DNA from: an uncultured Alphaproteobacteria bacterium
GTDB lineage: Bacteria > Pseudomonadota > Alphaproteobacteria > HIMB59 > GCA-002718135
DNA length: 64,000 nucleotides
Assembly: GCA_902530685.1 (NCBI GenBank)
Contig: CACAAZ010000002.1
Span: 2,103 to 66,102, forward strand
Reading direction: 5' to 3'
Shown: piece by piece, positions 1 to 64,000 of the stretch
How the letters are laid out: each line of letters begins with the position of its first letter
How positions within the stretch are numbered: the stretch's first letter is position 1
Notes under the pieces: generated by a model
What the model was told of the DNA's origin: nothing
Database searches by the model: none
The model's input: the letters and a program-made list of their open reading frames with translations, nothing else
Position numbers and translations under genes: made by a program

Positions 1-99
1 TTGATCCAGAAATTTTAAAATTTACTTTGTTGTCGTTATTTTCAAATTTCTCAGATATTGTAGACATTTTGCAACCTATTAAAAGCAGGTAAACAAATA

Positions 100-603
100 T
101 TATTGGCAAGTACCTATTGATCCTAATGAGCATTTTTTACCATCAATCCAAATAGCATTTGATAAGTTTGCTTCATCAAAAATTGCACCTGAAATGTTCG
201 CACCAAGTAGATTTGCCTCATACAAATTTGCACCCTTAAAAGTTGCTCCAAACAGATTTGAGCCTTCAAAGTTTACTTTAGCTAGATTTGCATTGTCAAA
301 ATTAGCATTGTTACAATTTGCACCTTGTAAATTTGAAGCATATAAATTTGAATTATTAAAATTTGAGAAGATAAAATTACCAATTGATAGATTTGCATTA
401 TTAAGCTGAGATTTTTCAAAATTAGATAAAGATAAGTTAACTCCAGACATTTGAGAATTAGCCAAACCTGTACCAGAAAGATCGAGATTTTCTACAAAAT
501 TACAATTAGTCCAATCAACCTCATTTGCTGGTTGATCACTACATGCAGCAAATAAAGAATATGAGCTAAATAAACTTAAGGCGAATAAAATTAAATATCT
601 CAT
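100..603 (-). CDS. secreted pentapeptide-repeat protein
   Basis: Signal-peptide-like N-terminus (MRYLILFALSLFSSYSLFAA), then more than 20 tandem A(D/N)LxX-type pentapeptides (e.g. ANLYEANLLGANISGAIFDEANLSNA). Confidence 0.85.
   Translation of the reverse strand: MRYLILFALSLFSSYSLFAACSDQPANEVDWTNCNFVENLDLSGTGLANSQMSGVNLSLSNFEKSQLNNANLSIGNFIFSNFNNSNLYASNLQGANCNNANFDNANLAKVNFEGSNLFGATFKGANLYEANLLGANISGAIFDEANLSNAIWIDGKKCSLGSIGTCQ
148..501 (-). repeat. 15-nt periodic coding repeat underlying the pentapeptide repeats
   Basis: Units of the type aaatttgcacc / agatttgc recur every 15 nt; the antisense shadow ORF 194..409 reads as KFAP-like repeats for the same reason. Confidence 0.8.
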
Positions 604-644
604 ATCGATTTTTTATGATCAGTTTATGTTAAATTTAAGGCAAC

Positions 645-2411
645 TTAGCGTGAAGTGAGTTTTAATTCAATCCTTCTATTTTGCTGCAGATCACTCTCAG
701 TTTCTCCATCACTTATAGGATAAAATTCTCCATATCCTGCAGATGCTAATCTATTTGGTGGAAAACCAAGATCAAGAAGAAGTTTTAAAACTGTATTAGC
801 TCTAGCTGAAGATAATTCCCAGTTAGAAGGATATCTAATTGTTTGTATGGGTTTTTTATCAGTGTGTCCTTCTACCATGATAATCCAGTCAATATCTGAG
901 GGAATATCATTAGTAGTCTCTTTTAAAGTAAGGCCAATTTCACTTAACTTTTCTTTGCCAGATAGTTGTAAATCTGCTGAAGCAGAATCAAATAATAGTT
1001 CTGATTCAAAAATGAATCTATCTCCTACAATTTTAATGTCTTTTCTATCACCTAAAATAGATTGTAATTTTCCAAAAAACTCAGATCTATATTTTTGGAG
1101 TTCAAATACTTTTGATGTAAGGGCTTTGTTTAACTTTTCACCTAGCACCTCTATTTCTAAATCTTTAATCAAAGCCTGGCTTTCACTTGCTTCTAAAGCA
1201 TCATTAAGTAAAGCTATTTCTTTTTGTAAAGCATCAATTTGATTAGAGAGAATTTCTACCTGTTCTAATGTTTTTGAAGCTTGTATTTCCATATTTTTAA
1301 TTTCTTCAAGTGATGTTTCTTTTTGTATTTGATTTTCTTGTTCTAATGAAAAAATTTGACTTTGAAGTAACTCAAGTTTTTCTAGTTGTTGTTTTTGTTT
1401 ATCTTCTGACAAAGAAAGAACATTATTTAGTTCAGATATTTTTCCTCGCAAATTAAAAATTGTACTATCTTTCTGAATTAAATCTTTATTTAATCTTGCT
1501 AATTCTTCATTTTTAAACCTAATTGCATCAAGTTGTTCATTAAGTGATGCATCTTTTAAACCTAGACTATCATTAATCTCTAAAAGATCATTCATAAGTT
1601 CTTGATATTGAGATATTTGACTTTGTAGTTCTTCATCTCTCAATGATAGTTCAATGTTAGTTTTTTCTAATTCATCATTTAAGCTTAGAAGCTTTTCATT
1701 TTTATTTTTAATTGCAAGTAACTGCTCTTCAATTCCTCCATCCTCTAAACCCAGACTTTCGTTAATGGCCATTAAATTTTCATTTTTCTTATTTAATTCT
1801 GCTATTGTAGATTCGAGAGATTTTTCACTTTCAAGTAGTCTAAAATTAGCATTATCTAATTCTTGATTAAGTATTTTTAGTTGATCAATTCTTGTTGCAA
1901 GTGCTTTATTGATTCGTTCTCCGAGCCCCTCAGTTTCAAGTAAAGTAATTTCTTGTTCTTCATAAGTTTCTAATGCATTTGCAACTATTCTCAGTTCTTT
2001 TAAAAGACTACTAATTTGCTCGGATAAAGCTATTATATTTTGTTCCTGAACAAATATTTCTGATCGTTTTTTTGCAACATCAGTTTGTAATTGCTCACTT
2101 AATAATTGCTCACTTTGTAAATTTAATTCTGTATCTTCAAGCTTTTTCTCTGTTTCAGAAAGAGTTGAAAGAGCTTCTTCTTTATCTTTAGTTTCAATAA
2201 CAAGTATTTTAGATAATTCATTTATTTGTGTTCTTAAATCTTGAAGCGCCTTATCTCGGCCAGATATAGCATCACTCAGATAGATTTGCGAAACAGTAAA
2301 AACCATTAGCACAAATATGATTACTATTAAAAGAGTAGCTAGAACATCAACAAAACCCGGCCAAATATTTGTTGTATCAGCAAGTCTATTTCTTAAAGAC
2401 CTAGTAGACAT
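645..2411 (-). CDS. MotB/OmpA-family peptidoglycan-binding protein with ~400-aa coiled-coil spacer
   Basis: N-terminal TM helix with conserved Asp (IWPGFVDVLATLLIVIIF, as in MotB/TolR/ExbD). Residues ~50-445 are heptad-like and E/Q/L/K-rich. C-terminal OmpA/MotB domain (GHTDKKPI...SNWELSSARANTV...NRRIELKL). Confidence 0.8.
   Translation of the reverse strand: MSTRSLRNRLADTTNIWPGFVDVLATLLIVIIFVLMVFTVSQIYLSDAISGRDKALQDLRTQINELSKILVIETKDKEEALSTLSETEKKLEDTELNLQSEQLLSEQLQTDVAKKRSEIFVQEQNIIALSEQISSLLKELRIVANALETYEEQEITLLETEGLGERINKALATRIDQLKILNQELDNANFRLLESEKSLESTIAELNKKNENLMAINESLGLEDGGIEEQLLAIKNKNEKLLSLNDELEKTNIELSLRDEELQSQISQYQELMNDLLEINDSLGLKDASLNEQLDAIRFKNEELARLNKDLIQKDSTIFNLRGKISELNNVLSLSEDKQKQQLEKLELLQSQIFSLEQENQIQKETSLEEIKNMEIQASKTLEQVEILSNQIDALQKEIALLNDALEASESQALIKDLEIEVLGEKLNKALTSKVFELQKYRSEFFGKLQSILGDRKDIKIVGDRFIFESELLFDSASADLQLSGKEKLSEIGLTLKETTNDIPSDIDWIIMVEGHTDKKPIQTIRYPSNWELSSARANTVLKLLLDLGFPPNRLASAGYGEFYPISDGETESDLQQNRRIELKLTSR
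1482..1775 (-). repeat. internal tandem duplication (62-aa period) inside the coiled coil
   Basis: LMAINESLGLEDGGIEEQLLAIKNKNEKLLSLNDEL (res ~213-248) versus LLEINDSLGLKDASLNEQLDAIRFKNEELARLNKDL (res ~275-310). Confidence 0.7.
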
Positions 2412-2413
2412 TA

Positions 2414-3439
2414 TTATTTTTTAATTTTCTTTAGTTCTTTTTCAATTTTCTGAAAATATTCTTTAACTTTTTTTGCTTCTAATATTCCATTTTTGCTTAA
2501 AGCTTCTGTAAGGTTCATTAGTATAGATTGTGTGTTTAATTGTGAAGATAAGAAATTTGATAATTGTTTATCAAGACTTGAAGAGTTGGAATTAATTTTG
2601 TTAAGTATTTCATTAAACTTCTCTAAATTATTTGAAATTTTAGTTTGATTGTCAGATGATTTTTTAAAAGCATTTAGGAGGTTTTCTAAGTTATCATAGA
2701 TTTTTTGAATTGCTTCACCCGTAGGCTTATCTTCTACTTTAGAAAAATCTGGAGAAGAATTGCTATTAAGGATTTTTTCAAAGTATTGACTAAATTTATT
2801 TTGAGCTTGTCCAAGATTTAAATCAAGTAATCCTAATATTAAAGAGCCAGCTAAACCTAATAAAGAACTGCTGAATGCAATACTCATTCCTTCTAGTGGA
2901 GCATTTAATCCATCTTTAAGAGAATTAAAAAAACCGGCAACATTTGTATCATCTATGCCTAGGCCGCTGATAACATTGCCAACAGATCCAATGGTTTTTA
3001 GAAGTCCCCAGAAAGTTCCTAGAAGTCCTAAAAAGACTAGCAAGCCTACCAGGTAACGAGAAGTTTCTCTTATGCTTATCAAAGTCATATCAGAATTCTC
3101 TATCAATCTATTTATTGATGAACTTTTAAAAACAAATTTTCCGTCAAGATTTTTTAATTCAAGAGAAATATTTTTGTCTTGCCCTCTTAAATTAGAGAAT
3201 GCTTCTATAGAATTTGTAATATTAAAGTTCGAGAAAGATATATATTTATAATTCAAGTTAATGAGATGAAAAAAATTAAATATAATACCAATTACTAAAG
3301 CCAATAATATTATAATGTTAATGAAGATATTTGATAAAAAAGCATTTTGTAAAACTGGGTATAATAAAACAACAATAACAAATACTGCAACCAAGAATAT
3401 TGATCCTCTAATTATGTAATTATTTAAGGATAGTGCCAT
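2414..3439 (-). CDS. MotA/TolQ/ExbB proton-channel family protein with coiled-coil C-terminal tail
   Basis: Two N-terminal TM helices, then family-typical helices LGLLGTFWGLLKTIG and EGMSIAFSSSLLGLAGSLILGLL. ~110-aa K/E/N/S-rich tail. 2-nt gap to the MotB-like gene. Confidence 0.7.
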   Translation of the reverse strand: MALSLNNYIIRGSIFLVAVFVIVVLLYPVLQNAFLSNIFINIIILLALVIGIIFNFFHLINLNYKYISFSNFNITNSIEAFSNLRGQDKNISLELKNLDGKFVFKSSSINRLIENSDMTLISIRETSRYLVGLLVFLGLLGTFWGLLKTIGSVGNVISGLGIDDTNVAGFFNSLKDGLNAPLEGMSIAFSSSLLGLAGSLILGLLDLNLGQAQNKFSQYFEKILNSNSSPDFSKVEDKPTGEAIQKIYDNLENLLNAFKKSSDNQTKISNNLEKFNEILNKINSNSSSLDKQLSNFLSSQLNTQSILMNLTEALSKNGILEAKKVKEYFQKIEKELKKIKK

Positions 3440-3489
3440 AAATAAAAGATTATATTACCTATCTTGGAAATTCAATAAATATTGACTGT

Positions 3490-4674
3490 TTAGTTGTATA
3501 TATAATTTCTTGTGAGAGGCAGATTGTTAATATTCTTTGCTATTTGTATTTGAAAAACAACATTACCCATATTTACAAAGGAATACTTACTTGCCAATAG
3601 ATAAAACTCCCACATTCTAAAGAAGCGTTGATCAAACATCTTTATAATTTTATCTTTATTTTCGATAACATTTTGATACCACTTTGAAAGAGTGTGAGCA
3701 TAATGTAGTCTTAAAACCTCAACATCTGTTACATTTATATTAAGTTTTTGTGTTTCATTCATTACTTCAGATAATGATGGAATATAACCACCAGGGAAAA
3801 TATATTTTCTTATCCAAGGACTAGTAGCTGTTGGTTTACCCCTTTGACCAATAGTATGCAAAAGAAAAACACCATTTTCTTTCAGAATATCATTCGCTTT
3901 ACTTAAATAAGTTTTGAAGTATTTAACACCAACATGCTCGAACATTCCAACTGATACTATACGATCATATTTTTCAGTTTCATTTCTATAATCTTGTAAT
4001 GCAAATGAAACTTTATCACTTAAACCTTCTTTTTGTACGCGTTCAGATGCAGTTTTAAATTGATTTTCTGAAAGTGTAATTCCTTTAACTTTGGCGCCAG
4101 TAGATTTGGCTATTTCAATTGCCATTCCTCCCCAACCACACCCAATATCAAGAACATCCATATTTTCTGTAATTTGAAGTTTTTTAATTATGTGTTCTTT
4201 TTTATCTTTCTGTGCTTGATCTAAACTCATATTTGGATTGTGAAAATATGCACAAGAATATTGCATATCCTGATCAAGAAATAATTTATATAAATCTTCA
4301 TTTATATCGTAGTGGTGTGCTACATTTTTTTTTGAATTTACAAGCTGATTAATCTGCTGAAATGGCATAAAAATAGAAGATAAATATTCGTAAAATTTAT
4401 AAAACTTATTGTTAGAAATAAAGTCATCGTAACAATTAGTTATTAAATTAAGAAAGTCTTCTATAGTGCCTTTTTCAATAACTAACTCCTCATTCATATA
4501 TGCTTCACCTATATGAAGATTAGGGTTTAAGAATAGTTTTCTTTCAATAGATTTGTTTTTTAATCTTATACAAACGTGTGGATTTGAATTTCCAAATTTA
4601 TAAATCTTGTCATTAGAATCTATGATTTCTAATGTTCCATCAATGTTAAGTTTTTTCAATACACTAAATAACAT
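3490..4674 (-). CDS. cfa: cyclopropane-fatty-acyl-phospholipid synthase family SAM methyltransferase
   Basis: HYDINEDLYKLFLDQDMQYSCAYF and SAM motif VLDIGCGWGGMAIEIA; C-terminal FRMWEFYL typical of the CFA/mycolic-acid synthase family. Confidence 0.85.
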   Translation of the reverse strand: MLFSVLKKLNIDGTLEIIDSNDKIYKFGNSNPHVCIRLKNKSIERKLFLNPNLHIGEAYMNEELVIEKGTIEDFLNLITNCYDDFISNNKFYKFYEYLSSIFMPFQQINQLVNSKKNVAHHYDINEDLYKLFLDQDMQYSCAYFHNPNMSLDQAQKDKKEHIIKKLQITENMDVLDIGCGWGGMAIEIAKSTGAKVKGITLSENQFKTASERVQKEGLSDKVSFALQDYRNETEKYDRIVSVGMFEHVGVKYFKTYLSKANDILKENGVFLLHTIGQRGKPTATSPWIRKYIFPGGYIPSLSEVMNETQKLNINVTDVEVLRLHYAHTLSKWYQNVIENKDKIIKMFDQRFFRMWEFYLLASKYSFVNMGNVVFQIQIAKNINNLPLTRNYIYN

Positions 4675-4760
4675 GTTTTTTTATTTTAAGAAAAACGTCA
4701 CTTATGTCAATAACTCTAAATTATTAACATTTGATGAGAAAATAATTTGTAGAGATTGAC

Positions 4761-4985
4761 TTAAGCAGCAATGCGACGATTTTTTTGAGCTTCTTTTTCT
4801 TTTTTAAGCTCTTTTTCGTCAATATACGCAACATCACAGTGACTCTGACAATAAGGCTTTCCGGCAACGGTATCAGCTTCACAAAAATGAAAATCTTTCT
4901 CTTGTGGATCTCCGATTGGCCATTGGCAACTTGAGAAACTATGCATCACACTGTTTTGTTTAAAATAGTTTTTTAATATAGACAT
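4761..4985 (-). CDS. GcrA C-terminal-domain-like mini-protein
   Basis: CQWPIGDPQEKDFHFCEADTVAGKPYCQSHCDVAY matches the conserved Cys-rich C-terminal block of GcrA-family proteins. No N-terminal HTH domain, and no remnant of one in the 152-bp upstream spacer. Confidence 0.6.
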   Translation of the reverse strand: MSILKNYFKQNSVMHSFSSCQWPIGDPQEKDFHFCEADTVAGKPYCQSHCDVAYIDEKELKKEKEAQKNRRIAA

Positions 4986-5137
4986 AATATTTATTAATTT
5001 CGAAGTAGTTTATATTTATGAAAAAACCAGTATTCAACATTAAATATAAAAAAGTTGTTAATTATCAATATGTTAGTATCTTAATCTTTTTGACCTACTA
5101 TATGTTGATACATAATTTATAAGAAAAACGAATCGGT

Positions 5138-5320
5138 TTATCGAAAAAATAAAATTATAAACAATAGTGCCAAAAAAAACAGATAGGATTTGATCACAAA
5201 ACTTTTAGTTAATTTGGATTTAGGAGGTTTTCTCAAATATATAAAGAAAACAATGGTACTCCAAAATAATAAAAGTATTACCCAACCTGTTAAAAATGCG
5301 TAGTAAAAATCGACAGACAT
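5138..5320 (-). CDS. hypothetical small membrane protein
   Basis: 60-aa ORF with two hydrophobic helices, 17 nt downstream of msrA on the same strand; no family recognised. Confidence 0.3.
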   Translation of the reverse strand: MSVDFYYAFLTGWVILLLFWSTIVFFIYLRKPPKSKLTKSFVIKSYLFFLALLFIILFFR

Positions 5321-5340
5321 AAGTTCCCTAAAGAATTAAT

Positions 5341-5802
5341 CTATATAGCGCAGTGTAAACCTGTTTTTTGGATATATTTTTGATGATATTCTTCAGCTTT
5401 ATAGAATTCCTTAGCTTTTGATATTTCAGTGACGATATTTATTCCTGCACTTTTAGCATATTCATTTTTTGAATGAATAGATTTATTTTTTTGATCTTCG
5501 TTATAATAATATATCGCTGATCTATATTGTGTTCCAATATCAGGACCTTGTCTATTTAAAGTTGTAGGATCATGACACTTCCAGAAAACCTTCAAAAGAT
5601 CTTCATAAGATATTTTAGAATTATCAAATTCAATTAAAACAACCTCAGTATGATTTGTGTTTCCTTGGCAAACACTTTCATAAGAAGGGTTAATAGTATC
5701 ACCTCCAGAATAACCAACTAAGGTATTTATTACACCTGGAGTTTTACAAAATGTTTCTTCCACACCCCAGAAACAACCTGCCCCAAATAATGCTTTTTCC
5801 AT
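5341..5802 (-). CDS. msrA: peptide-methionine (S)-S-oxide reductase
   Basis: Active-site motif GAGCFWGVE at the N-terminus, typical length. Confidence 0.9.
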   Translation of the reverse strand: MEKALFGAGCFWGVEETFCKTPGVINTLVGYSGGDTINPSYESVCQGNTNHTEVVLIEFDNSKISYEDLLKVFWKCHDPTTLNRQGPDIGTQYRSAIYYYNEDQKNKSIHSKNEYAKSAGINIVTEISKAKEFYKAEEYHQKYIQKTGLHCAI

Positions 5803-5842
5803 ATTTATAAATATATATGTAATATAAAATATATCAATTTGT

Positions 5843-6424
5843 ATGAGTCCAAAATTTAAAATTTTAGATAAAAAGAATATTCACAACGGTTTCTTTAAAA
5901 TGAATGAAGTTACTCTTAAATACAAAAAATATAATGGAGATTGGAGTAATGAAATAAAAAGGGAGTTATTTGGTGGTGCACAAGTATCTGCAGTCTTACC
6001 ATATGACCCTATAAATAAAAAAATCGTTTTAATTCAACAGTTCAGACCAGGGACAATTTCTAGAGATAATCAAAATTATCTAGATGAAATAGTTGCTGGA
6101 ATAATTGACTCTGGTGAAACTCCAGAAGATACCGCAAAAAGAGAATGCTTGGAAGAAACTGGATGTGAAATAAGCAATCTTACATCTATACAAGGTTACT
6201 TTCCTGCTCCAGGATCATCCGAATCTTTTTACAATCTTTTTTTAGGTGAGGTAATTGCTCCAGACAAAGAAATTATAAGGGGTCTAGAGAATGAAAATGA
6301 GGACATATTAGTTAAAAGTTATAGTTTTGATAAGGTAAAAACAAAAATGAATAAAAAAGAAATTTTAAATGGACTTACACTAATAGCATTACAATGGTTT
6401 TTTTTAAATATTGAACAGTCTTAA
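5843..6424 (+). CDS. nudF: ADP-ribose pyrophosphatase-like Nudix hydrolase
   Basis: Nudix box GIIDSGETPEDTAKRECLEETG; NudF-like layout (ELFGGAQVSAVLPYDP...LIQQFRPG). Confidence 0.7.
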   Translation: MSPKFKILDKKNIHNGFFKMNEVTLKYKKYNGDWSNEIKRELFGGAQVSAVLPYDPINKKIVLIQQFRPGTISRDNQNYLDEIVAGIIDSGETPEDTAKRECLEETGCEISNLTSIQGYFPAPGSSESFYNLFLGEVIAPDKEIIRGLENENEDILVKSYSFDKVKTKMNKKEILNGLTLIALQWFFLNIEQS

Positions 6425-6756
6425 GTTCCTATACCTCTTTCATAAGGTTGAACTAATTCTTTACATATTAAGTTCATATCTAAAGTCTCAACATTTTTAT
6501 CTATAGTTTGATATTCCTGACACTCATATACTTCGTTATCTTTTTGGAGAACTGTAACAAATAAGATTATTGTTAAATCATTTCCAACCTCTATGTCACT
6601 TATAGCGTAGCTTTTAACTTCAAATCCTTCATTAATAAGATCTTTATAAGATTTATCTGACTCTAGCCATTGATCTATAATTGGATTAGCTATTGAAAGG
6701 TTAGAAAAAAACAGAAATACAGAAAATAAAAAAATAGTTAGTTTTCTTTTAGCCAT
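6421..6756 (-). CDS. hypothetical secreted protein
   Basis: Signal peptide (MAKRKLTIFLFSVFLFFSNLSIA); overlaps the upstream peroxiredoxin gene by 19 nt; no family recognised. Confidence 0.5.
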   Translation of the reverse strand: MAKRKLTIFLFSVFLFFSNLSIANPIIDQWLESDKSYKDLINEGFEVKSYAISDIEVGNDLTIILFVTVLQKDNEVYECQEYQTIDKNVETLDMNLICKELVQPYERGIGT

Positions 6757-7280
6757 TGTAGAACTTCATTTATATGTTTGTTAGGAGGAAAAATAGGGTA
6801 GAATACTTTTTTAACAATATTTTTTTCCACAATAAGAGTTGATCTTTTAAAATAAATTTTGTTTTCAATTTCAAAATGTGGCATTTTTAATGAGTTGAGC
6901 AAAATATTTTCTGAATCACTTAAAACATCATAAGGAATTACTAATCTATCTGTCATTTCCTTAATATAATCTATTGTTTGAGTTGATATTCCTATAGGCA
7001 GCGCATTAAGTTTGATTAATTCTTCATAATTATCTCTAAAACTACAGGTCTCCACAGTACAGCCAATGGCTCCTGGAGTTTGATTCCAATTTTTAGGTAA
7101 ACTTTCATTTGGATTACCTGTCATAGGATAAAAATATAATATTAAACGAAAAGTGTCAGATCTTTTTATTTTTAATAGATTACCCTGTTGATTTTTAAGA
7201 GAAATATCCGGCAAAAACTTATTTAAAAGATGATCAGCTTTTCCATCATTTTGCGGTTTAGGAAATTTGCTATAATCCAT
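6738..7280 (-). CDS. peroxiredoxin (Bcp/AhpC-TSA-like, thioredoxin fold)
   Basis: FYPMT...TPGAIGCTVETCSFRD resembles the FYPxDxTPGCTxE peroxidatic-Cys motif, with an inserted loop. Confidence 0.7.
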   Translation of the reverse strand: MDYSKFPKPQNDGKADHLLNKFLPDISLKNQQGNLLKIKRSDTFRLILYFYPMTGNPNESLPKNWNQTPGAIGCTVETCSFRDNYEELIKLNALPIGISTQTIDYIKEMTDRLVIPYDVLSDSENILLNSLKMPHFEIENKIYFKRSTLIVEKNIVKKVFYPIFPPNKHINEVLQWLKEN

Positions 7281-7328
7281 ACTAATTTATCTTGTATAAT
7301 CCAATTCTATATACCATAAGATACTTTT

Positions 7329-8267
7329 ATGACTCAAATTAAACCTCTGTCTAGTATAGAAACTCCTCGCTTTGCTGATGTTGCTACTTTTTTTCGTTTA
7401 CCTGTTGTGAAAGATTTAAATAAATTAGACTACTGTATTGCAGGTGTACCATGGGATGGGGGAACTACTAATAGACCGGGAGCTAGACATGGGCCAAGAG
7501 AAATTAGAAATGCATCATCACTTGTAAGGCTTTATCACCCTGTTTCACTTAAGAGTCCTTATGATAAATTTAATATTGCAGATATTGGTGATTGTCCTGT
7601 AAACCCAGCAGACTTAAATGATAGTTTAGATAAAATAGAAAAATTTTATTCAAATATTTATAATTCTAAAACAATACCATTATCAATTGGAGGTGATCAT
7701 TTAATTAGCTTACCAATTTTAAGAGGTATTGCAAAAGAAAAACCAATAGGTTTATTTCAGTTTGATTCTCATTCTGATACTTGGGATACATATTTTGGAG
7801 GATTCAAATATACTCATGGCACACCTTTTAGGCGAGCAATTGAAGAAAATCTTATTGATCCTAAAAAATATGTAATACTTGGGTTAAGGGGTGCTTTATA
7901 CGATCCAAATGATTTAACATGGGCTAGAGAACAAGGTGTAACCATCATTACTATAGATGAATATTATGAGATGGGGTTTAGTAAATGTGTTGAAAAAATC
8001 TATACCGTTTTAGGTAACACAGATACTTATTTTACTTTTGATATAGATGGCATTGATCCTACTTTTGCACCAGGAACTGGTACTCCAGAAGTTGGTGGTT
8101 TTAATGTAAGAGAAGCTCAATTAATAATAAGAGCGTTAAATAAATTAAAATTTATTGGAGGTGACGTAGTTGAGGTTTCGCCACCTTTTGATACAAATAA
8201 CATGACATCACATGTTGCAGCAACGATAGCTTTTGAAATGCTCTGCACCATGACAAAAACAAACTAA
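7329..8267 (+). CDS. ureohydrolase (agmatinase/guanidino-acid hydrolase family)
   Basis: Arginase-family Mn motifs GGDHLISLPILR, FDSHSDTWD and FDIDGIDPTFAPGTGTPEVGG. Confidence 0.85.
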   Translation: MTQIKPLSSIETPRFADVATFFRLPVVKDLNKLDYCIAGVPWDGGTTNRPGARHGPREIRNASSLVRLYHPVSLKSPYDKFNIADIGDCPVNPADLNDSLDKIEKFYSNIYNSKTIPLSIGGDHLISLPILRGIAKEKPIGLFQFDSHSDTWDTYFGGFKYTHGTPFRRAIEENLIDPKKYVILGLRGALYDPNDLTWAREQGVTIITIDEYYEMGFSKCVEKIYTVLGNTDTYFTFDIDGIDPTFAPGTGTPEVGGFNVREAQLIIRALNKLKFIGGDVVEVSPPFDTNNMTSHVAATIAFEMLCTMTKTN

Positions 8268-8301
8268 AATTTATTAAGTAAAGAATTACTGATAATTTCA
8301 A

Positions 8302-8871
8302 TTATAGAAATGGAACTAAACCAATAAATTTTCTAAATCTATCTCTAATTAAGATGGGGTTGAGAGGAATTGGAATAGTTGAAGTATTTCCTGGCTTTAT
8401 CTTTGAAATAATTACGTAAGAATTACTTTGATCTTCAATAGCTCTTGATAATACATTTGCTGTTTCTTCACCAGAACATTCCAATACATTCTTACAACCG
8501 GCACCTATTGCCACATTTTTTAAAGAAGTGTTTTCATTAGTGAATGTTTTTTGGTCTCCTGTTGAACCATATGTTCCATTATCAACTATCAACAAAGTAT
8601 AGTTTGGGGGAGCTCTGTTCCCAATTGTGGCTAATGTGCTCATATTCATTAATATAGAACCATCACCGTCTATACTAATAACATTTTTTTTTTGTGATAA
8701 TGATAGGCCTAAACCAATAGAAGAGGACAGTCCCATACTACCTAACATATAAAAATAATTTGGTTGATCATTTATTTTATAAAGTTCCTGTGATGGTAGG
8801 CCAATGTTACAAATAACTAAGTTATCTTTAAGAATCTTATTTATATTATTAAATAAATCAAAACGATTCAT
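8302..8871 (-). CDS. comE: sulfopyruvate decarboxylase beta subunit-like (ThDP-binding half)
   Basis: 189 aa; ThDP-binding motif SIDGDGSILMNMSTLATIG...LLIVDNGTYGSTG; 4-nt overlap with the alpha-like gene. Confidence 0.7.
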   Translation of the reverse strand: MNRFDLFNNINKILKDNLVICNIGLPSQELYKINDQPNYFYMLGSMGLSSSIGLGLSLSQKKNVISIDGDGSILMNMSTLATIGNRAPPNYTLLIVDNGTYGSTGDQKTFTNENTSLKNVAIGAGCKNVLECSGEETANVLSRAIEDQSNSYVIISKIKPGNTSTIPIPLNPILIRDRFRKFIGLVPFL

Positions 8872-9368
8872 TTATCATCTTTCATTAAATTGAAATCACA
8901 TAAAATAGCTATTGGTGACTCAACAACTTTGGCATGTTTACTAAATGTGGAAATTTTTTCTAAATCTTTTTCTGATGAGCAATGTAAAATTGGAATTCTA
9001 AGTATTTTGAAGAGATCTTCTGTAATTCTGGCCATTCCCACTTGAGCTCCTACAGGCTCACCTGCTGTACCTCTATAACTAATAAGAAAAACAACTGGTA
9101 TTTGGTAAAATTGTAATAATGAAGTAATTGCATTAATTGAATTTCCAATGCCAGTATTCTGCATTAATATACAAGGAAATTTGTTTCCTAAATAGGCGCC
9201 AGCGCAGATCCCCATACCTTCTTCCTCACGTGGTACAGCAGAATAGTAAATATCTTTATCTTTTTCAAGAATATTAATCATGTTAGCTAATAACTTACAT
9301 GGAACACTTAAGTAAAAATCTACTCCACCTTTTTTTAAATTATCGATAATTTTTTTACTAATTTTCAT
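8868..9368 (-). CDS. comD: sulfopyruvate decarboxylase alpha subunit-like (PYR-domain half)
   Basis: 166 aa; ThDP-enzyme N-terminal (pyrimidine-binding) domain with REEEGMGICAGAYL and QNTGIGNSINA. The split 166+189 aa architecture matches ComD/ComE. Confidence 0.7.
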   Translation of the reverse strand: MKISKKIIDNLKKGGVDFYLSVPCKLLANMINILEKDKDIYYSAVPREEEGMGICAGAYLGNKFPCILMQNTGIGNSINAITSLLQFYQIPVVFLISYRGTAGEPVGAQVGMARITEDLFKILRIPILHCSSEKDLEKISTFSKHAKVVESPIAILCDFNLMKDDK

Positions 9369-9415
9369 TTTTTTTTGATGTCTATAGATATAAAATGATT
9401 AAACAATAACTTAAT

Positions 9416-10468
9416 TTATTTAAAATTATTTCTTAATTTTATCTTAGTGTTTGAAGTATATTCTTCACCTTTTTTTAATATAGTTGATGGAAAATTTGGT
9501 TGATTAATTGCATCGGGGAAGATTTGTGTCTCTAAACACATTCCAAATTGTAAACCATAATTTCTATCATATTTTCCATTGTATGACTCCTTCATCATGT
9601 TACCAGTATAAAATTGTATTCCAGGTTGATCAGTTGCGTATTCGACTCCCATGCCGGTAATTTTACTGTAAATGGAAGCTATAGATTTATCAATTGAGTG
9701 ATTTTTAAGAACATAATTATGATCAATCCCACCACTATCTAAAAAAATATTATTTATTTCAAACGAATTATTTAGATCATATTTTGTATTAACTACATCT
9801 AATAACTTGCCTGTAGGAATTGAGCCTTCATCAGTTTCACAAATTTGATTAGATGATATTTTGACAACATGTTCTGTAATATTTTTGTAATTATCTCTAT
9901 GACCATGAAAGTTCCAATAATTATGATTAGTCATATTTATAATAGTATCTTGATCTGTAGTAGCATGAAAAGAAATTAAAATTTCATTTTTATCATTTAG
10001 CTCGTAAATAGTTTTACAATCTAAGTTACCTGGATAATTCTCTTCTAAATGTTTAGAATAGTATGTGAGCTCTACTTTTATGCTTTTACTCGTTTTATTA
10101 ATATCAGCTATTTGCCAAATCTTTTTATTAAAACCCTCCTTTCCGCCATGAAGATGATCAGGCGCTGTATTAGGATATAAATTATAATCCTCTCCATCAA
10201 GACTAAATTTACTTTGTCCTATTCTATTACAAACTCTTCCAATAATAGAATTAAAATATCCATGAGCTTCCAGGCAATCATCTAAATTACCATAACCTAA
10301 TAATACGTCCTCTGTTTCAGAGTCATTAGAAGAAGTTGGGATACATACTTCACTTATATAACCACCATATGTATAAAAGCTAAAACTGTAATTATTTGAA
10401 TTAATAATATTGACTACATCAATATCTAAACCTTTATCATTTTGAAGTTTGTTAATTCTATATTCCAT
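9416..10468 (-). CDS. galM: aldose 1-epimerase (mutarotase) family protein
   Basis: IGRVCNRIGQSKFSLDGEDYNLYPN...HLHGGKEGFNKKIW and MTNHNYWNF are family-typical blocks. Confidence 0.8.
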   Translation of the reverse strand: MEYRINKLQNDKGLDIDVVNIINSNNYSFSFYTYGGYISEVCIPTSSNDSETEDVLLGYGNLDDCLEAHGYFNSIIGRVCNRIGQSKFSLDGEDYNLYPNTAPDHLHGGKEGFNKKIWQIADINKTSKSIKVELTYYSKHLEENYPGNLDCKTIYELNDKNEILISFHATTDQDTIINMTNHNYWNFHGHRDNYKNITEHVVKISSNQICETDEGSIPTGKLLDVVNTKYDLNNSFEINNIFLDSGGIDHNYVLKNHSIDKSIASIYSKITGMGVEYATDQPGIQFYTGNMMKESYNGKYDRNYGLQFGMCLETQIFPDAINQPNFPSTILKKGEEYTSNTKIKLRNNFK

Positions 10469-11367
10469 TATGTTTTTCTTAATCTTTGAAAATTATTTTT
10501 TCTTTGTTGAAGATAAATGATTAATCCACCTAAAACTATGAAAAAAGTACCTGGAAAAAGTTGGTCAACTGGCCATTCTGCAAAAAATATCCAACCTAAA
10601 ATAAGTGCAAAAAATATTTCAATATAATCAAATGGCATAATTTTACTAAGTTCTGCTTTTCTAGCACCGTAGATTAATAATAAAGTTCCAGATCCTCCTG
10701 CAATTCCCATAACACAAACTATAAAGAAATCTTTTATACTTTTAAAATTTTCCCACATACCGAAAAACATTACTAACATACATGCAACTATGATTGTCCC
10801 TGTTTGACCGTATAAGTTAATAAGAGGTGAAGGAACATGATCCTCAAAACTTAAAGATGTTACCCTTGCTAATGAATATCCAAAAGCAGCAAGGATAGGA
10901 AGTAATAACATATAATTAAAGTCTGATGACCAAGGCTGCATAATTAAAACGATACCCACAAATCCAGAAATTACAGCACTCATTTTGTACCAACCAAATT
11001 TTTCACCTAATATAGGAATGGCAAGAAGAGTAACCATCATAGGTCCTGTGTATTCCATGGTAGCAACTAAAGCAAAAGGGAAGTAAGCATAAGAAGTGTA
11101 GAGACACAATTGAGCTAAGGCTACAAAAACTCCACGAAATAATCCTAACTTCCATTGCGTTATATTTATTTGTCTACCATTTCGGTGCCAATCTTGTGAA
11201 AAATATAAAGCAATGACACATGGGATCATCCCAAATAAATTTCGAAAAACAGAAAGTTGAGCAGCTGGGTAATCGTTTCGCAAAAACTTTATCGCTATGC
11301 CCATACAATCTAATAAGAACAAACCTGAAAGTGATAGGATAACAGCTAAAAATAAATTACTTTTCAT
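10468..11367 (-). CDS. DMT-superfamily (EamA-like) permease
   Basis: ~10 predicted TM helices, two-repeat EamA-like organisation; 1-nt overlap with galM. Confidence 0.75.
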   Translation of the reverse strand: MKSNLFLAVILSLSGLFLLDCMGIAIKFLRNDYPAAQLSVFRNLFGMIPCVIALYFSQDWHRNGRQINITQWKLGLFRGVFVALAQLCLYTSYAYFPFALVATMEYTGPMMVTLLAIPILGEKFGWYKMSAVISGFVGIVLIMQPWSSDFNYMLLLPILAAFGYSLARVTSLSFEDHVPSPLINLYGQTGTIIVACMLVMFFGMWENFKSIKDFFIVCVMGIAGGSGTLLLIYGARKAELSKIMPFDYIEIFFALILGWIFFAEWPVDQLFPGTFFIVLGGLIIYLQQRKNNFQRLRKT

Positions 11368-11398
11368 AAAATGTTATTTGTTTTTAAAAGATACTTTT

Positions 11399-12385
11399 TT
11401 ATAAAACACAACACTGGTCTACCCAGTGACCTGGTTCAACTTCAGTAAGGCCCATTGTTATCTCGCCACCTTTGCAATCTACACCAGGATGAGGACATCT
11501 TGTTCTAAATACACAACCTGGAGGTGGATTTAATGCACTAGGTATTTCTCCTTTTAGTTCAATAGCTTCAGATCTTTTCTCTGGATCAATTGAAGGAATA
11601 GAAGATAATAATGCTTTAGTATAGGAGTGTTTAGGGTTCTTAAATAATTCTCTTGAGGGGCCCATTTCAACTATATGCCCTAAATACATAACTGCAACAA
11701 CATCACATACATGCGCAACAACACTTAAATCATGACTAATAAATAAGTAAGTAAGGTTAAGTTCAGTTTGAAGTTGTTTTAAAAGATTTAATATATCTGC
11801 TTGTATTGATACATCTAAAGCAGCAACACTTTCATCTGCTACAATAAATTTTGGATTACTTACTAAGGCTCTTGCAATTGATATTCTTTGTCTTTGTCCT
11901 CCAGAAAATGCATGAGGGAATCTTCGTAAATGCTCAATATTTAGTCTACATTTAGCTGCGATATCTCTTACTCTTTCATCAGTCTCTTGTCTTGAGTTTG
12001 TTATTTTCATTACTTCTAAAGGTTCTGCAATAATATCCCTAACAGTCATTCTTGGGCTTAAAGCAGCATAAGGATCTTGAAAAATTAGTTGAGCTTTTTT
12101 TCTATATTCTTTTAAATCTTGTTTGTTCATATTAGTTAAATCATAATCTCTTTCATCATCATGAAAAATAACATTTCCTGAACTAATTTTATTAGCCCCA
12201 AGTATTGCTCTACCAAGAGTAGTTTTTCCTGAACCAGACTCACCCACTAAACCAAAAAAGGATCCTTTTTTAATTTTGATATTGATATTATTTACAGCAT
12301 GTATTTTTTGTTTTTTTGAAATAAAATTTTCTTGATAATCAAAATTTACTGAAACATTATTTACTGAAATTAAATTATCACTCAT
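11399..12385 (-). CDS. Opp/Dpp-type ABC transporter ATP-binding protein (F-like)
   Basis: Walker A GESGSGKTT, signature FSGGQRQR, Walker B IVADESVAALD, Cys-rich Opp-type C-terminal tail. Start moved to MSDNLISVNN (ATG 12383..12385), giving an 8-nt overlap. Confidence 0.9.
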   Translation of the reverse strand: MSDNLISVNNVSVNFDYQENFISKKQKIHAVNNINIKIKKGSFFGLVGESGSGKTTLGRAILGANKISSGNVIFHDDERDYDLTNMNKQDLKEYRKKAQLIFQDPYAALSPRMTVRDIIAEPLEVMKITNSRQETDERVRDIAAKCRLNIEHLRRFPHAFSGGQRQRISIARALVSNPKFIVADESVAALDVSIQADILNLLKQLQTELNLTYLFISHDLSVVAHVCDVVAVMYLGHIVEMGPSRELFKNPKHSYTKALLSSIPSIDPEKRSEAIELKGEIPSALNPPPGCVFRTRCPHPGVDCKGGEITMGLTEVEPGHWVDQCCVL

Positions 12386-13370
12386 TTTGACCACACTTAA
12401 TTCCGCATTGATCAACCCAGTGACCTTGTTCAACTTCAACTAATTTCATTTCTATTTTACCATCTTTTCCTTCTGGATTATGATGAGGGCATCGAGTTCT
12501 AAATACACAGCCTGTTGGTCTATCTAATGGACTTGGAATATTTCCAGGTATTGGGGATAACGGTGCGTCTAAATTATTTACATCAGGAAGTGCTTCTAAT
12601 AATCCCTTTGTATAAGGATGCTTTGGGTTTTTTAGAATTTTATTTACCGGTCCTTTTTCAACTACACTCCCAAGGTACATAACTGCAACATCATCTGCAA
12701 TTTGAGCTATTACGCCTAAGTCATGAGTAATAAAAATAACACCCATTTGATACTCTTGAATAATATCTTTTATTAAATTAATAACTTGAGCCTGAATAGT
12801 TACATCTAAAGCTGTTGTGGGTTCATCAGCTAATAATAATTTTGGCATTGTAGACAAAGCCATAGCTATCATTGCTCTTTGACGCATTCCTCCAGATAAT
12901 TCAAAAGCATACTGATTAAATCTTTTTTCTGCATCAGCTATTCCTACTCTATTGAGCATATTTATTGATAAAGATTTTGCCTCTTTTTTATTCATATTTT
13001 TTTTGTGAATTAATAATTGCTCGACCATTTGAGCTCCAATTTTTATAGCTGGAGCGAAGCTTGCCATAGGCTCTTGAAAAATCATTGAAACTTTGCCACC
13101 TCTTATTTTTTTTAGATCTTCTTTAGATGTAAATTTTAATACGTTTTCATTATCTAAAATTATCTCTGCATTGTTATTATAAAAAGTATTTCCAGGATTT
13201 AGTTGCATTATTGATTTTGCAGTTACAGATTTGCCTGATCCTGATTCTCCAACAATACCAAGTACCTTCCCTTGGTCAAGGGAAAGAGAAATGTTTTCTA
13301 CTGCTATAATTCTACCTTCATCAGTATCAAATTTTACATCTAAGTTTTTAACTTCTAATAAATGGCTCAT
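12378..13370 (-). CDS. Opp/Dpp-type ABC transporter ATP-binding protein (D-like)
   Basis: Walker A GESGSGKSV, signature LSGGMRQR, Walker B LLADEPTTALD, Cys-rich C-terminal tail. Confidence 0.9.
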   Translation of the reverse strand: MSHLLEVKNLDVKFDTDEGRIIAVENISLSLDQGKVLGIVGESGSGKSVTAKSIMQLNPGNTFYNNNAEIILDNENVLKFTSKEDLKKIRGGKVSMIFQEPMASFAPAIKIGAQMVEQLLIHKKNMNKKEAKSLSINMLNRVGIADAEKRFNQYAFELSGGMRQRAMIAMALSTMPKLLLADEPTTALDVTIQAQVINLIKDIIQEYQMGVIFITHDLGVIAQIADDVAVMYLGSVVEKGPVNKILKNPKHPYTKGLLEALPDVNNLDAPLSPIPGNIPSPLDRPTGCVFRTRCPHHNPEGKDGKIEMKLVEVEQGHWVDQCGIKCGQNE

Positions 13371-14534
13371 TTAATTTTTGACCTTATGAGGATCAGCCGC
13401 ATCTCGGAGACCATCTCCAACGTAAACAAATGATAAGATAAGAACAACTAAAAATACTACAGGTATAAAATACCACTGATAATTTAATAAAACGTCAGCT
13501 TTTGTAGCATTTTGTAATAATACACCAAGGGAATTTACTGGTTCTCGTAAACCCAATCCAATAAAACTTAAAGCAGTTTCCGAAAGAAGCATGTAAGGAA
13601 AACTGATAACTAAATCTACAATTATATAGCTTGTAAAACTTGGTAGCAAATGCCTTATAATTATATGAGTTGAAGAAGCTCCACACATTTGTGCAGCCAA
13701 AATATATTCTTGACTTCTCTCACTTAGTAAATGAGTTCTTACTCTTCTTGCTAATGTTGGCCATCCAATAAAACCTAATAGAGAAGCTATAAAAAAAAAT
13801 CTTATTTCTGAACTCCAAGTATCTGGCGCAAAAGCAGCTAGTACCATAAATAATGGAATTGGAGGAATAGTTCTTACTGCATCTGTAAACATTTGAAGCA
13901 GGCTATCTATCCAACCTCCATAATACCCTGCAATCCCTCCTATAATTAAAGATAATACAAATGAAATAAAAACACCTAAAGTTCCAACAGCAAGAGAAAT
14001 ATAGATTGCATTTAAAGTTCTGCTGAACAGATCTTTGCCAGCTTTGTCTGTTCCAAATAAATGTATACCACCTTCATCAACACCAAATAAATGAGTATTA
14101 AAAGTAAAACCTGGAATTTTAAAATCAAGAGCTTCTCCTGGTAAGTTTATATTAAAATTAAAAACTTTATACTCCCAACCTTCTACAAAAAATTGTACGT
14201 AACGTCTTTTCTCTTTGTCTTCTTTATAAACCCATCTAAAATTTGTATCTGCTCCTCTGTATTTTGTCATTCCATAAAGAAAGGGTCTTGGAGAAAAACC
14301 ATTTTCGTCCCAAAACATAGGAACCTGAGGGGCACCGTTTTCATAATCTTTGTCTCTTCCAGCTATTGTTGGATCATACGGTGACAAGAATTCAGAAAAA
14401 AGACTGGTAACTATCATAAAGATTAAAATTGAACCCGCAATCATTGCAGTTCTATTTCCAAAGAATCTATTTCTTACTAACTGCATTTGAGTTGCAGTGA
14501 AATATGCTTCCTTCTTTTTTAAATCAACCTCCAC
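13371..14534 (-). CDS. Opp/Dpp-type ABC transporter permease (C-like)
   Basis: Multi-TM protein; conserved loop ILAAQMCGASSTHIIIRHLLPS. Confidence 0.85.
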   Translation of the reverse strand: MEVDLKKKEAYFTATQMQLVRNRFFGNRTAMIAGSILIFMIVTSLFSEFLSPYDPTIAGRDKDYENGAPQVPMFWDENGFSPRPFLYGMTKYRGADTNFRWVYKEDKEKRRYVQFFVEGWEYKVFNFNINLPGEALDFKIPGFTFNTHLFGVDEGGIHLFGTDKAGKDLFSRTLNAIYISLAVGTLGVFISFVLSLIIGGIAGYYGGWIDSLLQMFTDAVRTIPPIPLFMVLAAFAPDTWSSEIRFFFIASLLGFIGWPTLARRVRTHLLSERSQEYILAAQMCGASSTHIIIRHLLPSFTSYIIVDLVISFPYMLLSETALSFIGLGLREPVNSLGVLLQNATKADVLLNYQWYFIPVVFLVVLILSFVYVGDGLRDAADPHKVKN

Positions 14535-15537
14535 CCATCACTCCTTTTCTAATTCTTGGATCTATTATTGCTAATATTATATCTGTAACAAAATTTACAA
14601 AGACAATTGTTGCAGTAAGTAAGAAAATTATTGCACCAGCTAATTGCTGATCATTTGACCTTGCTAAAGCCTCTATTAACAGTGCGCCTGATTCGGTTAA
14701 AATTAAGATTAGAGCAACTATTGGAAGCGCGCTAAAGATTCTATTTAAATCAAAACCTAAAGAATTAATTACAGGACCTAATGAATGCTTGGCAGGATAA
14801 CGAAGTAATAAACTCATTCCAGAGATTCCTCTTGCTCTTGCAGCCATCACGTATAGTTTATCGCTTTCATCAAGCATTAAAGCTCTTACGGTCTGTAATG
14901 CAAAGGCCGTAGCATTCCAACCTAGAACAAAAATCGGTAACCAAGCTCTACTCAAAAAATCTTTTACCCTATCGGATGACCAAGGAACATTTTCAAATTC
15001 TTCTGAAAAAAGACCTGTCATTGTATCGCCATAATAAATTGTCATAAACAACATTATACAAAGTGCTACTAAAAAATTTGGTAGAGCGATTCCTAAATAA
15101 CTTATAAATTTTAATGCGTTATCAAGAGATTTGTATTTAGTGGTCGCAGATATAATACCAACAGGTATTGCTATTGCGTAAGAAAAAAGTAGAGCTGTTA
15201 TACAAATCAATAATGATAGCATAAATCTTCCACTTAATAGTTCATTAATATCCATTCTAAGTATACAGCTTTGTCCAAATTCCCCTTTTAAAACAATATT
15301 TGATATCCAGCTAGAGAACCTTACTGCAAATGGTCTGTCTAAACCTAATTTTTTCTCTTCAGCTGCGATGTCTTCTACAGTAATATTTGAACCTTGTGTA
15401 TTTTTAAAAGCTAAATATCTCTCAGCACAATTCGAGGGAACAAATTCCATTAAAGAAAAAACAATTAGACTAACAAGAAAAAGAGTTAAGCAAGCTAATA
15501 ATGCTCGTGTTAAAGTAAACTGAATAAAATTAATCAT
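14524..15537 (-). CDS. Opp/Dpp-type ABC transporter permease (B-like)
   Basis: Multi-TM protein; conserved loop YVMAARARGISGMSLLLRYPAKHSLGPVIN. Confidence 0.85.
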   Translation of the reverse strand: MINFIQFTLTRALLACLTLFLVSLIVFSLMEFVPSNCAERYLAFKNTQGSNITVEDIAAEEKKLGLDRPFAVRFSSWISNIVLKGEFGQSCILRMDINELLSGRFMLSLLICITALLFSYAIAIPVGIISATTKYKSLDNALKFISYLGIALPNFLVALCIMLFMTIYYGDTMTGLFSEEFENVPWSSDRVKDFLSRAWLPIFVLGWNATAFALQTVRALMLDESDKLYVMAARARGISGMSLLLRYPAKHSLGPVINSLGFDLNRIFSALPIVALILILTESGALLIEALARSNDQQLAGAIIFLLTATIVFVNFVTDIILAIIDPRIRKGVMGGG

Positions 15538-15555
15538 TCTTAAATATTTTTAATT

Positions 15556-15592
15556 AAAAAAAATAAAAGCGGCAATAAGAATTGCCGCTTTT
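15556..15592 (-). terminator. intra-operon rho-independent terminator/attenuator after the binding-protein gene
   Basis: On the minus strand GCGGCAAT-tctt-ATTGCCGC (15569..15588), followed by TTTTATTTTTTTT. Confidence 0.7.
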
Positions 15593-15612
15593 AATAAGAT
15601 AATTATCCTTGA

Positions 15613-17649
15613 CTAATTAGAAAAATACCATTGCTGTGGTAGGTAAGGATATGTTCTGTAATACTCATAAGATGCAGTAGTAAACTCAGTAAAGTTTCCT
15701 AAAACATTTCTGTGGTAAACGGGGAAAGGAGGTGCAACAGTTCCAATAAATAAAAGATTTCCTGTCATTGTCGCAACTAATTTTTCTCCTAAACGTTTAT
15801 TTTCCTCAGAGCCAATAGGCGATGCTTGAAATGCAGCTATATCTTCTATCATTTCATAGGCATATCCTGGAGGTTGAACACCTGAGTCGCCATTAGAATC
15901 AATATACTCAGACCATAGCATAGCGTTTCTATGAGCAAAATAATCTTCGTATGGTGGAACGAAAAGTTTACCCTCTCCCATAATAAGAGCTAATGGCATA
16001 CCTTTTTTCCAAGCACCAACGTCAAGTTCATTTGCTGATTGAGATGATCTGTACTCGTCTGGAGTTATTTCTTTGAAATTAGTTTTAACACCAACTTCAT
16101 TCCAATAACGTGCAACTAGTTCTACCTCTCCACCACCAATACCTTGCGTAGCAAAATCGATATTTAGAACTAGAGGTTCACCATTTGGTAACTCTCTAAA
16201 ACCATCACCATTTCTATCTACCGCTCCTGTTTCATCTAACAGTGAATTAGCTAAATCAGGATCATATTGAGCATAATGTTGTGACCATTTCGCATCGACA
16301 AAATCTGGTCTTGGAGAAAATCCAATGTACTGTTGAGGTGTTCCTAGTCCATAATGAATAACATCATTAATTTCATTTCTATTTATTGCAACTGACATTG
16401 CCTGACGGAAACGAAGGTCACGGAATAAACCTCTTTTTGCTTCATCTGGATGAGTCAAGTTTAAACTAAAAGCTGCTGAACCAACACCAGGTTTAATTTG
16501 AACATTATATTCTCCAGCCTCTGATCCATCCATTAATTGAGGAACAGATTCAAGATTTAAAGATTGAGCTTTATAATCAACTTCTCCATTAACAAGTTTT
16601 AAGATTCTAATTTCGTTTTCATTAATATATCTCTCATTTTGATAATCGATGTAAGGTAGTTGATTACCAGCAGTATCTACCATATGAAAATATGGATTTG
16701 CAGCATACTTTCTACCTTCTGTAGTATCTTCAATAGTAATAAAAGATTCTAGAGATGGATAAACATCAGAAGGAAGATTAGCAACTTTGTCAGGAGTTGC
16801 TAAAAGTGGTGATGGTGTATCAGTCCAACATGAATTTCCATAATATGCTTTCAATACATCATATCCATTTTCATAACCTGCGGCTTGAGCAAGAGCATCA
16901 GCTCCCGAGTTAATATCAGGATGGAATTGACCTAAGTGATGCTTTGGAGCAAATCCTTGACAATAAGAATTTGCAAACATTGCAGTCAATCCTGGTTTTG
17001 GTGCAGGTAAATTAAATACTACAGTTTGAGGATCGATAATATCAACTGTCATTCTTTCTCCACCAACTAATAAATATCCATAGGGTTTCTCTCTTATGTT
17101 TGAATCCATCATAAGATGGTCATACCAAAATTTTACATCTTCAGCAGTAAATGGAGCTCCATCTGACCACTTGTGCCCTTTTCTTAAAACAAAAGTTAAC
17201 TGTGTGTAATCATCATTCCATTCATACGATTTTGCTATATTAGGAACAATTTGCTGAAGGTCATCACTGAAACGCACAAAATTTACATGTCTAGTTGATA
17301 ATAAATCAGATGTTCCTGCTTCAGTGGCGTTTGATAACATTTTGAATGTTCCACCATATGAACCAATAGAATCATAAGGTGAAATTACAAGAGGTTCATC
17401 AGGTAATCTACTTTCCACACTACCTAGCTCTCCATTACCTCTAATTGTTGCATTGATAGAAGCAACATTGGGATTTTCTTTAAAGCTCATTGTACATCCA
17501 GCTAAACTCTCATATTCAGAAAGTTCAAACTGCATTGGGAAAGCTCCTCCATCAACTTTCTTACCCGAGCAGTCTGCAGCAATTGCATTAAAACTCATCG
17601 TTAAAGCTGAAAAAGAAAATATTAATGTTAAAAATAATTTTTTAAACAT
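15613..17649 (-). CDS. ABC transporter substrate-binding protein, family 5 (peptide/opine/oligosaccharide type)
   Basis: Sec signal peptide MFKKLFLTLIFSFSALTMSFNAIA; large family-5-like body. Start moved to the ATG at 17647..17649, which is preceded by GGAGGA. Confidence 0.85.
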   Translation of the reverse strand: MFKKLFLTLIFSFSALTMSFNAIAADCSGKKVDGGAFPMQFELSEYESLAGCTMSFKENPNVASINATIRGNGELGSVESRLPDEPLVISPYDSIGSYGGTFKMLSNATEAGTSDLLSTRHVNFVRFSDDLQQIVPNIAKSYEWNDDYTQLTFVLRKGHKWSDGAPFTAEDVKFWYDHLMMDSNIREKPYGYLLVGGERMTVDIIDPQTVVFNLPAPKPGLTAMFANSYCQGFAPKHHLGQFHPDINSGADALAQAAGYENGYDVLKAYYGNSCWTDTPSPLLATPDKVANLPSDVYPSLESFITIEDTTEGRKYAANPYFHMVDTAGNQLPYIDYQNERYINENEIRILKLVNGEVDYKAQSLNLESVPQLMDGSEAGEYNVQIKPGVGSAAFSLNLTHPDEAKRGLFRDLRFRQAMSVAINRNEINDVIHYGLGTPQQYIGFSPRPDFVDAKWSQHYAQYDPDLANSLLDETGAVDRNGDGFRELPNGEPLVLNIDFATQGIGGGEVELVARYWNEVGVKTNFKEITPDEYRSSQSANELDVGAWKKGMPLALIMGEGKLFVPPYEDYFAHRNAMLWSEYIDSNGDSGVQPPGYAYEMIEDIAAFQASPIGSEENKRLGEKLVATMTGNLLFIGTVAPPFPVYHRNVLGNFTEFTTASYEYYRTYPYLPQQWYFSN

Positions 17650-17801
17650 ACTTTTTCCTCCTAAATAAATTAAGTAATAAATAATTTTTAAACGATAATT
17701 CAATAAATACAAAAAATATATTATGAATTTATTAAATTTTTAAATATAGTTTTATAATTGTTACTAAAAATTACTAAATTTAAGGCTTTTTTAATTTCTG
17801 A

Positions 17802-19328
17802 ATGAGAAAATCTGTCCTTTTTATATGTGCTGATCAATGGCGTTTCGACTGCTTTAGCTTCCTAAATCATCCATATGTACTTACACCTAACCTAGACAAA
17901 CTTGCTAAAAAAAGTGTTGTTTTTAAATCACATTTTGCCGGAATTGTTCCTTGTGGACCATCTAGGACTACAATGCTTACAGGCCTATATCCATTTATAC
18001 ATCGTTCAGTATATAATGGTGCGCCTCTTGATAAAAGATTTACAAATATCGCTAAAGAAGTTCGTAAACTAAATTATAATCCAAATCTTTACGGGTATAC
18101 AGATACATCTTGGGATCCAAGATACTTAGATCCAAAAGATAAAAAAAATTTTACTTATGAATCACCAATGGAGGGATTTGATGATGGTTGTGTTTTACCA
18201 GGAGGAAAACCTGAACTCTGGGCTAACCATCTCAATCAAAATGGTTTTAAAATTAATAAAGCAGAAGATTTATACAAAGGAAGAAAGCCTAAAGATGATC
18301 AAGCATATATTTATGAACCATATTATATTCCAACCGAATTTTCCGATACTGCATTTTTAGCAGACAAAGTCGTTAATGATTTAAAAAAAGTTAAAGGTTC
18401 ATTTTTTATGCATGTATCTTTTTTAAAACCACACCCACCCTTTCATGTAGCTGATCCATGGTTTAGTAAATTTAATCCAGATAGTATTAACTTATCTAAA
18501 AATGATATTTCACTGAAAGAATTATCAAAAAAACATCCACTACTTGAAGAGTTATGTAAAAAATTTTTACTAAAAGAAAATTTCTCTGAAATTAATTATA
18601 ATCTTTTAAAAGATCAAGATATCAAAAATATTATGAGTGTCTATTTTGCTATGTGTGCAGAAGTTGATTTTAATATTGGTAAAATTTTGAATGCTCTTAA
18701 AGAATCAGGGCAAGAAGAAAATACAATGATAATTTTTACTAGTGATCATGGAGAGATGTTAAATGAAAATAATTTATGGGGGAAATTAGGTTGGTGGGAC
18801 TCTTCTTATAGAATTCCATTATTTATTTATCTGCCTCAAAACAATCCAAAAGAAATTAACCATTTAACAGAATCTGTAGATGTTGCTCCTACAATTTTAG
18901 AATGGCTTGGTGGTGAAATCCCCATTGATTGGAATGGTCAATCACTGATGCACAATATCAATCATAAATACAAAAAATCACCTAATAAAGAATATGTTGT
19001 TTTTGATTATGATTTTAGAGAAAGTACTTCATTTGTTAAAGATAAAAAATTAGCACCCGAACAATGTAATCTATCGGTCATTAGAAATAATAAATGGAAA
19101 TATGTTCATTTTCCTTCATTGCCATGTTTATTATTTGATTTAGAAAAAGATCCTGAGGAAATAAATGATCTATCAGTCTTAAGACAATTTCAAGATATAA
19201 AACATGAACTAGTATCAAAATTGTTAAGTCACCGCATGATTCATCAGGAGCGACAATTATCAAACACTAAACTTTCCAGCTCAGGTGTTAATACAAATTC
19301 TGGGCCCTTTAGCAGAAAAATGGAATAA
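17802..19328 (+). CDS. Cys-type sulfatase, no signal peptide (cytoplasmic)
   Basis: LFICADQW metal site, formylglycine motif CGPSRTTMLTGLYP, TSDHGEMLNENNLWGK. Confidence 0.85.
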   Translation: MRKSVLFICADQWRFDCFSFLNHPYVLTPNLDKLAKKSVVFKSHFAGIVPCGPSRTTMLTGLYPFIHRSVYNGAPLDKRFTNIAKEVRKLNYNPNLYGYTDTSWDPRYLDPKDKKNFTYESPMEGFDDGCVLPGGKPELWANHLNQNGFKINKAEDLYKGRKPKDDQAYIYEPYYIPTEFSDTAFLADKVVNDLKKVKGSFFMHVSFLKPHPPFHVADPWFSKFNPDSINLSKNDISLKELSKKHPLLEELCKKFLLKENFSEINYNLLKDQDIKNIMSVYFAMCAEVDFNIGKILNALKESGQEENTMIIFTSDHGEMLNENNLWGKLGWWDSSYRIPLFIYLPQNNPKEINHLTESVDVAPTILEWLGGEIPIDWNGQSLMHNINHKYKKSPNKEYVVFDYDFRESTSFVKDKKLAPEQCNLSVIRNNKWKYVHFPSLPCLLFDLEKDPEEINDLSVLRQFQDIKHELVSKLLSHRMIHQERQLSNTKLSSSGVNTNSGPFSRKME

Positions 19329-19335
19329 TAAAGAT

Positions 19336-20385
19336 ATGTTAACGACTGTTATAGGCGCCTATCCAAAACCAAGCTACTTAAAAATAACTGATTGGTTTAA
19401 TGCTTCTGGTGGTACAGACACAGAATATCCAACTAAATTTTACGAAGATGAAATAAAAAAAATGGGCGATAATGTTGAAGAGTTATTTAATAGAGCTACC
19501 AAAGAAATAATTAGCGATCAGGAAGAATGCGGTATTGACATTCTAACCGATGGTGAAGTTAGAAGAGAAAATTATATTCACTATCATTGTAGATATTTAG
19601 AAGGAATTGATTTTGCAAATCTCACAGAAAAAATTGCCAGGACAGGGAATTATAAATGCTGGTTACCAACAATAACTTCAAAAGTTAAAGCAAAAGAATC
19701 TTTTTTAGTTGAAGAGTGGAAAAAAAATCAGAGTTTAACCAATAAAGATTTAAAAATTACTATTCCTGGACCAATGACTATAACAGATACCATAGCAAAT
19801 ACATTTTATGATTCAGATGAACATATGGGTGAAGACTTAGCTGATGCTATTAATGTAGAAATTAAAAGATTGGTTGATGCAGGATGTAAATATATTCAAG
19901 TCGATGAACCGTTGTTTGCTAGAAAACCAAAAAATGCTCTTAATTTTGGAATCAGAAACCTAGAAAGATGTTTTAAGGATATTAATAATCAAAGTATTGA
20001 AAAAATTACTCATATTTGTTGCGGCTATCCTGATAAATTAGATGCAGTAGATTATCCAAAAGCGCCTTTAGATTCTTACAGTAAAATTAGTAAAGCTTTA
20101 GATGAATCAATTATAGATACAGTTTCTATTGAAGATGCTCATCGATATAATGATTTAAATTTTTTAAAAGATTTTAAACAAACAAAAGTTATTTTTGGTT
20201 TAGTAAAAATAGCAAGCTCTCAAGTTGAGACTAAAGAAGAAATTGTCTCAAGAATAAATGATGCATTAAGGTTTATTCATAAGGAACAATTAATTGTCGC
20301 TCCTGATTGTGGCCTTGGTCACTTACCTCGAGATTTGGCAAAAATAAAATTAAAGATAATGGTAGAAGCTTCTAATAGTTTTTAG
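19336..20385 (+). CDS. cobalamin-independent methionine synthase catalytic-domain-only (core-MetE-like) protein
   Basis: MLTTVIGAYPKP start; Zn-ligand positions HICCG, IEDAH and PDCGLG. Start moved from 19285 to the ATG at 19336, just after the sulfatase stop. Confidence 0.75.
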   Translation: MLTTVIGAYPKPSYLKITDWFNASGGTDTEYPTKFYEDEIKKMGDNVEELFNRATKEIISDQEECGIDILTDGEVRRENYIHYHCRYLEGIDFANLTEKIARTGNYKCWLPTITSKVKAKESFLVEEWKKNQSLTNKDLKITIPGPMTITDTIANTFYDSDEHMGEDLADAINVEIKRLVDAGCKYIQVDEPLFARKPKNALNFGIRNLERCFKDINNQSIEKITHICCGYPDKLDAVDYPKAPLDSYSKISKALDESIIDTVSIEDAHRYNDLNFLKDFKQTKVIFGLVKIASSQVETKEEIVSRINDALRFIHKEQLIVAPDCGLGHLPRDLAKIKLKIMVEASNSF

Positions 20386-21497
20386 TGTACTAAAGTTTCT
20401 GGATTAGCATAATCATAATTTAAATCATCAGCAATAGCTTTATATGTAACGGCACCTTTAAAAATATTTAAACCATTCATAAAATTTTTATCATTTTTTA
20501 AAGCATCTTTAAAACCGTTAGAAGCTATGTTTTGAATAAATGGCAAAGTGACTGCATTTAAAGCAAGAGTGGAAGTTCTAGGAACTCCCCCTGGCATATT
20601 TGCAACACAATAATGAACAACATCATCAACAACATATGTAGGGTTTGCATGAGTTGTTGGTTTACTAGTTTCAACACAACCACCTTGATCAATTGCAACA
20701 TCAACAATTACAGATCCACTTTTCATCTCTTTTATCATGTCCTTAGTTATAATCTTTGGAGCATTAGAGCCTGGAACAAGTACGCCACCAATTAGTAAAT
20801 CACATTCGGAAATATAATCATTTAGATTTATCTTATCGCTGTGTAGTGGTTCTATTTTATCACCAAATTTTTCTTGTAATTCTTCTAATCTTTTTTCTGA
20901 TTTATCAACGATGAAAACTTTTGCTTGCATTCCGGTAGCAATTATTGCTGCATTTTCACCTACAACACCTCCACCTAAAATTAAGACATTTCCAGGTTGA
21001 ACCCCAGGCGCACCCCCTAAGAGTAAACCACTTCCACCCTTATGTTTTTCAAGTGAATACGCACCAGCTTGAATGGACATTCTACCGGCTACAGCACTCA
21101 TAGGTGCAAGAAGTGGTAATTTATTATTATGATCACTTACTGTTTCATAAGCAATACAAATTGAATTTGAATCAATTAAACCCTTTGTCAATTCTGGAGC
21201 TGCCGAAAGATGTAAGTAAGTAAACAAAATTTGGTTTTCTCTTATCATTGCTACTTCATTCATTAGAGGTTCTTTTACTTTTACAATCATTTCAGAATCA
21301 TTAAAAATATCCTCAGCTGAATTTACAATTTTTGCACCAGATAATTCATAATCACTATTGGAAAATCCAGCACCAATACCGGCATCTTTTTGAATTAGTA
21401 CTGTATGTTTATTCTTTACTAATTCTTTAACACTTTGCGGAGTAAGTCCAACCCTAGACTCCTGAGCTTTAATCTCAGAGGGAACACCTATTTTCAT
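20382..21497 (-). CDS. ald: alanine dehydrogenase
   Basis: MKIGVPSEIKAQESRVGLTP N-terminus, NAD fold ILGGGVVGENAA, typical 371 aa. Confidence 0.9.
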   Translation of the reverse strand: MKIGVPSEIKAQESRVGLTPQSVKELVKNKHTVLIQKDAGIGAGFSNSDYELSGAKIVNSAEDIFNDSEMIVKVKEPLMNEVAMIRENQILFTYLHLSAAPELTKGLIDSNSICIAYETVSDHNNKLPLLAPMSAVAGRMSIQAGAYSLEKHKGGSGLLLGGAPGVQPGNVLILGGGVVGENAAIIATGMQAKVFIVDKSEKRLEELQEKFGDKIEPLHSDKINLNDYISECDLLIGGVLVPGSNAPKIITKDMIKEMKSGSVIVDVAIDQGGCVETSKPTTHANPTYVVDDVVHYCVANMPGGVPRTSTLALNAVTLPFIQNIASNGFKDALKNDKNFMNGLNIFKGAVTYKAIADDLNYDYANPETLVH

Positions 21498-22837
21498 TAT
21501 CTGTCATGCATATAGTTTGAGATACCTGTTCTTAATTTTTCAATTATCTCATCAATATGTTTTTTTTCACAAGTAAATGGAGGTGCAACAATTAAACAAT
21601 CACCTGTTGCTTTCAAGCTTAAGCCTGCTTCAAATAATTTTTTAAAACAAGCATATCCAGCTTTGCCTAAACGCTCATCCATTTTAATATCAATTCCTCC
21701 CATCATTCCATATCCTCTTATATCAGTAATGATATCTAAGTCTTTCAAAGTAAATAAACCATCTAAGAAATATGGAGACATATCTTTTGCTCTATTAAAT
21801 AAATCTTCTTTCTCGATTATATCTTGCATTGCTAATCCTGCTGCCATTGAAACAGGTATAGCAGAATAAGTATAACCATGAAAAAATTCTATAGCTCCTG
21901 TAGGTGAAGCATCAACAATAGTGTCATAGATATGATCACGTGAAGCTACTGCTCCTAAAGGTACGACACCATTAGTGATTGCTTTAGCCATTGTCATAAT
22001 GTCAGGACATACATCAAAAGCTTGGGCTGCAAATGGAGCGCCCATTCTTCCCCAGCCAGTAATAACTTCATCAAAAATTAAAAGAATTCCGTGTTTGTCA
22101 CAAATTTCTCTTAGTCTTTTTAAATATCCTTTTGGCGGAACTAAAGTCCCTGTTGATCCTGCAACTGGCTCAACAATACATGCAGCAATATTTTCTGCAC
22201 CAATGTTACCAGCAATTCTTTCAAGATCATCTGCTAGATCAGCACCTGTTTCAGGTTCGCCTTTTACAAATAAATTTTCAGGTAAATGAGTATGTCGTAG
22301 ATGATGTACATTTGGCATGAGAATGTTTGAGAAAGTTTTTCTATTAGCAATCATTCCACCAACAGAAATTCCTCCAATATTCATTCCATGATAACCTCTT
22401 TCTCTTCCTACTATGTGAGATCTATGACCTTCTCCTTTTGCTTTAAAATATGCTATGGCTGTTTTAATTGCTGTTTCAACAGCTGATGAACCACAAATAG
22501 TAAAGAATATTTTATTTAAATCTTCAGGTGTATGTTTTGAAACTTTTCTAGCTAAATCAAATGAACCACCAAAACCTTGTTGGAATGGTTGAACATAATC
22601 TAATTGTTCTAATTGTTTTGAAACTGCTTCTCTTATTTCTGGTCTTGAATGACCCGCTGGACTACAAAATAATCCTGAACTAGCATCAATTAATTTATTT
22701 CCATAATGATCAGTATAATAAACACCTTCTGCCTTAACCATTAATCTTGGACTATTTTTATAGTCTCTATTAGATGTGAATGGCATCCAATGTTCTTCTA
22801 ATGAATTAGGTATTTCAGTTCTTTTTTCTAAGTCCAT
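21497..22837 (-). CDS. class-III omega-amino acid:pyruvate aminotransferase (beta-alanine/taurine-type)
   Basis: HWMPFTSNRDYKNSPRLMVKAEGVYYTD...SSGLFCSPAGH; PLP-Lys region IMTMAKAITNG; 1-nt overlap with ald. Confidence 0.8.
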   Translation of the reverse strand: MDLEKRTEIPNSLEEHWMPFTSNRDYKNSPRLMVKAEGVYYTDHYGNKLIDASSGLFCSPAGHSRPEIREAVSKQLEQLDYVQPFQQGFGGSFDLARKVSKHTPEDLNKIFFTICGSSAVETAIKTAIAYFKAKGEGHRSHIVGRERGYHGMNIGGISVGGMIANRKTFSNILMPNVHHLRHTHLPENLFVKGEPETGADLADDLERIAGNIGAENIAACIVEPVAGSTGTLVPPKGYLKRLREICDKHGILLIFDEVITGWGRMGAPFAAQAFDVCPDIMTMAKAITNGVVPLGAVASRDHIYDTIVDASPTGAIEFFHGYTYSAIPVSMAAGLAMQDIIEKEDLFNRAKDMSPYFLDGLFTLKDLDIITDIRGYGMMGGIDIKMDERLGKAGYACFKKLFEAGLSLKATGDCLIVAPPFTCEKKHIDEIIEKLRTGISNYMHDR

Positions 22838-22887
22838 TTTTTTCCTTAATAGAGATTGAGTATATGAAATTATCGATAAATCAAAGA

Positions 22888-22913
22888 ATATTTCTTACAC
22901 AATAAAGAAATAT
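22888..22913. promoter_or_regulatory. inverted repeat ATATTTCTT-N8-AAGAAATAT in the aminotransferase/pta divergent promoter
   Basis: Perfect 9-bp arms read directly at 22888..22896 and 22905..22913. Confidence 0.3.
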
Positions 22914-22955
22914 CATAGGAAAAATTGTAGCAGTGGTATAGAGAGAATACCAAAT

Positions 22956-23858
22956 ATGAGCACATTACCAGAAGATCTTAAAAGTAAAGCTTTAGAGACA
23001 CCTAATATACCCGCAGCTGTTGTGTGCCCCAATCAAGAAAGCATATTATCAGCTGTAATTGAAGGTAAAAATATGAACCTCATCGATCCAACTTTAATTG
23101 GAAACAAAAGTTTAATTGCTGAAACAGCGAAAAAATTAAGTTCGGATATTTCAAATTTTAATATTGTAGATGCTAGAGATGAAGAGGATAGTGCTTTAAT
23201 TGCTTGTCAAATGTCTAATGAAAATAAAAGTAAAATCATAATTAAAGGGAATCTTCATACTGATATTTTAATGCGCTCTTATTTAAAAAAAGAATTTAAT
23301 TTACTTGATGGTAGACGATTAAGTCATATTTGGCATATGACTACACCGCAGTTTAAAAAACCCCTTTTTATCACTGATGGCGCCCTGAATGTTTTACCAA
23401 GAGTTGATATTAAATTACAGATTCTCAAAAATGCTGTTCAGTTTTGTAATAAATTAAACATTAACAAACCAAAAGTTGCAATTTTATCAGGTACAGAAGA
23501 TCCAATAGAAAGCATGCCAAGTTCAGTTGATGCCAAAAAAGTTATGGAACTTGCATTAGAAGAAAAAATTAATGCTTTTGTTCATGGGCCACTTGCTTTT
23601 GATAATGCTGTGTCTGAGGACGCAGCTAAAATAAAAGGTATCAAAAATGATGTTGCTGGTGATACTGATGTATTATTAGTACCTAATTTAGAAACTGGAA
23701 ATTCTTTATCTAAAATAATGGTTTATTTTATGAATGCTTGTGCTGCAGGAATAGTAATTGGTGGTAAAGTACCAGTTGTAGTCCCTAGTAGAGCTGATAG
23801 TAAAAATTCTAAACTTGCATCAATTATGGCAGCTATCGTTGCTGCAAATAACAAATAA
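22956..23858 (+). CDS. pta: phosphate acetyl/butyryl-transferase (short Pta form)
   Basis: 300 aa; family blocks IIKGNLHTD, FITDGALNV and VPNLETGNSLSKI. Confidence 0.75.
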   Translation: MSTLPEDLKSKALETPNIPAAVVCPNQESILSAVIEGKNMNLIDPTLIGNKSLIAETAKKLSSDISNFNIVDARDEEDSALIACQMSNENKSKIIIKGNLHTDILMRSYLKKEFNLLDGRRLSHIWHMTTPQFKKPLFITDGALNVLPRVDIKLQILKNAVQFCNKLNINKPKVAILSGTEDPIESMPSSVDAKKVMELALEEKINAFVHGPLAFDNAVSEDAAKIKGIKNDVAGDTDVLLVPNLETGNSLSKIMVYFMNACAAGIVIGGKVPVVVPSRADSKNSKLASIMAAIVAANNK

Positions 23859-23882
23859 ATAAATAAATAAATTTAAACTCGA

Positions 23883-24740
23883 ATGCTATTGAGACATTAC
23901 TTTTTAATTTTAATAATCACTTTTTTATTTGGAAGTGCCTACCCAGTTCAAAAAGTTATTTTTAATGAAAATGTACCTCCATTATTAATGGGAAGCTTAA
24001 GAATGTTAGTAGTTTTTGTATGCCTTTTACCCTTTTGGAAATTTAGAATACCTGAAAAAAAATACTGGCTACCACTTCTCTTTTTTTCAATCTCTATGGG
24101 TTTTTTAGCAAATGTCTTTATGACATTATCTTTAAACGAAGCAAATATAGTTTCTCCAATCATTATTGGTTCTCAACTAGCTGTACCATTTGCAATATTA
24201 TTAAGCTCATTTTTTTTAAAAGAGAAAGTAAGTATTAAAAAATGGGTGTTTATATTTATTTCTTTTTTTGGCATAATTTTATTAGGTTTTGATCCATTAA
24301 TAAGAAATGAAATTTTTGCTTTAATCTTAATTACGTTAATGGCATTCTTCTATGCTAGTGCACAAGTATTTTCTAGATACTTGAAAGATTTAGAAGTCAC
24401 ACTTACAAATGCAGTAATGGGATTAGTAGGATTTATATTACTAATTATTTCATCATCAATTTATGAAGGACAAACAATAAACGAAATTAGAAATATTAGT
24501 TTACAGTCATGGTTATTAATATTGCATTCAGGCATCTTTGTTTCAATTGCTGCACACATGTCGATGTTCTATTTATATAGGATGTATCCTGTTAATAGAG
24601 TATTTCCATTTTACGCTTTATTTCCTGTATTTGGTGTGTTGTTAACATTTATAATTTTTTATGAAATACCAACTTTAATTACTTTAATTGGTGGTATAAT
24701 TGTGATCTTAGCAACTTATTTTATTAATAAAGAAAATTAA
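23883..24740 (+). CDS. DMT-superfamily (EamA-like) permease
   Basis: ~10 TM helices; 24 nt downstream of pta. Confidence 0.7.
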   Translation: MLLRHYFLILIITFLFGSAYPVQKVIFNENVPPLLMGSLRMLVVFVCLLPFWKFRIPEKKYWLPLLFFSISMGFLANVFMTLSLNEANIVSPIIIGSQLAVPFAILLSSFFLKEKVSIKKWVFIFISFFGIILLGFDPLIRNEIFALILITLMAFFYASAQVFSRYLKDLEVTLTNAVMGLVGFILLIISSSIYEGQTINEIRNISLQSWLLILHSGIFVSIAAHMSMFYLYRMYPVNRVFPFYALFPVFGVLLTFIIFYEIPTLITLIGGIIVILATYFINKEN

Positions 24741-24747
24741 TTTTAAA

Positions 24748-25515
24748 CTACTTGGCTGTCCATCCTCCATCAATAACTAGTGAAGAACCAGTCATCATTG
24801 ATGCAGCATCTGAAGCAAGATACACCACAGCAGTAGCAATATCACTTTCTGTTGCTACTTTTTCTAAAGGTATATTTTCAATTACAGATTTTTTAAAACT
24901 TTTATCTTTAAAAAATTTTTTGACCATTGGGGTTTCTACAAATGTAGGACAAACGGAATTAACTCTAATGTTGTGCTTAGCCAAATCAATAGCCATACCT
25001 TTGGTAAGACCTTCAACACCAAACTTGGTCATATTATAAACACTTCTAAGAGGAGCTCCTACTTTACCTAACTGAGAAGAGATATTTATTATTGATCCAC
25101 CAATGTTTTTTCTATTTTTTGATTTAAGCATAACTTTTGTAGCTAATTGAGCAATATCGAATGATGCTTTAATATTAAGATCAACCACTTCACTCATATC
25201 TTTTCTTTTGATTTTGGTAAAATATTCAGGTCTATTTGTACCAGCATTATTTACTAATATGTCTAATTTTTTGATTTCAGAAAATATTTTTTTTATTTCT
25301 TTTAAATTAGTTATATCACACACATAATAACTACATTTCTTTTTGAGTTTTTTAATTTTGTTTTGAACAATTAAAAGATCTTTCTCTGTACGACTAAGAA
25401 TTATTACATTTGCACCTGCTTCTGCTAACGCTATAGCACATGCTTTACCTATGCCTTTGCCTGACCCTGTCACAAGAGCAGTTTTGTTGTTTACAGTAAA
25501 ATTTTTTAGAAACAT
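24748..25515 (-). CDS. short-chain dehydrogenase/reductase (SDR)
   Basis: TGSGKGIGKACAIALAEAG cofactor motif, NNAG, catalytic YNMTK. Confidence 0.85.
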   Translation of the reverse strand: MFLKNFTVNNKTALVTGSGKGIGKACAIALAEAGANVIILSRTEKDLLIVQNKIKKLKKKCSYYVCDITNLKEIKKIFSEIKKLDILVNNAGTNRPEYFTKIKRKDMSEVVDLNIKASFDIAQLATKVMLKSKNRKNIGGSIINISSQLGKVGAPLRSVYNMTKFGVEGLTKGMAIDLAKHNIRVNSVCPTFVETPMVKKFFKDKSFKKSVIENIPLEKVATESDIATAVVYLASDAASMMTGSSLVIDGGWTAK

Positions 25516-25528
25516 TTAATCTGATTAT

Positions 25529-26188
25529 TTACAATGAAAAAATAGATTGATCTAATAAATTCATTTTTTTAATACACATTTGAAAACCATCTTCTAGGTG
25601 GTAATCACCTGGAAACCCAATGCATTTAATTCCAGCGTTTACGGCAGAATTACTACTTTCTTCAGTATCCTCTATTGCAAGACAATCTTCTGGCTGTAAA
25701 TTTAATTTGTCTAATGTGACTTTGTATATTTCTGGATGTGGTTTTTCATTTTTAACAAATGATTTATTACCAATAAAGTCAAATTCTTCTTTTGAAATTT
25801 GACCGGAAAGACTTTCAAATACTGCATCGACATTATTTAAAGTTGTAGAAGTTGAGAAAGCAAGTTTAATATTATTATCTTTTGTATACTTAATTATTTC
25901 ACCAACGCTCTTCCTTAATTTTTGTTTATTCCGAATAATGTACGAGCTAAAGATTTCTGTTTTTCTATTCCTAATTTGTAAAGCATTTACATTAGTGTTA
26001 TTTTTTTCAGCAAAATCTTCCACTCTTTTTGTCCCACCAGATTTTTTTAACAAAATTTTATAGTCTTGCTCGTCCCAATACCAATCAAGGCCAGCTTCTT
26101 TAAAAGCTTCATTAAATGAGTTACGTTGAATGTTAGAAGATTCAATTAGTGTCCCGATAGACCCAAATAGAAGTGCTTTATATTTCAT
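25529..26188 (-). CDS. HAD-superfamily-like protein with degenerate motif I
   Basis: HAD motifs III/IV present (EKPHPEIY; IEDTEESSNSAVNAG), but motif I reads LLFGSIGTL instead of hhhDxDGTL. Confidence 0.6.
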   Translation of the reverse strand: MKYKALLFGSIGTLIESSNIQRNSFNEAFKEAGLDWYWDEQDYKILLKKSGGTKRVEDFAEKNNTNVNALQIRNRKTEIFSSYIIRNKQKLRKSVGEIIKYTKDNNIKLAFSTSTTLNNVDAVFESLSGQISKEEFDFIGNKSFVKNEKPHPEIYKVTLDKLNLQPEDCLAIEDTEESSNSAVNAGIKCIGFPGDYHLEDGFQMCIKKMNLLDQSIFSL

Positions 26189-26206
26189 AAGATTAGAAAT
26201 TTATTA

Positions 26207-27088
26207 TTAACCTTTTACTGCTCCAGCAGTTAAACCACTTATTAATTGTCTTTGGAAAAACATGATTATCATAAAAAGTGGTGCAGTTGCAGAAACAACA
26301 CTTGAGACTGCCCACATATAATTTCCACTATGTTCAATTGTACCTAAATAAGCATTAATTTTAGGAACCATTGTATAATTCTGCTGATTTAATAGAAGTG
26401 AAGTAACTGTAAAATCATTATAGGCTAACATCATACTAAATAAACCTGCTGTAACAACTCCAGGCCACATAACAGGCATTATAACAAAGCGAAACGCTTG
26501 AAAATACGAACAGCCATCAATTAGTGCACTTTCATCTAACTCTTTAGGAACTGTTTTAAAGAAAGAGTAGAGTAACCATAATGTAAAGGGTTGATTGATT
26601 GCAACTAAAACAATTATGGTAGTTGGAAGTATGCCCCAAACGTTCAATTGGAAGAAAGGAAACAGATAACCAGAAACTAATGTAATGTGTGGCATCGCTC
26701 TAAAAATCAAGGCAGCTATTAAAATCCAAAAAGTATATTTATATGTCGATCTAGACAAGGCATAAGCACCTAATGTTCCTAAAAATAAAGAGATCGTAAC
26801 AACTGAAACTGTAATAATAATTGTATTCATTGTTGCTTTCCAAAATTCACCTTCTGTCCAAGACTCTACATATGCCTTAACTGTAGAGGTATCTCCTGTT
26901 TCTATCAAAGTATTAACTCCTGTGACTGCAAACATCCAATCAGCTCTTGAGAAAAAGTCGGCTTTTACTTTAAATGATCCCCAAAAAGTCCATATAAAAG
27001 GAAACACAGAAATAATTAACCAAGCAAGAATAAAAAAACTATTTAATAAAATTAGTTGTTTTGAGTATCTGTTAATTTTTGATTCCAT
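26207..27088 (-). CDS. carbohydrate-type ABC transporter permease (MalG/UgpE-like)
   Basis: 6-TM protein; EAA loop DESALIDGCSYFQAFRFVIMPVMWPG. Confidence 0.85.
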   Translation of the reverse strand: MESKINRYSKQLILLNSFFILAWLIISVFPFIWTFWGSFKVKADFFSRADWMFAVTGVNTLIETGDTSTVKAYVESWTEGEFWKATMNTIIITVSVVTISLFLGTLGAYALSRSTYKYTFWILIAALIFRAMPHITLVSGYLFPFFQLNVWGILPTTIIVLVAINQPFTLWLLYSFFKTVPKELDESALIDGCSYFQAFRFVIMPVMWPGVVTAGLFSMMLAYNDFTVTSLLLNQQNYTMVPKINAYLGTIEHSGNYMWAVSSVVSATAPLFMIIMFFQRQLISGLTAGAVKG

Positions 27089-27089
27089 A

Positions 27090-28118
27090 TTATCTTTCTG
27101 TCCTAAATTCTCTCCATGTTCTTATAAGTACTGGTGTTAATAGAATTGCTACACCAATAATAGTTAACATAGATGTTGCTCCTGCGGACCCAAATAACAT
27201 TTTGTTTTCACTTCTTAAGTCGTTATAAATCATCCAAGAAAGTGATTGAGCAACTCCTTCAGCAGCGAACCCAATTATTGGCTCAAGAACCCTAAAATTA
27301 TCCATTAGACAAATTAATATAATAAATGTTGCTACCGGATAAAGATGTGGAATAACAATGTGTCTGACTCTTTCATATCTTGAGGCGCCATCTATGATCG
27401 CTGCTTCAATTGGATCTTGAGGAACAGTTTGTAATGCAGCATAAAAAACAACAAATGCAAATGGAGTATTGTGCCAAATACCATAAATAATCAAAGTAAT
27501 CCAAGTCAATTGACTGGAAGACTTTAGTGATAGATTTGGATCATCAAATAAGAATTGAATAAATGAACCTAATATTCCTTTAGCATCTATCATCCAAAAT
27601 AAAACGAGAGATCCAATCAATGGTGTTACAATCATAGGCAGTATAACACCAAAAATGGTTGGGCCTTTTAAGCTTTTTGTAATTGTATTTACACTTAAAG
27701 CAACGATGAAACCTAAAACTACAACTGGTGGTGTAACTGCAAAACAAAATGTGAGTGTAAATAAAAGTGCTTTGTAAAAAGGTAAATTTAGTAAAATATC
27801 TGTAAACTCTGCTATCGATGAGGAATTAGTCCAGGCTTCTTTAATTTCATCAAAAGCCAAATGGTTTCTGTCGCCGTATGTTCCTAAACCATTAAACCTT
27901 CCAAGAGGTTGTTCTTCTTGTAATTTTGTTGTAGCTTCAATATCAACTTTTGTTTCCGTTTTACATCCAAATGGATCACATTTTTCTACTTCCATTAAAA
28001 TTTGTTCAGGCTCGATATGAAGAGACTGAAAAAAACTAGAAATAATTGGAAGACCAATAAATAATAACATTGCCAATCCACTTGGAAAGAAGAACCAAAA
28101 GAATGTTCTGTGGGGCAT
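27090..28118 (-). CDS. carbohydrate-type ABC transporter permease (MalF/UgpA-like)
   Basis: EAA loop EAAIIDGASRYERVRHIVIPHLYP; large first periplasmic loop. Confidence 0.85.
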   Translation of the reverse strand: MPHRTFFWFFFPSGLAMLLFIGLPIISSFFQSLHIEPEQILMEVEKCDPFGCKTETKVDIEATTKLQEEQPLGRFNGLGTYGDRNHLAFDEIKEAWTNSSSIAEFTDILLNLPFYKALLFTLTFCFAVTPPVVVLGFIVALSVNTITKSLKGPTIFGVILPMIVTPLIGSLVLFWMIDAKGILGSFIQFLFDDPNLSLKSSSQLTWITLIIYGIWHNTPFAFVVFYAALQTVPQDPIEAAIIDGASRYERVRHIVIPHLYPVATFIILICLMDNFRVLEPIIGFAAEGVAQSLSWMIYNDLRSENKMLFGSAGATSMLTIIGVAILLTPVLIRTWREFRTER

Positions 28119-28130
28119 CTATTTCTTACT

Positions 28131-28164
28131 AAAAAAAAAGTGGAACATAATAATGTTCCACTTT
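28131..28164 (-). terminator. intra-operon rho-independent terminator/attenuator after the binding-protein gene
   Basis: On the minus strand GTGGAACAT-tatt-ATGTTCCAC (28140..28161), followed by a run of 9 T. Confidence 0.75.
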
Positions 28165-28184
28165 ATCATAAATATTTATACGGT

Positions 28185-29420
28185 TTATAGAAAACCTTGC
28201 TCAGTAGCTTTTGCTACATAAGCAGCTTCTACATCCGCTAATGCTTTTTCAGCAGACTCATTTCCTTGTAGAAATTCAACAAGTTCTGTACTCAAAGCAC
28301 CATGTAATAGACTCATATATGGTAAGCTTGGGTATGGTGTTGCACCTCTGTTAGCAGCGTCAACAACTGGTCCTGCTGTATCTCCTGGTGAATAACCATC
28401 AATCAACCAAATTGTTGCATTTGGATTAGCATTTGCCATTTCTGTTGAAGTTGCTGCACCTAAAAGAGCTCTAAATGATGCTTCTGCATTTGCATCAGAA
28501 GTATTCGTTGCAATTCCAAAACCATCCCACCAAAGAGTTGTTGCTGGTTTACTTCCACCACCTACAGATGGAGAAGGAGCTAATCTAGTATCAGCTTTAA
28601 TTGCTTGATCACCTTCATCATCTAACAATGAAGCTGCACCTGAATTCCAGATATGCATTAATGCTACATTACCAGACTCCCATTCTTCTTTAACTGCATT
28701 TGTATCTTGAGTTAAGAAATCAGGGTTACTTACTTCTGTTAATCTTTTAAGCATATTAAGAGCAGCTACTCCTTTAGCGTTATTTACACTAACTTCAGCT
28801 GTCCCAGCTTTAAAGAAATCACCTCCGTGACCAAGGTACATGTTTACAAACTCTTGACCTAGGTTCCATCCAGATTTGAAAGCACCAGCGTATGGGTTAG
28901 CCATTTTGCCAGATGCTTTAATTTTTTCTGCAGCTGCAATTACTTCTTCGTATGTTGAAGGAACTGCGATACCTAAATCATTAAGAATACTTTCTCTATA
29001 CCAAAGATGTTGAGCATTAGCCATAAAAGCTATTGCATAGATCTTTCCATCAATCACAATTTTTTGGTTGTCTTGTAATGCACTTCCGTATTTAGCAACT
29101 AAATCATCAAGTGGACGAATTAAGTTATCATTCATTAAAGTTGTAATTGAACCATTAGTTACAAGTTTAGCAGAGAATTCAGCTGGGTTAGCTGAAAGTG
29201 CTGCAACTTGTAATTTATTATGATCAACGGAATGTGTTACAGAAAAATCCGCATCAGGTCCTGCACAACTTTTTACTTCATCCATGAAAATTCTGTATGT
29301 TGTAAATTCGTTTGCTAGAATCTTTATTGATCCATCTGTTACTCCACAAGGTGAGTGCCCACCGGCATATGCACTTGTGCTAACAAATGTGAACAATAGA
29401 GCTATTAATAGTTTTTTCAT
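28185..29420 (-). CDS. ABC transporter substrate-binding protein, family 1 (sugar/polyol type)
   Basis: Signal peptide MKKLLIALLFTFVSTSAYA; ~410 aa, family-1-like; heads the permease genes. Confidence 0.8.
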   Translation of the reverse strand: MKKLLIALLFTFVSTSAYAGGHSPCGVTDGSIKILANEFTTYRIFMDEVKSCAGPDADFSVTHSVDHNKLQVAALSANPAEFSAKLVTNGSITTLMNDNLIRPLDDLVAKYGSALQDNQKIVIDGKIYAIAFMANAQHLWYRESILNDLGIAVPSTYEEVIAAAEKIKASGKMANPYAGAFKSGWNLGQEFVNMYLGHGGDFFKAGTAEVSVNNAKGVAALNMLKRLTEVSNPDFLTQDTNAVKEEWESGNVALMHIWNSGAASLLDDEGDQAIKADTRLAPSPSVGGGSKPATTLWWDGFGIATNTSDANAEASFRALLGAATSTEMANANPNATIWLIDGYSPGDTAGPVVDAANRGATPYPSLPYMSLLHGALSTELVEFLQGNESAEKALADVEAAYVAKATEQGFL

Positions 29421-29442
29421 ATATTTCCCCTTATTAATAAAG

Positions 29443-29455
29443 TGTGAAATTCACA
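29443..29455. promoter_or_regulatory. palindrome TGTGAA-A-TTCACA in the 5' leader of the binding-protein gene
   Basis: Perfect 6-bp arms, 23-35 nt upstream of the ATG at 29420. Confidence 0.25.
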
Positions 29456-29511
29456 TTTAAGTATAAATCCTTTATATTGGTATTAGAAAATAATGCAATA
29501 ATATGAATTGA

Positions 29512-29529
29512 TATTCAAGATTTTGAATA
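29512..29529. promoter_or_regulatory. candidate operator TATTCA-N6-TGAATA (copy 1)
   Basis: Perfect palindrome 21 nt upstream of the LacI-family gene; the same motif recurs at 32158, 36341 (N7) and 36361. Confidence 0.5.
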
Positions 29530-29549
29530 TTGAAATGGGGGGATAATTC

Positions 29550-30548
29550 ATGAGTTTTAAAAAGACTGCGACATCACAGGACGTAGCAAAACTAGCAGGA
29601 GTATCCCAATCAGCTGTTTCAAGATGCTTTACTAAAGGTGCCAGCATTTCTAGTAGAACAAAGTTAAGAGTTTTAGAAGCAGCCAAGAAATTAAAGTATA
29701 AGGCGCCCTACACATCATCTAATTTAGCATCTAATGATGATAGTGGATTGGTAGCTGTCATTTTACCCTATGTTACGAGCAGATATTATCCAGAAGTTTT
29801 AATTGAGTTACATGAAGCACTTAGAAATGGAGGCTTTAGAATTTTATTAATTACGACTGATGATGGCGAAGAATTAGATGAAAAATTAATACAGCCATAC
29901 TTAAAAGAAAAACTCATTGCAATAATATCAGCAACAAAACCTACTGATAAATTTGTTGAAGATTGCAATCAAAAAAGAATACAATTTATTGCTTATAATA
30001 GAAGTTGGAATATACCAACGATAAGTTCCGTTGCGTGTGATCATCGTAACGGAGGAGAATTAGTTGCAGAATATTTTACAAAGAAAAATCATAAAAATAT
30101 TGGCATCATTGAAGGGCCAAAAGGATCTTTTGTAAGTGATGAGCGATGCAAAGGTTTTAAAAATTATCTTAAAAATAATAAAAAAATTAAATTAAATATT
30201 GAAAAAGGTTTTTTTACTTACGAAGGTGGATATCAAGCAACAGAAAAAATTTTCAATAAAAAGATAAGTGCAATATTTTGCGCTGATGATACGATGGCTT
30301 TCGGATGCTTAGATTATATTAAAAAAAATACTTCATTAAAAACACCTTCTCAATTAGAAATTATTGGTTATGACGATATATCAATGTCAGCTTGGGAATC
30401 ATATAACCTTACAACTGTCAGACAACCTATTAGACAAATGTCAAAACTAGCAACTCAATTAATAAATGAATATATTAAAGATCCAGATTTTGAGCCTATA
30501 AATCATATTGTACAGGGAAGACTTATAAAAAGAAAAACTACAAAATAA
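29550..30548 (+). CDS. LacI-family transcriptional regulator
   Basis: N-terminal HTH ATSQDVAKLAGVSQSAVSRCF plus periplasmic-binding-protein-like sugar-sensor body. Confidence 0.85.
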   Translation: MSFKKTATSQDVAKLAGVSQSAVSRCFTKGASISSRTKLRVLEAAKKLKYKAPYTSSNLASNDDSGLVAVILPYVTSRYYPEVLIELHEALRNGGFRILLITTDDGEELDEKLIQPYLKEKLIAIISATKPTDKFVEDCNQKRIQFIAYNRSWNIPTISSVACDHRNGGELVAEYFTKKNHKNIGIIEGPKGSFVSDERCKGFKNYLKNNKKIKLNIEKGFFTYEGGYQATEKIFNKKISAIFCADDTMAFGCLDYIKKNTSLKTPSQLEIIGYDDISMSAWESYNLTTVRQPIRQMSKLATQLINEYIKDPDFEPINHIVQGRLIKRKTTK

Positions 30549-30549
30549 T

Positions 30550-30969
30550 TTACTTAAATTTTAATCCCATCTGTTCGAAGACACCATGATTATCTACCAT
30601 AACGTAATTATCTAAAAATTTTCCATCTTTAATGGTCCAAAAATCTGAAAATTGCATTTTGATAGATTTGCCTGTTGGCTCCACTCCAAGATATGTTCCA
30701 CTATGTGTGCCTGTTAAAAATCCTGTTGCACTAATCCACTCACCTTCAGCAACCACAATATCATTTTTTACGTGATAATCTGGAAATGCTTCATAAAAAG
30801 GTTTTAGAACTTTATATTTAAAATTTTCTATACCATGAATATCACCAAAACCTGGAGGACCGTGCCAAACCATATCATCATGCCAGTACTTATGTTGTGC
30901 ATTTAGATCTTGAGCATTAAGTGCATCATACATATCAGCTAATAATTTTTTACTTTCATCTAAAGTCAT
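30550..30969 (-). CDS. SnoaL/NTF2-like (ester-cyclase type) protein, single domain
   Basis: GTHSGTYLGVEPTGKSIKMQFSDFWTIKDGKFLDNYVMVD signature; WHDDMVWHGPPGFG block shared with the second domains of 32213.. and 36417.. Confidence 0.7.
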   Translation of the reverse strand: MTLDESKKLLADMYDALNAQDLNAQHKYWHDDMVWHGPPGFGDIHGIENFKYKVLKPFYEAFPDYHVKNDIVVAEGEWISATGFLTGTHSGTYLGVEPTGKSIKMQFSDFWTIKDGKFLDNYVMVDNHGVFEQMGLKFK

Positions 30970-32105
30970 TTTTTATCTCCTAAAATTTGCATTAGTATTG
31001 CAAGCTCATTAAAACCAGTCCACTCTTTAGTAATTTTATTATTTTTAATTTCCCATTGAGTGATTCCCCACAAATACACTTCTCTATTAGTTGGTTGGCC
31101 ATATGAGCCATTACCTTTATGCGTTCCTACAGCGCCCCAACGAACCGATACTAAGTAACCATCTTTTGTATTGCCCATCCAGTATAGATCTTCAATACTG
31201 AGTGCAAGATCAGGGAACGAAGCTAAAAGTGAAATTATAAATTTTCTTAATTGCAAAACTCCTTTAAATTTACGACCAGTTGAACCTTCAAATTCTACCT
31301 TACTCGAGTATGCTTTATTTATTGCAGAAAAGTTTCGCCTATTCCAAATTGTATCATAAACTGCATGAACAAACTCTCTTACATTTGTAATTTTATCTGG
31401 AATATCAAAACTAATTGGTTTTAATTTAGTAATATTTCTTGTTGGTTTGGAGTTTTTAAAATGAGGGGAATAGGGTCCTGCAATTCCCTCATCGACAAGT
31501 TGCTTGGCAACCTGATTTACATCTAATCCGAGTTGTTTAATTAAACCTGCTGTATCGTAAACAACATTTTCGTAATAAATTTCATTATTTTTGGCTACAC
31601 AATTCGCAATACAAAATAATCTTACTTTTTTACCAGTTGGTTTGGAAAATTTACTAAATCCAGTATTTGTTCCAGTAATAATTGTTCTATGCGAAGTATG
31701 AAAACTTACATTTTCATCTCCTGCCCAAATAACTTCATCTGCAAATAATCGAATATCTGGAAAAGCGTTGTTTGTATGTACAGTATCAGCTACAATTTTT
31801 TCAGATCCAAATTGTAGACCAAATTCATCCCAAACTCTGCAATCTTTACTGTAGGTGTCATAGATGTAGCCAATATTTTTTTCTTCCCAGATTTGATATG
31901 TAATCCTTACAATATAATCGATTATATTTTTATACTGATCTTCAAACCCCTTCATTGATTGATGTTTAAGTTTTTTTGGTTTTGGATTTAATGATTTAGC
32001 TGTTCCTCCACCTCCATATACTTTTAATGAAATATCATAACTCTTAGGCATATGATTATCTTGGAGGGGTTCTGGTCTTTTATCTGTAATTTTATTAAAT
32101 TTCAT
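30966..32105 (-). CDS. tandem SnoaL/NTF2-like two-domain protein (type 1)
   Basis: Two signature copies (GTNTGFSKFSKPTGKKVRLF...NNEIYYENVVYD; GTHKGNGSYGQPTNREVYLW...NNKITKEWTGFN); paralogue of 34350..35342. Confidence 0.65.
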   Translation of the reverse strand: MKFNKITDKRPEPLQDNHMPKSYDISLKVYGGGGTAKSLNPKPKKLKHQSMKGFEDQYKNIIDYIVRITYQIWEEKNIGYIYDTYSKDCRVWDEFGLQFGSEKIVADTVHTNNAFPDIRLFADEVIWAGDENVSFHTSHRTIITGTNTGFSKFSKPTGKKVRLFCIANCVAKNNEIYYENVVYDTAGLIKQLGLDVNQVAKQLVDEGIAGPYSPHFKNSKPTRNITKLKPISFDIPDKITNVREFVHAVYDTIWNRRNFSAINKAYSSKVEFEGSTGRKFKGVLQLRKFIISLLASFPDLALSIEDLYWMGNTKDGYLVSVRWGAVGTHKGNGSYGQPTNREVYLWGITQWEIKNNKITKEWTGFNELAILMQILGDKK

Positions 32106-32157
32106 AATTTGTATTTGTAATGAGATACATTTAAAAATTTTTTAAAGCAATGAAATT

Positions 32158-32175
32158 TTATTCAAAAAAATGAAT
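32158..32175. promoter_or_regulatory. candidate operator TATTCA-N6-TGAATA (copy 2)
   Basis: Perfect palindrome, 53 nt upstream of the ATG at 32105 (-) and 38 nt upstream of the ATG at 32213 (+). Confidence 0.5.
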
Positions 32176-32212
32176 ATTGTCTTTTTTAGTTTATTAATAT
32201 AATCAAAATGAA

Positions 32213-33217
32213 ATGACTGATCTCCAAGCAGAAAAAAAATTAGTATTAGATTATTTAAATGAGTTAGATAGTTGCAACATTGATTCATTATCTGAAGTTA
32301 TATCCAAATACGCATCAGAAGATTTTAGTATGAAATGTACCCACCCATTCAACGAACTAGGTAGTATAGATCTTGTTGCTAATAATCTTTGGAAACCAAT
32401 TAAAGATTCATTTTCACCTATACAACGTCGATTAGATATATTTTATGCTGGGATAAATTCACTAGATAAAAATAAAGGGAAATGGATCTCCAGTATGGGT
32501 CATTTCATGGGTGTTTTCAATAAGCCGTTTGTAGGCCTTAAACCAAATAATAAATCAATTTTATTAAGATTTGCAGAATTTTACAAAGTGGAAAATAACA
32601 AAATTAGTGAAGGGGCTATTTTTTTAGATGTAATGAATTTAATGCAGCAACTAGGTCTTTCTATAATTCCTGAATCTACAGGTCTTGTTTGTGTAACACC
32701 TGGACCAAAGAATCATAAAGGTTTAAAATTTGATATTTCTAGTGAAAGTGAAAGTCAAAAAACATTAGATTTAATTCATAGAATGCGCGATCGACTTGTT
32801 AAAGGATCCAAAATGCAATCTTATAAAGAAGAATTAGAATTAGATTGGCATAATGACATGATTTGGTGGGGACCAGGAGGTATTGGAGCTTCTTATACTA
32901 TTGATGGTTATCAAAAAGGTCACACAAAACCATTTCAAGATGGTTTAGAGTTTGTTCGTTTCAATGGACACATACTTAGTAGCTCTGAAGATGATCTTGG
33001 AGGTTGGTTTGGTTGGCCAAATTTAATTATGAAACCTAAAGGAGAATATTTAGGATTAACAAATGCAAGTGATATTGAATCAGAAATGAGAGTTGTAGAT
33101 TTATATCGAAGAGATGGAGATAAGCTGGCTGAAAACTGGATCTTTATTGATCATTTACATTTTTTAAAAAAACTAGGAGTGGATCTTTTAGAAAGAGCAA
33201 AATTTTTAAATCAGTAA
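32213..33217 (+). CDS. tandem SnoaL/NTF2-like two-domain protein (type 2)
   Basis: Signatures GLKPNNKSILLRFAEFYKVENNKISEGAIFLD and WHNDMIWWGPGGIG...MRVVDLYRRDGDKLAENWIFID; paralogue of 36417..37514. Confidence 0.65.
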   Translation: MTDLQAEKKLVLDYLNELDSCNIDSLSEVISKYASEDFSMKCTHPFNELGSIDLVANNLWKPIKDSFSPIQRRLDIFYAGINSLDKNKGKWISSMGHFMGVFNKPFVGLKPNNKSILLRFAEFYKVENNKISEGAIFLDVMNLMQQLGLSIIPESTGLVCVTPGPKNHKGLKFDISSESESQKTLDLIHRMRDRLVKGSKMQSYKEELELDWHNDMIWWGPGGIGASYTIDGYQKGHTKPFQDGLEFVRFNGHILSSSEDDLGGWFGWPNLIMKPKGEYLGLTNASDIESEMRVVDLYRRDGDKLAENWIFIDHLHFLKKLGVDLLERAKFLNQ

Positions 33218-34345
33218 TTAGATAACTTTTGAGGCAAGTTTAGTACCTTCAACTAATGCATGGAGCTTTTCATAACAAATTTTTTCATCAATTTTTCCAA
33301 AACCAGCAAATGTACTAAAACCACAATCTGTCCCTGCCATTAATTGATCTTTTGGAATGACTGTAGAAAATTGAATTAATCTATCTGCAACAACTTCTGG
33401 ATGTTCAACAAAATTAGAGGTTGAGTCGATTACGCCAGGTACTAGGACTTTATCTTTTGGTAACTTTATATCTTGAAAAACTTTCCATTCATGTGCGTGT
33501 CTAGGATTAGAAGATTCAATGAGAAAGTATTTTATCTTTGATTTTAAAATAATAGGTAATATTTTCTCCAAAGCAATATCGTGTGTGTGGGGTCCTTCAT
33601 AATTACCCCAACATATATGCATTCTAGTTTGTTCAACATTTACATTAGATAATGCTGAGTTTAGGCATTCAATTTGTAGTTCTGCACGTTTAATAAACTC
33701 ATCTTCAGATAAATTTTTAAAATTCATATGTCTTGCTAAAGCAAGGTCTGGGCAATCTAATTGAACTTGGATATCTGATTTTGTTATTAGCTCATATTCT
33801 TTAGCCATAATATTAGATAATTTATCCAAATATTCATCTTCTGTGCTATAAAATTTATTTGGCATAAAAACATTTATGACACCAGGTGATGCTGAGTTCA
33901 TAAATGCATGTCGGTGATTTAGTTTATCAAGTGAATTTTTAAAATTATTTATATCCTGTAGAAGAGAAGTTTCATCTTTTACTTTTAATTCGTTTGTGCA
34001 ACATGGCCTGGTATAAGTTGGTGTGCCACCACTTTTAGCAATCTTTTCTTTATATTCTGGAAAATCGTCAAGATCAGCAGGTGCTCTTCTTTCGCTTTCA
34101 CCTGAGAACCCATCAATTCTATCTTTAATATATGTAGCGTAGCTAATTTTACTCATCTCCCCATCACTGATAAAATCAATTCCAACATCAAGTTGTCTCT
34201 TAACAATACTTTCTACGTTATTTTTTAATACTTCATCAAAACTACTTTTACTAAATTTCTCTCCTTTATCTTTTGCAAATAAAAAATCTGAAAGTTCTTT
34301 TGATCTAGGAAGGCTTCCAACATGTGTTGTCAAAATATTAGACAT
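33218..34345 (-). CDS. cobalamin-independent methionine synthase family II (core-MetE/YxjH-like) protein
   Basis: MSNILTTHVGSLPRS start; Zn-ligand positions HICWG, LIESSN and TDCGFS. Confidence 0.75.
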   Translation of the reverse strand: MSNILTTHVGSLPRSKELSDFLFAKDKGEKFSKSSFDEVLKNNVESIVKRQLDVGIDFISDGEMSKISYATYIKDRIDGFSGESERRAPADLDDFPEYKEKIAKSGGTPTYTRPCCTNELKVKDETSLLQDINNFKNSLDKLNHRHAFMNSASPGVINVFMPNKFYSTEDEYLDKLSNIMAKEYELITKSDIQVQLDCPDLALARHMNFKNLSEDEFIKRAELQIECLNSALSNVNVEQTRMHICWGNYEGPHTHDIALEKILPIILKSKIKYFLIESSNPRHAHEWKVFQDIKLPKDKVLVPGVIDSTSNFVEHPEVVADRLIQFSTVIPKDQLMAGTDCGFSTFAGFGKIDEKICYEKLHALVEGTKLASKVI

Positions 34346-34349
34346 TAAA

Positions 34350-35342
34350 TTAACCTGTTTTTAATAAAATCTGTTTCCAGATCATAGTTTCATCATAGAG
34401 AACCCATTCATTTTTAATACCTCTTTCTCCAAATTCAACATGATTAATACCCATTATATAAATTTTCGAATTAGAGGCTTTCCCAAAAAGACCATCCCCT
34501 TCATGTTTACCTACCAAAGACCATCGAACTGAAGCTTTTTTAGGTTCATATTTTTCTTCAGAAAAAGCAATGTGCTCAACTGAGAACAATGCTTTAGGAA
34601 AAGCATCTCTTAATTGTTTCCAAAATTTTATTACCTCATCTCTACCATGGTGAGTATTTCCCCCTGGTTGAAATTGCTGTATGGCTCTGTCATAATTATC
34701 ATTTATTGTTTTGTCTAAATTAATGTTCATAATAGAAGTTAAGATATTTGCATATAATTCTCCAATGTTACCAGATGCTAATACAGGAGATTTATAAATT
34801 GATTTAACAGGTGTATTTTCATCAAAGGGTTTACTAGCTTTTTCAGGACCGCCTTCATCATTAATTAGATTACTTGCAAATTTCTTAGGGTCAATTCCAA
34901 TTTGTCTCACAATTGCTCCTTGATCTCTCACAAGCCACTCATCATAAACTTGATTATTCATGCATGCACAATCAGCAATAGTTCGGTAATATAGTTTTTT
35001 TCCTGTCGCTTTCCCATACATCCCATCAACAGAATGAGTAGAAGTTGATAAAATGCGATGTGATGAAAAATATCCCTCATCATCATTTCCTGTCCAAATT
35101 ACATCTTCACCTAAAAGTGTTCTGTCTGGAAATAGTTTTTTACTAGCATAGGTACTTTCAATTACTGGGTCTGCACCATAAATTACTCCAGATGGAGATC
35201 TTGTAGGTGTGGGGAGGCTTACATTTGGAGTATCAGCATAATAATCTCTTATTGCTTCAACATCATTGTTTTCCCAAATTTGATATGTGATCTTTAAAAT
35301 ATAATCAGGAAAATCTTTGAATTGTGCATCAAATCCTTTCAT
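34350..35342 (-). CDS. tandem SnoaL/NTF2-like two-domain protein (type 1)
   Basis: KGFDAQFKDFPDYILKITYQIWE start parallels KGFEDQYKNIIDYIVRITYQIWE of 30966..32105; signatures GKATGKKLYYR...NNQVYDEWLVRD and GKHEGDGLFGKASNSKIYIMG...GIKNEWVLYD. Confidence 0.65.
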   Translation of the reverse strand: MKGFDAQFKDFPDYILKITYQIWENNDVEAIRDYYADTPNVSLPTPTRSPSGVIYGADPVIESTYASKKLFPDRTLLGEDVIWTGNDDEGYFSSHRILSTSTHSVDGMYGKATGKKLYYRTIADCACMNNQVYDEWLVRDQGAIVRQIGIDPKKFASNLINDEGGPEKASKPFDENTPVKSIYKSPVLASGNIGELYANILTSIMNINLDKTINDNYDRAIQQFQPGGNTHHGRDEVIKFWKQLRDAFPKALFSVEHIAFSEEKYEPKKASVRWSLVGKHEGDGLFGKASNSKIYIMGINHVEFGERGIKNEWVLYDETMIWKQILLKTG

Positions 35343-35353
35343 TTAATTAATAT

Positions 35354-36325
35354 TTAATTAGTTTGCCGTATTATAAATAAATTACCATCATGATCACTTA
35401 TCTGCCTGATTGAACGTAGTGAATTTTTTGGTACTGAAAAGGTATCTTTTTCTTTAATTACTACTTTATCTCCATCACAATCTATTTCCCATTCGCCAGA
35501 TAAACAATGATACACTTCTGATTTCTCTAGTTTGTATTCATGTATATGAGCACTCTTGCCGTTCAGAAGTGAAAGGCTAAAACCTGTTGAATGCGGTATA
35601 TTTGGAGTAAAAGATTTATCATGAATTTGAAACTGATCAATATAGTTAATAATTTTATTAGATTGATAGTGATCATCATCAACAAAGTATTTATCTTTAT
35701 CATTAAATCGAATAACAAATTTTTCTATGTCTTCTGAAGAGTAATGATCGAAACTCTCTAATTCATTATCTTTTAGTGGTTGAATAATTTTAGTCTCATC
35801 TGTTATTTTTTGTTTCTCCGTGTCAATTAAAGAATTATCATTCATTAATACCATGCCAGATTTTTTTGCATCTTTTAAAAGTTTAGGCGTCCAAGTAATA
35901 ACACCTGGATCATTTTCACCTAACACAACAAACATTAGCGCCTCTTCATCACTTACATTTTGAAAACCTCTGAACATGTTTGTAGGAAAAGAAGCAATAT
36001 CACCTTTTTTTAGGATCACTTCTCCCTCTGTGCCATCAACGCCCCAGTAAAAACGCCAAGCACCTGAATGAATAATAAAAACTTCTGCAGTTGTATGACT
36101 ATGTAAACCAGAACCATTCATTGGAGCAGCGCTTACCGCACCAATATTAAATCCATGTTCTTCAGGTATTTTAACGTTTTGTTTAGCATCTTCACTGACA
36201 CCAGGGCCAATTACTGAATAGTTTTTTCTATCTTGATGGCCTTTTAATTTTCCCTCAACAAATGGAATATTACTAGGAATAAGTTCATCGAATTTTGCTA
36301 ATCTAGATGTAATATTAATTGACAT
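35354..36325 (-). CDS. bicupin protein
   Basis: Two cupin motif-1-like blocks, GSGLHSHTTAEVFIIHSG and SAHIHEYKLEKSEVYHCLSG; beta-rich; 323 aa. Confidence 0.6.
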   Translation of the reverse strand: MSINITSRLAKFDELIPSNIPFVEGKLKGHQDRKNYSVIGPGVSEDAKQNVKIPEEHGFNIGAVSAAPMNGSGLHSHTTAEVFIIHSGAWRFYWGVDGTEGEVILKKGDIASFPTNMFRGFQNVSDEEALMFVVLGENDPGVITWTPKLLKDAKKSGMVLMNDNSLIDTEKQKITDETKIIQPLKDNELESFDHYSSEDIEKFVIRFNDKDKYFVDDDHYQSNKIINYIDQFQIHDKSFTPNIPHSTGFSLSLLNGKSAHIHEYKLEKSEVYHCLSGEWEIDCDGDKVVIKEKDTFSVPKNSLRSIRQISDHDGNLFIIRQTN

Positions 36326-36340
36326 ATTGTTATGATCTTT

Positions 36341-36359
36341 TATTCATTTTTTTTGAATA
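36341..36359. promoter_or_regulatory. candidate operator variant TATTCA-N7-TGAATA (copy 3)
   Basis: Read directly; lies immediately next to copy 4. Confidence 0.4.
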
Positions 36360-36360
36360 T

Positions 36361-36378
36361 TATTCAAAATAATGAATA
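36361..36378. promoter_or_regulatory. candidate operator TATTCA-N6-TGAATA (copy 4)
   Basis: Perfect palindrome between the bicupin gene (ATG 36325, -) and 36417 (+). Confidence 0.5.
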
Positions 36379-36416
36379 AATCAATTATTATTTAACAATA
36401 GTGTTATTAAATTATT

Positions 36417-37514
36417 ATGGCAAATAAAATACAAAACTTTGATACAGGTGAAAAAGGTAACTCAAAAATAATTCATTTAGATCTTGATCCAAAAATAAAT
36501 ATCGAAAACAAAATATATTTTAAAAATTTATTAAATAAAATTGCTGAATGTTCTATTGAAGATTTAGAAGATAATCTTGAAAATTTATATCACGTAGATG
36601 CAGAGCTTAATGGCTTTCATCCAGTTAATGAAATTAAGGGAATTGAAGAAATAAAAAATAAATATTTAATACCTTTAAAGAAAGCATTTCCTGATCTTGA
36701 AAGAAGAAATAATCTTGTTATTGGTGGAGCATTCAGAGATAAAGTTTTTGTTTCATTTGTTAGTCATTTAACTGGAACATTTTCAAATGAATGGTTAGGC
36801 GTTAAACCAACAAACAAAACAATTCATCTTCGAACATGTGAAGCACATCAAATAACTAATAACAAAATAATAAAATCCTACACATTGATTGATACTGTAG
36901 ATTTTATTCGTCAGGCTGGTCATTGGCCCATTAATAATTCTCTTGGTGTAGAGGGTATGTGGCCTTCTCCTATCACAGGTGATGGAGAAAATAATCAAAA
37001 TTTAGATAAGGAATTATCTCTTCAATCTTTAAATCAAGATTTAACTATGCAAAGAAGTTTAAATATTAAACCCGAGACTGAACCAGGTCTTACAAAAGAT
37101 CAAATAAGAGAAAAATTAATTAATCATCCTCAACAAGATTATTGGCATCCAAAAATGATGTGGTATGGACCAAGTGGTATAGGCACAGCTAGAGGTTTAG
37201 ATGGTTTTGTTGATCATCACCAACTCCCATTTAGACTTACATTTAAGGACAGAGATTATTGGAAAATCGGTCATTATATTGAAATTGGAGATGGAAATTA
37301 TTCTATGACTGGGGGTTGGCATAGTATCCAATGTGTCCATGGATCTAGTGATTGGCTAGGGTATGAACCAACTCATAAAAAAATAACAATGAGAGTAATG
37401 GATTTTTATTTACATCATGAAGGACTTATTAGGGAAAATTGGGTACCAATTGATATAGCACACATACTTGATCAAATAGGTATTGATATCTTTAAATTAA
37501 TTCATAAAAAATAA
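36417..37514 (+). CDS. tandem SnoaL/NTF2-like two-domain protein (type 2)
   Basis: Signatures [32 protein letters not shown] and [14 protein letters not shown]...[22 protein letters not shown]. Confidence 0.65.
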
Positions 37515-37516
37515 TT

Positions 37517-38839
37517 ATGGCAATAGAATATTTAAAAAAAGGATTAGATGAAAAACAAAGAATTGAAGATAATGATAAAGTAAAAAAAATTGTTGAGGAA
37601 ACATTAAGTAAAATTGAGTCAGAAGGCGATAAACATATTAGAGAGTTATCTCAAAAATTTGATAACTATTCTCCAGATAGTTTTCGATTAAGTGAAGATC
37701 AAATTAATCAATTAATGAGTGAAGTCTCTGATGATGACAAAGAAGATATAAAATTTGCTCAAAAACAAGTGCGATCATTTGCTGAAGCACAACTCAAAAC
37801 TTTAAGTGAATTAGAAGTAGAAACGCATCCAGGTGTGATTCTTGGTCATAAAAATATACCAGTACAAGCAGTTGGATGTTATGTCCCTGCAGGAAAATTC
37901 CCAATGGTAGCTTCTGCCCATATGTCAGTTGTTACTGCCTCTGTTGCTGGTGTACCAAGAATAGTAGCCACTACTCCACCTTTTAAAGGTAAACCAAATC
38001 CAGCAGTTGTTACAGCAATGAAAATGGGAGGTGCTCACGAAATTTATGTCTTAGGAGGAATGCAAGGAGTTGGTGCGATGGCTATTGGTACAGAAACAAT
38101 TAAACCTGTAGATATGCTTGTTGGACCCGGCAATGCATTTGTTGCTGAAGCAAAAAGACAATTGTATGGCAAAGTTGGTATCGATTTATTTGCTGGTCCA
38201 ACTGAAACAATGGTTATTGCAGATGAAACTGTTGATGGTGAAATATGTGCAACAGACTTATTAGGACAAGCAGAACATGGATATAATTCTCCTGCAGTAA
38301 TGATAACAAACTCAAGAAAACTTGCAGAAGAAACATTTAAAGAAATTGATAGAATTTTACAAATTTTACCTACTAAAGAAACAGCAAGTACTAGCTGGAG
38401 AGATTATGGAGAAATGATTTTATGTGATACTTATGAGGAGATGTTGTCTAAAGCAAATGATATAGCCTCAGAGCACGTTCAAGTTATGACAAAAAAAGAT
38501 GATTGGTTTTTAGAAAATATGACATCTTATGGAGCTCTATTTTTGGGTGCTAGAACTAATGTTGCTAATGGTGATAAAGTCATAGGTACTAACCATACTC
38601 TTCCTACTAAAAAAGCTGGAAGATATACTGGTGGTTTGTGGGTCGGTAAGTTCATTAAAACCCACACTTATCAAAAGATTACAACCGATGAAGCAGCTAC
38701 ACTTATTGGAGAATATGGATCAAGACTTTCACACCTTGAGGGATTTATTGGTCACGCTGAACAATGTAATGTTAGAGTGAGAAGATATGGTGGACTTAAT
38801 ATTGAGTATGGGAAACCAGCATCAAAAATAAAAAATTAA
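37517..38839 (+). CDS. histidinol-dehydrogenase-family NAD-dependent dehydrogenase (HisD paralogue; HpsN-like candidate)
   Basis: HisD hallmark blocks [32 protein letters not shown] and EGFIGHAE; located outside any his-operon context. Confidence 0.8.
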
Positions 38840-40710
38840 ATTTTATTATATTGTTTTAAATAAAGGATGACCTCATCTGCTAATTCTTCTGCAGATTTTA
38901 TTTTTGTTTCCAAAACAATTTCAGGTGATGACGGTATTTCATAATTTGAGTCAATCCCAGTAAAATTTTTTAATTTGCCAGATCTAGCTTTTTTATACAA
39001 ACCTTTTGGATCTCTTTTTTCACACTCCTCTATTGAGGTATCAACATATATTTCTATAAATTCATCACTCTCTAGTAATTCACGAGCCATTTTTCTTTCA
39101 GAATTAAAAGGTGAAATAAAAGAAACAATTGTTATTAGTCCAGCATCAACCATTAATCTAGATACTTCTGAAATTCTCCTTATATTTTCAACACGATCTA
39201 CATCTGTAAATCCTAAATCTTTGTTTAATCCATGTCTCACATTGTCACCGTCTAATAAGTAAGTATGTTTTCCTAGTTTATGTAACTTTTGCTCAATTAT
39301 ATTAGCTATAGTAGATTTTCCTGACCCTGATAATCCTGTAAACCATAAAACACATGGCTTTTGCCCGTTAATAGAGGATCGTAAGTTTTTATTTATTGAC
39401 ATTTGATGCCATGAAATATTTGATGCTCTTCTTAGTTCATGCTCAATAACACCTGCTCCTACAGTTTGATTATTGAATTGGTCAATTATTACAAAACTTC
39501 CTAATTTTTTATTATTTTTATAGGGATTAAAAATTGTATTTTTATTTAATGCAACTTTGGCATATCCAATTTCATTCAAGTTTAAAAATTTTGAAGCAAT
39601 TTTTTCGAATGAATTTATATTTATTTTATGAACTAAATCTGTGATCTTTCCTATTGTTTGAAAGTTTATAAATTTAAAGATATAATTTCTTTCAGGTATC
39701 ATATGTTCTTTATTCATCCAAATTATATGGGATGCAAATTGATCAGATAAAAAATAATTATGATTTTTAACAGAGCATAATAATTCACCTCTAGAAATAT
39801 CAACTGCTCTATCTAATGTTAGTGTTACCGCTTGCTCTTTAACGGCAAAGTCACTCTCTCCTTTTGGAGTTAATATTTTAATAATTTTAACTTTCTCTTT
39901 ACTTGAAAGGACATGAACCTCATCATTAACTTTTATTTTTCCTGAAGTGATTGTACCGCTATATCCTCTAAAATCAGAGCTTGATCTATTAACAAATTGA
40001 ATCGGTAATGAAAAAATTTCTTCTTCTAAAGATTCATTTAGACTAATTTCTTCAAGTTCATCTATTAAAGATTTTTCATTGTACCAGTTTATGTTTGAAT
40101 TTTTTTGAAATACATTATCACCAACTAATGCAGATATTGGAATAAACTTTTGTAAATTAAATTTAAATTCACTAGAAAATTTTTTAAAAGAAGAAATAAT
40201 ATCTTTAAATTTTTTTTGATCATAATTAATTAAATCCATTTTATTTACCGCAACTATAATATTTTCAATTCCAAGAAGAGATAAAATAAATGTGTGTCTT
40301 TTAGTTTGGTCAAGAATACCTTTAGTTGCATCAACTAATATAATTCCAACATCTGAGTTCGATGCTCCTGTAACCATATTGCGAGTGTATTCCTCATGGC
40401 CAGGAGTATCAGCAATAATAAATTTACATTTTTCAGTCTCAAAATAACGATAAGCAACATCTATAGTTATTCCCTGCTCTCTTTCAGCTTGTAAACCATC
40501 AATTAATAATGCTAAATCAATTTGCTTACCTTGTGTTCCATACTTTTCACTTTCAATCTTAATTTGAGTTAGCTGATCACTATAAATATTTTTTGAATCA
40601 AATAATAGTCTGCCAATAAGTGTTGATTTACCATCATCTACGGAACCACAAGTTAAAATTTTTAATTGTTTTTTATTATTTTGATTTTGAAAAAAAGTTT
40701 CTATATCCAT
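38836..40710 (-). CDS. cysNC: bifunctional sulfate adenylyltransferase subunit 1 / adenylylsulfate kinase
   Basis: GTPase motifs [17 protein letters not shown] and NKMD; C-terminal APS-kinase P-loop [11 protein letters not shown]. Confidence 0.9.
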
Positions 40711-41609
40711 TAAAAATAACCTTCTTGTTTTTTTTTCTCCATAGATCCAATTTGATCATTATCAATTAATCTTCCTTGTCTTTCTGAATATTTTGACTCT
40801 AGTAATTCAATAATGATTTCTTCAACATTAGTTGCATCAGACTCCACAGCGGCAGTTAATGGATAACAGCCCAATGTTCTAAATCTTACTTTTTTTTGTT
40901 CTATTTTTTCATTTTCCCTAATTTTTAAACGATCATCATCAACCATAATCATCATATCATTTCGTCTAATAACTGATCTTATTTTGGAAAAATATAACGG
41001 GACAAGTGGAATATTTTCCTGATAAATGTATTGCCAAATATCTATTTCAGTCCAATTAGATAATGGAAAAACTCTAACACTTTCATCTTTATCTATATTA
41101 GTATTGAACAAATTCCAAAGCTCTGGTTTTTGATTTTTTGGATCCCAACGATGTTTTTTGTCTCTGAATGAAAAAATTCTTTCTTTTGCTCGTGATTTTT
41201 CTTCGTCCCTTCTCGCACCTCCAAATGCAGCATCAAATTTATATTTATCTAATGCTTGAATTAATGACTGTGTTTTCATTATATCTGTATGAATTTTTGA
41301 GCCACTAGAAATAGGATTTATATTATTTCGCACCCCTTCTTTGTTAATATGAACCAATAAGTCTAAATTATACTTCTTAACAGTCACATCTCTAAAGTTT
41401 ATCATTTCTTTAAATTTCCAAGTTGTGTCTATGTGCATTAATTTAAATGGAATTTTATTTGGATAAAAAGCTTTTTGAGCTAAATGGAGCATTACTGATG
41501 AATCTTTTCCAATCGAATAAAGCATTACAGGATTTTCAAATTCAGCTACTACTTCTCTGATTATATGAATGCTTTCAGATTCTAGTTTTTCAATATGTGA
41601 TAATTTCAT
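40710..41609 (-). CDS. cysD: sulfate adenylyltransferase subunit 2
   Basis: [35 protein letters not shown] and [10 protein letters not shown]. Start placed at MKLSH (ATG 41607..41609); the longer ORF reaches 41636. Confidence 0.9.
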
Positions 41610-41610
41610 G

Positions 41611-42414
41611 CTAATCTGCTTTTGATAAATTTCCATAAGCTATAAAATCAGGATTTAAAATATCTTCTTTAGTATTGTATAAAATATCTTTGTTATCAAT
41701 TGTTTTCAATTTTCCTCCTGCTTCTTCTAAAATAATATGACCAGCAGCTATATCCCATTCGGAAGTTGGTCCCAATCTTGGATAAATATCAGCCTCACCC
41801 TCAGCAAGGATGCAAAACTTAAGAGAACTACCGATTGTGATTAGTTCAAAATTCGTAAATTTTTTTTCTACCCAATTCTGAAAATCTTTACTCGAATGTG
41901 ATCGACTACCAATAACCCTAGTAGTTATATTTTTCTCTTTTTTTATATTTATTTTATTAAAATCTTTTAAAGTACTTAAATTTGAATTAGTTTTTAATTT
42001 ATAACATCCATTATTTTTAAGTGCATAGTATAAAATAGATTTTGCAGGAGAATAAATTATTCCAAAAATTGGATAATTATTTTCAATCAATGAAATATTG
42101 ACCGTAAACTCTCCATTTCTATTTATAAATTCTTTTGTTCCATCTAGAGGATCTATAAGCCAATATGTATTCCAATCTTTTCTATTTTCCCAACTAACTA
42201 AACTTTCTTCACTCAAAATTGGGATGTTTGGCTCGAGTCTTTTTAATCTGTTAACTATTAAATTATTTGAATTTATATCAGCTTGTGTAATTGGTGATTT
42301 GTCTTTTTTAGAATTAACAATAATTTCATTATCATAGATCTTAAGTATTTCTCTTCCTGAATCTATTGCAATGTTTAAGAGTTCTAAAATTCGTTTTTCA
42401 TGGTTAAGTTTCAT
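41611..42414 (-). CDS. cysQ: 3'(2'),5'-bisphosphate nucleotidase
   Basis: Inositol-monophosphatase-fold motifs [13 protein letters not shown] and [16 protein letters not shown]; sits in the cysD/cysNC context. Confidence 0.8.
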
Positions 42415-42421
42415 TTTTAAA

Positions 42422-43333
42422 TTAAATAAAGATAAAATATATATAACAAGCGTATAATATTAGACCTATACTTCCATAAATTCTTCCTATTTTTTTTACA
42501 AAGAACATAAAGCCTAAGGTTATAAAGGTAATTAAAAGCATGAAAAGTAAGTCTTGTGTGGCTATTATTTGTGGCATTGAAAATGGTCCAAAAAAAGAAC
42601 TGATACCTAATACACCAAGTACATTGTAAATATTTGAACCTAAAATATTACCAAGAGCAAAATCAACTTTTCTCTTTATAGCTGACATTATACCTACTAC
42701 TAATTCTGGTAGTGACGTTCCAAAGGCGATTATTGATAATCCAATTACAGCTTCTGAAACATTGAAATAATTTGCAATGCTAATAGCTGAGTTTACAAAT
42801 AATTCAGATCCATATATTAAAAATATAATTCCAATTAAAATTAAGAATATAGATAAAATCGTTGAATATTCACTTTTTTTTATTTCTTCTAAATCTAATG
42901 AGCCTTTTTTAAATTGTAGATACATAATTAAAATTAGCAAAATCATTGAAACAATTCCAAATAAGTAATTAAAATATAAAAAACTCATTAGAATTAAAGC
43001 GACTCCAAGACCTATGTTTATCCAAGCTTGATTAATTTGATTTTTAGTCACGTTAGATATTGGTAAAATAACAGCGGTAGCTGCCATAACTAATATTAAA
43101 TTTGCAATATTACTTCCAACTACCGCTCCAATTGCTAGATCTGCATGATTATTAATAACAGCATTAATGCTACTAGCTAATTCAGGTAATGAAGTGCCGC
43201 CAGCAACAATAACAACACCAATTGCAAATAATGAAATATTTAATTTTTTTCCAAAACTAACTGAGCCTTTTATAACTATTTCTGCACCAGCAACTAAAAG
43301 CAACAAACCTATAATTAGATATAAAAGATCCAC
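42422..43333 (-). CDS. CaCA-family cation/Ca2+ exchanger (YrbG-like)
   Basis: Two alpha-repeat motifs, GTSLPELASS and GTSLPELVVG, in a ~10-TM protein. Confidence 0.8.
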   Translation of the reverse strand: MDLLYLIIGLLLLVAGAEIVIKGSVSFGKKLNISLFAIGVVIVAGGTSLPELASSINAVINNHADLAIGAVVGSNIANLILVMAATAVILPISNVTKNQINQAWINIGLGVALILMSFLYFNYLFGIVSMILLILIMYLQFKKGSLDLEEIKKSEYSTILSIFLILIGIIFLIYGSELFVNSAISIANYFNVSEAVIGLSIIAFGTSLPELVVGIMSAIKRKVDFALGNILGSNIYNVLGVLGISSFFGPFSMPQIIATQDLLFMLLITFITLGFMFFVKKIGRIYGSIGLILYACYIYFIFI

Positions 43334-43340
43334 TAATAAA

Positions 43341-45110
43341 TTACTGAATAACTGTGTCTTTAGGATCTATGCCAGCAACCTCAACAGGAGCTTTCATAGC
43401 ATCTCTTCTAAATGGTTCTCCAAGCTCTTGATTAAGCATTACTTCTATAAAAGTTGTAGTGCCTTCCATTTGCTCTTTGCATGAAAGCTTTAAAGCTTCA
43501 GTTAATTCTTCCTGTGTGTTAACTTTAATTCCTTTAAATCCACAAGCATCAGCAATTTTTGCATAGCTAAGTTTAGGATCAAGTTCAGTACCAACAAAAT
43601 TATTATTGTACCAAAGAGTTGTATTTCTTTTTTCTGCACCCCATTGATAATTTCTAAAAATAATCATTGTTATATTTGGCCACCCTTCTCTATTGCATGA
43701 TGTCATTTCACTCATACTAATTCCGAAAGCACCATCTCCAGCAAAACCAACTACTGGAGTGTCCGGACAGCCTATTTTAGCGCCAATTACCGATGGAAAT
43801 CCATAGCCACACGGGCCAAACAAACCAGGAGCTAAATATTTTCTTCCATTTTCAAAAGTTGGATAAGCATTCCCAATTGCACAATTGTTTCCTATGTCAC
43901 TAGAAATTATTGCATCTTCTGGTAATCCTGCTTGAATTGCTCTCCACGCCATTCTTGGAGACATCTTTTCGGGATCTCTATCTCTTGAATCTTTATTCCA
44001 GGAAGTTCCTGGATCATCATCTTCGTGATCAAGTCCGGTTAAGGTCTGTAACCAAGATGATTTAGTTTGATGAATTAAATCTTCTCTCTCTTTTCTATGA
44101 TCATTTCCTGCATCAGTAGAGAGATTTTCTAATATTTGCTTTGCTACTAATTTTGCATCACCACAAATACCAACACTAATTTTTTTTGTAAGTCCAATTC
44201 GATCAGAGTTAATATCTACTTGAATTACTTGTGCATTTTTTGGCCAATAATCGATTCCATAACTAGGAAGAGTTGAAAAGGGATTAAGTCTGGTTCCAAG
44301 AGCAAGAACTACGTCAGCTTTAGAAATAATTTCCATTGCAGCTTTTGAACCATTGTAGCCTAAAGGGCCAACTGCAAGACGATGCTTACCTGCGAAACTA
44401 TCATTGTGTTGATAGCCACATGCAACAGGAGCACTTAATTTTTCCGCAAGATTTTTACAATCTTCAATTGCATCTGCCAAAATAACTCCAGCTCCAGATA
44501 AAATAACTGGAAATTTTGCTTTAGATAATAAATCAGCTGCTTTTTTTATTGCCTCTGATCCTCCAGAAGGTCTTTCAAATTTGATTATTGGTGGGATCTC
44601 GATTTCAACAACTTGAGTCCAAAAATCTCTTGGAATATTTATTTGAGCAGGAGCTGATCCCTTAATTGCTTTAGAGATAACTCTATTTAAGACTTCAGCT
44701 ACTCTTGATGGATCTCTAACTTCTTCTTGATAGCAGACCATATCTTTAAATAAATTCATTTGTTCTACTTCTTGAAATCCACCTTGACCAATAGTTTTAT
44801 TTGCTGCCTGTGGTGTCACAAGTAGCATTGGTGTATGGTTCCAATAAGCTGTTTTGATTGGAGTAACTAAACCAGTAATACCAGGACCGTTTTGAGCAAT
44901 ACACATTGCAATTTTGCCTGTTGATCTAGTATAACCATCAGCCATAATTCCACCATTGGACTCATGAGCCACATCCCAAAATTTAATTCCAGCTTTAGGA
45001 AATAAATCAGAGATTGGCATAAAAGCTGATCCTATAATACCAAAGGCATGTTGTACTCCATGTTTTTGAAGAACTTTTACAAAAGCCTCTTCAGTTGTCA
45101 TTTTAGGCAT
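43341..45110 (-). CDS. xsc: sulfoacetaldehyde acetyltransferase
   Basis: 589-aa ThDP enzyme. MPKMTTEEAFVKVLQKHGVQHAFGIIGSAFMPISDLFPKAGI and QNGPGITGLVTPIKTAYWNHTPMLLVTPQAANKTIGQGGFQEVEQ match Xsc as I remember it. ThDP motif GDGAFGISMSE. Confidence 0.85.
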   Translation of the reverse strand: MPKMTTEEAFVKVLQKHGVQHAFGIIGSAFMPISDLFPKAGIKFWDVAHESNGGIMADGYTRSTGKIAMCIAQNGPGITGLVTPIKTAYWNHTPMLLVTPQAANKTIGQGGFQEVEQMNLFKDMVCYQEEVRDPSRVAEVLNRVISKAIKGSAPAQINIPRDFWTQVVEIEIPPIIKFERPSGGSEAIKKAADLLSKAKFPVILSGAGVILADAIEDCKNLAEKLSAPVACGYQHNDSFAGKHRLAVGPLGYNGSKAAMEIISKADVVLALGTRLNPFSTLPSYGIDYWPKNAQVIQVDINSDRIGLTKKISVGICGDAKLVAKQILENLSTDAGNDHRKEREDLIHQTKSSWLQTLTGLDHEDDDPGTSWNKDSRDRDPEKMSPRMAWRAIQAGLPEDAIISSDIGNNCAIGNAYPTFENGRKYLAPGLFGPCGYGFPSVIGAKIGCPDTPVVGFAGDGAFGISMSEMTSCNREGWPNITMIIFRNYQWGAEKRNTTLWYNNNFVGTELDPKLSYAKIADACGFKGIKVNTQEELTEALKLSCKEQMEGTTTFIEVMLNQELGEPFRRDAMKAPVEVAGIDPKDTVIQ

Positions 45111-45244
45111 ATTTACTCCCTTAAAACCATAACATCCCTATATTATATTAAACAATAAATGAACTATAATAATTTCATAAGTTTATTTAGATTGTTATAT
45201 AAAAGTATTATTAAAGAATTACCGACTTTTTTAAGGTTGCTAAA

Positions 45245-47077
45245 ATGACGCTTCAGGGACAAGAAATAATAAAAGCTATTTCAAAGACTTTACCAAATCA
45301 GCCAGGTGTTTATCAAATGGAGGATAACAAAGGAAATATACTATATATTGGAAAAGCAAAAAATTTATCAAATAGAGTTAAAAATTATTTATCAATTAAT
45401 AATTTAACTAGAAGAATACAGAGAATGGTTAGCTTAACAAATTCTATGAATTTTTTCGTTACGAACACTGAATTAGAAGCAATTATATTAGAATGTAACT
45501 TAATAAAAAAACATAAACCAAGATTTAATGTTTTATTAAGAGACGATAAATCTTTTCCTTTTATTTTTATTTCATCTGAACATGATTTCCCAAGAATTGA
45601 AAAACATAGAGGCCCCAAAAATAAGACGGGAAGATATTATGGACCCTTTGCAAGCCCTGATGCAGTTAATAGAACTATAAATACTATACAAAGAATATTT
45701 TTGCTTAGATCATGTACTGATAAGGAGGTATCTAAAGGTAATAAGCTTTGCTTTAATTATTATCTTAAAAGATGTTCAGGTCCTTGTGGAGGAAAAATTA
45801 CAAAGAAAGCATACGCAAAGCTTATAGAATCAGCTGATGATTTTTTGAGTAGTGGAAATTCAGAAAAAATTCAAAAGAACTTTACTAATCAAATGTATGT
45901 TGCATCAAAAAATAAAAACTTTGAACTAGCTGCTTCCTTAAGAGATAGATTAAAAGCTCTTAAGCATATTGCACAAAATAATTCTATAAAAATTAAGGAT
46001 ATAAGGGATGCTGATGTATTCGCTATTGATAGTAGGAATGGCAAAACGTGTATTTATGGAAGTTTTTTTCGCAATAATACATCTTATGGAGGCAAAGCAT
46101 TTTATCCTGATCATGATCAATTAGCTGAAAAGGAAGAGATTATGCTTGGTTTTCTAAATATATTTTATGCTGATAAAGAAATACCAAAATATATTCTGAC
46201 AAATACTAATATTAAAAAAAGTGCTAGTTTTAATATTTTAGGAAAAAATTTTGAAAATACAAAAATTTTAACACCACAAAAGGGTCCTAAAAAAAATCTT
46301 TTAAAATTTGCAGAAAAAAATTCACGTATTAATTTAGAGTTAAGATTAAATAAATTAAAATCTTTTGATAGTTTTACTAATGAAATAAAAAAAATATTCC
46401 AAATTAAAAAAGATATCAATAAAATTGAAGCATATGATAATAGTCATACATTTGGAAAATTTCCAGTAGGTGTAATGATAGCTTATAACAATAATGGTTT
46501 TATAAAGTCAAATTACAGAAAGTTTAACATAAAATTTAATGTTGAAGACAATAAAAACAAGGTAGATGATTACTATATGATGAAAGAAATGCTCATTAGG
46601 AGATTTAATAACACCAAATTCAGGGATGAAATTGATCTTCCTGATTTATTGTTAATAGATGGAGGAAAAGGCCAATATAATTCAGCAAAAGAAGTAATGG
46701 ATAAACTGAAAATTAATATTCCTATAATTTCAATGGCAAAAGGAGCTGATAGAAACTCAGGGAGAGAGATTTTAATACATGAAAAGTTCACACATAGATT
46801 GAATGAAAATAGTACTCTACTTCATTTTTTGCAGAACATAAGAGATGAAGTTCACAGATTTGCTATTACAACACACAGAACAAAAAGATCAAAAATGAGT
46901 ATCAAGTCAGTATTTGATGAGCTTAAAGGTATTGGTCCAGAAAGAAAAAAAATATTAAAGAAACACTTTGGGACTATTGAAAATATCAAACTAGCTACCT
47001 TTGAAGATTTAAAAAAAGTTAAATCAATACCTTTAAATATTCTTAGACAAATTTATGAATATTTTCATAGCGTTTAA
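45245..47077 (+). CDS. uvrC: excinuclease ABC subunit C
   Basis: GIY-YIG N-terminus (GVYQMEDNKGNILYIGKAKNLSNRV), UVR domain, C-terminal HhH. Confidence 0.95.
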   Translation: MTLQGQEIIKAISKTLPNQPGVYQMEDNKGNILYIGKAKNLSNRVKNYLSINNLTRRIQRMVSLTNSMNFFVTNTELEAIILECNLIKKHKPRFNVLLRDDKSFPFIFISSEHDFPRIEKHRGPKNKTGRYYGPFASPDAVNRTINTIQRIFLLRSCTDKEVSKGNKLCFNYYLKRCSGPCGGKITKKAYAKLIESADDFLSSGNSEKIQKNFTNQMYVASKNKNFELAASLRDRLKALKHIAQNNSIKIKDIRDADVFAIDSRNGKTCIYGSFFRNNTSYGGKAFYPDHDQLAEKEEIMLGFLNIFYADKEIPKYILTNTNIKKSASFNILGKNFENTKILTPQKGPKKNLLKFAEKNSRINLELRLNKLKSFDSFTNEIKKIFQIKKDINKIEAYDNSHTFGKFPVGVMIAYNNNGFIKSNYRKFNIKFNVEDNKNKVDDYYMMKEMLIRRFNNTKFRDEIDLPDLLLIDGGKGQYNSAKEVMDKLKINIPIISMAKGADRNSGREILIHEKFTHRLNENSTLLHFLQNIRDEVHRFAITTHRTKRSKMSIKSVFDELKGIGPERKKILKKHFGTIENIKLATFEDLKKVKSIPLNILRQIYEYFHSV

Positions 47078-47106
47078 AAAATTCTTAATTTAGAGTTATA
47101 TTTTAA

Positions 47107-47649
47107 ATGAACCTATCAAATATATTAACATTAATAAGAATAATAATTATTCCTATAATTGTCTTATGTATTTATTTTAAAAATCCTTTTTTTGGATGGA
47201 GTGCATTTATTTTATTTTGCTTGGCAAGTGTTACCGATTATTTTGATGGTTACTTAGCTAGAATAAGAAATGAAGTTACGAACTTTGGAACATTCTTAGA
47301 CCCTATAGCTGATAAACTACTAGTCTCAGCTGTGATTCTTATTTTAACATCGAAAGGTATTATAGCTGATTGGGAGACAATTCCTGCATTAATTATATTA
47401 CTTAGAGAAATTACTGTATCAGGTTTACGAGAATATCTAGCTGGTATAAAAGTTAGTGTCCCAGTATCAAGAATTGCAAAGTTAAAAACTTTATTTCAAC
47501 TTTGTGCGTTAGCATTATTGATACTTTCAGAGAGTATTACAAACATTATTTCAATTATATATTTGGGAAAATTATTTCTATGGATTGCTGGTTTATTAAC
47601 ACTTTATACAGCATATGACTATGTGAAAGCTTCAATCAAACACTTTTAA
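47107..47649 (+). CDS. pgsA: CDP-diacylglycerol--glycerol-3-phosphate 3-phosphatidyltransferase
   Basis: CDP-alcohol phosphatidyltransferase motif DYFDGYLAR...GTFLDPIADK. Confidence 0.85.
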   Translation: MNLSNILTLIRIIIIPIIVLCIYFKNPFFGWSAFILFCLASVTDYFDGYLARIRNEVTNFGTFLDPIADKLLVSAVILILTSKGIIADWETIPALIILLREITVSGLREYLAGIKVSVPVSRIAKLKTLFQLCALALLILSESITNIISIIYLGKLFLWIAGLLTLYTAYDYVKASIKHF

Positions 47650-47650
47650 T

Positions 47651-47896
47651 ATGATAATAAAATACTTTGCATGGATAAAAGATATTACTGATAAAGACTA
47701 TGATGAAATCAAAAATAACCCTCCAAAGACAATAAATGATTTAAAAAAAATGTTGTGCGAGTCATATCCTGATTTAGAAAAACACATTAATAGTGATATA
47801 TTAAGATATGCAATTAATATGGAGTACACTTCAATTAACCAAAAATTAAATTCAAAAGATGAAATCGCTATATTCCCTCCAGTAAGTGGAGGTTAA
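47651..47896 (+). CDS. moaD: molybdopterin synthase sulfur-carrier subunit
   Basis: 81 aa, ubiquitin-like size, C-terminal GG; 1-nt overlap with moaE. Confidence 0.75.
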   Translation: MIIKYFAWIKDITDKDYDEIKNNPPKTINDLKKMLCESYPDLEKHINSDILRYAINMEYTSINQKLNSKDEIAIFPPVSGG

Positions 47897-48312
47897 TGAT
47901 TAAGATTCAGAAAAAAAATTTCAATTTAGAAAAAGAAATAAAAAATATAAAAGATAATTTAAGTAGTGTAGGTGCAGTCAGTTCTTTTATTGGTTATGTC
48001 AGGGACTTTAATAATAATGAGGATGTTAAGAGTATCTGTTTAGAGGTTTACTACGAAATGGCAATTAAAGAACTAGCTAAAATCAAAAATAATGCGATTA
48101 AAAAATGGAATCTAGCTGATTGTCTGATAATACATAGATACGGCGAATTAAAAGTTAGTGAAAAAATCGTTCTTGTAGCTTGCTTTTCTGAACACAGAAA
48201 AAATAGTTTTGAAGCTTGTAAATATATAATGGATTTTCTCAAAAAAGATGCACCTTTTTGGAAAAAAGAATTTTATTATAAAAGATCTAGCTGGTTAAAA
48301 AATACTATTTAG
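47896..48312 (+). CDS. moaE: molybdopterin synthase catalytic subunit
   Basis: GAVSSFIGYVRD and FWKKE blocks typical of MoaE; 138 aa. Confidence 0.8.
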   Translation: MIKIQKKNFNLEKEIKNIKDNLSSVGAVSSFIGYVRDFNNNEDVKSICLEVYYEMAIKELAKIKNNAIKKWNLADCLIIHRYGELKVSEKIVLVACFSEHRKNSFEACKYIMDFLKKDAPFWKKEFYYKRSSWLKNTI

Positions 48313-49189
48313 TTTCAGTTACTATTTTTCTGTAATCTTTCATAAATTTAAAAGTTATAGAATTATCTCCAGTTGTGAATTTAAAAGAATCAATAGATTT
48401 TACAGGGGTTATTTCCGCAGCAGTTCCAGTTAAGAATATTTCCTCAAAGTCATTCAATTCCTCGGGTTTAATATAACGTTCAATAAGTTTGAAACCTTGA
48501 TCCTTAACCATCTCGATTACTGTTTGACGGGTAATACCATTTAAAAAACAATCTGGAATAGGAGTATGGATTTCATCTCCTTTTATTAAAAAAATATTTG
48601 AACTAGTTGCTTCTGCAACAAATCCTCTGTAATCTAGCATCAATGCCTCGTTGTAGCCTTTTTCCTCAGCGAAAGATTTAGAGAGTGTACAAATTAAATA
48701 AGGTCCTGATGCTTTTGCTTCAAAAGGTATAGAATCTGGAGGTGGTCTTTTCCAAGGTGATGTGATAAGATTTAACCCTTCTTTCATATCTTCAAGCTTG
48801 TAATAAGTTGTCCAATCATCCCAAACAGCTATTGAAACATGAACATTAGATTTTGATGTTGATAAGCCCATCAAGTTACTACCTCTCCAAGCAAAAGGTC
48901 TTACATAACAATCTTTGAAATTCATTTTAGCTATTAAACTGTCTTTAGCATTATTAATTTCAGTTTCAGAATAAGGAATTTTTATACCAACTGTTTCTGC
49001 AGATTTAAAAAATCTTTTAGTATGTTGTTCACTTTTAAAGATTTTACCATTGTAGGCTCTCTCTCCCTCAAAAACTGCGCTAGCATAGTGCAACCCTTGA
49101 TTAATAACATGTGTTTTAGCCTGTTTCCATTCAACAAATTGGCCATCGTACCAAATCCATCCATCTCTATTTTCAAATGTTTTAAGCAT
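48305..49189 (-). CDS. ilvE: branched-chain amino acid aminotransferase (class IV)
   Basis: GLHYASAVFEGERAY, and later class-IV fold blocks (LTGTAAEITPV). Confidence 0.85.
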   Translation of the reverse strand: MLKTFENRDGWIWYDGQFVEWKQAKTHVINQGLHYASAVFEGERAYNGKIFKSEQHTKRFFKSAETVGIKIPYSETEINNAKDSLIAKMNFKDCYVRPFAWRGSNLMGLSTSKSNVHVSIAVWDDWTTYYKLEDMKEGLNLITSPWKRPPPDSIPFEAKASGPYLICTLSKSFAEEKGYNEALMLDYRGFVAEATSSNIFLIKGDEIHTPIPDCFLNGITRQTVIEMVKDQGFKLIERYIKPEELNDFEEIFLTGTAAEITPVKSIDSFKFTTGDNSITFKFMKDYRKIVTETK

Positions 49190-49250
49190 ATTTTAAATTT
49201 TATAATTTTTTAATGACAATCGACTATCAGTCATGCATAATTAAGTCAAT

Positions 49251-49733
49251 ATGGTTGACCTAAATAAATTAATAACACCTCTTTTTTTGAATGAGACTGA
49301 GATTCGTAAAATTATTGAATTAATGTTTTTTTCTTATAGAGATTTTACAGCAGGACCTGATGAAGTACTTGAAAAAATGAATTTTGGCCGTGCCCATCAT
49401 AGAGTTATATATTTTGTTGGTAAAAGAAATAATCTAACTATTAAAGAACTTCTATCAATTCTTCAAATCACTAAACAAAGCCTTTCAAGGGTCCTTAACC
49501 AGTTAGTAAAAGAAAAATATATTTTACTTTCTATTGGTAAGGATAAAAGAACTAAAAAATTATCTTTATCTAAAAAAGGAATTGATCTAGAAAAACAATT
49601 ATCAGATATTCAAATTTCAAAAATCTATAACGTTATTAAAAATTTTGATGAGGTAGATATAAACGGATTTAAGAAAATTTTATTTAAAATGTTAGATAAA
49701 AAAAATCAAAACGTATTTAATAAAATTAATTAA
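49251..49733 (+). CDS. MarR-family transcriptional regulator
   Basis: Winged-HTH region LTIKELLSILQITKQSLSRVLNQLVKEKYI; 160 aa. Confidence 0.7.
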   Translation: MVDLNKLITPLFLNETEIRKIIELMFFSYRDFTAGPDEVLEKMNFGRAHHRVIYFVGKRNNLTIKELLSILQITKQSLSRVLNQLVKEKYILLSIGKDKRTKKLSLSKKGIDLEKQLSDIQISKIYNVIKNFDEVDINGFKKILFKMLDKKNQNVFNKIN

Positions 49734-49738
49734 GTTAT

Positions 49739-50419
49739 ATGCAGAAAAGTATACTTATAGTTGATGATGATGAAAGACTTAGAGAATTATTAAAAGATTA
49801 TTTAAGTGAAAAAAATTTTGATATCTATGTAAGTGAAGATTTTAACGAGGCTAAAGAAATTCTACCTTTAATAAAATTTGATATAATTATCTTAGATAGA
49901 ATGATGCCATCAGGAGATGGTATTGAGTTAATTGATTTTATTAAAAATAATTTTGATTCACCAGTCATAATGCTTACAGCCATGGGTAGTGATAAAAACA
50001 AAATTGATGGTTTTAAGTATGGAGCGAACGATTATTTATCAAAACCGTTTGAACCTGAAGAACTTTATTTAAGAATTCAAAATCTTTTAGATTTATATAA
50101 CAACAAAAACGATGATACATCACTTATAAAATTTGGTAAATTTAGTTTTAATCTATCTACTGCAGAGTTAAAAGAAAATAATAAGATTGTTTATTTAACT
50201 GAAAGTGAGAATGAATTATTGCTGAGATTAATTAGTAAGAAAAATTCAATAGTTTTAAGAGAGGAATTAGCAGAACAAGATTTTGATGAATCTGAATTAA
50301 GAAAGGTAGATGTCAGAATTACAAGACTAAGACAAAAAATTGAGACAAATGCAAAACAACCTCAATTTATCAAAACTATTAGAGGAAAAGGTTATAAATT
50401 AATTTGTAATGAAATTTAA
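49739..50419 (+). CDS. OmpR-family response regulator
   Basis: Receiver domain (ILIVDDD...LDRMMP...KPF) plus winged-helix output (IKTIRGKGYKL). Confidence 0.85.
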   Translation: MQKSILIVDDDERLRELLKDYLSEKNFDIYVSEDFNEAKEILPLIKFDIIILDRMMPSGDGIELIDFIKNNFDSPVIMLTAMGSDKNKIDGFKYGANDYLSKPFEPEELYLRIQNLLDLYNNKNDDTSLIKFGKFSFNLSTAELKENNKIVYLTESENELLLRLISKKNSIVLREELAEQDFDESELRKVDVRITRLRQKIETNAKQPQFIKTIRGKGYKLICNEI

Positions 50420-51711
50420 TGATTAAGAAAATAATACCCTCTACCCTAATTGGAAGATCAATAATCATTATCTTTGTCCCCATAGTTGTTATAGTTTTAC
50501 TGACTTCAATTGTATTCTATCAGACATCATGGAGTATTATTTCTAAAAGATTAACTGAATCTGTGGCTGCAGATATAAATGTTTTAGTTAAACTAATTGG
50601 TAGTAACCTTAGTGTTAATGCAATTAATATAGCAGAACAAGATTTTAAAATGAAAGTCAATATTATCAAAGATAAACAGTTATTATCTTCAAAATTTAAT
50701 CTTAATTCAGGAATATTGTCTAATAGATTGAATCAATCTTTAAGAAATTTGAAAAAGAAATTTGATTATGATTTATCAAATCTTGAAGAAGGTGTTTTAA
50801 TATTCATTCAAATTGATAACGATATTTTGGAAATTAATGTTGATAAAGATAGGCTATATAGTGAGACTGCTTTTGTTTTTCTTCTTTGGATGATTTTTGC
50901 TTCTATAATTCTTTTTTTTATGTCTTATTTTTTAATGAGCAGACAATTGATGCCTCTCAAAAAACTAGCTATAATTGCTGAAACATTTGGAAGAGGTTTA
51001 GATGCTCCAGATATTAAGATTGCAGGAGCTTATGAAATAAGGCAGACGGCCAATGCTTTCAATCAGATGAGAACAAGAATTAAAAGATTTTTAAAACAAA
51101 GAACAGAAATGCTAGCCGGAGTAAGTCATGATCTAAGAACACCTCTAACAAGAATGAAATTACAAATTTCATTGATGAAAGATAAGAAAGCAAAATCTGA
51201 ACTTGAAGCAGATGTCAACGAAATGACTTCAATGTTAGATAGTTATGTTAGTTTTGTAAAAACAGAATCTCCTGAACCAATAGAAACAATTATTATTAAT
51301 GAATTAATTGGTGATATTGTTAAAACTATCAAAAAAAATAGTGTTGATATAGTGATTAATGAAAAGAACACTATTCAAACCTCTGGAAGACAAATCCAAA
51401 TTAAGAGAGCTTTCAATAATATTATTGATAATTCAAAAAGGTATGCAAAAAAAATTGAAATAAATCTTTATAAAAATGAGAAAGAATGCGTTATAGAGTT
51501 TAACGATGATGGTGAAGGAATTCCAAGTAACAAATATGAAGATGTTTTTAAACCATTTTTTACTTTAGATCCGTCAAGGAATAAACTTAAAGGAGAGAGT
51601 GGTTTAGGATTAACTATTACAAGGGATATTATAAGATCACATGGAGGTGATGTTAAATTATCTGAGTCAAATCTAGGAGGTCTTCAACTTAAAGTTTTAC
51701 TTCCTCTTTGA
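50419..51711 (+). CDS. sensor histidine kinase (EnvZ-like architecture)
   Basis: Two TM helices, HAMP, H-box AGVSHDLRTPLT, ATPase G-boxes DDGEGIP and GESGLGLTI; 1-nt overlap with the regulator. Confidence 0.85.
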   Translation: MIKKIIPSTLIGRSIIIIFVPIVVIVLLTSIVFYQTSWSIISKRLTESVAADINVLVKLIGSNLSVNAINIAEQDFKMKVNIIKDKQLLSSKFNLNSGILSNRLNQSLRNLKKKFDYDLSNLEEGVLIFIQIDNDILEINVDKDRLYSETAFVFLLWMIFASIILFFMSYFLMSRQLMPLKKLAIIAETFGRGLDAPDIKIAGAYEIRQTANAFNQMRTRIKRFLKQRTEMLAGVSHDLRTPLTRMKLQISLMKDKKAKSELEADVNEMTSMLDSYVSFVKTESPEPIETIIINELIGDIVKTIKKNSVDIVINEKNTIQTSGRQIQIKRAFNNIIDNSKRYAKKIEINLYKNEKECVIEFNDDGEGIPSNKYEDVFKPFFTLDPSRNKLKGESGLGLTITRDIIRSHGGDVKLSESNLGGLQLKVLLPL

Positions 51712-51713
51712 TT

Positions 51714-52061
51714 TTAAAATAATTTACCCCCATTGTTTACCTGTTTATCTGGAGACAATAAAACTGGCTCATTTTCTATATCTGGTACACCAAGAACTAA
51801 TACTTCTGAAATAATTTTACCAATTTGTTTTGGTTCAAAATTTACAACAGCAATGACTTGCTTATTAATTAATTCATCACTTTTATAATATTTTTGTAAT
51901 TGTGCAGAAGTTTTTTTTATACCAATTTTTTCACCAAAATCTATTTTCAAAATTATGGATGGTTTTTTTAGTTCATTATATTCATATGCTTCAATTACTG
52001 TTCCTATTCTTATATCCACATTTTCAAATTCTTCATAATTGATAAAATTATGAGAGCTCAT
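51714..52061 (-). CDS. tRNA-binding domain protein (CsaA/EMAP-like)
   Basis: IRIGTVIEAY...KIDFGEKIGIKKTSAQL...VIAVVNFEPKQIGKIISEVLVLG matches the OB-fold tRNA-binding domain family. Confidence 0.75.
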   Translation of the reverse strand: MSSHNFINYEEFENVDIRIGTVIEAYEYNELKKPSIILKIDFGEKIGIKKTSAQLQKYYKSDELINKQVIAVVNFEPKQIGKIISEVLVLGVPDIENEPVLLSPDKQVNNGGKLF

Positions 52062-52594
52062 GAAAATTTTATAACTTTTTCAATATTGTTTAAATATTTA
52101 TCTAAGGTACTCATTGTTTTTTCTAAACTTTCATTTTCATCATTAAACCAAGTGAATAGAGTTATATAATAAAGAGCAAAAATAATTTTAATTTTTATAA
52201 CACCTTGGATACCGCTAGTATTAATATTTGCAAAAGTAGCAATCAAAATTTTGCTCTCAATTAATTTAGGAATAAGTTTTAATACTCCTTGTGGTCTAGA
52301 CATAAAATGATTAATTATATTTTTTACAGAAATTCTATATTCATTCAATATATCATAACGTGCCATGATAATTTCAAATAGCATATCTCTCTGTGATGAC
52401 TTTTCTATATTAACAAGATTTTTTTTTAATTGAAAATCAAAGAAGTCATTAATATTTAAGATTAGATCAATTTTATTATTCATGTTTGACACTTTAGTAT
52501 TAGATAAAAAATTTTTAAGATTAATATCTTTAAATTTTTTTTTCTCTAAATATTGTAAAGTTTTTTTTGCTAGAGATATTTTATTTTGATTCAC
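52058..52594 (-). CDS. COQ9-like / TetR-fold protein (tentative)
   Basis: The C-terminal stretch IKIIFALYYITLFTWFNDENESLEKTMSTLDKYLNNIEKV resembles the COQ9-family C-terminus; weak, from memory only. Confidence 0.4.
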   Translation of the reverse strand: MNQNKISLAKKTLQYLEKKKFKDINLKNFLSNTKVSNMNNKIDLILNINDFFDFQLKKNLVNIEKSSQRDMLFEIIMARYDILNEYRISVKNIINHFMSRPQGVLKLIPKLIESKILIATFANINTSGIQGVIKIKIIFALYYITLFTWFNDENESLEKTMSTLDKYLNNIEKVIKFS

Positions 52595-53406
52595 TTACTT
52601 TCACCTTGTTGTTTTGCTCTTATGTATGCTGCCTTAAAAACTTGATTAAAAATATTATCAACCTTATTTATTTTCATTTTCATGATACCTGCTTCGGTTG
52701 TACCTCCTCTTGTTGCAATAGTTTCAACCATTTTTTCAGCAGAAATATTATTAGAGTTTAATAGATTTAGAGAACCTCGAAAAGTTTCATTAATTAAAAT
52801 TTTAGCTTTGTTTTTGGAAAAACCTAAATTAATTGCAGATTTTTCCATAATATCAATTAACTCAAATATAAAACCCGGACCACTCCCTGATACAGCGGTT
52901 GCTTTATCTATAAAAGTTTCACTATTAAAAAAAAGAGTTTTGCCACTCAGAGAGAACAATTTATCAATTTCTTTAATTTCTTTTTTATTAATAGATTTAT
53001 TCGTATAAATGCAATGTACACCCTCTCCTATTAAAGCAGGCATGTTTGGCATCACTCTTACAATTTTGCTAATATTTAATAAATTTTTTTTAAAAATTTC
53101 TGTTTTTTTGCCAGCTATTACACTTATTGCTATAGATTTTTTATTAAAATTTGCATTTTTTAATTCTTTAAAGACATTTGTTAATTCAAGAGGTCGAGTT
53201 GCAAATATTATATAATCAAGATTATTTTGATTATTGATGTCATCAATTGATTTAAAAAATTTTATTTTCTTATTTCTATTTCTTTTTTTAAGAATTGGAT
53301 ATTTTTTTTTATCTATAACACTGATGGTGTAACTCTTAGAGTTAGACCATCCGGACATTAAAGATCCTCCCATATGACCACATCCGATTAATAAGATATT
53401 TTTCAT
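52591..53406 (-). CDS. proC: pyrroline-5-carboxylate reductase
   Basis: NAD motif ILLIGCGHMGGS, RVMPNMPALIGEG, SGSGPGFIFELID. Confidence 0.9.
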   Translation of the reverse strand: MKNILLIGCGHMGGSLMSGWSNSKSYTISVIDKKKYPILKKRNRNKKIKFFKSIDDINNQNNLDYIIFATRPLELTNVFKELKNANFNKKSIAISVIAGKKTEIFKKNLLNISKIVRVMPNMPALIGEGVHCIYTNKSINKKEIKEIDKLFSLSGKTLFFNSETFIDKATAVSGSGPGFIFELIDIMEKSAINLGFSKNKAKILINETFRGSLNLLNSNNISAEKMVETIATRGGTTEAGIMKMKINKVDNIFNQVFKAAYIRAKQQGESK

Positions 53407-53438
53407 CTATCTATAATATAGCAGTTTTATTATAAAAA

Positions 53439-53927
53439 TTAAGCTCTGCCAATAACTTCAAAATTAGAGAATTTTATAGCTTCTTTAGGAGAAATGTCGT
53501 CAAAGAGAACTTGCTGAAAACTTGGATAATATTTTTCACATTCGTAAATTCCAATATCAACAAGATCTTCAAATTTTTTGTGTAATGTTTCTGTTGAATT
53601 ATTTGATAATAGAGTATGTCTAAAAGCTGGGATACCATTTTTACTTGTTATATCAAAATGCCCAATCCATAAGTTTTCGTTTATAAGTCCTAGCAGTTCA
53701 TACGCATTATTGAGTTTAGTTTCAGGAAACTTAATATCAAAAGTTATTGAAAAACTTAGTGCATTAATATTTTCAGACCATGTAAAATATAATCTGTAAG
53801 CGCACCAATGGGATGCAATCTCAGCAACTAATTCGTGATCAGCAGCTCTACTAAAATTCCATTTTTTTTGATGAATAACATCTTCAATGATATCTATGGG
53901 ATTTAACAATATATTCTCATTTTCCAT
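53439..53927 (-). CDS. YbjN-domain protein
   Basis: WCAYRLYFTWSENINALSFSITFD...LINENLWIGHFDI...IPAFRHTLL matches the alphaproteobacterial YbjN-like family, which is usually next to proC. Confidence 0.75.
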   Translation of the reverse strand: MENENILLNPIDIIEDVIHQKKWNFSRAADHELVAEIASHWCAYRLYFTWSENINALSFSITFDIKFPETKLNNAYELLGLINENLWIGHFDITSKNGIPAFRHTLLSNNSTETLHKKFEDLVDIGIYECEKYYPSFQQVLFDDISPKEAIKFSNFEVIGRA

Positions 53928-54035
53928 ACATTATATAGTCATGGCACATATAATTAGTACTAAATCTTGATTACTAAATTGAACTCGTGTTTTGCAAGGC
54001 AAAATCTATTAAAAATGTGAATTAGTTGAGGATTC

Positions 54036-54326
54036 CTACCTTTTTGATTTCTTTTTAATAGTTTTTTTCTTTTTGACTGTTTTTTTCTTAGATTTTAGGG
54101 TTTTAGATGATGTTTTTTTTAATTTTTCATTTTCGATAATTACTTTTTGCACCATTTTTTTTAGTGTATCAAATTCATCTTTTTTAACGAGATTCATTTT
54201 TTTTATTATTTTGTTAACTCGTAAAGATACAATTGTTTCAATTTCCTCTTTTAAACCTGAAAAAGTGCTCATAGCATCAACTGCAAATTTCGATAAATCA
54301 GAAAGTATTTTGTTTCTATCAACCAT
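54036..54326 (-). CDS. ubiK: UbiK/BMFP-like coiled-coil accessory factor with polylysine tail
   Basis: LVKKDEFDTLKKMVQKVIIENEKLKK core typical of the UbiK/YqiC family; the last ~27 residues are K-rich. Confidence 0.6.
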   Translation of the reverse strand: MVDRNKILSDLSKFAVDAMSTFSGLKEEIETIVSLRVNKIIKKMNLVKKDEFDTLKKMVQKVIIENEKLKKTSSKTLKSKKKTVKKKKTIKKKSKR

Positions 54327-54349
54327 GTTATACTATTAAATATACATAA

Positions 54350-55141
54350 ATGATTTTTATTCAACCATCAATAGATCCTGTCATCTTATCAATCGGTTTC
54401 ATTGAGATAAGATGGTACAGCTTAGCATATATCTTGGGATTTCTTTTAGGAATTTATATTATTAAAAGATTAAACGCAATTTATGGCAATCAATACAGCA
54501 ATAAAAATATAGATAGCTTTCTTATTTGGGCAGTATTAGGTGTAATTATTGGAGGACGAACAGGTTATGTTATTTTTTATCAACTTAATGAATTTTTAAA
54601 TAGTCCTTTATATCTATTTGAAATTTGGAATGGTGGTATGTCATTTCATGGTGGTTTGATAGGTATAATAATAAGTACTTATATATTTGCAAAAATTAAT
54701 GGAAAAAGTTTTTTCTACCTTTCTGATTTAGTTTCAATTGTTGCTCCTATTGGATTATTCTTTGGAAGAATTGCAAACTTTATTAATACTGAACTAATAG
54801 GTAGACCAACCGATTTTTATATATCAGTTATTTATCCATCAATAGATAATATACCAAGACATCCTTCTCAAATATATGAAGCTTTTCTTGAGGGAATTAT
54901 TTTATTTCTCATATTATCAGTCTATTTTAATAGGATAAAGAAATACAATATTTACGGAGTAATTAGTGCTCTATTTTTAATATTTTATTCCATATTTAGA
55001 TTTTTAATAGAATACGTCAGAGAACCTGATTTGCACCTAGGGTTATTTTTCAATTTTATTTCAATGGGCCAAATACTTTGTATACCTTTTTTTATTTTTG
55101 GAATATTAATAATTCAAAATGTTAAGCAAAAGAAAAATTAA
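54350..55141 (+). CDS. lgt: prolipoprotein diacylglyceryl transferase
   Basis: IRWYSLAYILGF, GGRTGYV, GMSFHGGLIG, GRIANFINTELIGRPT, RHPSQIYEA. Confidence 0.9.
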   Translation: MIFIQPSIDPVILSIGFIEIRWYSLAYILGFLLGIYIIKRLNAIYGNQYSNKNIDSFLIWAVLGVIIGGRTGYVIFYQLNEFLNSPLYLFEIWNGGMSFHGGLIGIIISTYIFAKINGKSFFYLSDLVSIVAPIGLFFGRIANFINTELIGRPTDFYISVIYPSIDNIPRHPSQIYEAFLEGIILFLILSVYFNRIKKYNIYGVISALFLIFYSIFRFLIEYVREPDLHLGLFFNFISMGQILCIPFFIFGILIIQNVKQKKN

Positions 55142-56171
55142 TAAAATAAAAATTCTTAACAATAAAAAAAAATTTCGTTTAGATAAATTTATAGAATTAG
55201 CTCTTTTTTCAAGTAACGGTTATTACTTAAGAAAAAAACCCATAGGAAAAAAATATGACTTTGTTACATCTCCAGAAATTTCGCAAATGTTTGGAGAAAT
55301 TATTAGTGTTTATTTACTTTATCATTGGAAAGATAAAATAAACTCAAAATTTAATTTAATTGAATTAGGTCCAGGAAACGGAACCTTATTTAAAGATATT
55401 GAAAGAACTGCACAGATACTTCCAGACTTTTTTGCAAATGCTGATGTTAATTTAATAGAAATAAATGAAGAATTAAGAGAAATACAAAAAAAAAATTTAA
55501 ATTATTTTACACAATCAAAAATTAGATGGTCAAAAGTTTTAAATTTCAAATCTAAACTGCCTTCAATTATATATTCAAATGAATTTTTTGACTGTTTTCC
55601 TGTACGGCAATTTTTCAATGATAATAGTCATTGGTTTGAAAGATATGTAAAATTTAATGAAAAAGAAAATAAATATTATTCTATAAATAAACCAGTAATT
55701 AGTAAAAAAGTATTAGTTGATTTAAGAAAATACAAAAAACAAAAAATTTATGAAGTTTCTTATTCAAGAAACAAATACTTTGAGCAAATTTGTAAATATC
55801 TAAGAAAAAATAGAGGTATGTGCATTTTAATTGATTATGGATATAATGTGAAAATAAAAAACTTTACATTACAAGCAATATATAATCATAAAAAAACTAG
55901 TATATTTGAAAATATAGGTCAACAAGACATTTCAAGCCATGTAAATTTTAACGAATTAATTGAAATAGCAAAACAAAACAAATTAAAAATAGACGAATTT
56001 ATTTCACAAAGAGAATTTTTAATAAAGTATGGAATATTAGAACGAAAGAAAAAATTACTATCTAAAAACTCTAATTTAAAAAAAAATTTAATAAACGAAG
56101 AAGTTGATAGATTAATTAATATTGATAGGATGGGAAAATTATTTAAGTGCCTTGTTGTTTCTAACTTATGA
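55119..56171 (+). CDS. MidA/NDUFAF7-family SAM-dependent methyltransferase
   Basis: FIELALFSSNGYY...DFVTSPEISQMFGE...ELGPGNGTL are family-typical blocks. Confidence 0.75.
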   Translation: MLSKRKINKIKILNNKKKFRLDKFIELALFSSNGYYLRKKPIGKKYDFVTSPEISQMFGEIISVYLLYHWKDKINSKFNLIELGPGNGTLFKDIERTAQILPDFFANADVNLIEINEELREIQKKNLNYFTQSKIRWSKVLNFKSKLPSIIYSNEFFDCFPVRQFFNDNSHWFERYVKFNEKENKYYSINKPVISKKVLVDLRKYKKQKIYEVSYSRNKYFEQICKYLRKNRGMCILIDYGYNVKIKNFTLQAIYNHKKTSIFENIGQQDISSHVNFNELIEIAKQNKLKIDEFISQREFLIKYGILERKKKLLSKNSNLKKNLINEEVDRLINIDRMGKLFKCLVVSNL

Positions 56172-56932
56172 TTACTAAAAATTATTTTACACATCCAAAA
56201 ATAAAGTCTTTTGTTAAAGCTGGTTTTTTTACTAGAAATGGTGGAGTATCAAAAAAAGAAAACTATTCATTGAACTGCAGCTTAAACCACAGAGATACTG
56301 AAATAAATGTAAAAAAAAATATTAATATTTGTCTAAAAAATTTGAATATCAAAAAAAAGGTTAAATTAATTAATCAAATACACTCAAACAAAATCGTCAA
56401 AATTAATAGAAAAAATGTAGATAAAAAATATTCTGGAGATGGGTTAATTTCAAATAATAAGCAAATTGCTTTAGGAGTTTTAACTGCAGATTGCTGTCCA
56501 ATTTTTATTTTTGATAAAAATAAAAAATATATTTGTGCTCTTCATTCAGGCTGGAAAGGTGCATTAAAAAATATAGCTGCTCAAGGTGTAAAATACTTTG
56601 TTAAACGAAACGTAATTAAAAAAAATATTGTTGTTCTTATTGGACCTTGTTTGACCTTTAAAAACTTTGAAGTTTCAAAAGACTTTAAAAACAAGTTCAT
56701 AAGTAAAAATAAAAAATATTCTATTTTCTTCAAACACAAAAATAAAGACAAAGATTTATTTAACTTAAGAAAATTGATTAACTATCAAATTAAGGAATTA
56801 GGTATTAAAAATATATATAACATTAATAAAGATACCTTTTCGAATAAAAAAATTTTTTTTAGCCATCGTCGGGAATCACAAAAATTTAGAGATACCGGAA
56901 GAATGCTCAATATCATTGCATTTAATGATTAA
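56168..56932 (+). CDS. pgeF: peptidoglycan editing factor PgeF (YfiH/laccase-domain family)
   Basis: QIHSNKI, LTADCCPIF and LHSGWKG motifs. Confidence 0.8.
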   Translation: MITKNYFTHPKIKSFVKAGFFTRNGGVSKKENYSLNCSLNHRDTEINVKKNINICLKNLNIKKKVKLINQIHSNKIVKINRKNVDKKYSGDGLISNNKQIALGVLTADCCPIFIFDKNKKYICALHSGWKGALKNIAAQGVKYFVKRNVIKKNIVVLIGPCLTFKNFEVSKDFKNKFISKNKKYSIFFKHKNKDKDLFNLRKLINYQIKELGIKNIYNINKDTFSNKKIFFSHRRESQKFRDTGRMLNIIAFND

Positions 56933-56979
56933 TTTTGGTTGATCTATTATTATTCTAATATAATAATGAAATCGATTAT

Positions 56980-57915
56980 ATGAAAATAATCGCCTGTAAC
57001 AGTAGCAAATCCTTAGCTAAAAAAATTTCTAATCATATTGATGTTCAATTAGCAGATGCCTCAGTTAGAACTTTTAATGATAGAGAGATATTTGTGGAAA
57101 TAAATGAAAATATTAGAGGTGAAGATGTTTTTATTATTCAATCTACATCACACCCAGCAAATGACCATTTAATGGAACTTTTAATTACGATTGATGCTGC
57201 AAGAAGAGGTTCAGCAAAAAGGATTACTGCTGTTATTCCATATTATGGATATGCAAGACAAGATAGAAAGACTGGACCTAGAACTCCAATCACTGCCAAA
57301 CTTGTTGCAAATCTAATTACATCTGCAGGAGCTGATAGGGTTTTAACAATGGACTTGCATGCTGGTCAAATTCAAGGTTTTTTTGATATCCCTTTAGATA
57401 ATATTTTTTCTGTAAGACCAATAATTGATGATGTTAAAGAAAAATTTAATGGAAATAAAGATTTAGTTGTAGCTTCACCTGATGTTGGTGGTGTTGTTAG
57501 AGCTAGAGCTTTTGCTAAGAGATTAGACGCTGGACTAGCAATTGCTGATAAAAGAAGAGAAAAAGCTGGTGAGTCTGAAGTAATGAATATTATCGGCGAT
57601 GTAAAAGATAAAACTTGTATCTTACTAGATGATATAGCTGACTCTGCAGGCACGCTGTGTAATGCTGCAGAGGCTCTTAGTAAAAATGGGGCTAAAGAAA
57701 TTTACTCTTATATTGTTCACGGTGTACTATCCGGAGATGCGCTAAAAAAGATTGAAAATTCAAGCATAAAAGAATTAGTATTAACTGATACAATTGAGCC
57801 TTCTAAGGAGGTAAAAAGTACAAAAAACATTAGACATATTAGTATTGCTCCTTTAATGGGTGATGCGATTAAAAGGATTAACACTGATACTTCAGTGTCT
57901 GCTCTTTTCGATTAA
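56980..57915 (+). CDS. prs: ribose-phosphate pyrophosphokinase
   Basis: [14 protein letters not shown] loop [11 protein letters not shown]; 311 aa. Confidence 0.95.
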
Positions 57916-57926
57916 AATATTTTATT

Positions 57927-58604
57927 ATGAGTGATTTTAAAGCAATTGAAAGAAATAAAGATATTGGCTCCAATCATAGTCTTTTGATGAAGGGACTAGT
58001 TCCTGGCATAATATACGGTAAAGGAACTGAGCCAAAGAAAATTGCCTTGGAAGATAAAATACTGTTAAGATTAATGGGTACTGGATCTTTTTATTCTACT
58101 ATCATTGATCTTGATGTTGATGGAAAAAAAGAAAAAATACTTCCTAAGCAGTTACAATATCACCCTGTTAGTGATCGACTTATACATTTTGATTTTCTGA
58201 GAGTTCAAGAAAATACAAAAGTAAATGTTGAAATTCCTGTCAAGTTTTTGAATCAAGATAAATGTCCTGGTTTGAAAAAAGGTGGAGTTTTAAACACGGT
58301 TAGAAGACTTGTTGAACTTACATGTAATGCAAACAATATACCTAGCAAATTAGAATTTGATTTAATTGAAAGTGAAATAGGTGATGCTGTTAAAATTAGT
58401 AATATTCAACTACCTGAGGGAGTTGCTCCTACTATATCTGATAGAGATTTTGTAATAGCTACTTTAGTTCCACCAACTGTAGAAGTTGAAACTAAAACTG
58501 AAGAATCGTCAGAAGAAGGTGCAGCAGAAGGCGGTGAAGAGAAATCAGAGGAAAAGAAGGAAGAAACTTCTGATAATAAAGAAGAAAATAAAGAATCTAA
58601 GTAA
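57927..58604 (+). CDS. rplY: 50S ribosomal protein L25/general stress protein Ctc
   Basis: L25/Ctc beta-barrel N-domain plus acidic E/K-rich tail; conserved prs-rplY-pth-ychF order. Confidence 0.85.
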   Translation: MSDFKAIERNKDIGSNHSLLMKGLVPGIIYGKGTEPKKIALEDKILLRLMGTGSFYSTIIDLDVDGKKEKILPKQLQYHPVSDRLIHFDFLRVQENTKVNVEIPVKFLNQDKCPGLKKGGVLNTVRRLVELTCNANNIPSKLEFDLIESEIGDAVKISNIQLPEGVAPTISDRDFVIATLVPPTVEVETKTEESSEEGAAEGGEEKSEEKKEETSDNKEENKESK

Positions 58605-58625
58605 CTTTACTTTATATTTCATTAT

Positions 58626-59186
58626 ATGTTTTTAATTTGTGGACTTGGGAACCCAGGTGTAAATTATAAAAAAACCAGACATAATGTAGGTTTCCATTTA
58701 GTGGATAATATAATCTCACATTTTAATTTAGACAAAATCAAAGTAGATAAAAAAAAAGAATTGTATTCAGGTGTAATCAAAAACAAAAAAATCTTTGTGT
58801 TAAAACCTCTTACTTTTATGAATTTGTCTGGAAAAGCTGTTTCAGAAATCGTAAATTTTTATAAAATAAAATTAGACCATATTTTTGTAATCCATGATGA
58901 TCTTGATTTAGAATTGTCAAAGGTAAAAATAAAACAAGGTGGTGGTAACGGAGGTCATAATGGATTGGAAAGTATTGACCAATTTATAGGAGAAAATTAT
59001 TTTAGAATACGTATTGGAATTGATCATCCAGGACATAAAGATTTAGTCTCAAACTATGTTTTAAATAAATTTTTAAAATCAGAAGAAGAAAAAATAAATA
59101 AAAAGCTTGATAAAATGGTTAATAATATTGATTTAATATTTTCAGATATTCCTCTATTTTTAACAAAAATAAGTGAGCCAAATTAA
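58626..59186 (+). CDS. pth: peptidyl-tRNA hydrolase
   Basis: GLGNPG...TRHNVGF and GGHNGL motifs. Confidence 0.9.
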   Translation: MFLICGLGNPGVNYKKTRHNVGFHLVDNIISHFNLDKIKVDKKKELYSGVIKNKKIFVLKPLTFMNLSGKAVSEIVNFYKIKLDHIFVIHDDLDLELSKVKIKQGGGNGGHNGLESIDQFIGENYFRIRIGIDHPGHKDLVSNYVLNKFLKSEEEKINKKLDKMVNNIDLIFSDIPLFLTKISEPN

Positions 59187-59188
59187 TT

Positions 59189-60289
59189 ATGGGATTTAAG
59201 TGTGGGATAGTTGGATTACCAAATGTTGGTAAATCTACTTTATTTAATGCACTCACCCAATCAAATAAAGCTGAGGCTGCAAATTATCCATTTGCAACTA
59301 TAGAACCAAATATAGGAAGAGTTGCAGTCCCTGATGATAGATTAGATAAACTAGCAGTCATTGGAAAGAGTGAAAAAATAGTTCCTTCTTTTATGGATTT
59401 TGTTGATATTGCGGGATTAGTAAAAGGAGCCTCTCAGGGAGAAGGTTTAGGAAATAAATTTTTAGGACATGTTAGGGAAGTTGACGCAATAGCACATGTT
59501 GTTAGATGCTTTGAAGATACTAACATTACTCATGTATCATCAAAAATTGATCCATTAGATGATATTGAAACAATAAATTTAGAATTGCAATTGGCTGATC
59601 TTGAAAGTTTGAACAATAAAAAGTCTAGTTTAGAAAAAAAATTAAAAGCAAATGACAAAGAGGCTAAACATCAATTAGATGTTATAAATAAAATCTTACA
59701 GATGCTAGAGACTGACAGTATCTTAACAATTAATGAGTTTTCTAGTAATGAAATTTACTTTGTAAATAGTCTTAACTTAATTAGTCTAAAGCCTACTATG
59801 TATATATGTAATGTAGATGAAGAATCTATTCATACTGGAAACGAGTTATCAAAAAAAGTCATTGAGTTTGCAAAAAAAAATAATCATTCAGTAGTTTTAA
59901 TATCTGCATCAATAGAAGCACAAATAGCAGAATTAGAAAATGAGGAAGAAAAAATTGAATTTCTAAAAGAACTAAATTTAGATCAAACAACATTAAATAA
60001 AGTTATAAAATCCGGATATGAACTTTTAGGTTTAATTAACTATTTTACATGTGGTCCAAAGGAAACAAGGTCATGGACAATAAAAAGAGAAACACTTGCA
60101 CCACAAGCTGCTGGAAAAATTCATACTGATTTTGAAAAAGGATTTATTAGAGCAGAGACTATCTCTTATGACGACTATATAGACAATAATGGTGATGCTG
60201 GAAGTAGAGATTCTGGAAAGTTAAGACAGGAGGGTAAAGATTATATCGTCAAAGATGGTGATGTAATGAATTTTTTATTTAATGTCTAA
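59189..60289 (+). CDS. ychF: redox-regulated ATPase YchF
   Basis: GIVGLPNVGKSTLFNALT, DIAGLVKGAS, C-terminal TGS-like FIRAE...GKDYIVKDGDV. Confidence 0.95.
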   Translation: MGFKCGIVGLPNVGKSTLFNALTQSNKAEAANYPFATIEPNIGRVAVPDDRLDKLAVIGKSEKIVPSFMDFVDIAGLVKGASQGEGLGNKFLGHVREVDAIAHVVRCFEDTNITHVSSKIDPLDDIETINLELQLADLESLNNKKSSLEKKLKANDKEAKHQLDVINKILQMLETDSILTINEFSSNEIYFVNSLNLISLKPTMYICNVDEESIHTGNELSKKVIEFAKKNNHSVVLISASIEAQIAELENEEEKIEFLKELNLDQTTLNKVIKSGYELLGLINYFTCGPKETRSWTIKRETLAPQAAGKIHTDFEKGFIRAETISYDDYIDNNGDAGSRDSGKLRQEGKDYIVKDGDVMNFLFNV

Positions 60290-61035
60290 GTAACGTCTCG
60301 CCAAAGTCTATTTTTTGCTAAGTACACAATCGTTCCTAGAATAATAAAGAATAATATTACCTTAATTCCTAAATTTTTTCTTTGTTCCATTTCTGGTTCA
60401 GCAGCCCAGTGGAGAAAATGAGTCACGTCAGCGGATAACTGTTCTGCATTATTATCAGTGCCATCATCATAATCTACACTTCCATCGGCTATAGGTGCTG
60501 GCATAGCTATTTGATTTCCAGCCATCCATTTATTGTACCACATTCCATTACCGACCTCCATTCCCTTTGGAGGTTCAACATAACCTAGAAGAAGATTATA
60601 AATATAATCAACTCCATATTTTCTAGCTTTTGTAATTACACTCAAATCTGGAGGATAAGCTCCATTGTTATTTGCTCTTGCTTCATTATCATTGGCGTAT
60701 GGATTAACAAACCTGTCTGCTGGTCTAGCCGGTCTTTCAAACATTTCACCATCATCATTTGGACCGTCTAATACAGTATATTCAGAAGCAATTACTTTTA
60801 CTTGAGCCTCGGAAAAACCAATATCAATAAGATCTCTGTAATACAGAAGTTTCATTGAATGACATCCTGCACATACTTCTCTATAAACTTTATAGCCCCT
60901 TTGAATTGCAGCTCTATCAAAAGTTCCCGTTACACCTTTAAAAGACCAATCATGTTTTGGCATTTTTTCAGTACTCATTTCTGCAGCAAATAGATTTGAA
61001 GATAATAATAAAAAAATAATAAGTAATAGGCGCAT
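60286..61035 (-). CDS. petC: cytochrome c1
   Basis: Signal peptide, heme motif CAGCHSM, C-terminal TM anchor. Confidence 0.85.
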   Translation of the reverse strand: MRLLLIIFLLLSSNLFAAEMSTEKMPKHDWSFKGVTGTFDRAAIQRGYKVYREVCAGCHSMKLLYYRDLIDIGFSEAQVKVIASEYTVLDGPNDDGEMFERPARPADRFVNPYANDNEARANNNGAYPPDLSVITKARKYGVDYIYNLLLGYVEPPKGMEVGNGMWYNKWMAGNQIAMPAPIADGSVDYDDGTDNNAEQLSADVTHFLHWAAEPEMEQRKNLGIKVILFFIILGTIVYLAKNRLWRDVT

Positions 61036-62327
61036 TATAGATTTGTATCTTTTTGCATTGCTGGTGAAGGAATTCCTTTTTCTCCTCCACCAATATTAGG
61101 AGCTATATTTTTAGCATAAACATCACTAATACTGAGCGGTAGCTTACTTGGCTTCTCTATCCAACCAACAAAAGGTGTAATGATAAAGAAAAAACCAAAG
61201 TAGTAAAGTAAACCAACTCTTGCAATTAAAAGATATAAACCTTCAGCAGGAAGCATACCAACGTAGCCTAATGCAAAGAAGTTAACAAAAAAGCCCATCA
61301 TAAACCACTTATATATTGGTCTATAATTACAGCTTCTCACTTTTGATCTATCAAGCCAAGGTAGAACAAAGAGAATTACTATCGCACCAAACATTAGGAG
61401 AACTCCTCCTAATTTATCAGGTACTGCTCTTAAAATTGCATAAAAAGGTGCAAGGTACCAATTTGGAACAATGTGAGCTGGAGTGACAAGTGGGTCTGCT
61501 GGAATATAATTATCAACTTCAGCCATAAGATTTGGTCCAAAGAATATTACCGCTGAAATAGCAACACCAAAAGCACACATAGCTACTGTATCTTTAATTA
61601 ACATATATGGAAAAAAGTTTACTGAGTCATTGTTAGTTTTAATGTCAATCCCATCAGGATTATTTGAACCATGAACATGAACCGCAGCAACATGTAAACC
61701 TACAACACCAAAAATAACAAATGGTAAAACATAATGAAGAGCAAAGAAACGATTTAAAGTAGCATTTCCAACATTGTAATCACCAAGAAGCCATGTTTTT
61801 AATCCCTCACCAATAAATGGAATTGCACTAAATAAATTTGTTATAACTGTAGCACCCCAATAAGACATTTGTCCCCATGGTAATGTGTAACCAAGAAAAG
61901 AAGTTGCCATCATTAATAAAAATATGAATACACCTAAAATCCAATTAAGTTCTCTTGGATATTTGTAAGAACCAAAATACATTGCTCTTACTATATGAAT
62001 GTAAACTATGATGAAGAAAAAGGCTGCACCATTGGAATGGATGTATCGCATTAACCAACCGTAATTGACATCTCTCATTATTCTTTCAACACTATCAAAT
62101 GCCAAATCAGTATGTGGTGTGTAATTCATCGCAAGAAAAATTCCGCTTACTATCATTGTAACAAGTGTAATTGTTGCCAATGCACCAAAACTCCAAAAAT
62201 AGTTACAATTTTTAGGCATCGGATAATCGCCGTATTCTTTTTTGAAATACGAAATTATTGGTAAACGAAACTCTATCCAATTAAGGACAGGGTTTTTAAA
62301 CTGATGTACTTTTCTATTCTTATCCAT
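61035..62327 (-). CDS. petB: cytochrome b
   Basis: Typical 8-TM cytochrome b (WSFGAL..., RYIHSNGAAFFF, PEWYLAPFYAILR-like PNWYLAPFYAILR). Confidence 0.95.
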   Translation of the reverse strand: MDKNRKVHQFKNPVLNWIEFRLPIISYFKKEYGDYPMPKNCNYFWSFGALATITLVTMIVSGIFLAMNYTPHTDLAFDSVERIMRDVNYGWLMRYIHSNGAAFFFIIVYIHIVRAMYFGSYKYPRELNWILGVFIFLLMMATSFLGYTLPWGQMSYWGATVITNLFSAIPFIGEGLKTWLLGDYNVGNATLNRFFALHYVLPFVIFGVVGLHVAAVHVHGSNNPDGIDIKTNNDSVNFFPYMLIKDTVAMCAFGVAISAVIFFGPNLMAEVDNYIPADPLVTPAHIVPNWYLAPFYAILRAVPDKLGGVLLMFGAIVILFVLPWLDRSKVRSCNYRPIYKWFMMGFFVNFFALGYVGMLPAEGLYLLIARVGLLYYFGFFFIITPFVGWIEKPSKLPLSISDVYAKNIAPNIGGGEKGIPSPAMQKDTNL

Positions 62328-62328
62328 G

Positions 62329-62856
62329 TTATCCTATCTTTATAGTATTATCATTTAAAAAGGTATAGGGCGGAACGTCCAAGTTTTTTGGTGCTGGTCC
62401 CTTTCTTATCCTACCTGATGTATCGTAATGTGAACCATGACATGGGCAGTACCAACCATCGTACTCACCTTTCATATCTGAAACCTTCTGACCAAGTGGA
62501 ACACAACCTAAGTGTGTACATACTCCCACTAAAACTAACCATTCTTCTTTTTGTACTCTATCAGCATCATCTTGTGGATCTCTTAAGTCAGAAGCTTGAA
62601 CCATTTTAGCTGCATCAATCTCATCTTTTGTTCTTTTTTTTATGAAAACAGGTTTTCCACGCCACTTTATTGTTATACTTTGACCTTCTTCAATAGCACT
62701 AATATCTACTTCTGTTGATCCTGCAGCTAATGTATCTTCTGCTGGACTCATACTTTTAAGAAAAGGCCATATAAAAGCAGCTGTTCCAACAGCACCAAGC
62801 GTTACGGTGCTAAGTTGTAGGAAATCTCTTCTCTTATTATTGGGTTTTTTAGCCAT
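62329..62856 (-). CDS. petA: ubiquinol-cytochrome c reductase Rieske iron-sulfur subunit
   Basis: Tat-like RRDFL signal/anchor; Rieske boxes CTHLGC and CPCHGS. Confidence 0.9.
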
Positions 62857-62951
62857 TTATTTTGAATTTCTTATATCTTAATTACTCAAAAAAATACTTT
62901 TTAAATATGTGCCAGCGTGACGCAAGTAATAAAATAATATAGTAAAAAAAC

Positions 62952-63398
62952 ATGAGAATTGCTCTATTTGAACCCGACATACCACAGAATGCAGGAAACA
63001 TATTTAGACTAGGTGCCTGTCTTGGAATACCAGTAGATATAATAGAGCCAGCTGGCTTTGTGATTGATGATAAGAGACTAAAAAGAGCATCAATGGATTA
63101 CTATGATTATCTAGAATTAAAAAAACATTTAAGTTGGGAAAAATTTTATGATTGGTCAAAAGATAATTCATATCGACTCGTTCTTCTAACAACAAAAAGT
63201 AAAAAAAGTTATTTCGATTATAAATTTCAATCAAATGATATTATTTTATTTGGCAGAGAAAGTGCTGGAGCGCCTGATTTTGTTCATAGCTCTGTCGATG
63301 AAAGATTAACAATACCAATGATAAAGGGGCCTAGATCGATTAATCTTAGTAGTTCAGTTGCTATTGTAGCTGGTGAAATGTTACGTCAATTAGCTTAA
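62952..63398 (+). CDS. trmL: tRNA (cytidine/uridine-2'-O)-methyltransferase (SpoU/TrmL type)
   Basis: MRIALFEPDIPQNAGNIFRLGACLG N-terminus and SLNLSSSVAI knot motif; 148 aa. Confidence 0.85.
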   Translation: MRIALFEPDIPQNAGNIFRLGACLGIPVDIIEPAGFVIDDKRLKRASMDYYDYLELKKHLSWEKFYDWSKDNSYRLVLLTTKSKKSYFDYKFQSNDIILFGRESAGAPDFVHSSVDERLTIPMIKGPRSINLSSSVAIVAGEMLRQLA

Positions 63399-64000
63399 GC
63401 TAAGCTTCCCATTTTTCCTTCTTGATAGTCCATCATTGCTTGCTTGATTTCACCTTCAGAATTAGCCACAAAAGGACCATAACGTGCAACAGGTTCTTTA
63501 AGTGGCTTACCTGCTAAAACTAGGTAGGATCCTTTTTCTGATATTGATGTAAGTTGAATCTCATCACTTGACTGATCAAAGTAAATCATATCACCTTTAT
63601 TAGCGATTTTATCTTCCTCGTTAAATTGTAATTGACCATCGATAATATAGATCATAAGATTTTGTTCTTTATCAACATTAAACTTTGTCATATCTGGTTT
63701 TGAAAATTGAATATCAAATATTGATACAGGTGAATATGTTTGAACTTTGGATTTGGTTCCATTTATTTCTCCCACAAGAACTTTAATTTCTATATTTGCA
63801 TTTTCAGATACTGTTGGAATAGTGTTTCTTTTAATATGTTGGTACCAAGGTTTAACTTTTTTATTTTTTTTTGGAAGGTTAACCCAGATTTGTAAACCTT
63901 GCATGATACCACCACTCTTCTTAAATTTTTCTGTTACTAACTCAGAATGGATTAAACCTGACCCAGTTGTCATCCATTGTACATCACCAGTTTCAATTTC
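63395..64000 (-). CDS. pirin-family protein (5' end beyond the window)
   Basis: The reading frame stays open to position 64000 (EIETGDVQWMTTGSGLIHSE matches the pirin GDxQWMTAGxGIxHSE block); bicupin C-domain follows. Confidence 0.8.
   Translation of the reverse strand, partial: EIETGDVQWMTTGSGLIHSELVTEKFKKSGGIMQGLQIWVNLPKKNKKVKPWYQHIKRNTIPTVSENANIEIKVLVGEINGTKSKVQTYSPVSIFDIQFSKPDMTKFNVDKEQNLMIYIIDGQLQFNEEDKIANKGDMIYFDQSSDEIQLTSISEKGSYLVLAGKPLKEPVARYGPFVANSEGEIKQAMMDYQEGKMGSLA

Follow-up and report, generated by a model that had tools for sequence, protein, structure and literature searches.

A LacI-associated gene cluster rich in SnoaL/NTF2 proteins, conserved across SAR11, as a predicted uptake and breakdown unit

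What is the function of a locus in which nine SnoaL/NTF2-like domains lie beside a bicupin, a core-MetE-like protein, and a HisD-family dehydrogenase? An earlier note on this DNA, a window of 64 kb from an uncultured alphaproteobacterium, had proposed a dedicated small-molecule pathway. All eight ORFs of the noted gene set were recovered with identical coordinates and strands, and the tight packing was borne out: two genes overlap by 4 nt (30966-30969), convergent stop codons abut at 33217/33218, and only 2 nt separate the gene starting at 37517 from its neighbour. Co-regulation of the set was supported, but its boundary had been drawn too narrowly: a LacI repressor, a sugar-type ABC importer, a HAD hydrolase, and an SDR, all in a leftward extension, belong to the unit as well (Table 1).

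Table 1. Genes and regulatory features of the locus (positions within the window)
Feature	Position	Strand	Evidence
SDR oxidoreductase, final gene of importer operon	24748..25515	-	NCBIfam
HAD-IA hydrolase, beta-phosphoglucomutase family	25529..26188	-	NCBIfam TIGR02009, 77 bits, sub-cut-off
Two ABC permeases, CUT1 sugar-type importer	26207-27088, 27090-28118	-	Translations; BPD_transp_1 in orthologues
Terminator-like hairpin, 12-bp stem + T run	28137..28164	-	Immediately 3' of binding-protein gene
Periplasmic solute-binding protein, SBP_bac_1	28185..29420	-	Pfam, 69.5 bits
Operator-like inverted repeats TGAATTGATATTCA and TATTCAAGATTTTGAATA	29504..29529	.	Between binding-protein and LacI genes
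LacI-family repressor	29550..30548	+	Pfam LacI + Peripla_BP_1/3/4
Sno1x, single-domain SnoaL protein	30550..30969	-	PF07366, 88 bits
T1b, tandem SnoaL, type 1 paralogue	30966..32105	-	Pfam + paralogy
Operator-like motif TATTCAAAAAAATGAATA	32159..32176	.	T1b/T2b divergent promoter region; overlaps promoter-like site
T2b, tandem SnoaL, type 2 paralogue	32213..33217	+	Pfam + paralogy
Core-MetE-like Zn protein without folate domain	33218..34345	-	PF01717 (Meth_synt_2), 49.9 bits vs cut-off 21
T1a, tandem SnoaL, core member	34350..35342	-	Pfam, paralogy, AlphaFold2 model, Foldseek
Bicupin	35354..36325	-	Cupin_2 twice (Pfam); bicupin fold by AF2/Foldseek
Operator-like block TATTCATTTTTTTTGAATATTATTCAAAATAATGAATA	36341..36378	.	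Bicupin/T2a divergent promoter region; overlaps promoter-like sites
T2a, tandem SnoaL, core member	36417..37514	+	Pfam + paralogy
HisD/HpsN-family Zn, NAD 4-electron alcohol-to-acid dehydrogenase, class A	37517..38839	+	Histidinol_dh, 445 bits

The count of nine SnoaL/NTF2 domains in five genes was confirmed, PF07366 being the top family for the single-domain gene and for all eight half-proteins of the four two-domain genes, and the signature peptides quoted earlier were found in the translations. Six of these eight half-proteins exceeded the PF07366 gathering score of 28.4; the C-terminal half of T2b (17.9 bits, E 0.0028) and the N-terminal half of T1a (21.3 bits, E 2.6e-4) fell below it, and their assignment is backed by full-length paralogy. 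Both proposed paralogue pairs were recovered, T1b with T1a (31% identity, E 1e-54) and T2b with T2a (27% identity, E 2e-38), and Sno1x resembled the C-terminal domain of the T2 proteins (motif WH..M.WxGP.G.G). The N-terminal extension of T1b, of ~50 aa, is genuine and kept in orthologues. An AlphaFold2 model of T1a (pLDDT 92, pTM 0.90) displayed the two alpha+beta cones of the anticipated NTF2/SnoaL fold, and Foldseek matched it to SnoaL-like cyclases, IdmH, AclR, SnoaL2, and limonene epoxide hydrolase at a target-normalised TM-score (TMt) of 0.75-0.8, as well as to the tandem NTF2 proteins Lsd19 and MonBI-BII. The “duplicated divergon” of the earlier note, however, did not turn out to be a local duplication: the T1 and T2 types are ancient paralogues, and both members of each also occur in Octadecabacter (T1 types 43–50%, T2 types 31–44% identity). 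T1b was 43% identical to its Octadecabacter orthologue, T2b 41–44% identical to Roseobacter and Mesorhizobium orthologues, and T1a 44–50% identical in Roseobacters, Rhizobiales, and Vibrio; the clusters of Marinovum, Mesorhizobium, and Ruegeria contain single-domain NTF2 genes as well.

The cupin, Meth_synt_2, and Histidinol_dh domains were likewise called correctly, as judged by Pfam. The MetE-like protein, 49–52% identical in Roseobacter clusters and below all NCBIfam methionine-synthase cut-offs, has invariant H243-x-C245, E277, and C341, plus HVGSLPRS, DGE, and QLDCPD. Its Zn and homocysteine motifs agree with the residue criteria of PMC7857596, and it is predicted to be a homocysteine S-alkyl(methyl)transferase. 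Six versions of the cluster (Vibrio, Mesorhizobium, Priestia, Deinococcus, Pantoea, and Roseibium) lacked the gene, while NTF2, cupin, and HisD-like genes persist, suggesting that the pathway can proceed without methyl transfer. The N-terminal cupin of the bicupin carries the invariant metal motif H75-x-H77-x3-E81, with Arg119 replacing the usual third His, and all four residues stay the same from phylum to phylum. Its C-terminal partner is degenerate and can be dispensed with. The nearest solved relative of the HisD-like enzyme was the DHPS dehydrogenase HpsN (403 bits, versus 258 for HisD), with which it shares the catalytic residues and Lys353, whereas the sulfonate-binding His126 motif of HpsN, G-R-Y-A/S-H, is replaced by the class-A loop G-K-F-P-M here and in all cross-order orthologues. 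Since the enzyme was 73–76% identical across orders, it forms a separate, cluster-linked class; the HisD-family assignment stood, and overall similarity placed the enzyme in the HpsN clade, but the motif that defines HpsN is lacking.

Among the added genes, the permeases were 58–63% identical to the orthologues of Octadecabacter, Ruegeria, and S. medicae, with lower values of 39–58% for Mesorhizobium, Marinovum, and Vibrio. The binding protein was 96–100% identical in most of the nearest SAGs, and its solved relatives were all distant (1eu8, 46 bits; SmoF, 32; SAR11 glucose binding protein 8hqq, 25). The hairpin next to its gene is probably an intra-operon attenuator and accounts for a sub-threshold L20_leader Rfam match. 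For the SDR, the closest NCBIfam families were glucose-1-dehydrogenase, KduD, and 3-hydroxybutyrate dehydrogenase; it accompanies the cluster in most SAR11 loci, where the position of the HAD gene is mostly kept too, and adjoins the HisD-like gene in the Roseobacter, Rhizobiales, Pantoea, Deinococcus, and Sulfitobacter versions. The LacI gene recurs in the Roseobacter, Rhizobiales, Pantoea, Priestia, and Deinococcus clusters. An operator-like motif was common to all three intergenic regions of the locus: TATTCA-N6-9-TGAATA occurred five times in the window (0.15 expected), and four of the five copies lay within these regions. The repeats beside the LacI gene overlap promoter-like sites on both strands, and the block upstream of T2a was kept in LacI-bearing loci despite only 57–70% protein identity.

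The survey of species-representative genomes yielded 557 matching stretches. The core, T2a divergent from the bicupin, T1a, and MetE-like genes, was syntenic in 84 of 84 SAR11-type loci as far as the contigs reach, with T1a in all 84 and T2a in every locus with sequence extending to its position (in locus L081, an ABC ATPase gene lies 3' of T2a on the same strand). In loci that were long enough, the binding-protein and permease genes came next after the core, directly or past the trio 30550-33217 and/or the LacI gene, locus L002 being the exception; this trio is an accessory block in SAR11, absent from many lineages. The synteny in related loci, together with the motif common to the three intergenic regions, supported the assertion of one dedicated, co-regulated small-molecule pathway. 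Conservation of the gene set in SAR11 was thereby upheld, but it is no speciality of Pelagibacterales: it extends to at least four phyla, and the gene families recur together in Octadecabacter, Ruegeria, Marinovum, Mesorhizobium, Vibrio, Priestia, Deinococcus, Pantoea, and Roseibium. Versions outside SAR11 add an alpha/beta-hydrolase and a pyruvate aldolase of the RraA or HpcH type, except in Vibrio, where the cluster consists of the importer and four NTF2 genes and nothing else. The Roseobacter RraA (Pfam PF03737) gives way to HpcH_HpaI (PF03328) in Priestia and Deinococcus and, by annotation, in Pantoea, and some SAR11 lineages have RraA (13 loci) or the alpha/beta-hydrolase (6 loci) at equivalent relative positions. 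In the terrestrial versions, which come from leaf isolates of Pantoea and Priestia and from a high-Himalayan Deinococcus, an amidase or C-N hydrolase is added; Pantoea and Deinococcus, but not Priestia, also have a second HisD-family enzyme. The NTF2 paralogue content varies with the binding-protein variant. These additions (alpha/beta-hydrolase, aldolase of either type, amidase) constrain the chemistry of the pathway.

Genes for a CUT1 ABC importer are thus accompanied by those for two to five NTF2/SnoaL proteins, a metal cupin, a core-MetE-like Zn protein, and an HpsN-like dehydrogenase, and all share an operator-like motif. On balance, we favour, with some reserve, the reading that 24748-38839 forms a single catabolic regulon, repressed by LacI, that acts on an imported metabolite of polar, sugar- or cyclitol-like kind. 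From family membership and neighbourhood we infer all enzymatic steps of such a pathway. The cofactor-free NTF2 proteins, the only enzymes of the minimal Vibrio version, would be the first to work on the imported compound, through hydrolysis, isomerisation, or elimination. The MetE-like enzyme of marine lineages would move a methyl group onto homocysteine, giving methionine, and the N-terminal cupin (HxHx3E + Arg) may cleave or rearrange the resulting anionic intermediate. The lower pathway would employ the alpha/beta-hydrolase and a class II pyruvate aldolase (RraA or HpcH) together with the SDR and the class-A HisD-like enzyme, and would end in pyruvate and a C4 dicarboxylate; the aldolase has presumably been lost from the locus of this streamlined genome. 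The lower module also stands alone, with TRAP or TAXI carboxylate transporters, and a Sulfitobacter version made of this module only contains HpcH. The HisD-like enzyme would oxidise a carboxylate isostere of DHPS, a candidate reaction being 3,4-dihydroxybutanoate to malate and an alternative one 4-hydroxy-4-hydroxymethyl-2-oxoadipate to 4-carboxy-4-hydroxy-2-oxoadipate.

The leading specific candidates for the substrate, proposed tentatively and at low confidence as an inference only, are mycosporine-like amino acids, 4-deoxygadusol, or gadusol. NTF2 hydrolases could attack the enaminone or imine C-N bonds, the MetE-like enzyme or the hydrolase the enol-ether methoxy group, a cupin dioxygenase the cyclic reductone, and the HisD-like enzyme with the aldolase the hydroxymethyl on the tertiary carbinol. 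Fungal mycosporines bear glutaminol and serinol side chains, which the amidase/C-N hydrolase and second HisD-family enzyme of the terrestrial versions would fit. Vibrio harveyi is reported to convert shinorine and porphyra-334 to mycosporine-glycine and 4-deoxygadusol, the genes not being named in the review (PMC3083659), and the importer-plus-NTF2 cluster of Vibrio counts in favour of this idea. Several observations count against the favoured reading, this candidate included: neither aldolase nor hydrolase was found within the 64-kb window, the cluster RraA reached no more than 29 bits with the LigK-type CHA aldolase model, the cluster alpha/beta-hydrolase and SDR were under all equivalog cut-offs, and the supposed dioxygenase lacks the third metal-binding His and drew only generic bicupin matches from Foldseek. 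Moreover, cupins may be isomerases instead of dioxygenases, and neutral sugars are the usual ligands of CUT1 binding proteins.

The main rival to the mycosporine candidate is an organosulfonate route of the sulfoquinovose/DHPS type, which we regard as unlikely. Sulfoquinovose, sulfoquinovosyl-glycerol, or another C3-sulfonate precursor would be imported and passed through a sulfo-ED-like sequence (SDR, lactonase, NTF2 or cupin dehydratase/isomerase, aldolase) to sulfolactaldehyde or DHPS, and the HpsN-like enzyme would form sulfolactate, feeding ComDE, Xsc, and Pta of the same island. HpsN, the nearest solved relative, oxidises sulfolactaldehyde more efficiently than DHPS, and the genomic setting is suggestive: the SAR11 locus lies within an organosulfonate island (ComDE, Xsc, Pta, an aminotransferase, AlaDH, and an aldose-1-epimerase-like gene in the window), and a canonical HpsN, an Ldh_2 gene, Pta, and a rhodanese adjoin the core in Pelagibacter Ia loci. 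The weak SmoF match points the same way, the literature knows no sulfoquinovose pathway in SAR11, and sulfoquinovose, made by all phototrophs, would suit the habitats of the cluster. Nevertheless, the replaced His126 motif argues against this route; the immediate non-SAR11 clusters, class-A enzyme included, are without annotated desulfonation or sulfite-handling genes, TauD and Ldh_2 occurring in Octadecabacter alone, beyond an IS element; and the cluster is away from Xsc and Pta in many SAR11 lineages. The sole SAR11 HpsN homologue tested had a Km of 106 mM for DHPS. The route would also leave the MetE-like enzyme, four to five NTF2 proteins, and the amidases without a role, and would make no sense of the Vibrio version.

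It is very improbable that the locus is anabolic, the MetE-like protein being a folate-independent methionine synthase like MesD, with SnoaL and cupin proteins making or carrying the methyl donor like MesX. The kept Zn and homocysteine-binding residues would fit, as would the requirement of MesD for oxygen and a partner protein of unknown function, and SAR11 needs reduced sulfur and methionine according to PMC5069961; against this stand the six versions without the MetE-like gene, the integral ABC importer and LacI repressor, typical of catabolism, the absence of a DUF1852 (MesX) gene, and a search for a SAM or methionine riboswitch that found neither. Secondary-metabolite biosynthesis by polyketide or ester cyclases, suggested by Pfam/NCBI names (“ester cyclase”, GO polyketide metabolic process) and by nearest folds among polyketide cyclases and polyether epoxide-opening enzymes, is scarcely credible and already disfavoured: more than 90 loci are all free of PKS, NRPS, and tailoring genes, the hosts have streamlined genomes, the importer and repressor are in the locus, partners such as the aldolase, hydrolase, and dehydrogenase typify catabolism, and in a hand alignment to the SnoaL sequence only Asp121 has acidic counterparts in T1a (Glu135/Glu312), the other SnoaL site residues not being conserved.

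The cluster is therefore read here, the mycosporine candidate aside, as a genuine, tightly regulated uptake and breakdown unit made mostly of small cofactor-free SnoaL/NTF2 enzymes. A full-text literature search gave no description of it, in line with the earlier view that it has no characterised counterpart. The cluster is conserved across SAR11, abundant bacteria of the ocean, and it recurs in distant bacteria.

The locus at 24748–38839 is a co-regulated unit of importer and enzyme genes that is both conserved and modular. Translation of the window recovered all eight open reading frames of the earlier note as described there, and the genes assigned to the unit stood, but its extent did not, as the locus continues leftwards with five more components, from a LacI repressor to an SDR (see table). 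The left part has the make-up of a LacI-regulated CUT1 uptake operon, with an SBP_bac_1 binding protein, two BPD_transp_1 permeases, a regulator with a LacI HTH domain and a palindromic operator-like motif. An ABC ATPase gene was absent from the window and present in one isolate genome (L081) and in clusters outside SAR11. The motif TATTCA-N6-9-TGAATA occurred five times in the 64 kb against 0.15 expected, and four of the five copies lie in three intergenic regions (binding protein/LacI, T1b/T2b and bicupin/T2a), each overlapping a promoter-like site. The occurrence of the motif in all three regions indicates that both "divergons" and the importer form one regulon. In LacI-bearing relatives whose proteins are just 57–70% identical, a TGAATA-N-TATTCA block was kept with its flanks in the T2a/bicupin spacer, and we read this block as a putative LacI operator. 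The fifth copy lies within the msrA coding sequence and is probably due to chance. A first guess at the operator, TGAATN3-4ATTCA, did not reach significance, with 2 matches where 1.03 were expected, and a promoter and terminator scan showed no overall enrichment over shuffled sequences.

Features of the window discussed in the text
Feature	Position	Strand
msrA	5341-5802	
Fifth operator-like copy, within msrA	5459-5479	+
ComDE (sulfopyruvate decarboxylase beta and alpha subunits)	8302-9368	-
Aldose-1-epimerase-like gene, adjoining ComDE	9416-10468	-
EamA-type transporter gene, adjoining ComDE	10468-11367	-
PehA/choline-sulfatase-like sulfatase	17802-19328	+
Second core-MetE-like gene	19285-20385	+
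SDR	24748-25515	
HAD	25529-26188	
Two permeases	26207-28118	
Terminator-like hairpin	28137-28164	-
CUT1-type solute-binding protein	28185-29420	
LacI repressor	29550-30548	
Sno1x (single-domain SnoaL)	30550-30969	
T1b (tandem SnoaL)	30966-32105	
T2b (tandem SnoaL)	32213-33217	
MetE-like	33218-34345	
T1a (tandem SnoaL)	34350-35342	
Bicupin	35354-36325	
T2a (tandem SnoaL)	36417-37514	
Class-A dehydrogenase	37517-38839	
CysNC, CysD, CysQ	38836-42414	-
Xsc	43341-45110	

A strong terminator-like hairpin, with a 12-bp stem and a T run, was observed between the binding-protein and permease genes and probably keeps the binding protein in excess of the permease. No riboswitch was detected in the region 24000–40000 by an Rfam scan; an L20-leader match (34.8 bits vs 58.7) was explained by the hairpin after the binding-protein gene, and a snoZ105 match was dismissed as chance. 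A survey of SAR11 binding proteins (PMC11485210) does not cover the binding protein of the cluster, and the only sugar-binding protein in that survey, SAR11_0769 (glucose), was unrelated to it (25 bits). PDB sequence searches with the binding protein, the bicupin, the MetE-like protein, T1a and a T1 profile returned only remote, uninformative matches.

The closest relatives of the window, which has a G+C content of about 30%, were SAR11-type single-cell genomes (SAGs). The metagenome protein index contained 7204 relatives of T1a, and 557 matching stretches were confirmed in species-representative genomes; the exact T1a sequence had no match in the assembly index. The synteny expected from the earlier note was borne out: the core, with T2a on the minus strand diverging from the bicupin, T1a and the MetE-like gene on the plus strand, was present in all 84 loci wherever the contig reaches. 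In loci of sufficient length, with one exception (L002), the binding protein and permeases come next, either directly or after LacI and/or the trio of T2b, T1b and Sno1x. This trio occurs in some SAR11 lineages only, and in other lineages a third T2 paralogue accompanies a binding-protein variant of 40–49% identity. Further genes are inserted in subsets of the loci, namely an RraA-like gene between T1a and the MetE-like gene (13 loci), an alpha/beta-hydrolase gene after the latter (6 loci) and the ABC ATPase gene after T2a in L081. In this Pelagibacter isolate, an epoxide hydrolase (EHN plus alpha/beta fold; L081 3259–4440, minus strand) is encoded immediately upstream of the cluster, next to Pta and HpsN.

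Outside SAR11, tblastn searches against plasmids detected T1a relatives of 44–50% identity in Roseobacters, Rhizobiales and Vibrio pelagius, bicupin relatives of 31–34% identity in Roseobacters, Rhizobiales and Pantoea, and relatives at about 30% identity in Deinococcus, Novosphingobium and Priestia. The Roseobacter clusters comprise an ATPase, a binding protein, two permeases, NTF2 genes, a HisD-like gene, another NTF2 gene, usually an SDR gene, and then LacI, T1, cupin, MetE-like, alpha/beta-hydrolase and RraA genes. The same families occur without the MetE-like gene in Mesorhizobium, Pantoea, Roseibium, Priestia and Deinococcus, often with a second HisD-family class (loop G-R-Y/F-P-I/L); all of these except Mesorhizobium also carry an HpcH/HpaI or RraA aldolase and an amidase or C-N hydrolase. 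In V. pelagius, only the importer and four tandem NTF2 genes are found, beside soxBDAG and purU. Methyl/C1 modules repeatedly adjoin the cluster (L088, V. pelagius; L092, Marinovum; L002, SAR11; L091, Ruegeria conchae), the neighbours being soxBDAG with purU, DmdA/DmdB/SBP56, an OpuAC-type ABC transporter with DMGDH and BHMT, and a betaine ABC transporter with an aminomethyltransferase; the association could be functional or an effect of genomic islands.

The nine SnoaL domains reported earlier were supported by Pfam profile searches, in which PF07366 was the top family on Sno1x (88 bits) and on every half of the four two-domain proteins. Seven of the nine (Sno1x and six halves) exceeded the gathering score of 28.4 bits, and the two weaker halves (17.9 and 21.3 bits) were accepted because they are homologous to paralogues scoring above this threshold. 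The proposed paralogue pairs are real but old, with 31% identity between T1b and T1a (E 1e-54) and 27% between T2b and T2a (E 2e-38). The idea of a "duplicated" divergon as a recent local event was abandoned in view of these identities and of the occurrence of both paralogue types in Roseobacters. The presence of T1a, T1b, T2a, T2b and a single-domain NTF2 gene in Octadecabacter marks the set as ancestral instead.

Among the five SnoaL proteins, T1a was modelled with AlphaFold2 (pLDDT 92), and the model recovered the expected SnoaL-like double alpha+beta cone. Foldseek aligned it with SnoaL-like structures at a TMt of 0.75–0.8, the top neighbours being SnoaL-like cyclases, SnoaL2/AclR, limonene epoxide hydrolase and the tandem NTF2 proteins Lsd19 and MonBI-BII. 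For both T1a and the bicupin, the Foldseek searches confirmed the folds and indicated no specific function. The cluster proteins share the Pfam family and the cone fold with SnoaL/AknH cyclases, SnoaL2/AclR hydroxylases, limonene epoxide hydrolase, Lsd19 and MonBI-BII, and Lsd19 is a two-domain fusion like T1 and T2, but sequence identities to all of these are 9–21%. A SnoaL polyketide (aldol) cyclase in the strict sense has the catalytic Asp121 with His107, His119 and Gln105, and a polyketide biosynthetic context. In a hand alignment, none of the catalytic residues was common to the cluster proteins except an acidic residue at the Asp121 position in T1 (Glu135/Glu312 in T1a), which is Asn or Ser in T2 and Sno1x. 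Unlike polyketide cyclases, the cluster proteins belong to a LacI/ABC catabolic operon of primary metabolism, and no PKS gene was found in any locus examined. The NTF2 proteins of the cluster are not SnoaL cyclases in this strict sense.

The core-MetE-like enzyme named in the earlier note matched PF01717 at 49.9 bits (cut-off 21); it has 375 residues and no N-terminal domain. Its scores were below every methionine-synthase equivalog cut-off in NCBIfam (best PRK04326, 103.7 bits vs 406), which places it outside the MetE/Mes equivalogs. The Zn ligands (His-x-Cys, Glu, Cys) are in place, with MHICWGN aligning with mhicrgn of 1ypx and TDCGF also aligned, and H243, C245, E277 and C341 were invariant among 11 orthologues. 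Of the equivalents of the homocysteine-binding Ser433, Glu484 and Asp599, HVGS and DGE align with 1ypx; the Asp, with QLDCPD opposite IDEP, was placed by eye only. The protein resembles the core folate-independent methionine synthases (core-MetE, MesA-D; PMC7857596) and betaine-homocysteine methyltransferases in having the catalytic MetE barrel without a folate domain, and it retains the Zn ligands and, by alignment, the Ser and Glu that bind homocysteine in core-MetE/MesA-D, probably also the Asp. In contrast to core-MetE, it is embedded in a catabolic operon, a vicinal Cys pair (RPCC) is invariant, and QLDCPD replaces IDEP. The enzyme is predicted to move a methyl group from its substrate to homocysteine. 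SAR11 bacteria are not known to use cobalamin. A second, more canonical core-MetE-like gene in the window scored 216 bits against PRK04326, below its cut-off, and is overlapped by 44 nt by a sulfatase gene; this second pairing of a hydrolase with core-MetE is a hint that core-MetE proteins serve SAR11 in breaking down methylated compounds.

The bicupin assignment was upheld by two Cupin_2 matches and by an AlphaFold2 model that Foldseek identified as a bicupin. Two barrels and cupin motif 1 (G-x5-HxH-x3,4-E) are present, whereas the His of motif 2 (G-x5-PxG-x2-H-x3-N) is replaced by Arg119 in every orthologue (PTNMFRGFQN). H75, H77, E81 and R119 were invariant across all SAR11 and non-SAR11 versions compared, and the comparison with the non-SAR11 versions showed the C-terminal cupin to be dispensable.

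The dehydrogenase belongs to the HisD family by Pfam, as had been proposed, although in PDB sequence searches it was closer to HpsN (403 bits to 8v35, 357 bits to 8wwe) than to histidinol dehydrogenases (at most 258 bits). HpsN (PDB 8V35, 8WWE; PMC11382572) is its best solved match, aligning end to end, and the two probably share a Zn/NAD-dependent four-electron alcohol-to-acid chemistry. The alignments showed that the Gln/His/Asp/His Zn ligands, the catalytic Glu318, His319 and Asp352, and Lys353 of HpsN are all kept. The HpsN family is defined by the loop G-R-Y-A/S-H, in which His126 binds the sulfonate, the HisD counterpart being G-S-A-P-L (PMC11382572). In the window, this loop reads G-K-F-P-M (class A), with Met in place of His126, and HisD likewise has Pro and a hydrophobic residue where the window loop has P-M. 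Compared with HisD, the enzyme lacks the G-S-A-P-L loop and a histidine-biosynthesis context; it has a Lys after the catalytic Asp, as in HpsN, and its gene shares an operon with a SnoaL gene within a catabolic cluster. It scored 431 bits against the HisD model TIGR00069 (cut-off 243.8), which evidently also captures HpsN-clade proteins. Class A is 47–50% identical to SAR11 HpsN-clade enzymes, including canonical HpsN of Pelagibacter Ia, and 73–76% identical to the cluster "hisD" genes of Octadecabacter, Ruegeria and Mesorhizobium. These identities, together with the replacement of His126, suggest that its substrate is probably not DHPS, and the retention of the Lys with the loss of the His suggests an anionic substrate other than a sulfonate, which may be a carboxylate isostere of DHPS. 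As far as the sequence tells, class A would have an HpsN-like mechanism, yet it falls within neither the HpsN nor the HisD family. The only SAR11 HpsN homologue assayed, from HTCC1002, has a Km of 106 mM for DHPS and may or may not be class A.

The class-A loop was found in 53 SAR11 loci, and the canonical HpsN loop G-R-Y-A-H in 19, in Pelagibacter Ia, as a separate gene beside Pta, Ldh_2 and rhodanese. In six further loci (L002, L003, L013, L022, L056 and L058), an HpsN-clade enzyme with the loop G-R-Y-N-N or G-R-N-P-Y takes the place of class A in the slot adjoining T2a, apparently a change of specificity at a constant position in the genome; in the first four of these, the enzyme was 70–72% identical to Ia HpsN. 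Class-A enzymes of 60–80% identity were also encoded on at least 120 PLSDB plasmids, often without NTF2 genes. In the plasmids examined, the gene adjoins a LacI-type regulator and usually an SDR as well, and some plasmids carry a compact module of class A with a TRAP or TAXI transporter and an HpcH aldolase. The records examined include Sulfitobacter pontiacus (L096), R. johnstonii pRL8 (L095) and Roseibium (L098), and one example of such a module consists of LacI, TAXI-TRAP, HpcH aldolase, HisD-like and SDR genes; the pRL8 transcriptomics paper does not mention the hisD-like gene of R. johnstonii. In every annotated (non-SAR11) record examined, the class-A gene is named hisD or histidinol dehydrogenase, very likely a systematic misannotation.

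In the window, the cluster is surrounded by organosulfonate genes, namely ComDE, Xsc, Pta, an aminotransferase, AlaDH, a sulfatase, CysDNC and CysQ, and ComDE together with Xsc, Pta, the aminotransferase and AlaDH mark the window as an organosulfonate island. ComD scored 165 bits (cut-off 148) and ComE 218.6 bits, just below its cut-off of 221.5. The genes for PAPS synthesis and PAP phosphatase (CysNC, CysD and CysQ) abut the cluster; the bacterial group of the window is reported to lack assimilatory sulfate reduction. Among otherwise near-identical SAGs (loci L005–L041), CysDNC is present or absent, and some have an APS-kinase-like and a nucleotidyltransferase-like gene instead. These surroundings and the HpsN-like dehydrogenase make a sulfo-ED-like route from sulfoquinovose to sulfolactate conceivable, and this is the main alternative. 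We consider it unlikely, because the sulfonate-binding His is lost, and the immediate cluster lacks desulfonation and sulfite genes in all non-SAR11 versions, as do the surroundings of many SAR11 versions. Such a route would also leave the MetE-like enzyme, the many NTF2 proteins and the amidases without a role, and would make no sense of the Vibrio mini-cluster. A MesD/MesX-like methionine-synthase system fits worse and is very improbable, and secondary-metabolite biosynthesis, also a worse fit, can practically be set aside. The known pathways for L-ascorbate, apiose, pyridoxine, inositol, rhizopine and unsaturated uronates were dropped, as their known enzyme families do not match.

The lower part of the pathway can be approached through its aldolases. 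Lower meta-cleavage and sugar-acid pathways use an RraA-type (LigK/HMG-CHA) or an HpcH/HpaI-type pyruvate aldolase, and the extended cluster carries one or the other, adjoining a hydrolase and a dehydrogenase as in those pathways. In contrast to LigK-type pathways, the cluster has no LigAB, LigI or LigJ, the window has no aldolase, and the cluster RraA scored only 29 bits against the LigK model. That two unrelated pyruvate-aldolase families replace each other at one position is a strong argument for a 4-hydroxy-2-oxo-acid intermediate. An upper module (CUT1 importer, NTF2 enzymes and, in marine versions, the MetE-like protein) would act on the imported compound, and a lower module (cupin, hydrolase, aldolase, SDR and class-A dehydrogenase) would give pyruvate and a C4 acid. 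Similar logic is seen for a carbocyclic polyol in myo-inositol (iol) catabolism and with the acireductone/quercetin cupin dioxygenases: a dehydrogenase, ring opening, a cupin step, an aldolase, and a sugar-type importer with its repressor. The likeness to iol catabolism is one of analogy and not of homology, as the cluster contains no Iol enzyme, and its ring chemistry would instead fall to the NTF2 proteins and the 2-His-1-Glu cupin.

The compound class fitting most features of the gene content is that of mycosporines, mycosporine-like amino acids (MAAs) and gadusol, which we put forward tentatively. On this proposal, the tandem NTF2 enzymes would hydrolyse enaminone and imine C-N bonds, releasing glycine, serine or threonine, and the MetE-like enzyme would transfer the enol-ether methyl group to homocysteine, yielding methionine; the enol-ether methoxy group is a vinylogous methyl ester that a Zn-thiolate or an esterase-type hydrolase could attack. 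The cupin would cleave the cyclic reductone arising from demethylation, and the carboxylate-specific HpsN sister with the pyruvate aldolase would yield pyruvate and malate or oxaloacetate. The tertiary carbinol at C5 with its CH2OH group would also suit the cluster: C2=C3 cleavage of demethyl-4-deoxygadusol would give 4-hydroxy-4-hydroxymethyl-2-oxoadipate. HisD-type oxidation could then lead to 4-carboxy-4-hydroxy-2-oxoadipate, the classic RraA-aldolase substrate, and on to pyruvate and oxaloacetate; alternatively, aldol cleavage would come first, followed by SDR reduction to 3,4-dihydroxybutanoate and HisD-type oxidation to malate. The versions with an amidase and the second HisD class came from leaf isolates, a high-Himalayan Deinococcus and marine Roseibium, and the glutaminol and serinol side chains found in fungal mycosporines would presumably be a good match for these two enzymes. 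Vibrio harveyi has been reported to turn shinorine and porphyra-334 into mycosporine-glycine and 4-deoxygadusol, in a review that names no genes (PMC3083659). It is possible, if doubtful, that SAR11 and scattered marine, leaf, soil and high-altitude bacteria catabolise these algal, cyanobacterial and fungal UV sunscreens by an undescribed pathway; if so, the products glycine, methionine and pyruvate would match known SAR11 needs.

We found no published description of the cluster in the literature and, as the earlier note had supposed, no characterised counterpart of its enzyme set. Its parts come from known superfamilies and its architecture is that of an ordinary LacI/ABC catabolic operon, while three members, the dehydrogenase, the MetE-like protein and the NTF2 proteins, lie outside their nearest named families. 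The main reasons for interest in the cluster are its prevalence in SAR11, its spread across phyla and its cultivable carriers. Despite their extreme streamlining, very many SAR11 genomes retain this unit of 8 to 15 genes, and its binding protein hardly varies between close relatives, which implies that the substrate must be a significant component of the dissolved organic pool in the surface ocean. Since cultivable Roseobacters and rhizobia carry the cluster, the substrate question is directly testable. With an answer, the marine carbon cycle would gain a flux term, and the nitrogen, sulfur or methyl cycles might gain one as well. Functions would follow for large families, namely the "ester cyclase" COG in primary metabolism, the orphan core-MetE class and a new HpsN/HisD specificity class found on at least 120 plasmids. 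Automatic annotations would also be corrected, as the class-A enzyme is called hisD, and homology-based surveys of DHPS cycling might just as well score it wrongly as hpsN.

Follow-up and report, generated by a model that had tools for sequence, protein, structure and literature searches.

A cysQ-cysD-cysNC module adjoining xsc in an HIMB59 alphaproteobacterium: a likely PAPS supply for sulfotransferases

Why should a gene for sulfonate cleavage stand directly ahead of genes for sulfate activation? The question is raised by a stretch of 64,000 nucleotides (the window; contig CACAAZ010000002.1 of assembly GCA_902530685.1, here G000). On its minus strand xsc, a CaCA-family transporter gene, cysQ, cysD and cysNC follow one another head to tail (Table 1). 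An initial annotation, made from the letters alone, had seen here a single transcription unit that might channel sulfonate-derived sulfur into PAPS for sulfation, or serve as a partial assimilation route. The organism belongs to the order HIMB59/AEGEAN-169, family GCA-002718135, and not to SAR11 proper. Thus, the SAR11 sulfur work invoked as framing, reportedly that of Tripp et al. in 2008, is valid by analogy only. HIMB59/AEGEAN-169 is abundant in oligotrophic oceans, and we found no discussion of its sulfur metabolism in the papers on the group that were consulted. The host assembly is just 56% complete, so that absences from this single genome are weak evidence. The comparison sets comprised 116 genomes of the family (11 of high quality) and 187 of the order (22 of high quality, one complete). 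The genus holding the cysD-type species has 104 species, and the family contains seven other genera.

Gene identities were assigned with NCBIfam models against their curated cut-offs, then with Pfam, using coordinates from the list of open reading frames. All five proteins score above the cut-offs and Pfam is concordant, which bears out the gene names first proposed. Xsc, whose products are sulfite and acetyl phosphate, is an equivalog match and contains all three TPP-enzyme domains (PF02776, PF00205 and PF02775). It is encoded by a core gene of the family, found above cut-off in 93 of the 116 genomes and in 11/11 high-quality ones. The predicted antiporter matches Pfam Na_Ca_ex in two stretches, and its sequence shows two GTSLPEL alpha-repeats. 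CysQ is distinguished from its inositol-monophosphatase relatives, the HisN and SuhB models remaining far under their cut-offs. The cysD frame was listed as 40710-41636 (308 aa); the family match begins at residue 9-10, which favours the ATG at 41609 as start. CysD, an ATP pyrophosphatase of the PAPS_reduct fold, and the CysN-APS kinase fusion (Pfam APS_kinase 230.5 bits, GTP_EFTU 149.7 bits) together correspond to a sulfate activation complex. Direct reading of the junctions agrees with the order and spacing given in the initial annotation. The xsc TAA is followed after 7 nt by the CaCA GTG, the CaCA stop after 7 nt by the cysQ ATG and the cysQ TAG after 1 nt by the cysD ATG. The last A of the cysD TAA is the first of the cysNC ATG (1-nt overlap). 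At the other end, the stop of cysNC overlaps that of the convergent hisD-like gene.

Table 1 Features of the xsc-cysNC region, in window positions
Feature	Position	Strand	Size	Details
Divergent xsc/uvrC spacer	45111..45244	.	134 nt	Only non-coding stretch of any size ahead of the string
xsc, sulfoacetaldehyde acetyltransferase	43341..45110	-	589 aa	TIGR03457, 950.8 bits (cut-off 676.4)
xsc-stop/CaCA-start junction	43334..43340	-	7 nt	Scar of the absent convergent GMC gene
CaCA, predicted YrbG-type cation (Ca2+/Na+) antiporter	42422..43333	-	303 aa	GTG start; TIGR00367, 199 bits (cut-off 179.65)
cysQ, 3'(2'),5'-bisphosphate nucleotidase (PAP to AMP)	41611..42414	-	267 aa	TIGR01331, 284.8 bits (cut-off 228.8)
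Recombination breakpoint, 5' part of cysD	41400..41500	.		Sliding-window nucleotide identity
cysD, sulfate adenylyltransferase small subunit	40710..41609	-		TIGR02039, 502.6 bits (cut-off 396.6)
cysNC, fused CysN GTPase and CysC APS kinase (APS, then PAPS)	38836..40710	-	624 aa	NF004035, 897.3 bits (cut-off 715)
hisD-like gene, convergent	37517..38839	+		Fixed downstream border of the slot; TIGR00069, 430.9 bits

Two PAPS-dependent sulfotransferases are encoded in the same genome as cysDNC. One is a 301-aa PF00685 protein (81.2 bits) that matches cytosolic SULTs and Teg12/14 best in the PDB; the other is a 570-aa protein with TPR and PF13469 domains (104.2 bits). Both genes are on another contig (C7), surrounded by housekeeping genes. 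Sulfotransfer_1 proteins are found in 94 of the 116 family genomes, in 11/11 of those of high quality and in 39 of the 44 that bear cysD, which supports the earlier suggestion that the PAPS serves sulfation. They also occur in genomes without cysDNC and hence show no specific dependence on it. As first noted, no cysH, sulfite reductase or sulfotransferase gene lies within the five-gene span, and an inspection of 60 xsc/cysD loci revealed no sulfotransferase gene in any of them.

We consider it fairly likely that CaCA-cysQ-cysD-cysNC is a module that supplies sulfotransferases with PAPS and recycles PAP, standing beside xsc through the history of the locus and a lineage-specific gene loss. CysD and CysN would activate sulfate to APS, the sulfate presumably being taken from seawater via SulP, and the fused CysC domain would make PAPS from APS. 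PAPS would then be consumed by the sulfotransferases encoded elsewhere in the genome, and CysQ would turn the PAP by-product back to AMP. Speaking against this explanation are the absence of a sulfotransferase adjacent to the module, the occurrence of sulfotransferases in genomes without cysDNC, and the lasting closeness of APS/PAPS genes to xsc across genera, which points to a possible functional link where the explanation sees mainly history.

Downstream of xsc lies an old locus for APS and PAPS. Three states of the slot after cysQ are found: cysD-cysNC, aprMBA together with an APS-kinase-like/nucleotidyltransferase gene pair, or that pair alone. The hisD-like gene borders the slot in all three, and cysQ is the fixed anchor, present at the locus with or without cysDNC. 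CaCA lies downstream of xsc in genera g1, g2, g6 and g7 and is thus a long-standing neighbour of xsc and cysQ. The slot occupants are mutually exclusive (44 genomes with cysD, 46 with the mini-kinase, none with both). cysD occurs in 44 of the 104 species of the genus and is absent from every other genus of the family. aprA is found in 11 species of the genus and in all seven other genera; it was detected neither in the 56% complete host assembly nor in any of the 44 cysD-bearing relatives. CysNC is monophyletic in the genus, with 100/100 support. This monophyly and the single-genus distribution suggest that cysD-cysNC was acquired once, into the slot after cysQ. The adjacency to xsc would then exist because cysQ and APS-handling genes had long sat downstream of xsc in the family. 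The invariant core is cysQ-cysD-cysNC, and cysQ also adjoins cysD-cysNC, without xsc, in the sister family, Stappia, Hongsoonwoonella and Halomonas. In some relatives, aprMBA lies between cysQ and the APS-kinase-like gene, an arrangement that echoes the sulfonate-to-PAPS idea.

A functional reading of this history is possible, though we regard it as unlikely. The region downstream of xsc would be a dedicated hub leading from sulfite to APS and PAPS. In its ancestral form, AprMBA would join the sulfite released by Xsc with AMP to form APS, a lid-less APS-kinase-like enzyme would make PAPS from it for sulfotransferases, and the adjacent CysQ would return PAP to AMP. Sulfonate sulfur would in this way reach sulfation without an ATP sulfurylase. 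cysD-cysNC would here be a later functional replacement in which sulfate took the place of sulfite as the sulfur source; the locus would have been kept, as would co-transcription with xsc in the host lineage.

We give similarly little credence to the opposite view, in which the adjacency to xsc is meaningless at any evolutionary depth and simply results from a variable region, prone to recombination, of a streamlined genome. The region from xsc to the hisD-like gene does vary from 5 to 29 kb, with unrelated cargo (a Rieske oxygenase, an OYE flavoprotein, CMD and a TRAP transporter), and a recombination breakpoint lies inside the cluster. On the xsc side of this breakpoint, sliding-window nucleotide identity is 88-96% to G097 and 68-77% to G039. 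On the cysNC side it is 94-98% to G039 and 73-86% to G097, and the CysNC tree groups the host sequence with G039/G079. The host cluster is thus a recombinant, probably assembled by homologous recombination inside cysD. However, all three slot occupants (AprMBA, CysDNC and the APS-kinase-like protein, which keeps most APS-kinase contact residues) are APS-related. Moreover, at least two genera have aprMBA, which acts on the sulfite that Xsc produces, at 7-13 kb from xsc, a pattern unlikely for random cargo.

Is the string itself conserved? Synteny was compared in the 35 genomes with xsc and cysD on one contig. The two genes share a strand in all 35. They are 1.8 kb apart in six genomes, 3.46 kb in 13, about 7 kb in three, 10.5-11.5 kb in four, 15-17 kb in four and 24 kb in five. 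The string is uninterrupted in only 6 of the 35. In the other 29 it is broken by an opposite-strand GMC gene, by kb-scale inserts (4–20 kb) or by both. The GMC gene, encoding an IseJ-like dehydrogenase, lies convergent between xsc and CaCA. It is present in at least four genera, and the junction-type genomes have lost it without relocation. A TAA + 7-8 nt + GTG junction like that of the host is also found in G097, G100, G069, G071, G031 and G032. In GMC-bearing genomes, the CaCA start context is retained after a 73-nt spacer. The gap-free arrangement of the host is derived, through loss of the GMC gene. On the preferred explanation, the string with xsc would have become gap-free in a few lineages by this loss, and the host copy would then have been built by the recombination inside cysD. 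The initial annotation had itself proposed a comparison of synteny; run here among relatives, it does not sustain xsc and the cys genes as a meaningful conserved transcription unit.

Within the host, a terminator scan returned a single weak site, within cysQ, where chance alone would give 2.9; as first reported, the string contains no credible terminator. A promoter scan gave 41 promoter-like sites against 43.4 expected by chance and so does not discriminate. The gaps between the co-directional genes are too short for promoters or terminators, as in a single unit. Judging from the 7-nt junction, the module is probably transcribed here at least partly by read-through from xsc. Co-transcription with xsc is neither conserved nor required.

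It is less probable still that xsc and the cys genes form one operon in which the sulfite released by Xsc is converted to sulfate and then PAPS, tying sulfation to sulfonate catabolism. The 7-nt junction, common to seven species, is too short to hold an independent promoter outside coding sequence, and in several genera APS/PAPS genes are found close to xsc. Against this stand the interruptions described above, and the means of oxidising sulfite are scarce. AprA is missing from the cysD-type genomes, as seen above, and Sat was found in 3 of the 116 genomes and not in the host assembly; an AprBA/Sat route was thus not found in it. A SorA-like protein occurs in 15 family genomes, five of them cysD-bearing. 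The five best cysD genomes yielded no SoeA, and the Mo enzymes proved to be MsrP and formate dehydrogenase. SulP permease is present in four of these five, and TauE exporters are present too. Finally, the sister family keeps cysQ/cysDNC far from any xsc, and sulfate is plentiful in seawater. No sulfite oxidase was found here, and the proposed flow of sulfonate-derived sulfur into PAPS is unsupported.

Assimilation is excluded for this order. cysH (TIGR00434) exceeds its cut-off in none of the 116 family genomes, every weak match coinciding with cysD, and PF01507 matches only cysD in the host assembly. Sulfite reductase (NIR_SIR) is found in 0/116 family and 0/187 order genomes, including the 22 high-quality and one complete genome; the control search gave matches in 11 of 14 model genomes. 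The genome-wide check suggested at the outset thus reveals no reductive pathway, and the partial assimilation route falls. CysDNC classically opens the assimilatory pathway in many bacteria, but with these absences, and with Xsc already yielding sulfite that no sulfite reductase could use, reduction of PAPS by an unrecognised reductase is highly improbable.

The module that we favour, supplying PAPS and recycling PAP, has known counterparts. NodP/NodQ of Sinorhizobium meliloti and RaxP/RaxQ of Xanthomonas oryzae are homologues of CysD and CysN-CysC that provide PAPS for NodH and RaxST. As here, CysD and a fused CysN/CysC serve sulfation rather than reduction, with PAPS-dependent sulfotransferases in the same genome. 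In contrast, the host order has no assimilatory pathway at all, its sulfotransferases are unlinked, and its module includes cysQ and CaCA and adjoins xsc. In Mycobacterium tuberculosis, CysDNC, CysQ and Stf likewise combine CysD and a CysN-CysC fusion (a structure match, PDB 4rfv, 'Bifunctional enzyme CysN/CysC') with PAP removal by CysQ partnering a sulfotransferase. Mycobacteria, however, also reduce activated sulfate, which this order cannot do, and the direct cysQ adjacency seen here, and in some Stappiaceae and Halomonas, is a further difference.

On the xsc side, the isethionate/taurine clusters of Ruegeria pomeroyi and Cupriavidus contain iseJ (flavin-dependent isethionate dehydrogenase), the iseKLM TRAP genes and xsc (PMC4334477, PMC6453916). 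Most relatives resemble them in having a convergent flavin (GMC) dehydrogenase gene by xsc, and some have DctPQM TRAP genes. The host differs in lacking the dehydrogenase gene; the GMC protein is only IseJ-like, its orthology to IseJ being putative, and pta and TauE-type exporters, which usually accompany xsc, lie outside the string. The reverse APS reductase (AprBA with the membrane anchor AprM), reported to oxidise sulfite in SAR11 and other sulfonate degraders, is matched by basal family members, in which aprA, aprB and a QmoC/AprM-like set occupy the exact slot of cysDNC, next to cysQ. It differs from the host and every cysD-bearing relative in its aprA, and Sat, the usual partner from APS to sulfate, is rare in the family.

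The analysis does away with a tempting but unsupported idea, namely one conserved operon for cleaving sulfonates and activating sulfate. The replaceable APS/PAPS slot, filled by aprMBA, the mini kinase pair or cysDNC, is a natural experiment on the role of the mini pair, which is uncharacterised. Although sulfate reduction is missing from the order, GTP-driven PAPS synthesis is maintained by roughly half of its species, and sulfotransferases by most. Sulfated molecules are therefore to be expected, with possible consequences for dissolved organic sulfur in the sea and for signalling or cell-surface chemistry.

The five genes claimed by the initial annotation, xsc, a CaCA-family antiporter gene, cysQ, cysD and a fused cysN/cysC (cysNC), are open reading frames at the coordinates collected in the table. 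Each product scores above its curated NCBIfam cut-off, and Pfam is in agreement. Direct reading of the junctions gave the same gaps of 7, 7 and 1 nt, followed by a 1-nt overlap. At the far end, cysNC overlaps the stop of a convergent hisD-like gene. On the upstream side, uvrC is divergent from xsc across a 134-nt spacer. Promoter and terminator consensus scans of this AT-rich DNA gave counts no higher than expected by chance and are thus uninformative, for or against.

Features of the xsc-cys locus in the window and in relatives. L, extracted locus; G, genome (G000, genome of the window)
Feature	Location	Strand	Remarks
xsc	window 43341-45110	minus	NCBIfam 950.8 bits (cut-off 676.4)
YrbG-type CaCA antiporter gene	window 42422-43333	minus	NCBIfam 199 (cut-off 179.65)
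cysQ	window 41611-42414	minus	NCBIfam 284.8 (cut-off 228.8)
cysD	window 40710-41609	minus	NCBIfam 502.6 (cut-off 396.6)
cysNC	window 38836-40710	minus	NCBIfam 897.3 (cut-off 715)
hisD-like gene	window 37517-38839	plus	
Identity switch	window ~41,400-41,500		5' part of cysD
APS-kinase-like and nucleotidyltransferase-like ORFs (mini pair)	L074:7479-8280 (G050); L073:17728-18610 (G002)		8-nt overlap; kinase-like ORF 137-164 aa, partner 131 aa, HxGH-type
aprA, aprB, QmoC/AprM-like gene and 116-aa ORF	L073:14066-17603 (G002); L085:15674-19222 (G111)		between cysQ and mini pair, basal lineages
Extended CysD of the sister family	L209:9086-10546 (G116)		
GMC gene/TRAP layout	L041:10694-12307 (G079); L053:10039-14983 (G060)		
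Heparinase II/III-like gene	L197:13082-14614 (G000, contig C7)		510 aa; between rsmB and purH

Within the family GCA-002718135, xsc is a core gene, found above cut-off in 93 of 116 genomes and in all 11 high-quality ones. cysD is accessory: it occurs in 44 of the 104 species of the window's genus and in none of the other seven genera. The two genes share a contig in 35 genomes, always on the same strand. Their spacing is 1.8 kb, as in the window, in six genomes, 3.46 kb in 13, about 7 kb in three, 10.5–11.5 kb in four, 15–17 kb in four and 24 kb in five. Mapping of 60 loci by tblastn revealed a constant frame. Here uvrC is divergent from xsc, and the 3' side of xsc carries the CaCA gene, cysQ and a variable slot, closed by the convergent hisD-like gene and then SnoaL and cupin genes. 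In the larger spacing classes, unrelated cargo (a Rieske oxygenase, an OYE flavoprotein and a CMD protein) is inserted between the CaCA gene and cysQ. The commoner form is a tight CaCA-cysQ-cysD-cysNC unit with its own 73-nt upstream spacer, and cysQ-cysD-cysNC is the invariant core. The CaCA gene is kept as neighbour of xsc and cysQ in at least four genera. Ca2+, Na+ and Li+ inhibit CysQ-family phosphatases, so that a connection of the antiporter to CysQ through cation homeostasis is conceivable.

The slot between cysQ and the hisD-like gene takes one of three states. cysD-cysNC fills it in 44 species. In 46, it is occupied by two overlapping ORFs, one APS-kinase-like (137–143 aa) and one nucleotidyltransferase-like (131 aa). 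The third state, seen in 11 species of the genus and all seven other genera, is a cassette of aprA, aprB, a QmoC/AprM-like gene and a 116-aa ORF without assignment, together with a 164–180-aa form of this kinase-like/nucleotidyltransferase pair. cysD never occurs together with aprA or the mini pair. Genome completeness is 53–88% in each of the 14 species that have no cysD and no kinase-like match. The mini kinase matches adenylyl-sulfate kinase models only, in end-to-end alignments below the cut-offs; its Pfam APS_kinase score is 30.9 bits (cut-off 21.1). Aligned with the CysC domain of the window, it has retained the P-loop and the majority of substrate-contact positions but has no lid, which makes an origin from APS kinase likely. 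The mini pair could be a miniature PAPS-forming pair. A pair for NAD salvage (NR kinase and NMNAT) is a live alternative: among solved structures APS kinase ranks best (E = 4e-4) with nicotinamide riboside kinase a close second, and the partner weakly resembles NMN adenylyltransferases.

The five-gene string of the window did not descend as a single unit. Sliding-window nucleotide identity switches sharply within the 5' part of cysD. Over the xsc–CaCA–cysQ side, the window shares 88–96% identity with G097, a relative lacking the GMC dehydrogenase gene described below, and 68–77% with G039, a relative carrying it. The cysD–cysNC–hisD-like side is 94–98% identical to G039 and 73–86% to G097. The switch marks what is, on nucleotide identity, a recombination breakpoint in cysD joining two haplotypes with about 20% divergence on either side. 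In the CysNC tree, a long stem leads to a single clade that holds the genus (support 100/100). Sub-clades follow the spacing classes, and the copy of the window sits beside G079 and G039, apart from the other 1.8-kb genomes. Taken together, the tree and the switch argue that cysDNC was gained once, diversified within the genus and was swapped by homologous recombination. A recent foreign donor was rejected in view of this long stem and of the nearest outside CysNC, which is 51–57% identical.

Outside the family, Stappia, Hongsoonwoonella, Halomonas and two MAGs have cysQ next to cysD-cysNC, and neither xsc nor a CaCA gene lies within 10 kb at any of about 24 outside loci. The sister family, the only one of the order with isolates, carries cysD in 56 of 71 species. 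A complete genome from it (1.41 Mb) has cysQ divergent from cysD and cysNC, and its cysD locus lies amid priA, xerC-like, atpH and panC genes. Sister-family CysD is a frame of ~486–497 aa with a ~190-aa N-terminal extension matching no Pfam family, and this extended frame is kept in most of the 56 species. PAPS synthesis accompanied by CysQ is thus common in this order, which lacks sulfate reduction. Adjacency to xsc is peculiar to the window's genus because cysQ was already located there.

The initial annotation had offered two uses for this PAPS, sulfation or a partial assimilation route. Among the 116 family genomes, the CysH model has no match above cut-off, all weak matches being cysD. 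The sulfite reductase model NIR_SIR has no match in these genomes or in the 187 of the order HIMB59/AEGEAN-169, 22 of them of high quality and one complete; a control search gave matches in 11 of 14 model organisms. Assimilation is thus effectively excluded. Sulfotransfer_1 is found in 94 of the 116 family genomes, including 11 of 11 high-quality ones, and Sulfotransfer_3 in 82. The genome of the window (45 contigs, 1.05 Mb, 56% complete) has two sulfotransferase genes, both amid housekeeping genes on contig C7. In one case the product is a 301-aa protein, for which cytosolic SULTs and the Teg12/14 antibiotic sulfotransferases are the best relatives of solved structure. The second gene encodes a 570-aa TPR-sulfotransferase fusion. 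With reductive genes absent and sulfotransferases present, PAPS made by CysDNC would most plausibly be spent on sulfation and the resulting PAP cleared by CysQ. On the same contig, in an otherwise housekeeping stretch, a heparinase II/III-like gene is found at 1.6 kb from the gene for the TPR fusion and 3.8 kb from that for the 301-aa protein.

The relatives compared are GORG-type single-cell genomes labelled 'uncultured Alphaproteobacteria'. One of the same genus, SAG AG-891-K05 (G079), is the reference for genomospecies GCA002718135-1.A, placed in the order HIMB59, equivalent to AEGEAN-169 and formerly SAR11 subclade V (PMC10734472). The lineage of the window is therefore outside Pelagibacterales proper. 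The SAR11 framing of the annotation (Tripp et al. 2008) transfers by analogy only. The AEGEAN-169 genomics papers PMC10308909 and PMC11366302 make no mention of sulfur or of cys or apr genes, and our literature search found no paper connecting xsc to cysQ/cysDN in SAR11-like bacteria.

We considered whether sulfite released by Xsc feeds PAPS synthesis. In the ancestral locus, AprBA and the APS-kinase-like enzyme could have turned this sulfite into PAPS, with CysQ recycling AMP, and cysDNC would have replaced this route later, with sulfate as the new sulfur source. We regard this scenario as rather unlikely. As for the present-day cysD-type genomes, they lack aprA, and no recognisable sulfite oxidase was found in them. 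A SorA-like protein (442–444 aa) occurs in only 15 genomes. No Xsc–CysDN connection is needed if sulfite is exported and seawater sulfate, which is abundant, is taken up: two or three TauE-family exporter genes are present in each of the five best cysD genomes, and a SulP permease in four of the five. A molybdenum sulfite oxidase as link to sulfate was rejected, since MsrP, with MsrQ adjoining, accounts for the widespread Oxidored_molyb protein and formate dehydrogenase alpha for the 917-aa molybdopterin enzyme; the only other molybdopterin-domain match (~683 aa) is, from its size, probably NuoG. Sat with a stand-alone CysC was also rejected as the PAPS route of cysD-less genomes, Sat being missing from 113 of the 116 family genomes (present in three) and a true stand-alone APS kinase being found in four.

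The interpretation that we favour, with moderate confidence, is a PAPS-supply module resembling NodPQ/RaxPQ, together with CysQ. CysDNC would make PAPS, sulfotransferases would spend it and CysQ would clear PAP. The module would occupy a long-standing APS/PAPS locus 3' of xsc and would abut xsc in the window's lineage through loss of a convergent dehydrogenase gene. In the window, transcription probably reads through from xsc into the module, which is not a conserved feature. The gene string put forward initially is confirmed and the use in sulfation is supported; assimilation and a conserved xsc–cys unit are not supported, the 1.8-kb spacing being found in only 6 of 35 genomes.

The dehydrogenase gene encodes a 537-aa GMC (choline-dehydrogenase-like) flavoprotein. 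It lies between xsc and the CaCA gene on the opposite strand, convergent with xsc, in genomes of the 3.46-kb class and in most of those that lack cysD. Its presence in at least four genera argues for an ancestral state. In some genomes it is accompanied by DctPQM TRAP genes, a layout with xsc that is reminiscent of iseJ/iseKLM/xsc isethionate clusters (PMC4334477, PMC6453916). From secondary descriptions, we infer that the GMC protein may belong to IseJ. The direct xsc/CaCA junction (TAA, 7–8 nt, GTG) is common to seven species, including that of the window. In these genomes, the only remaining matches to the GMC protein are 43–45% paralogues, so that the orthologue was lost and not moved elsewhere. 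With this loss, one route into sulfoacetaldehyde may be gone in the window and in the six other species.
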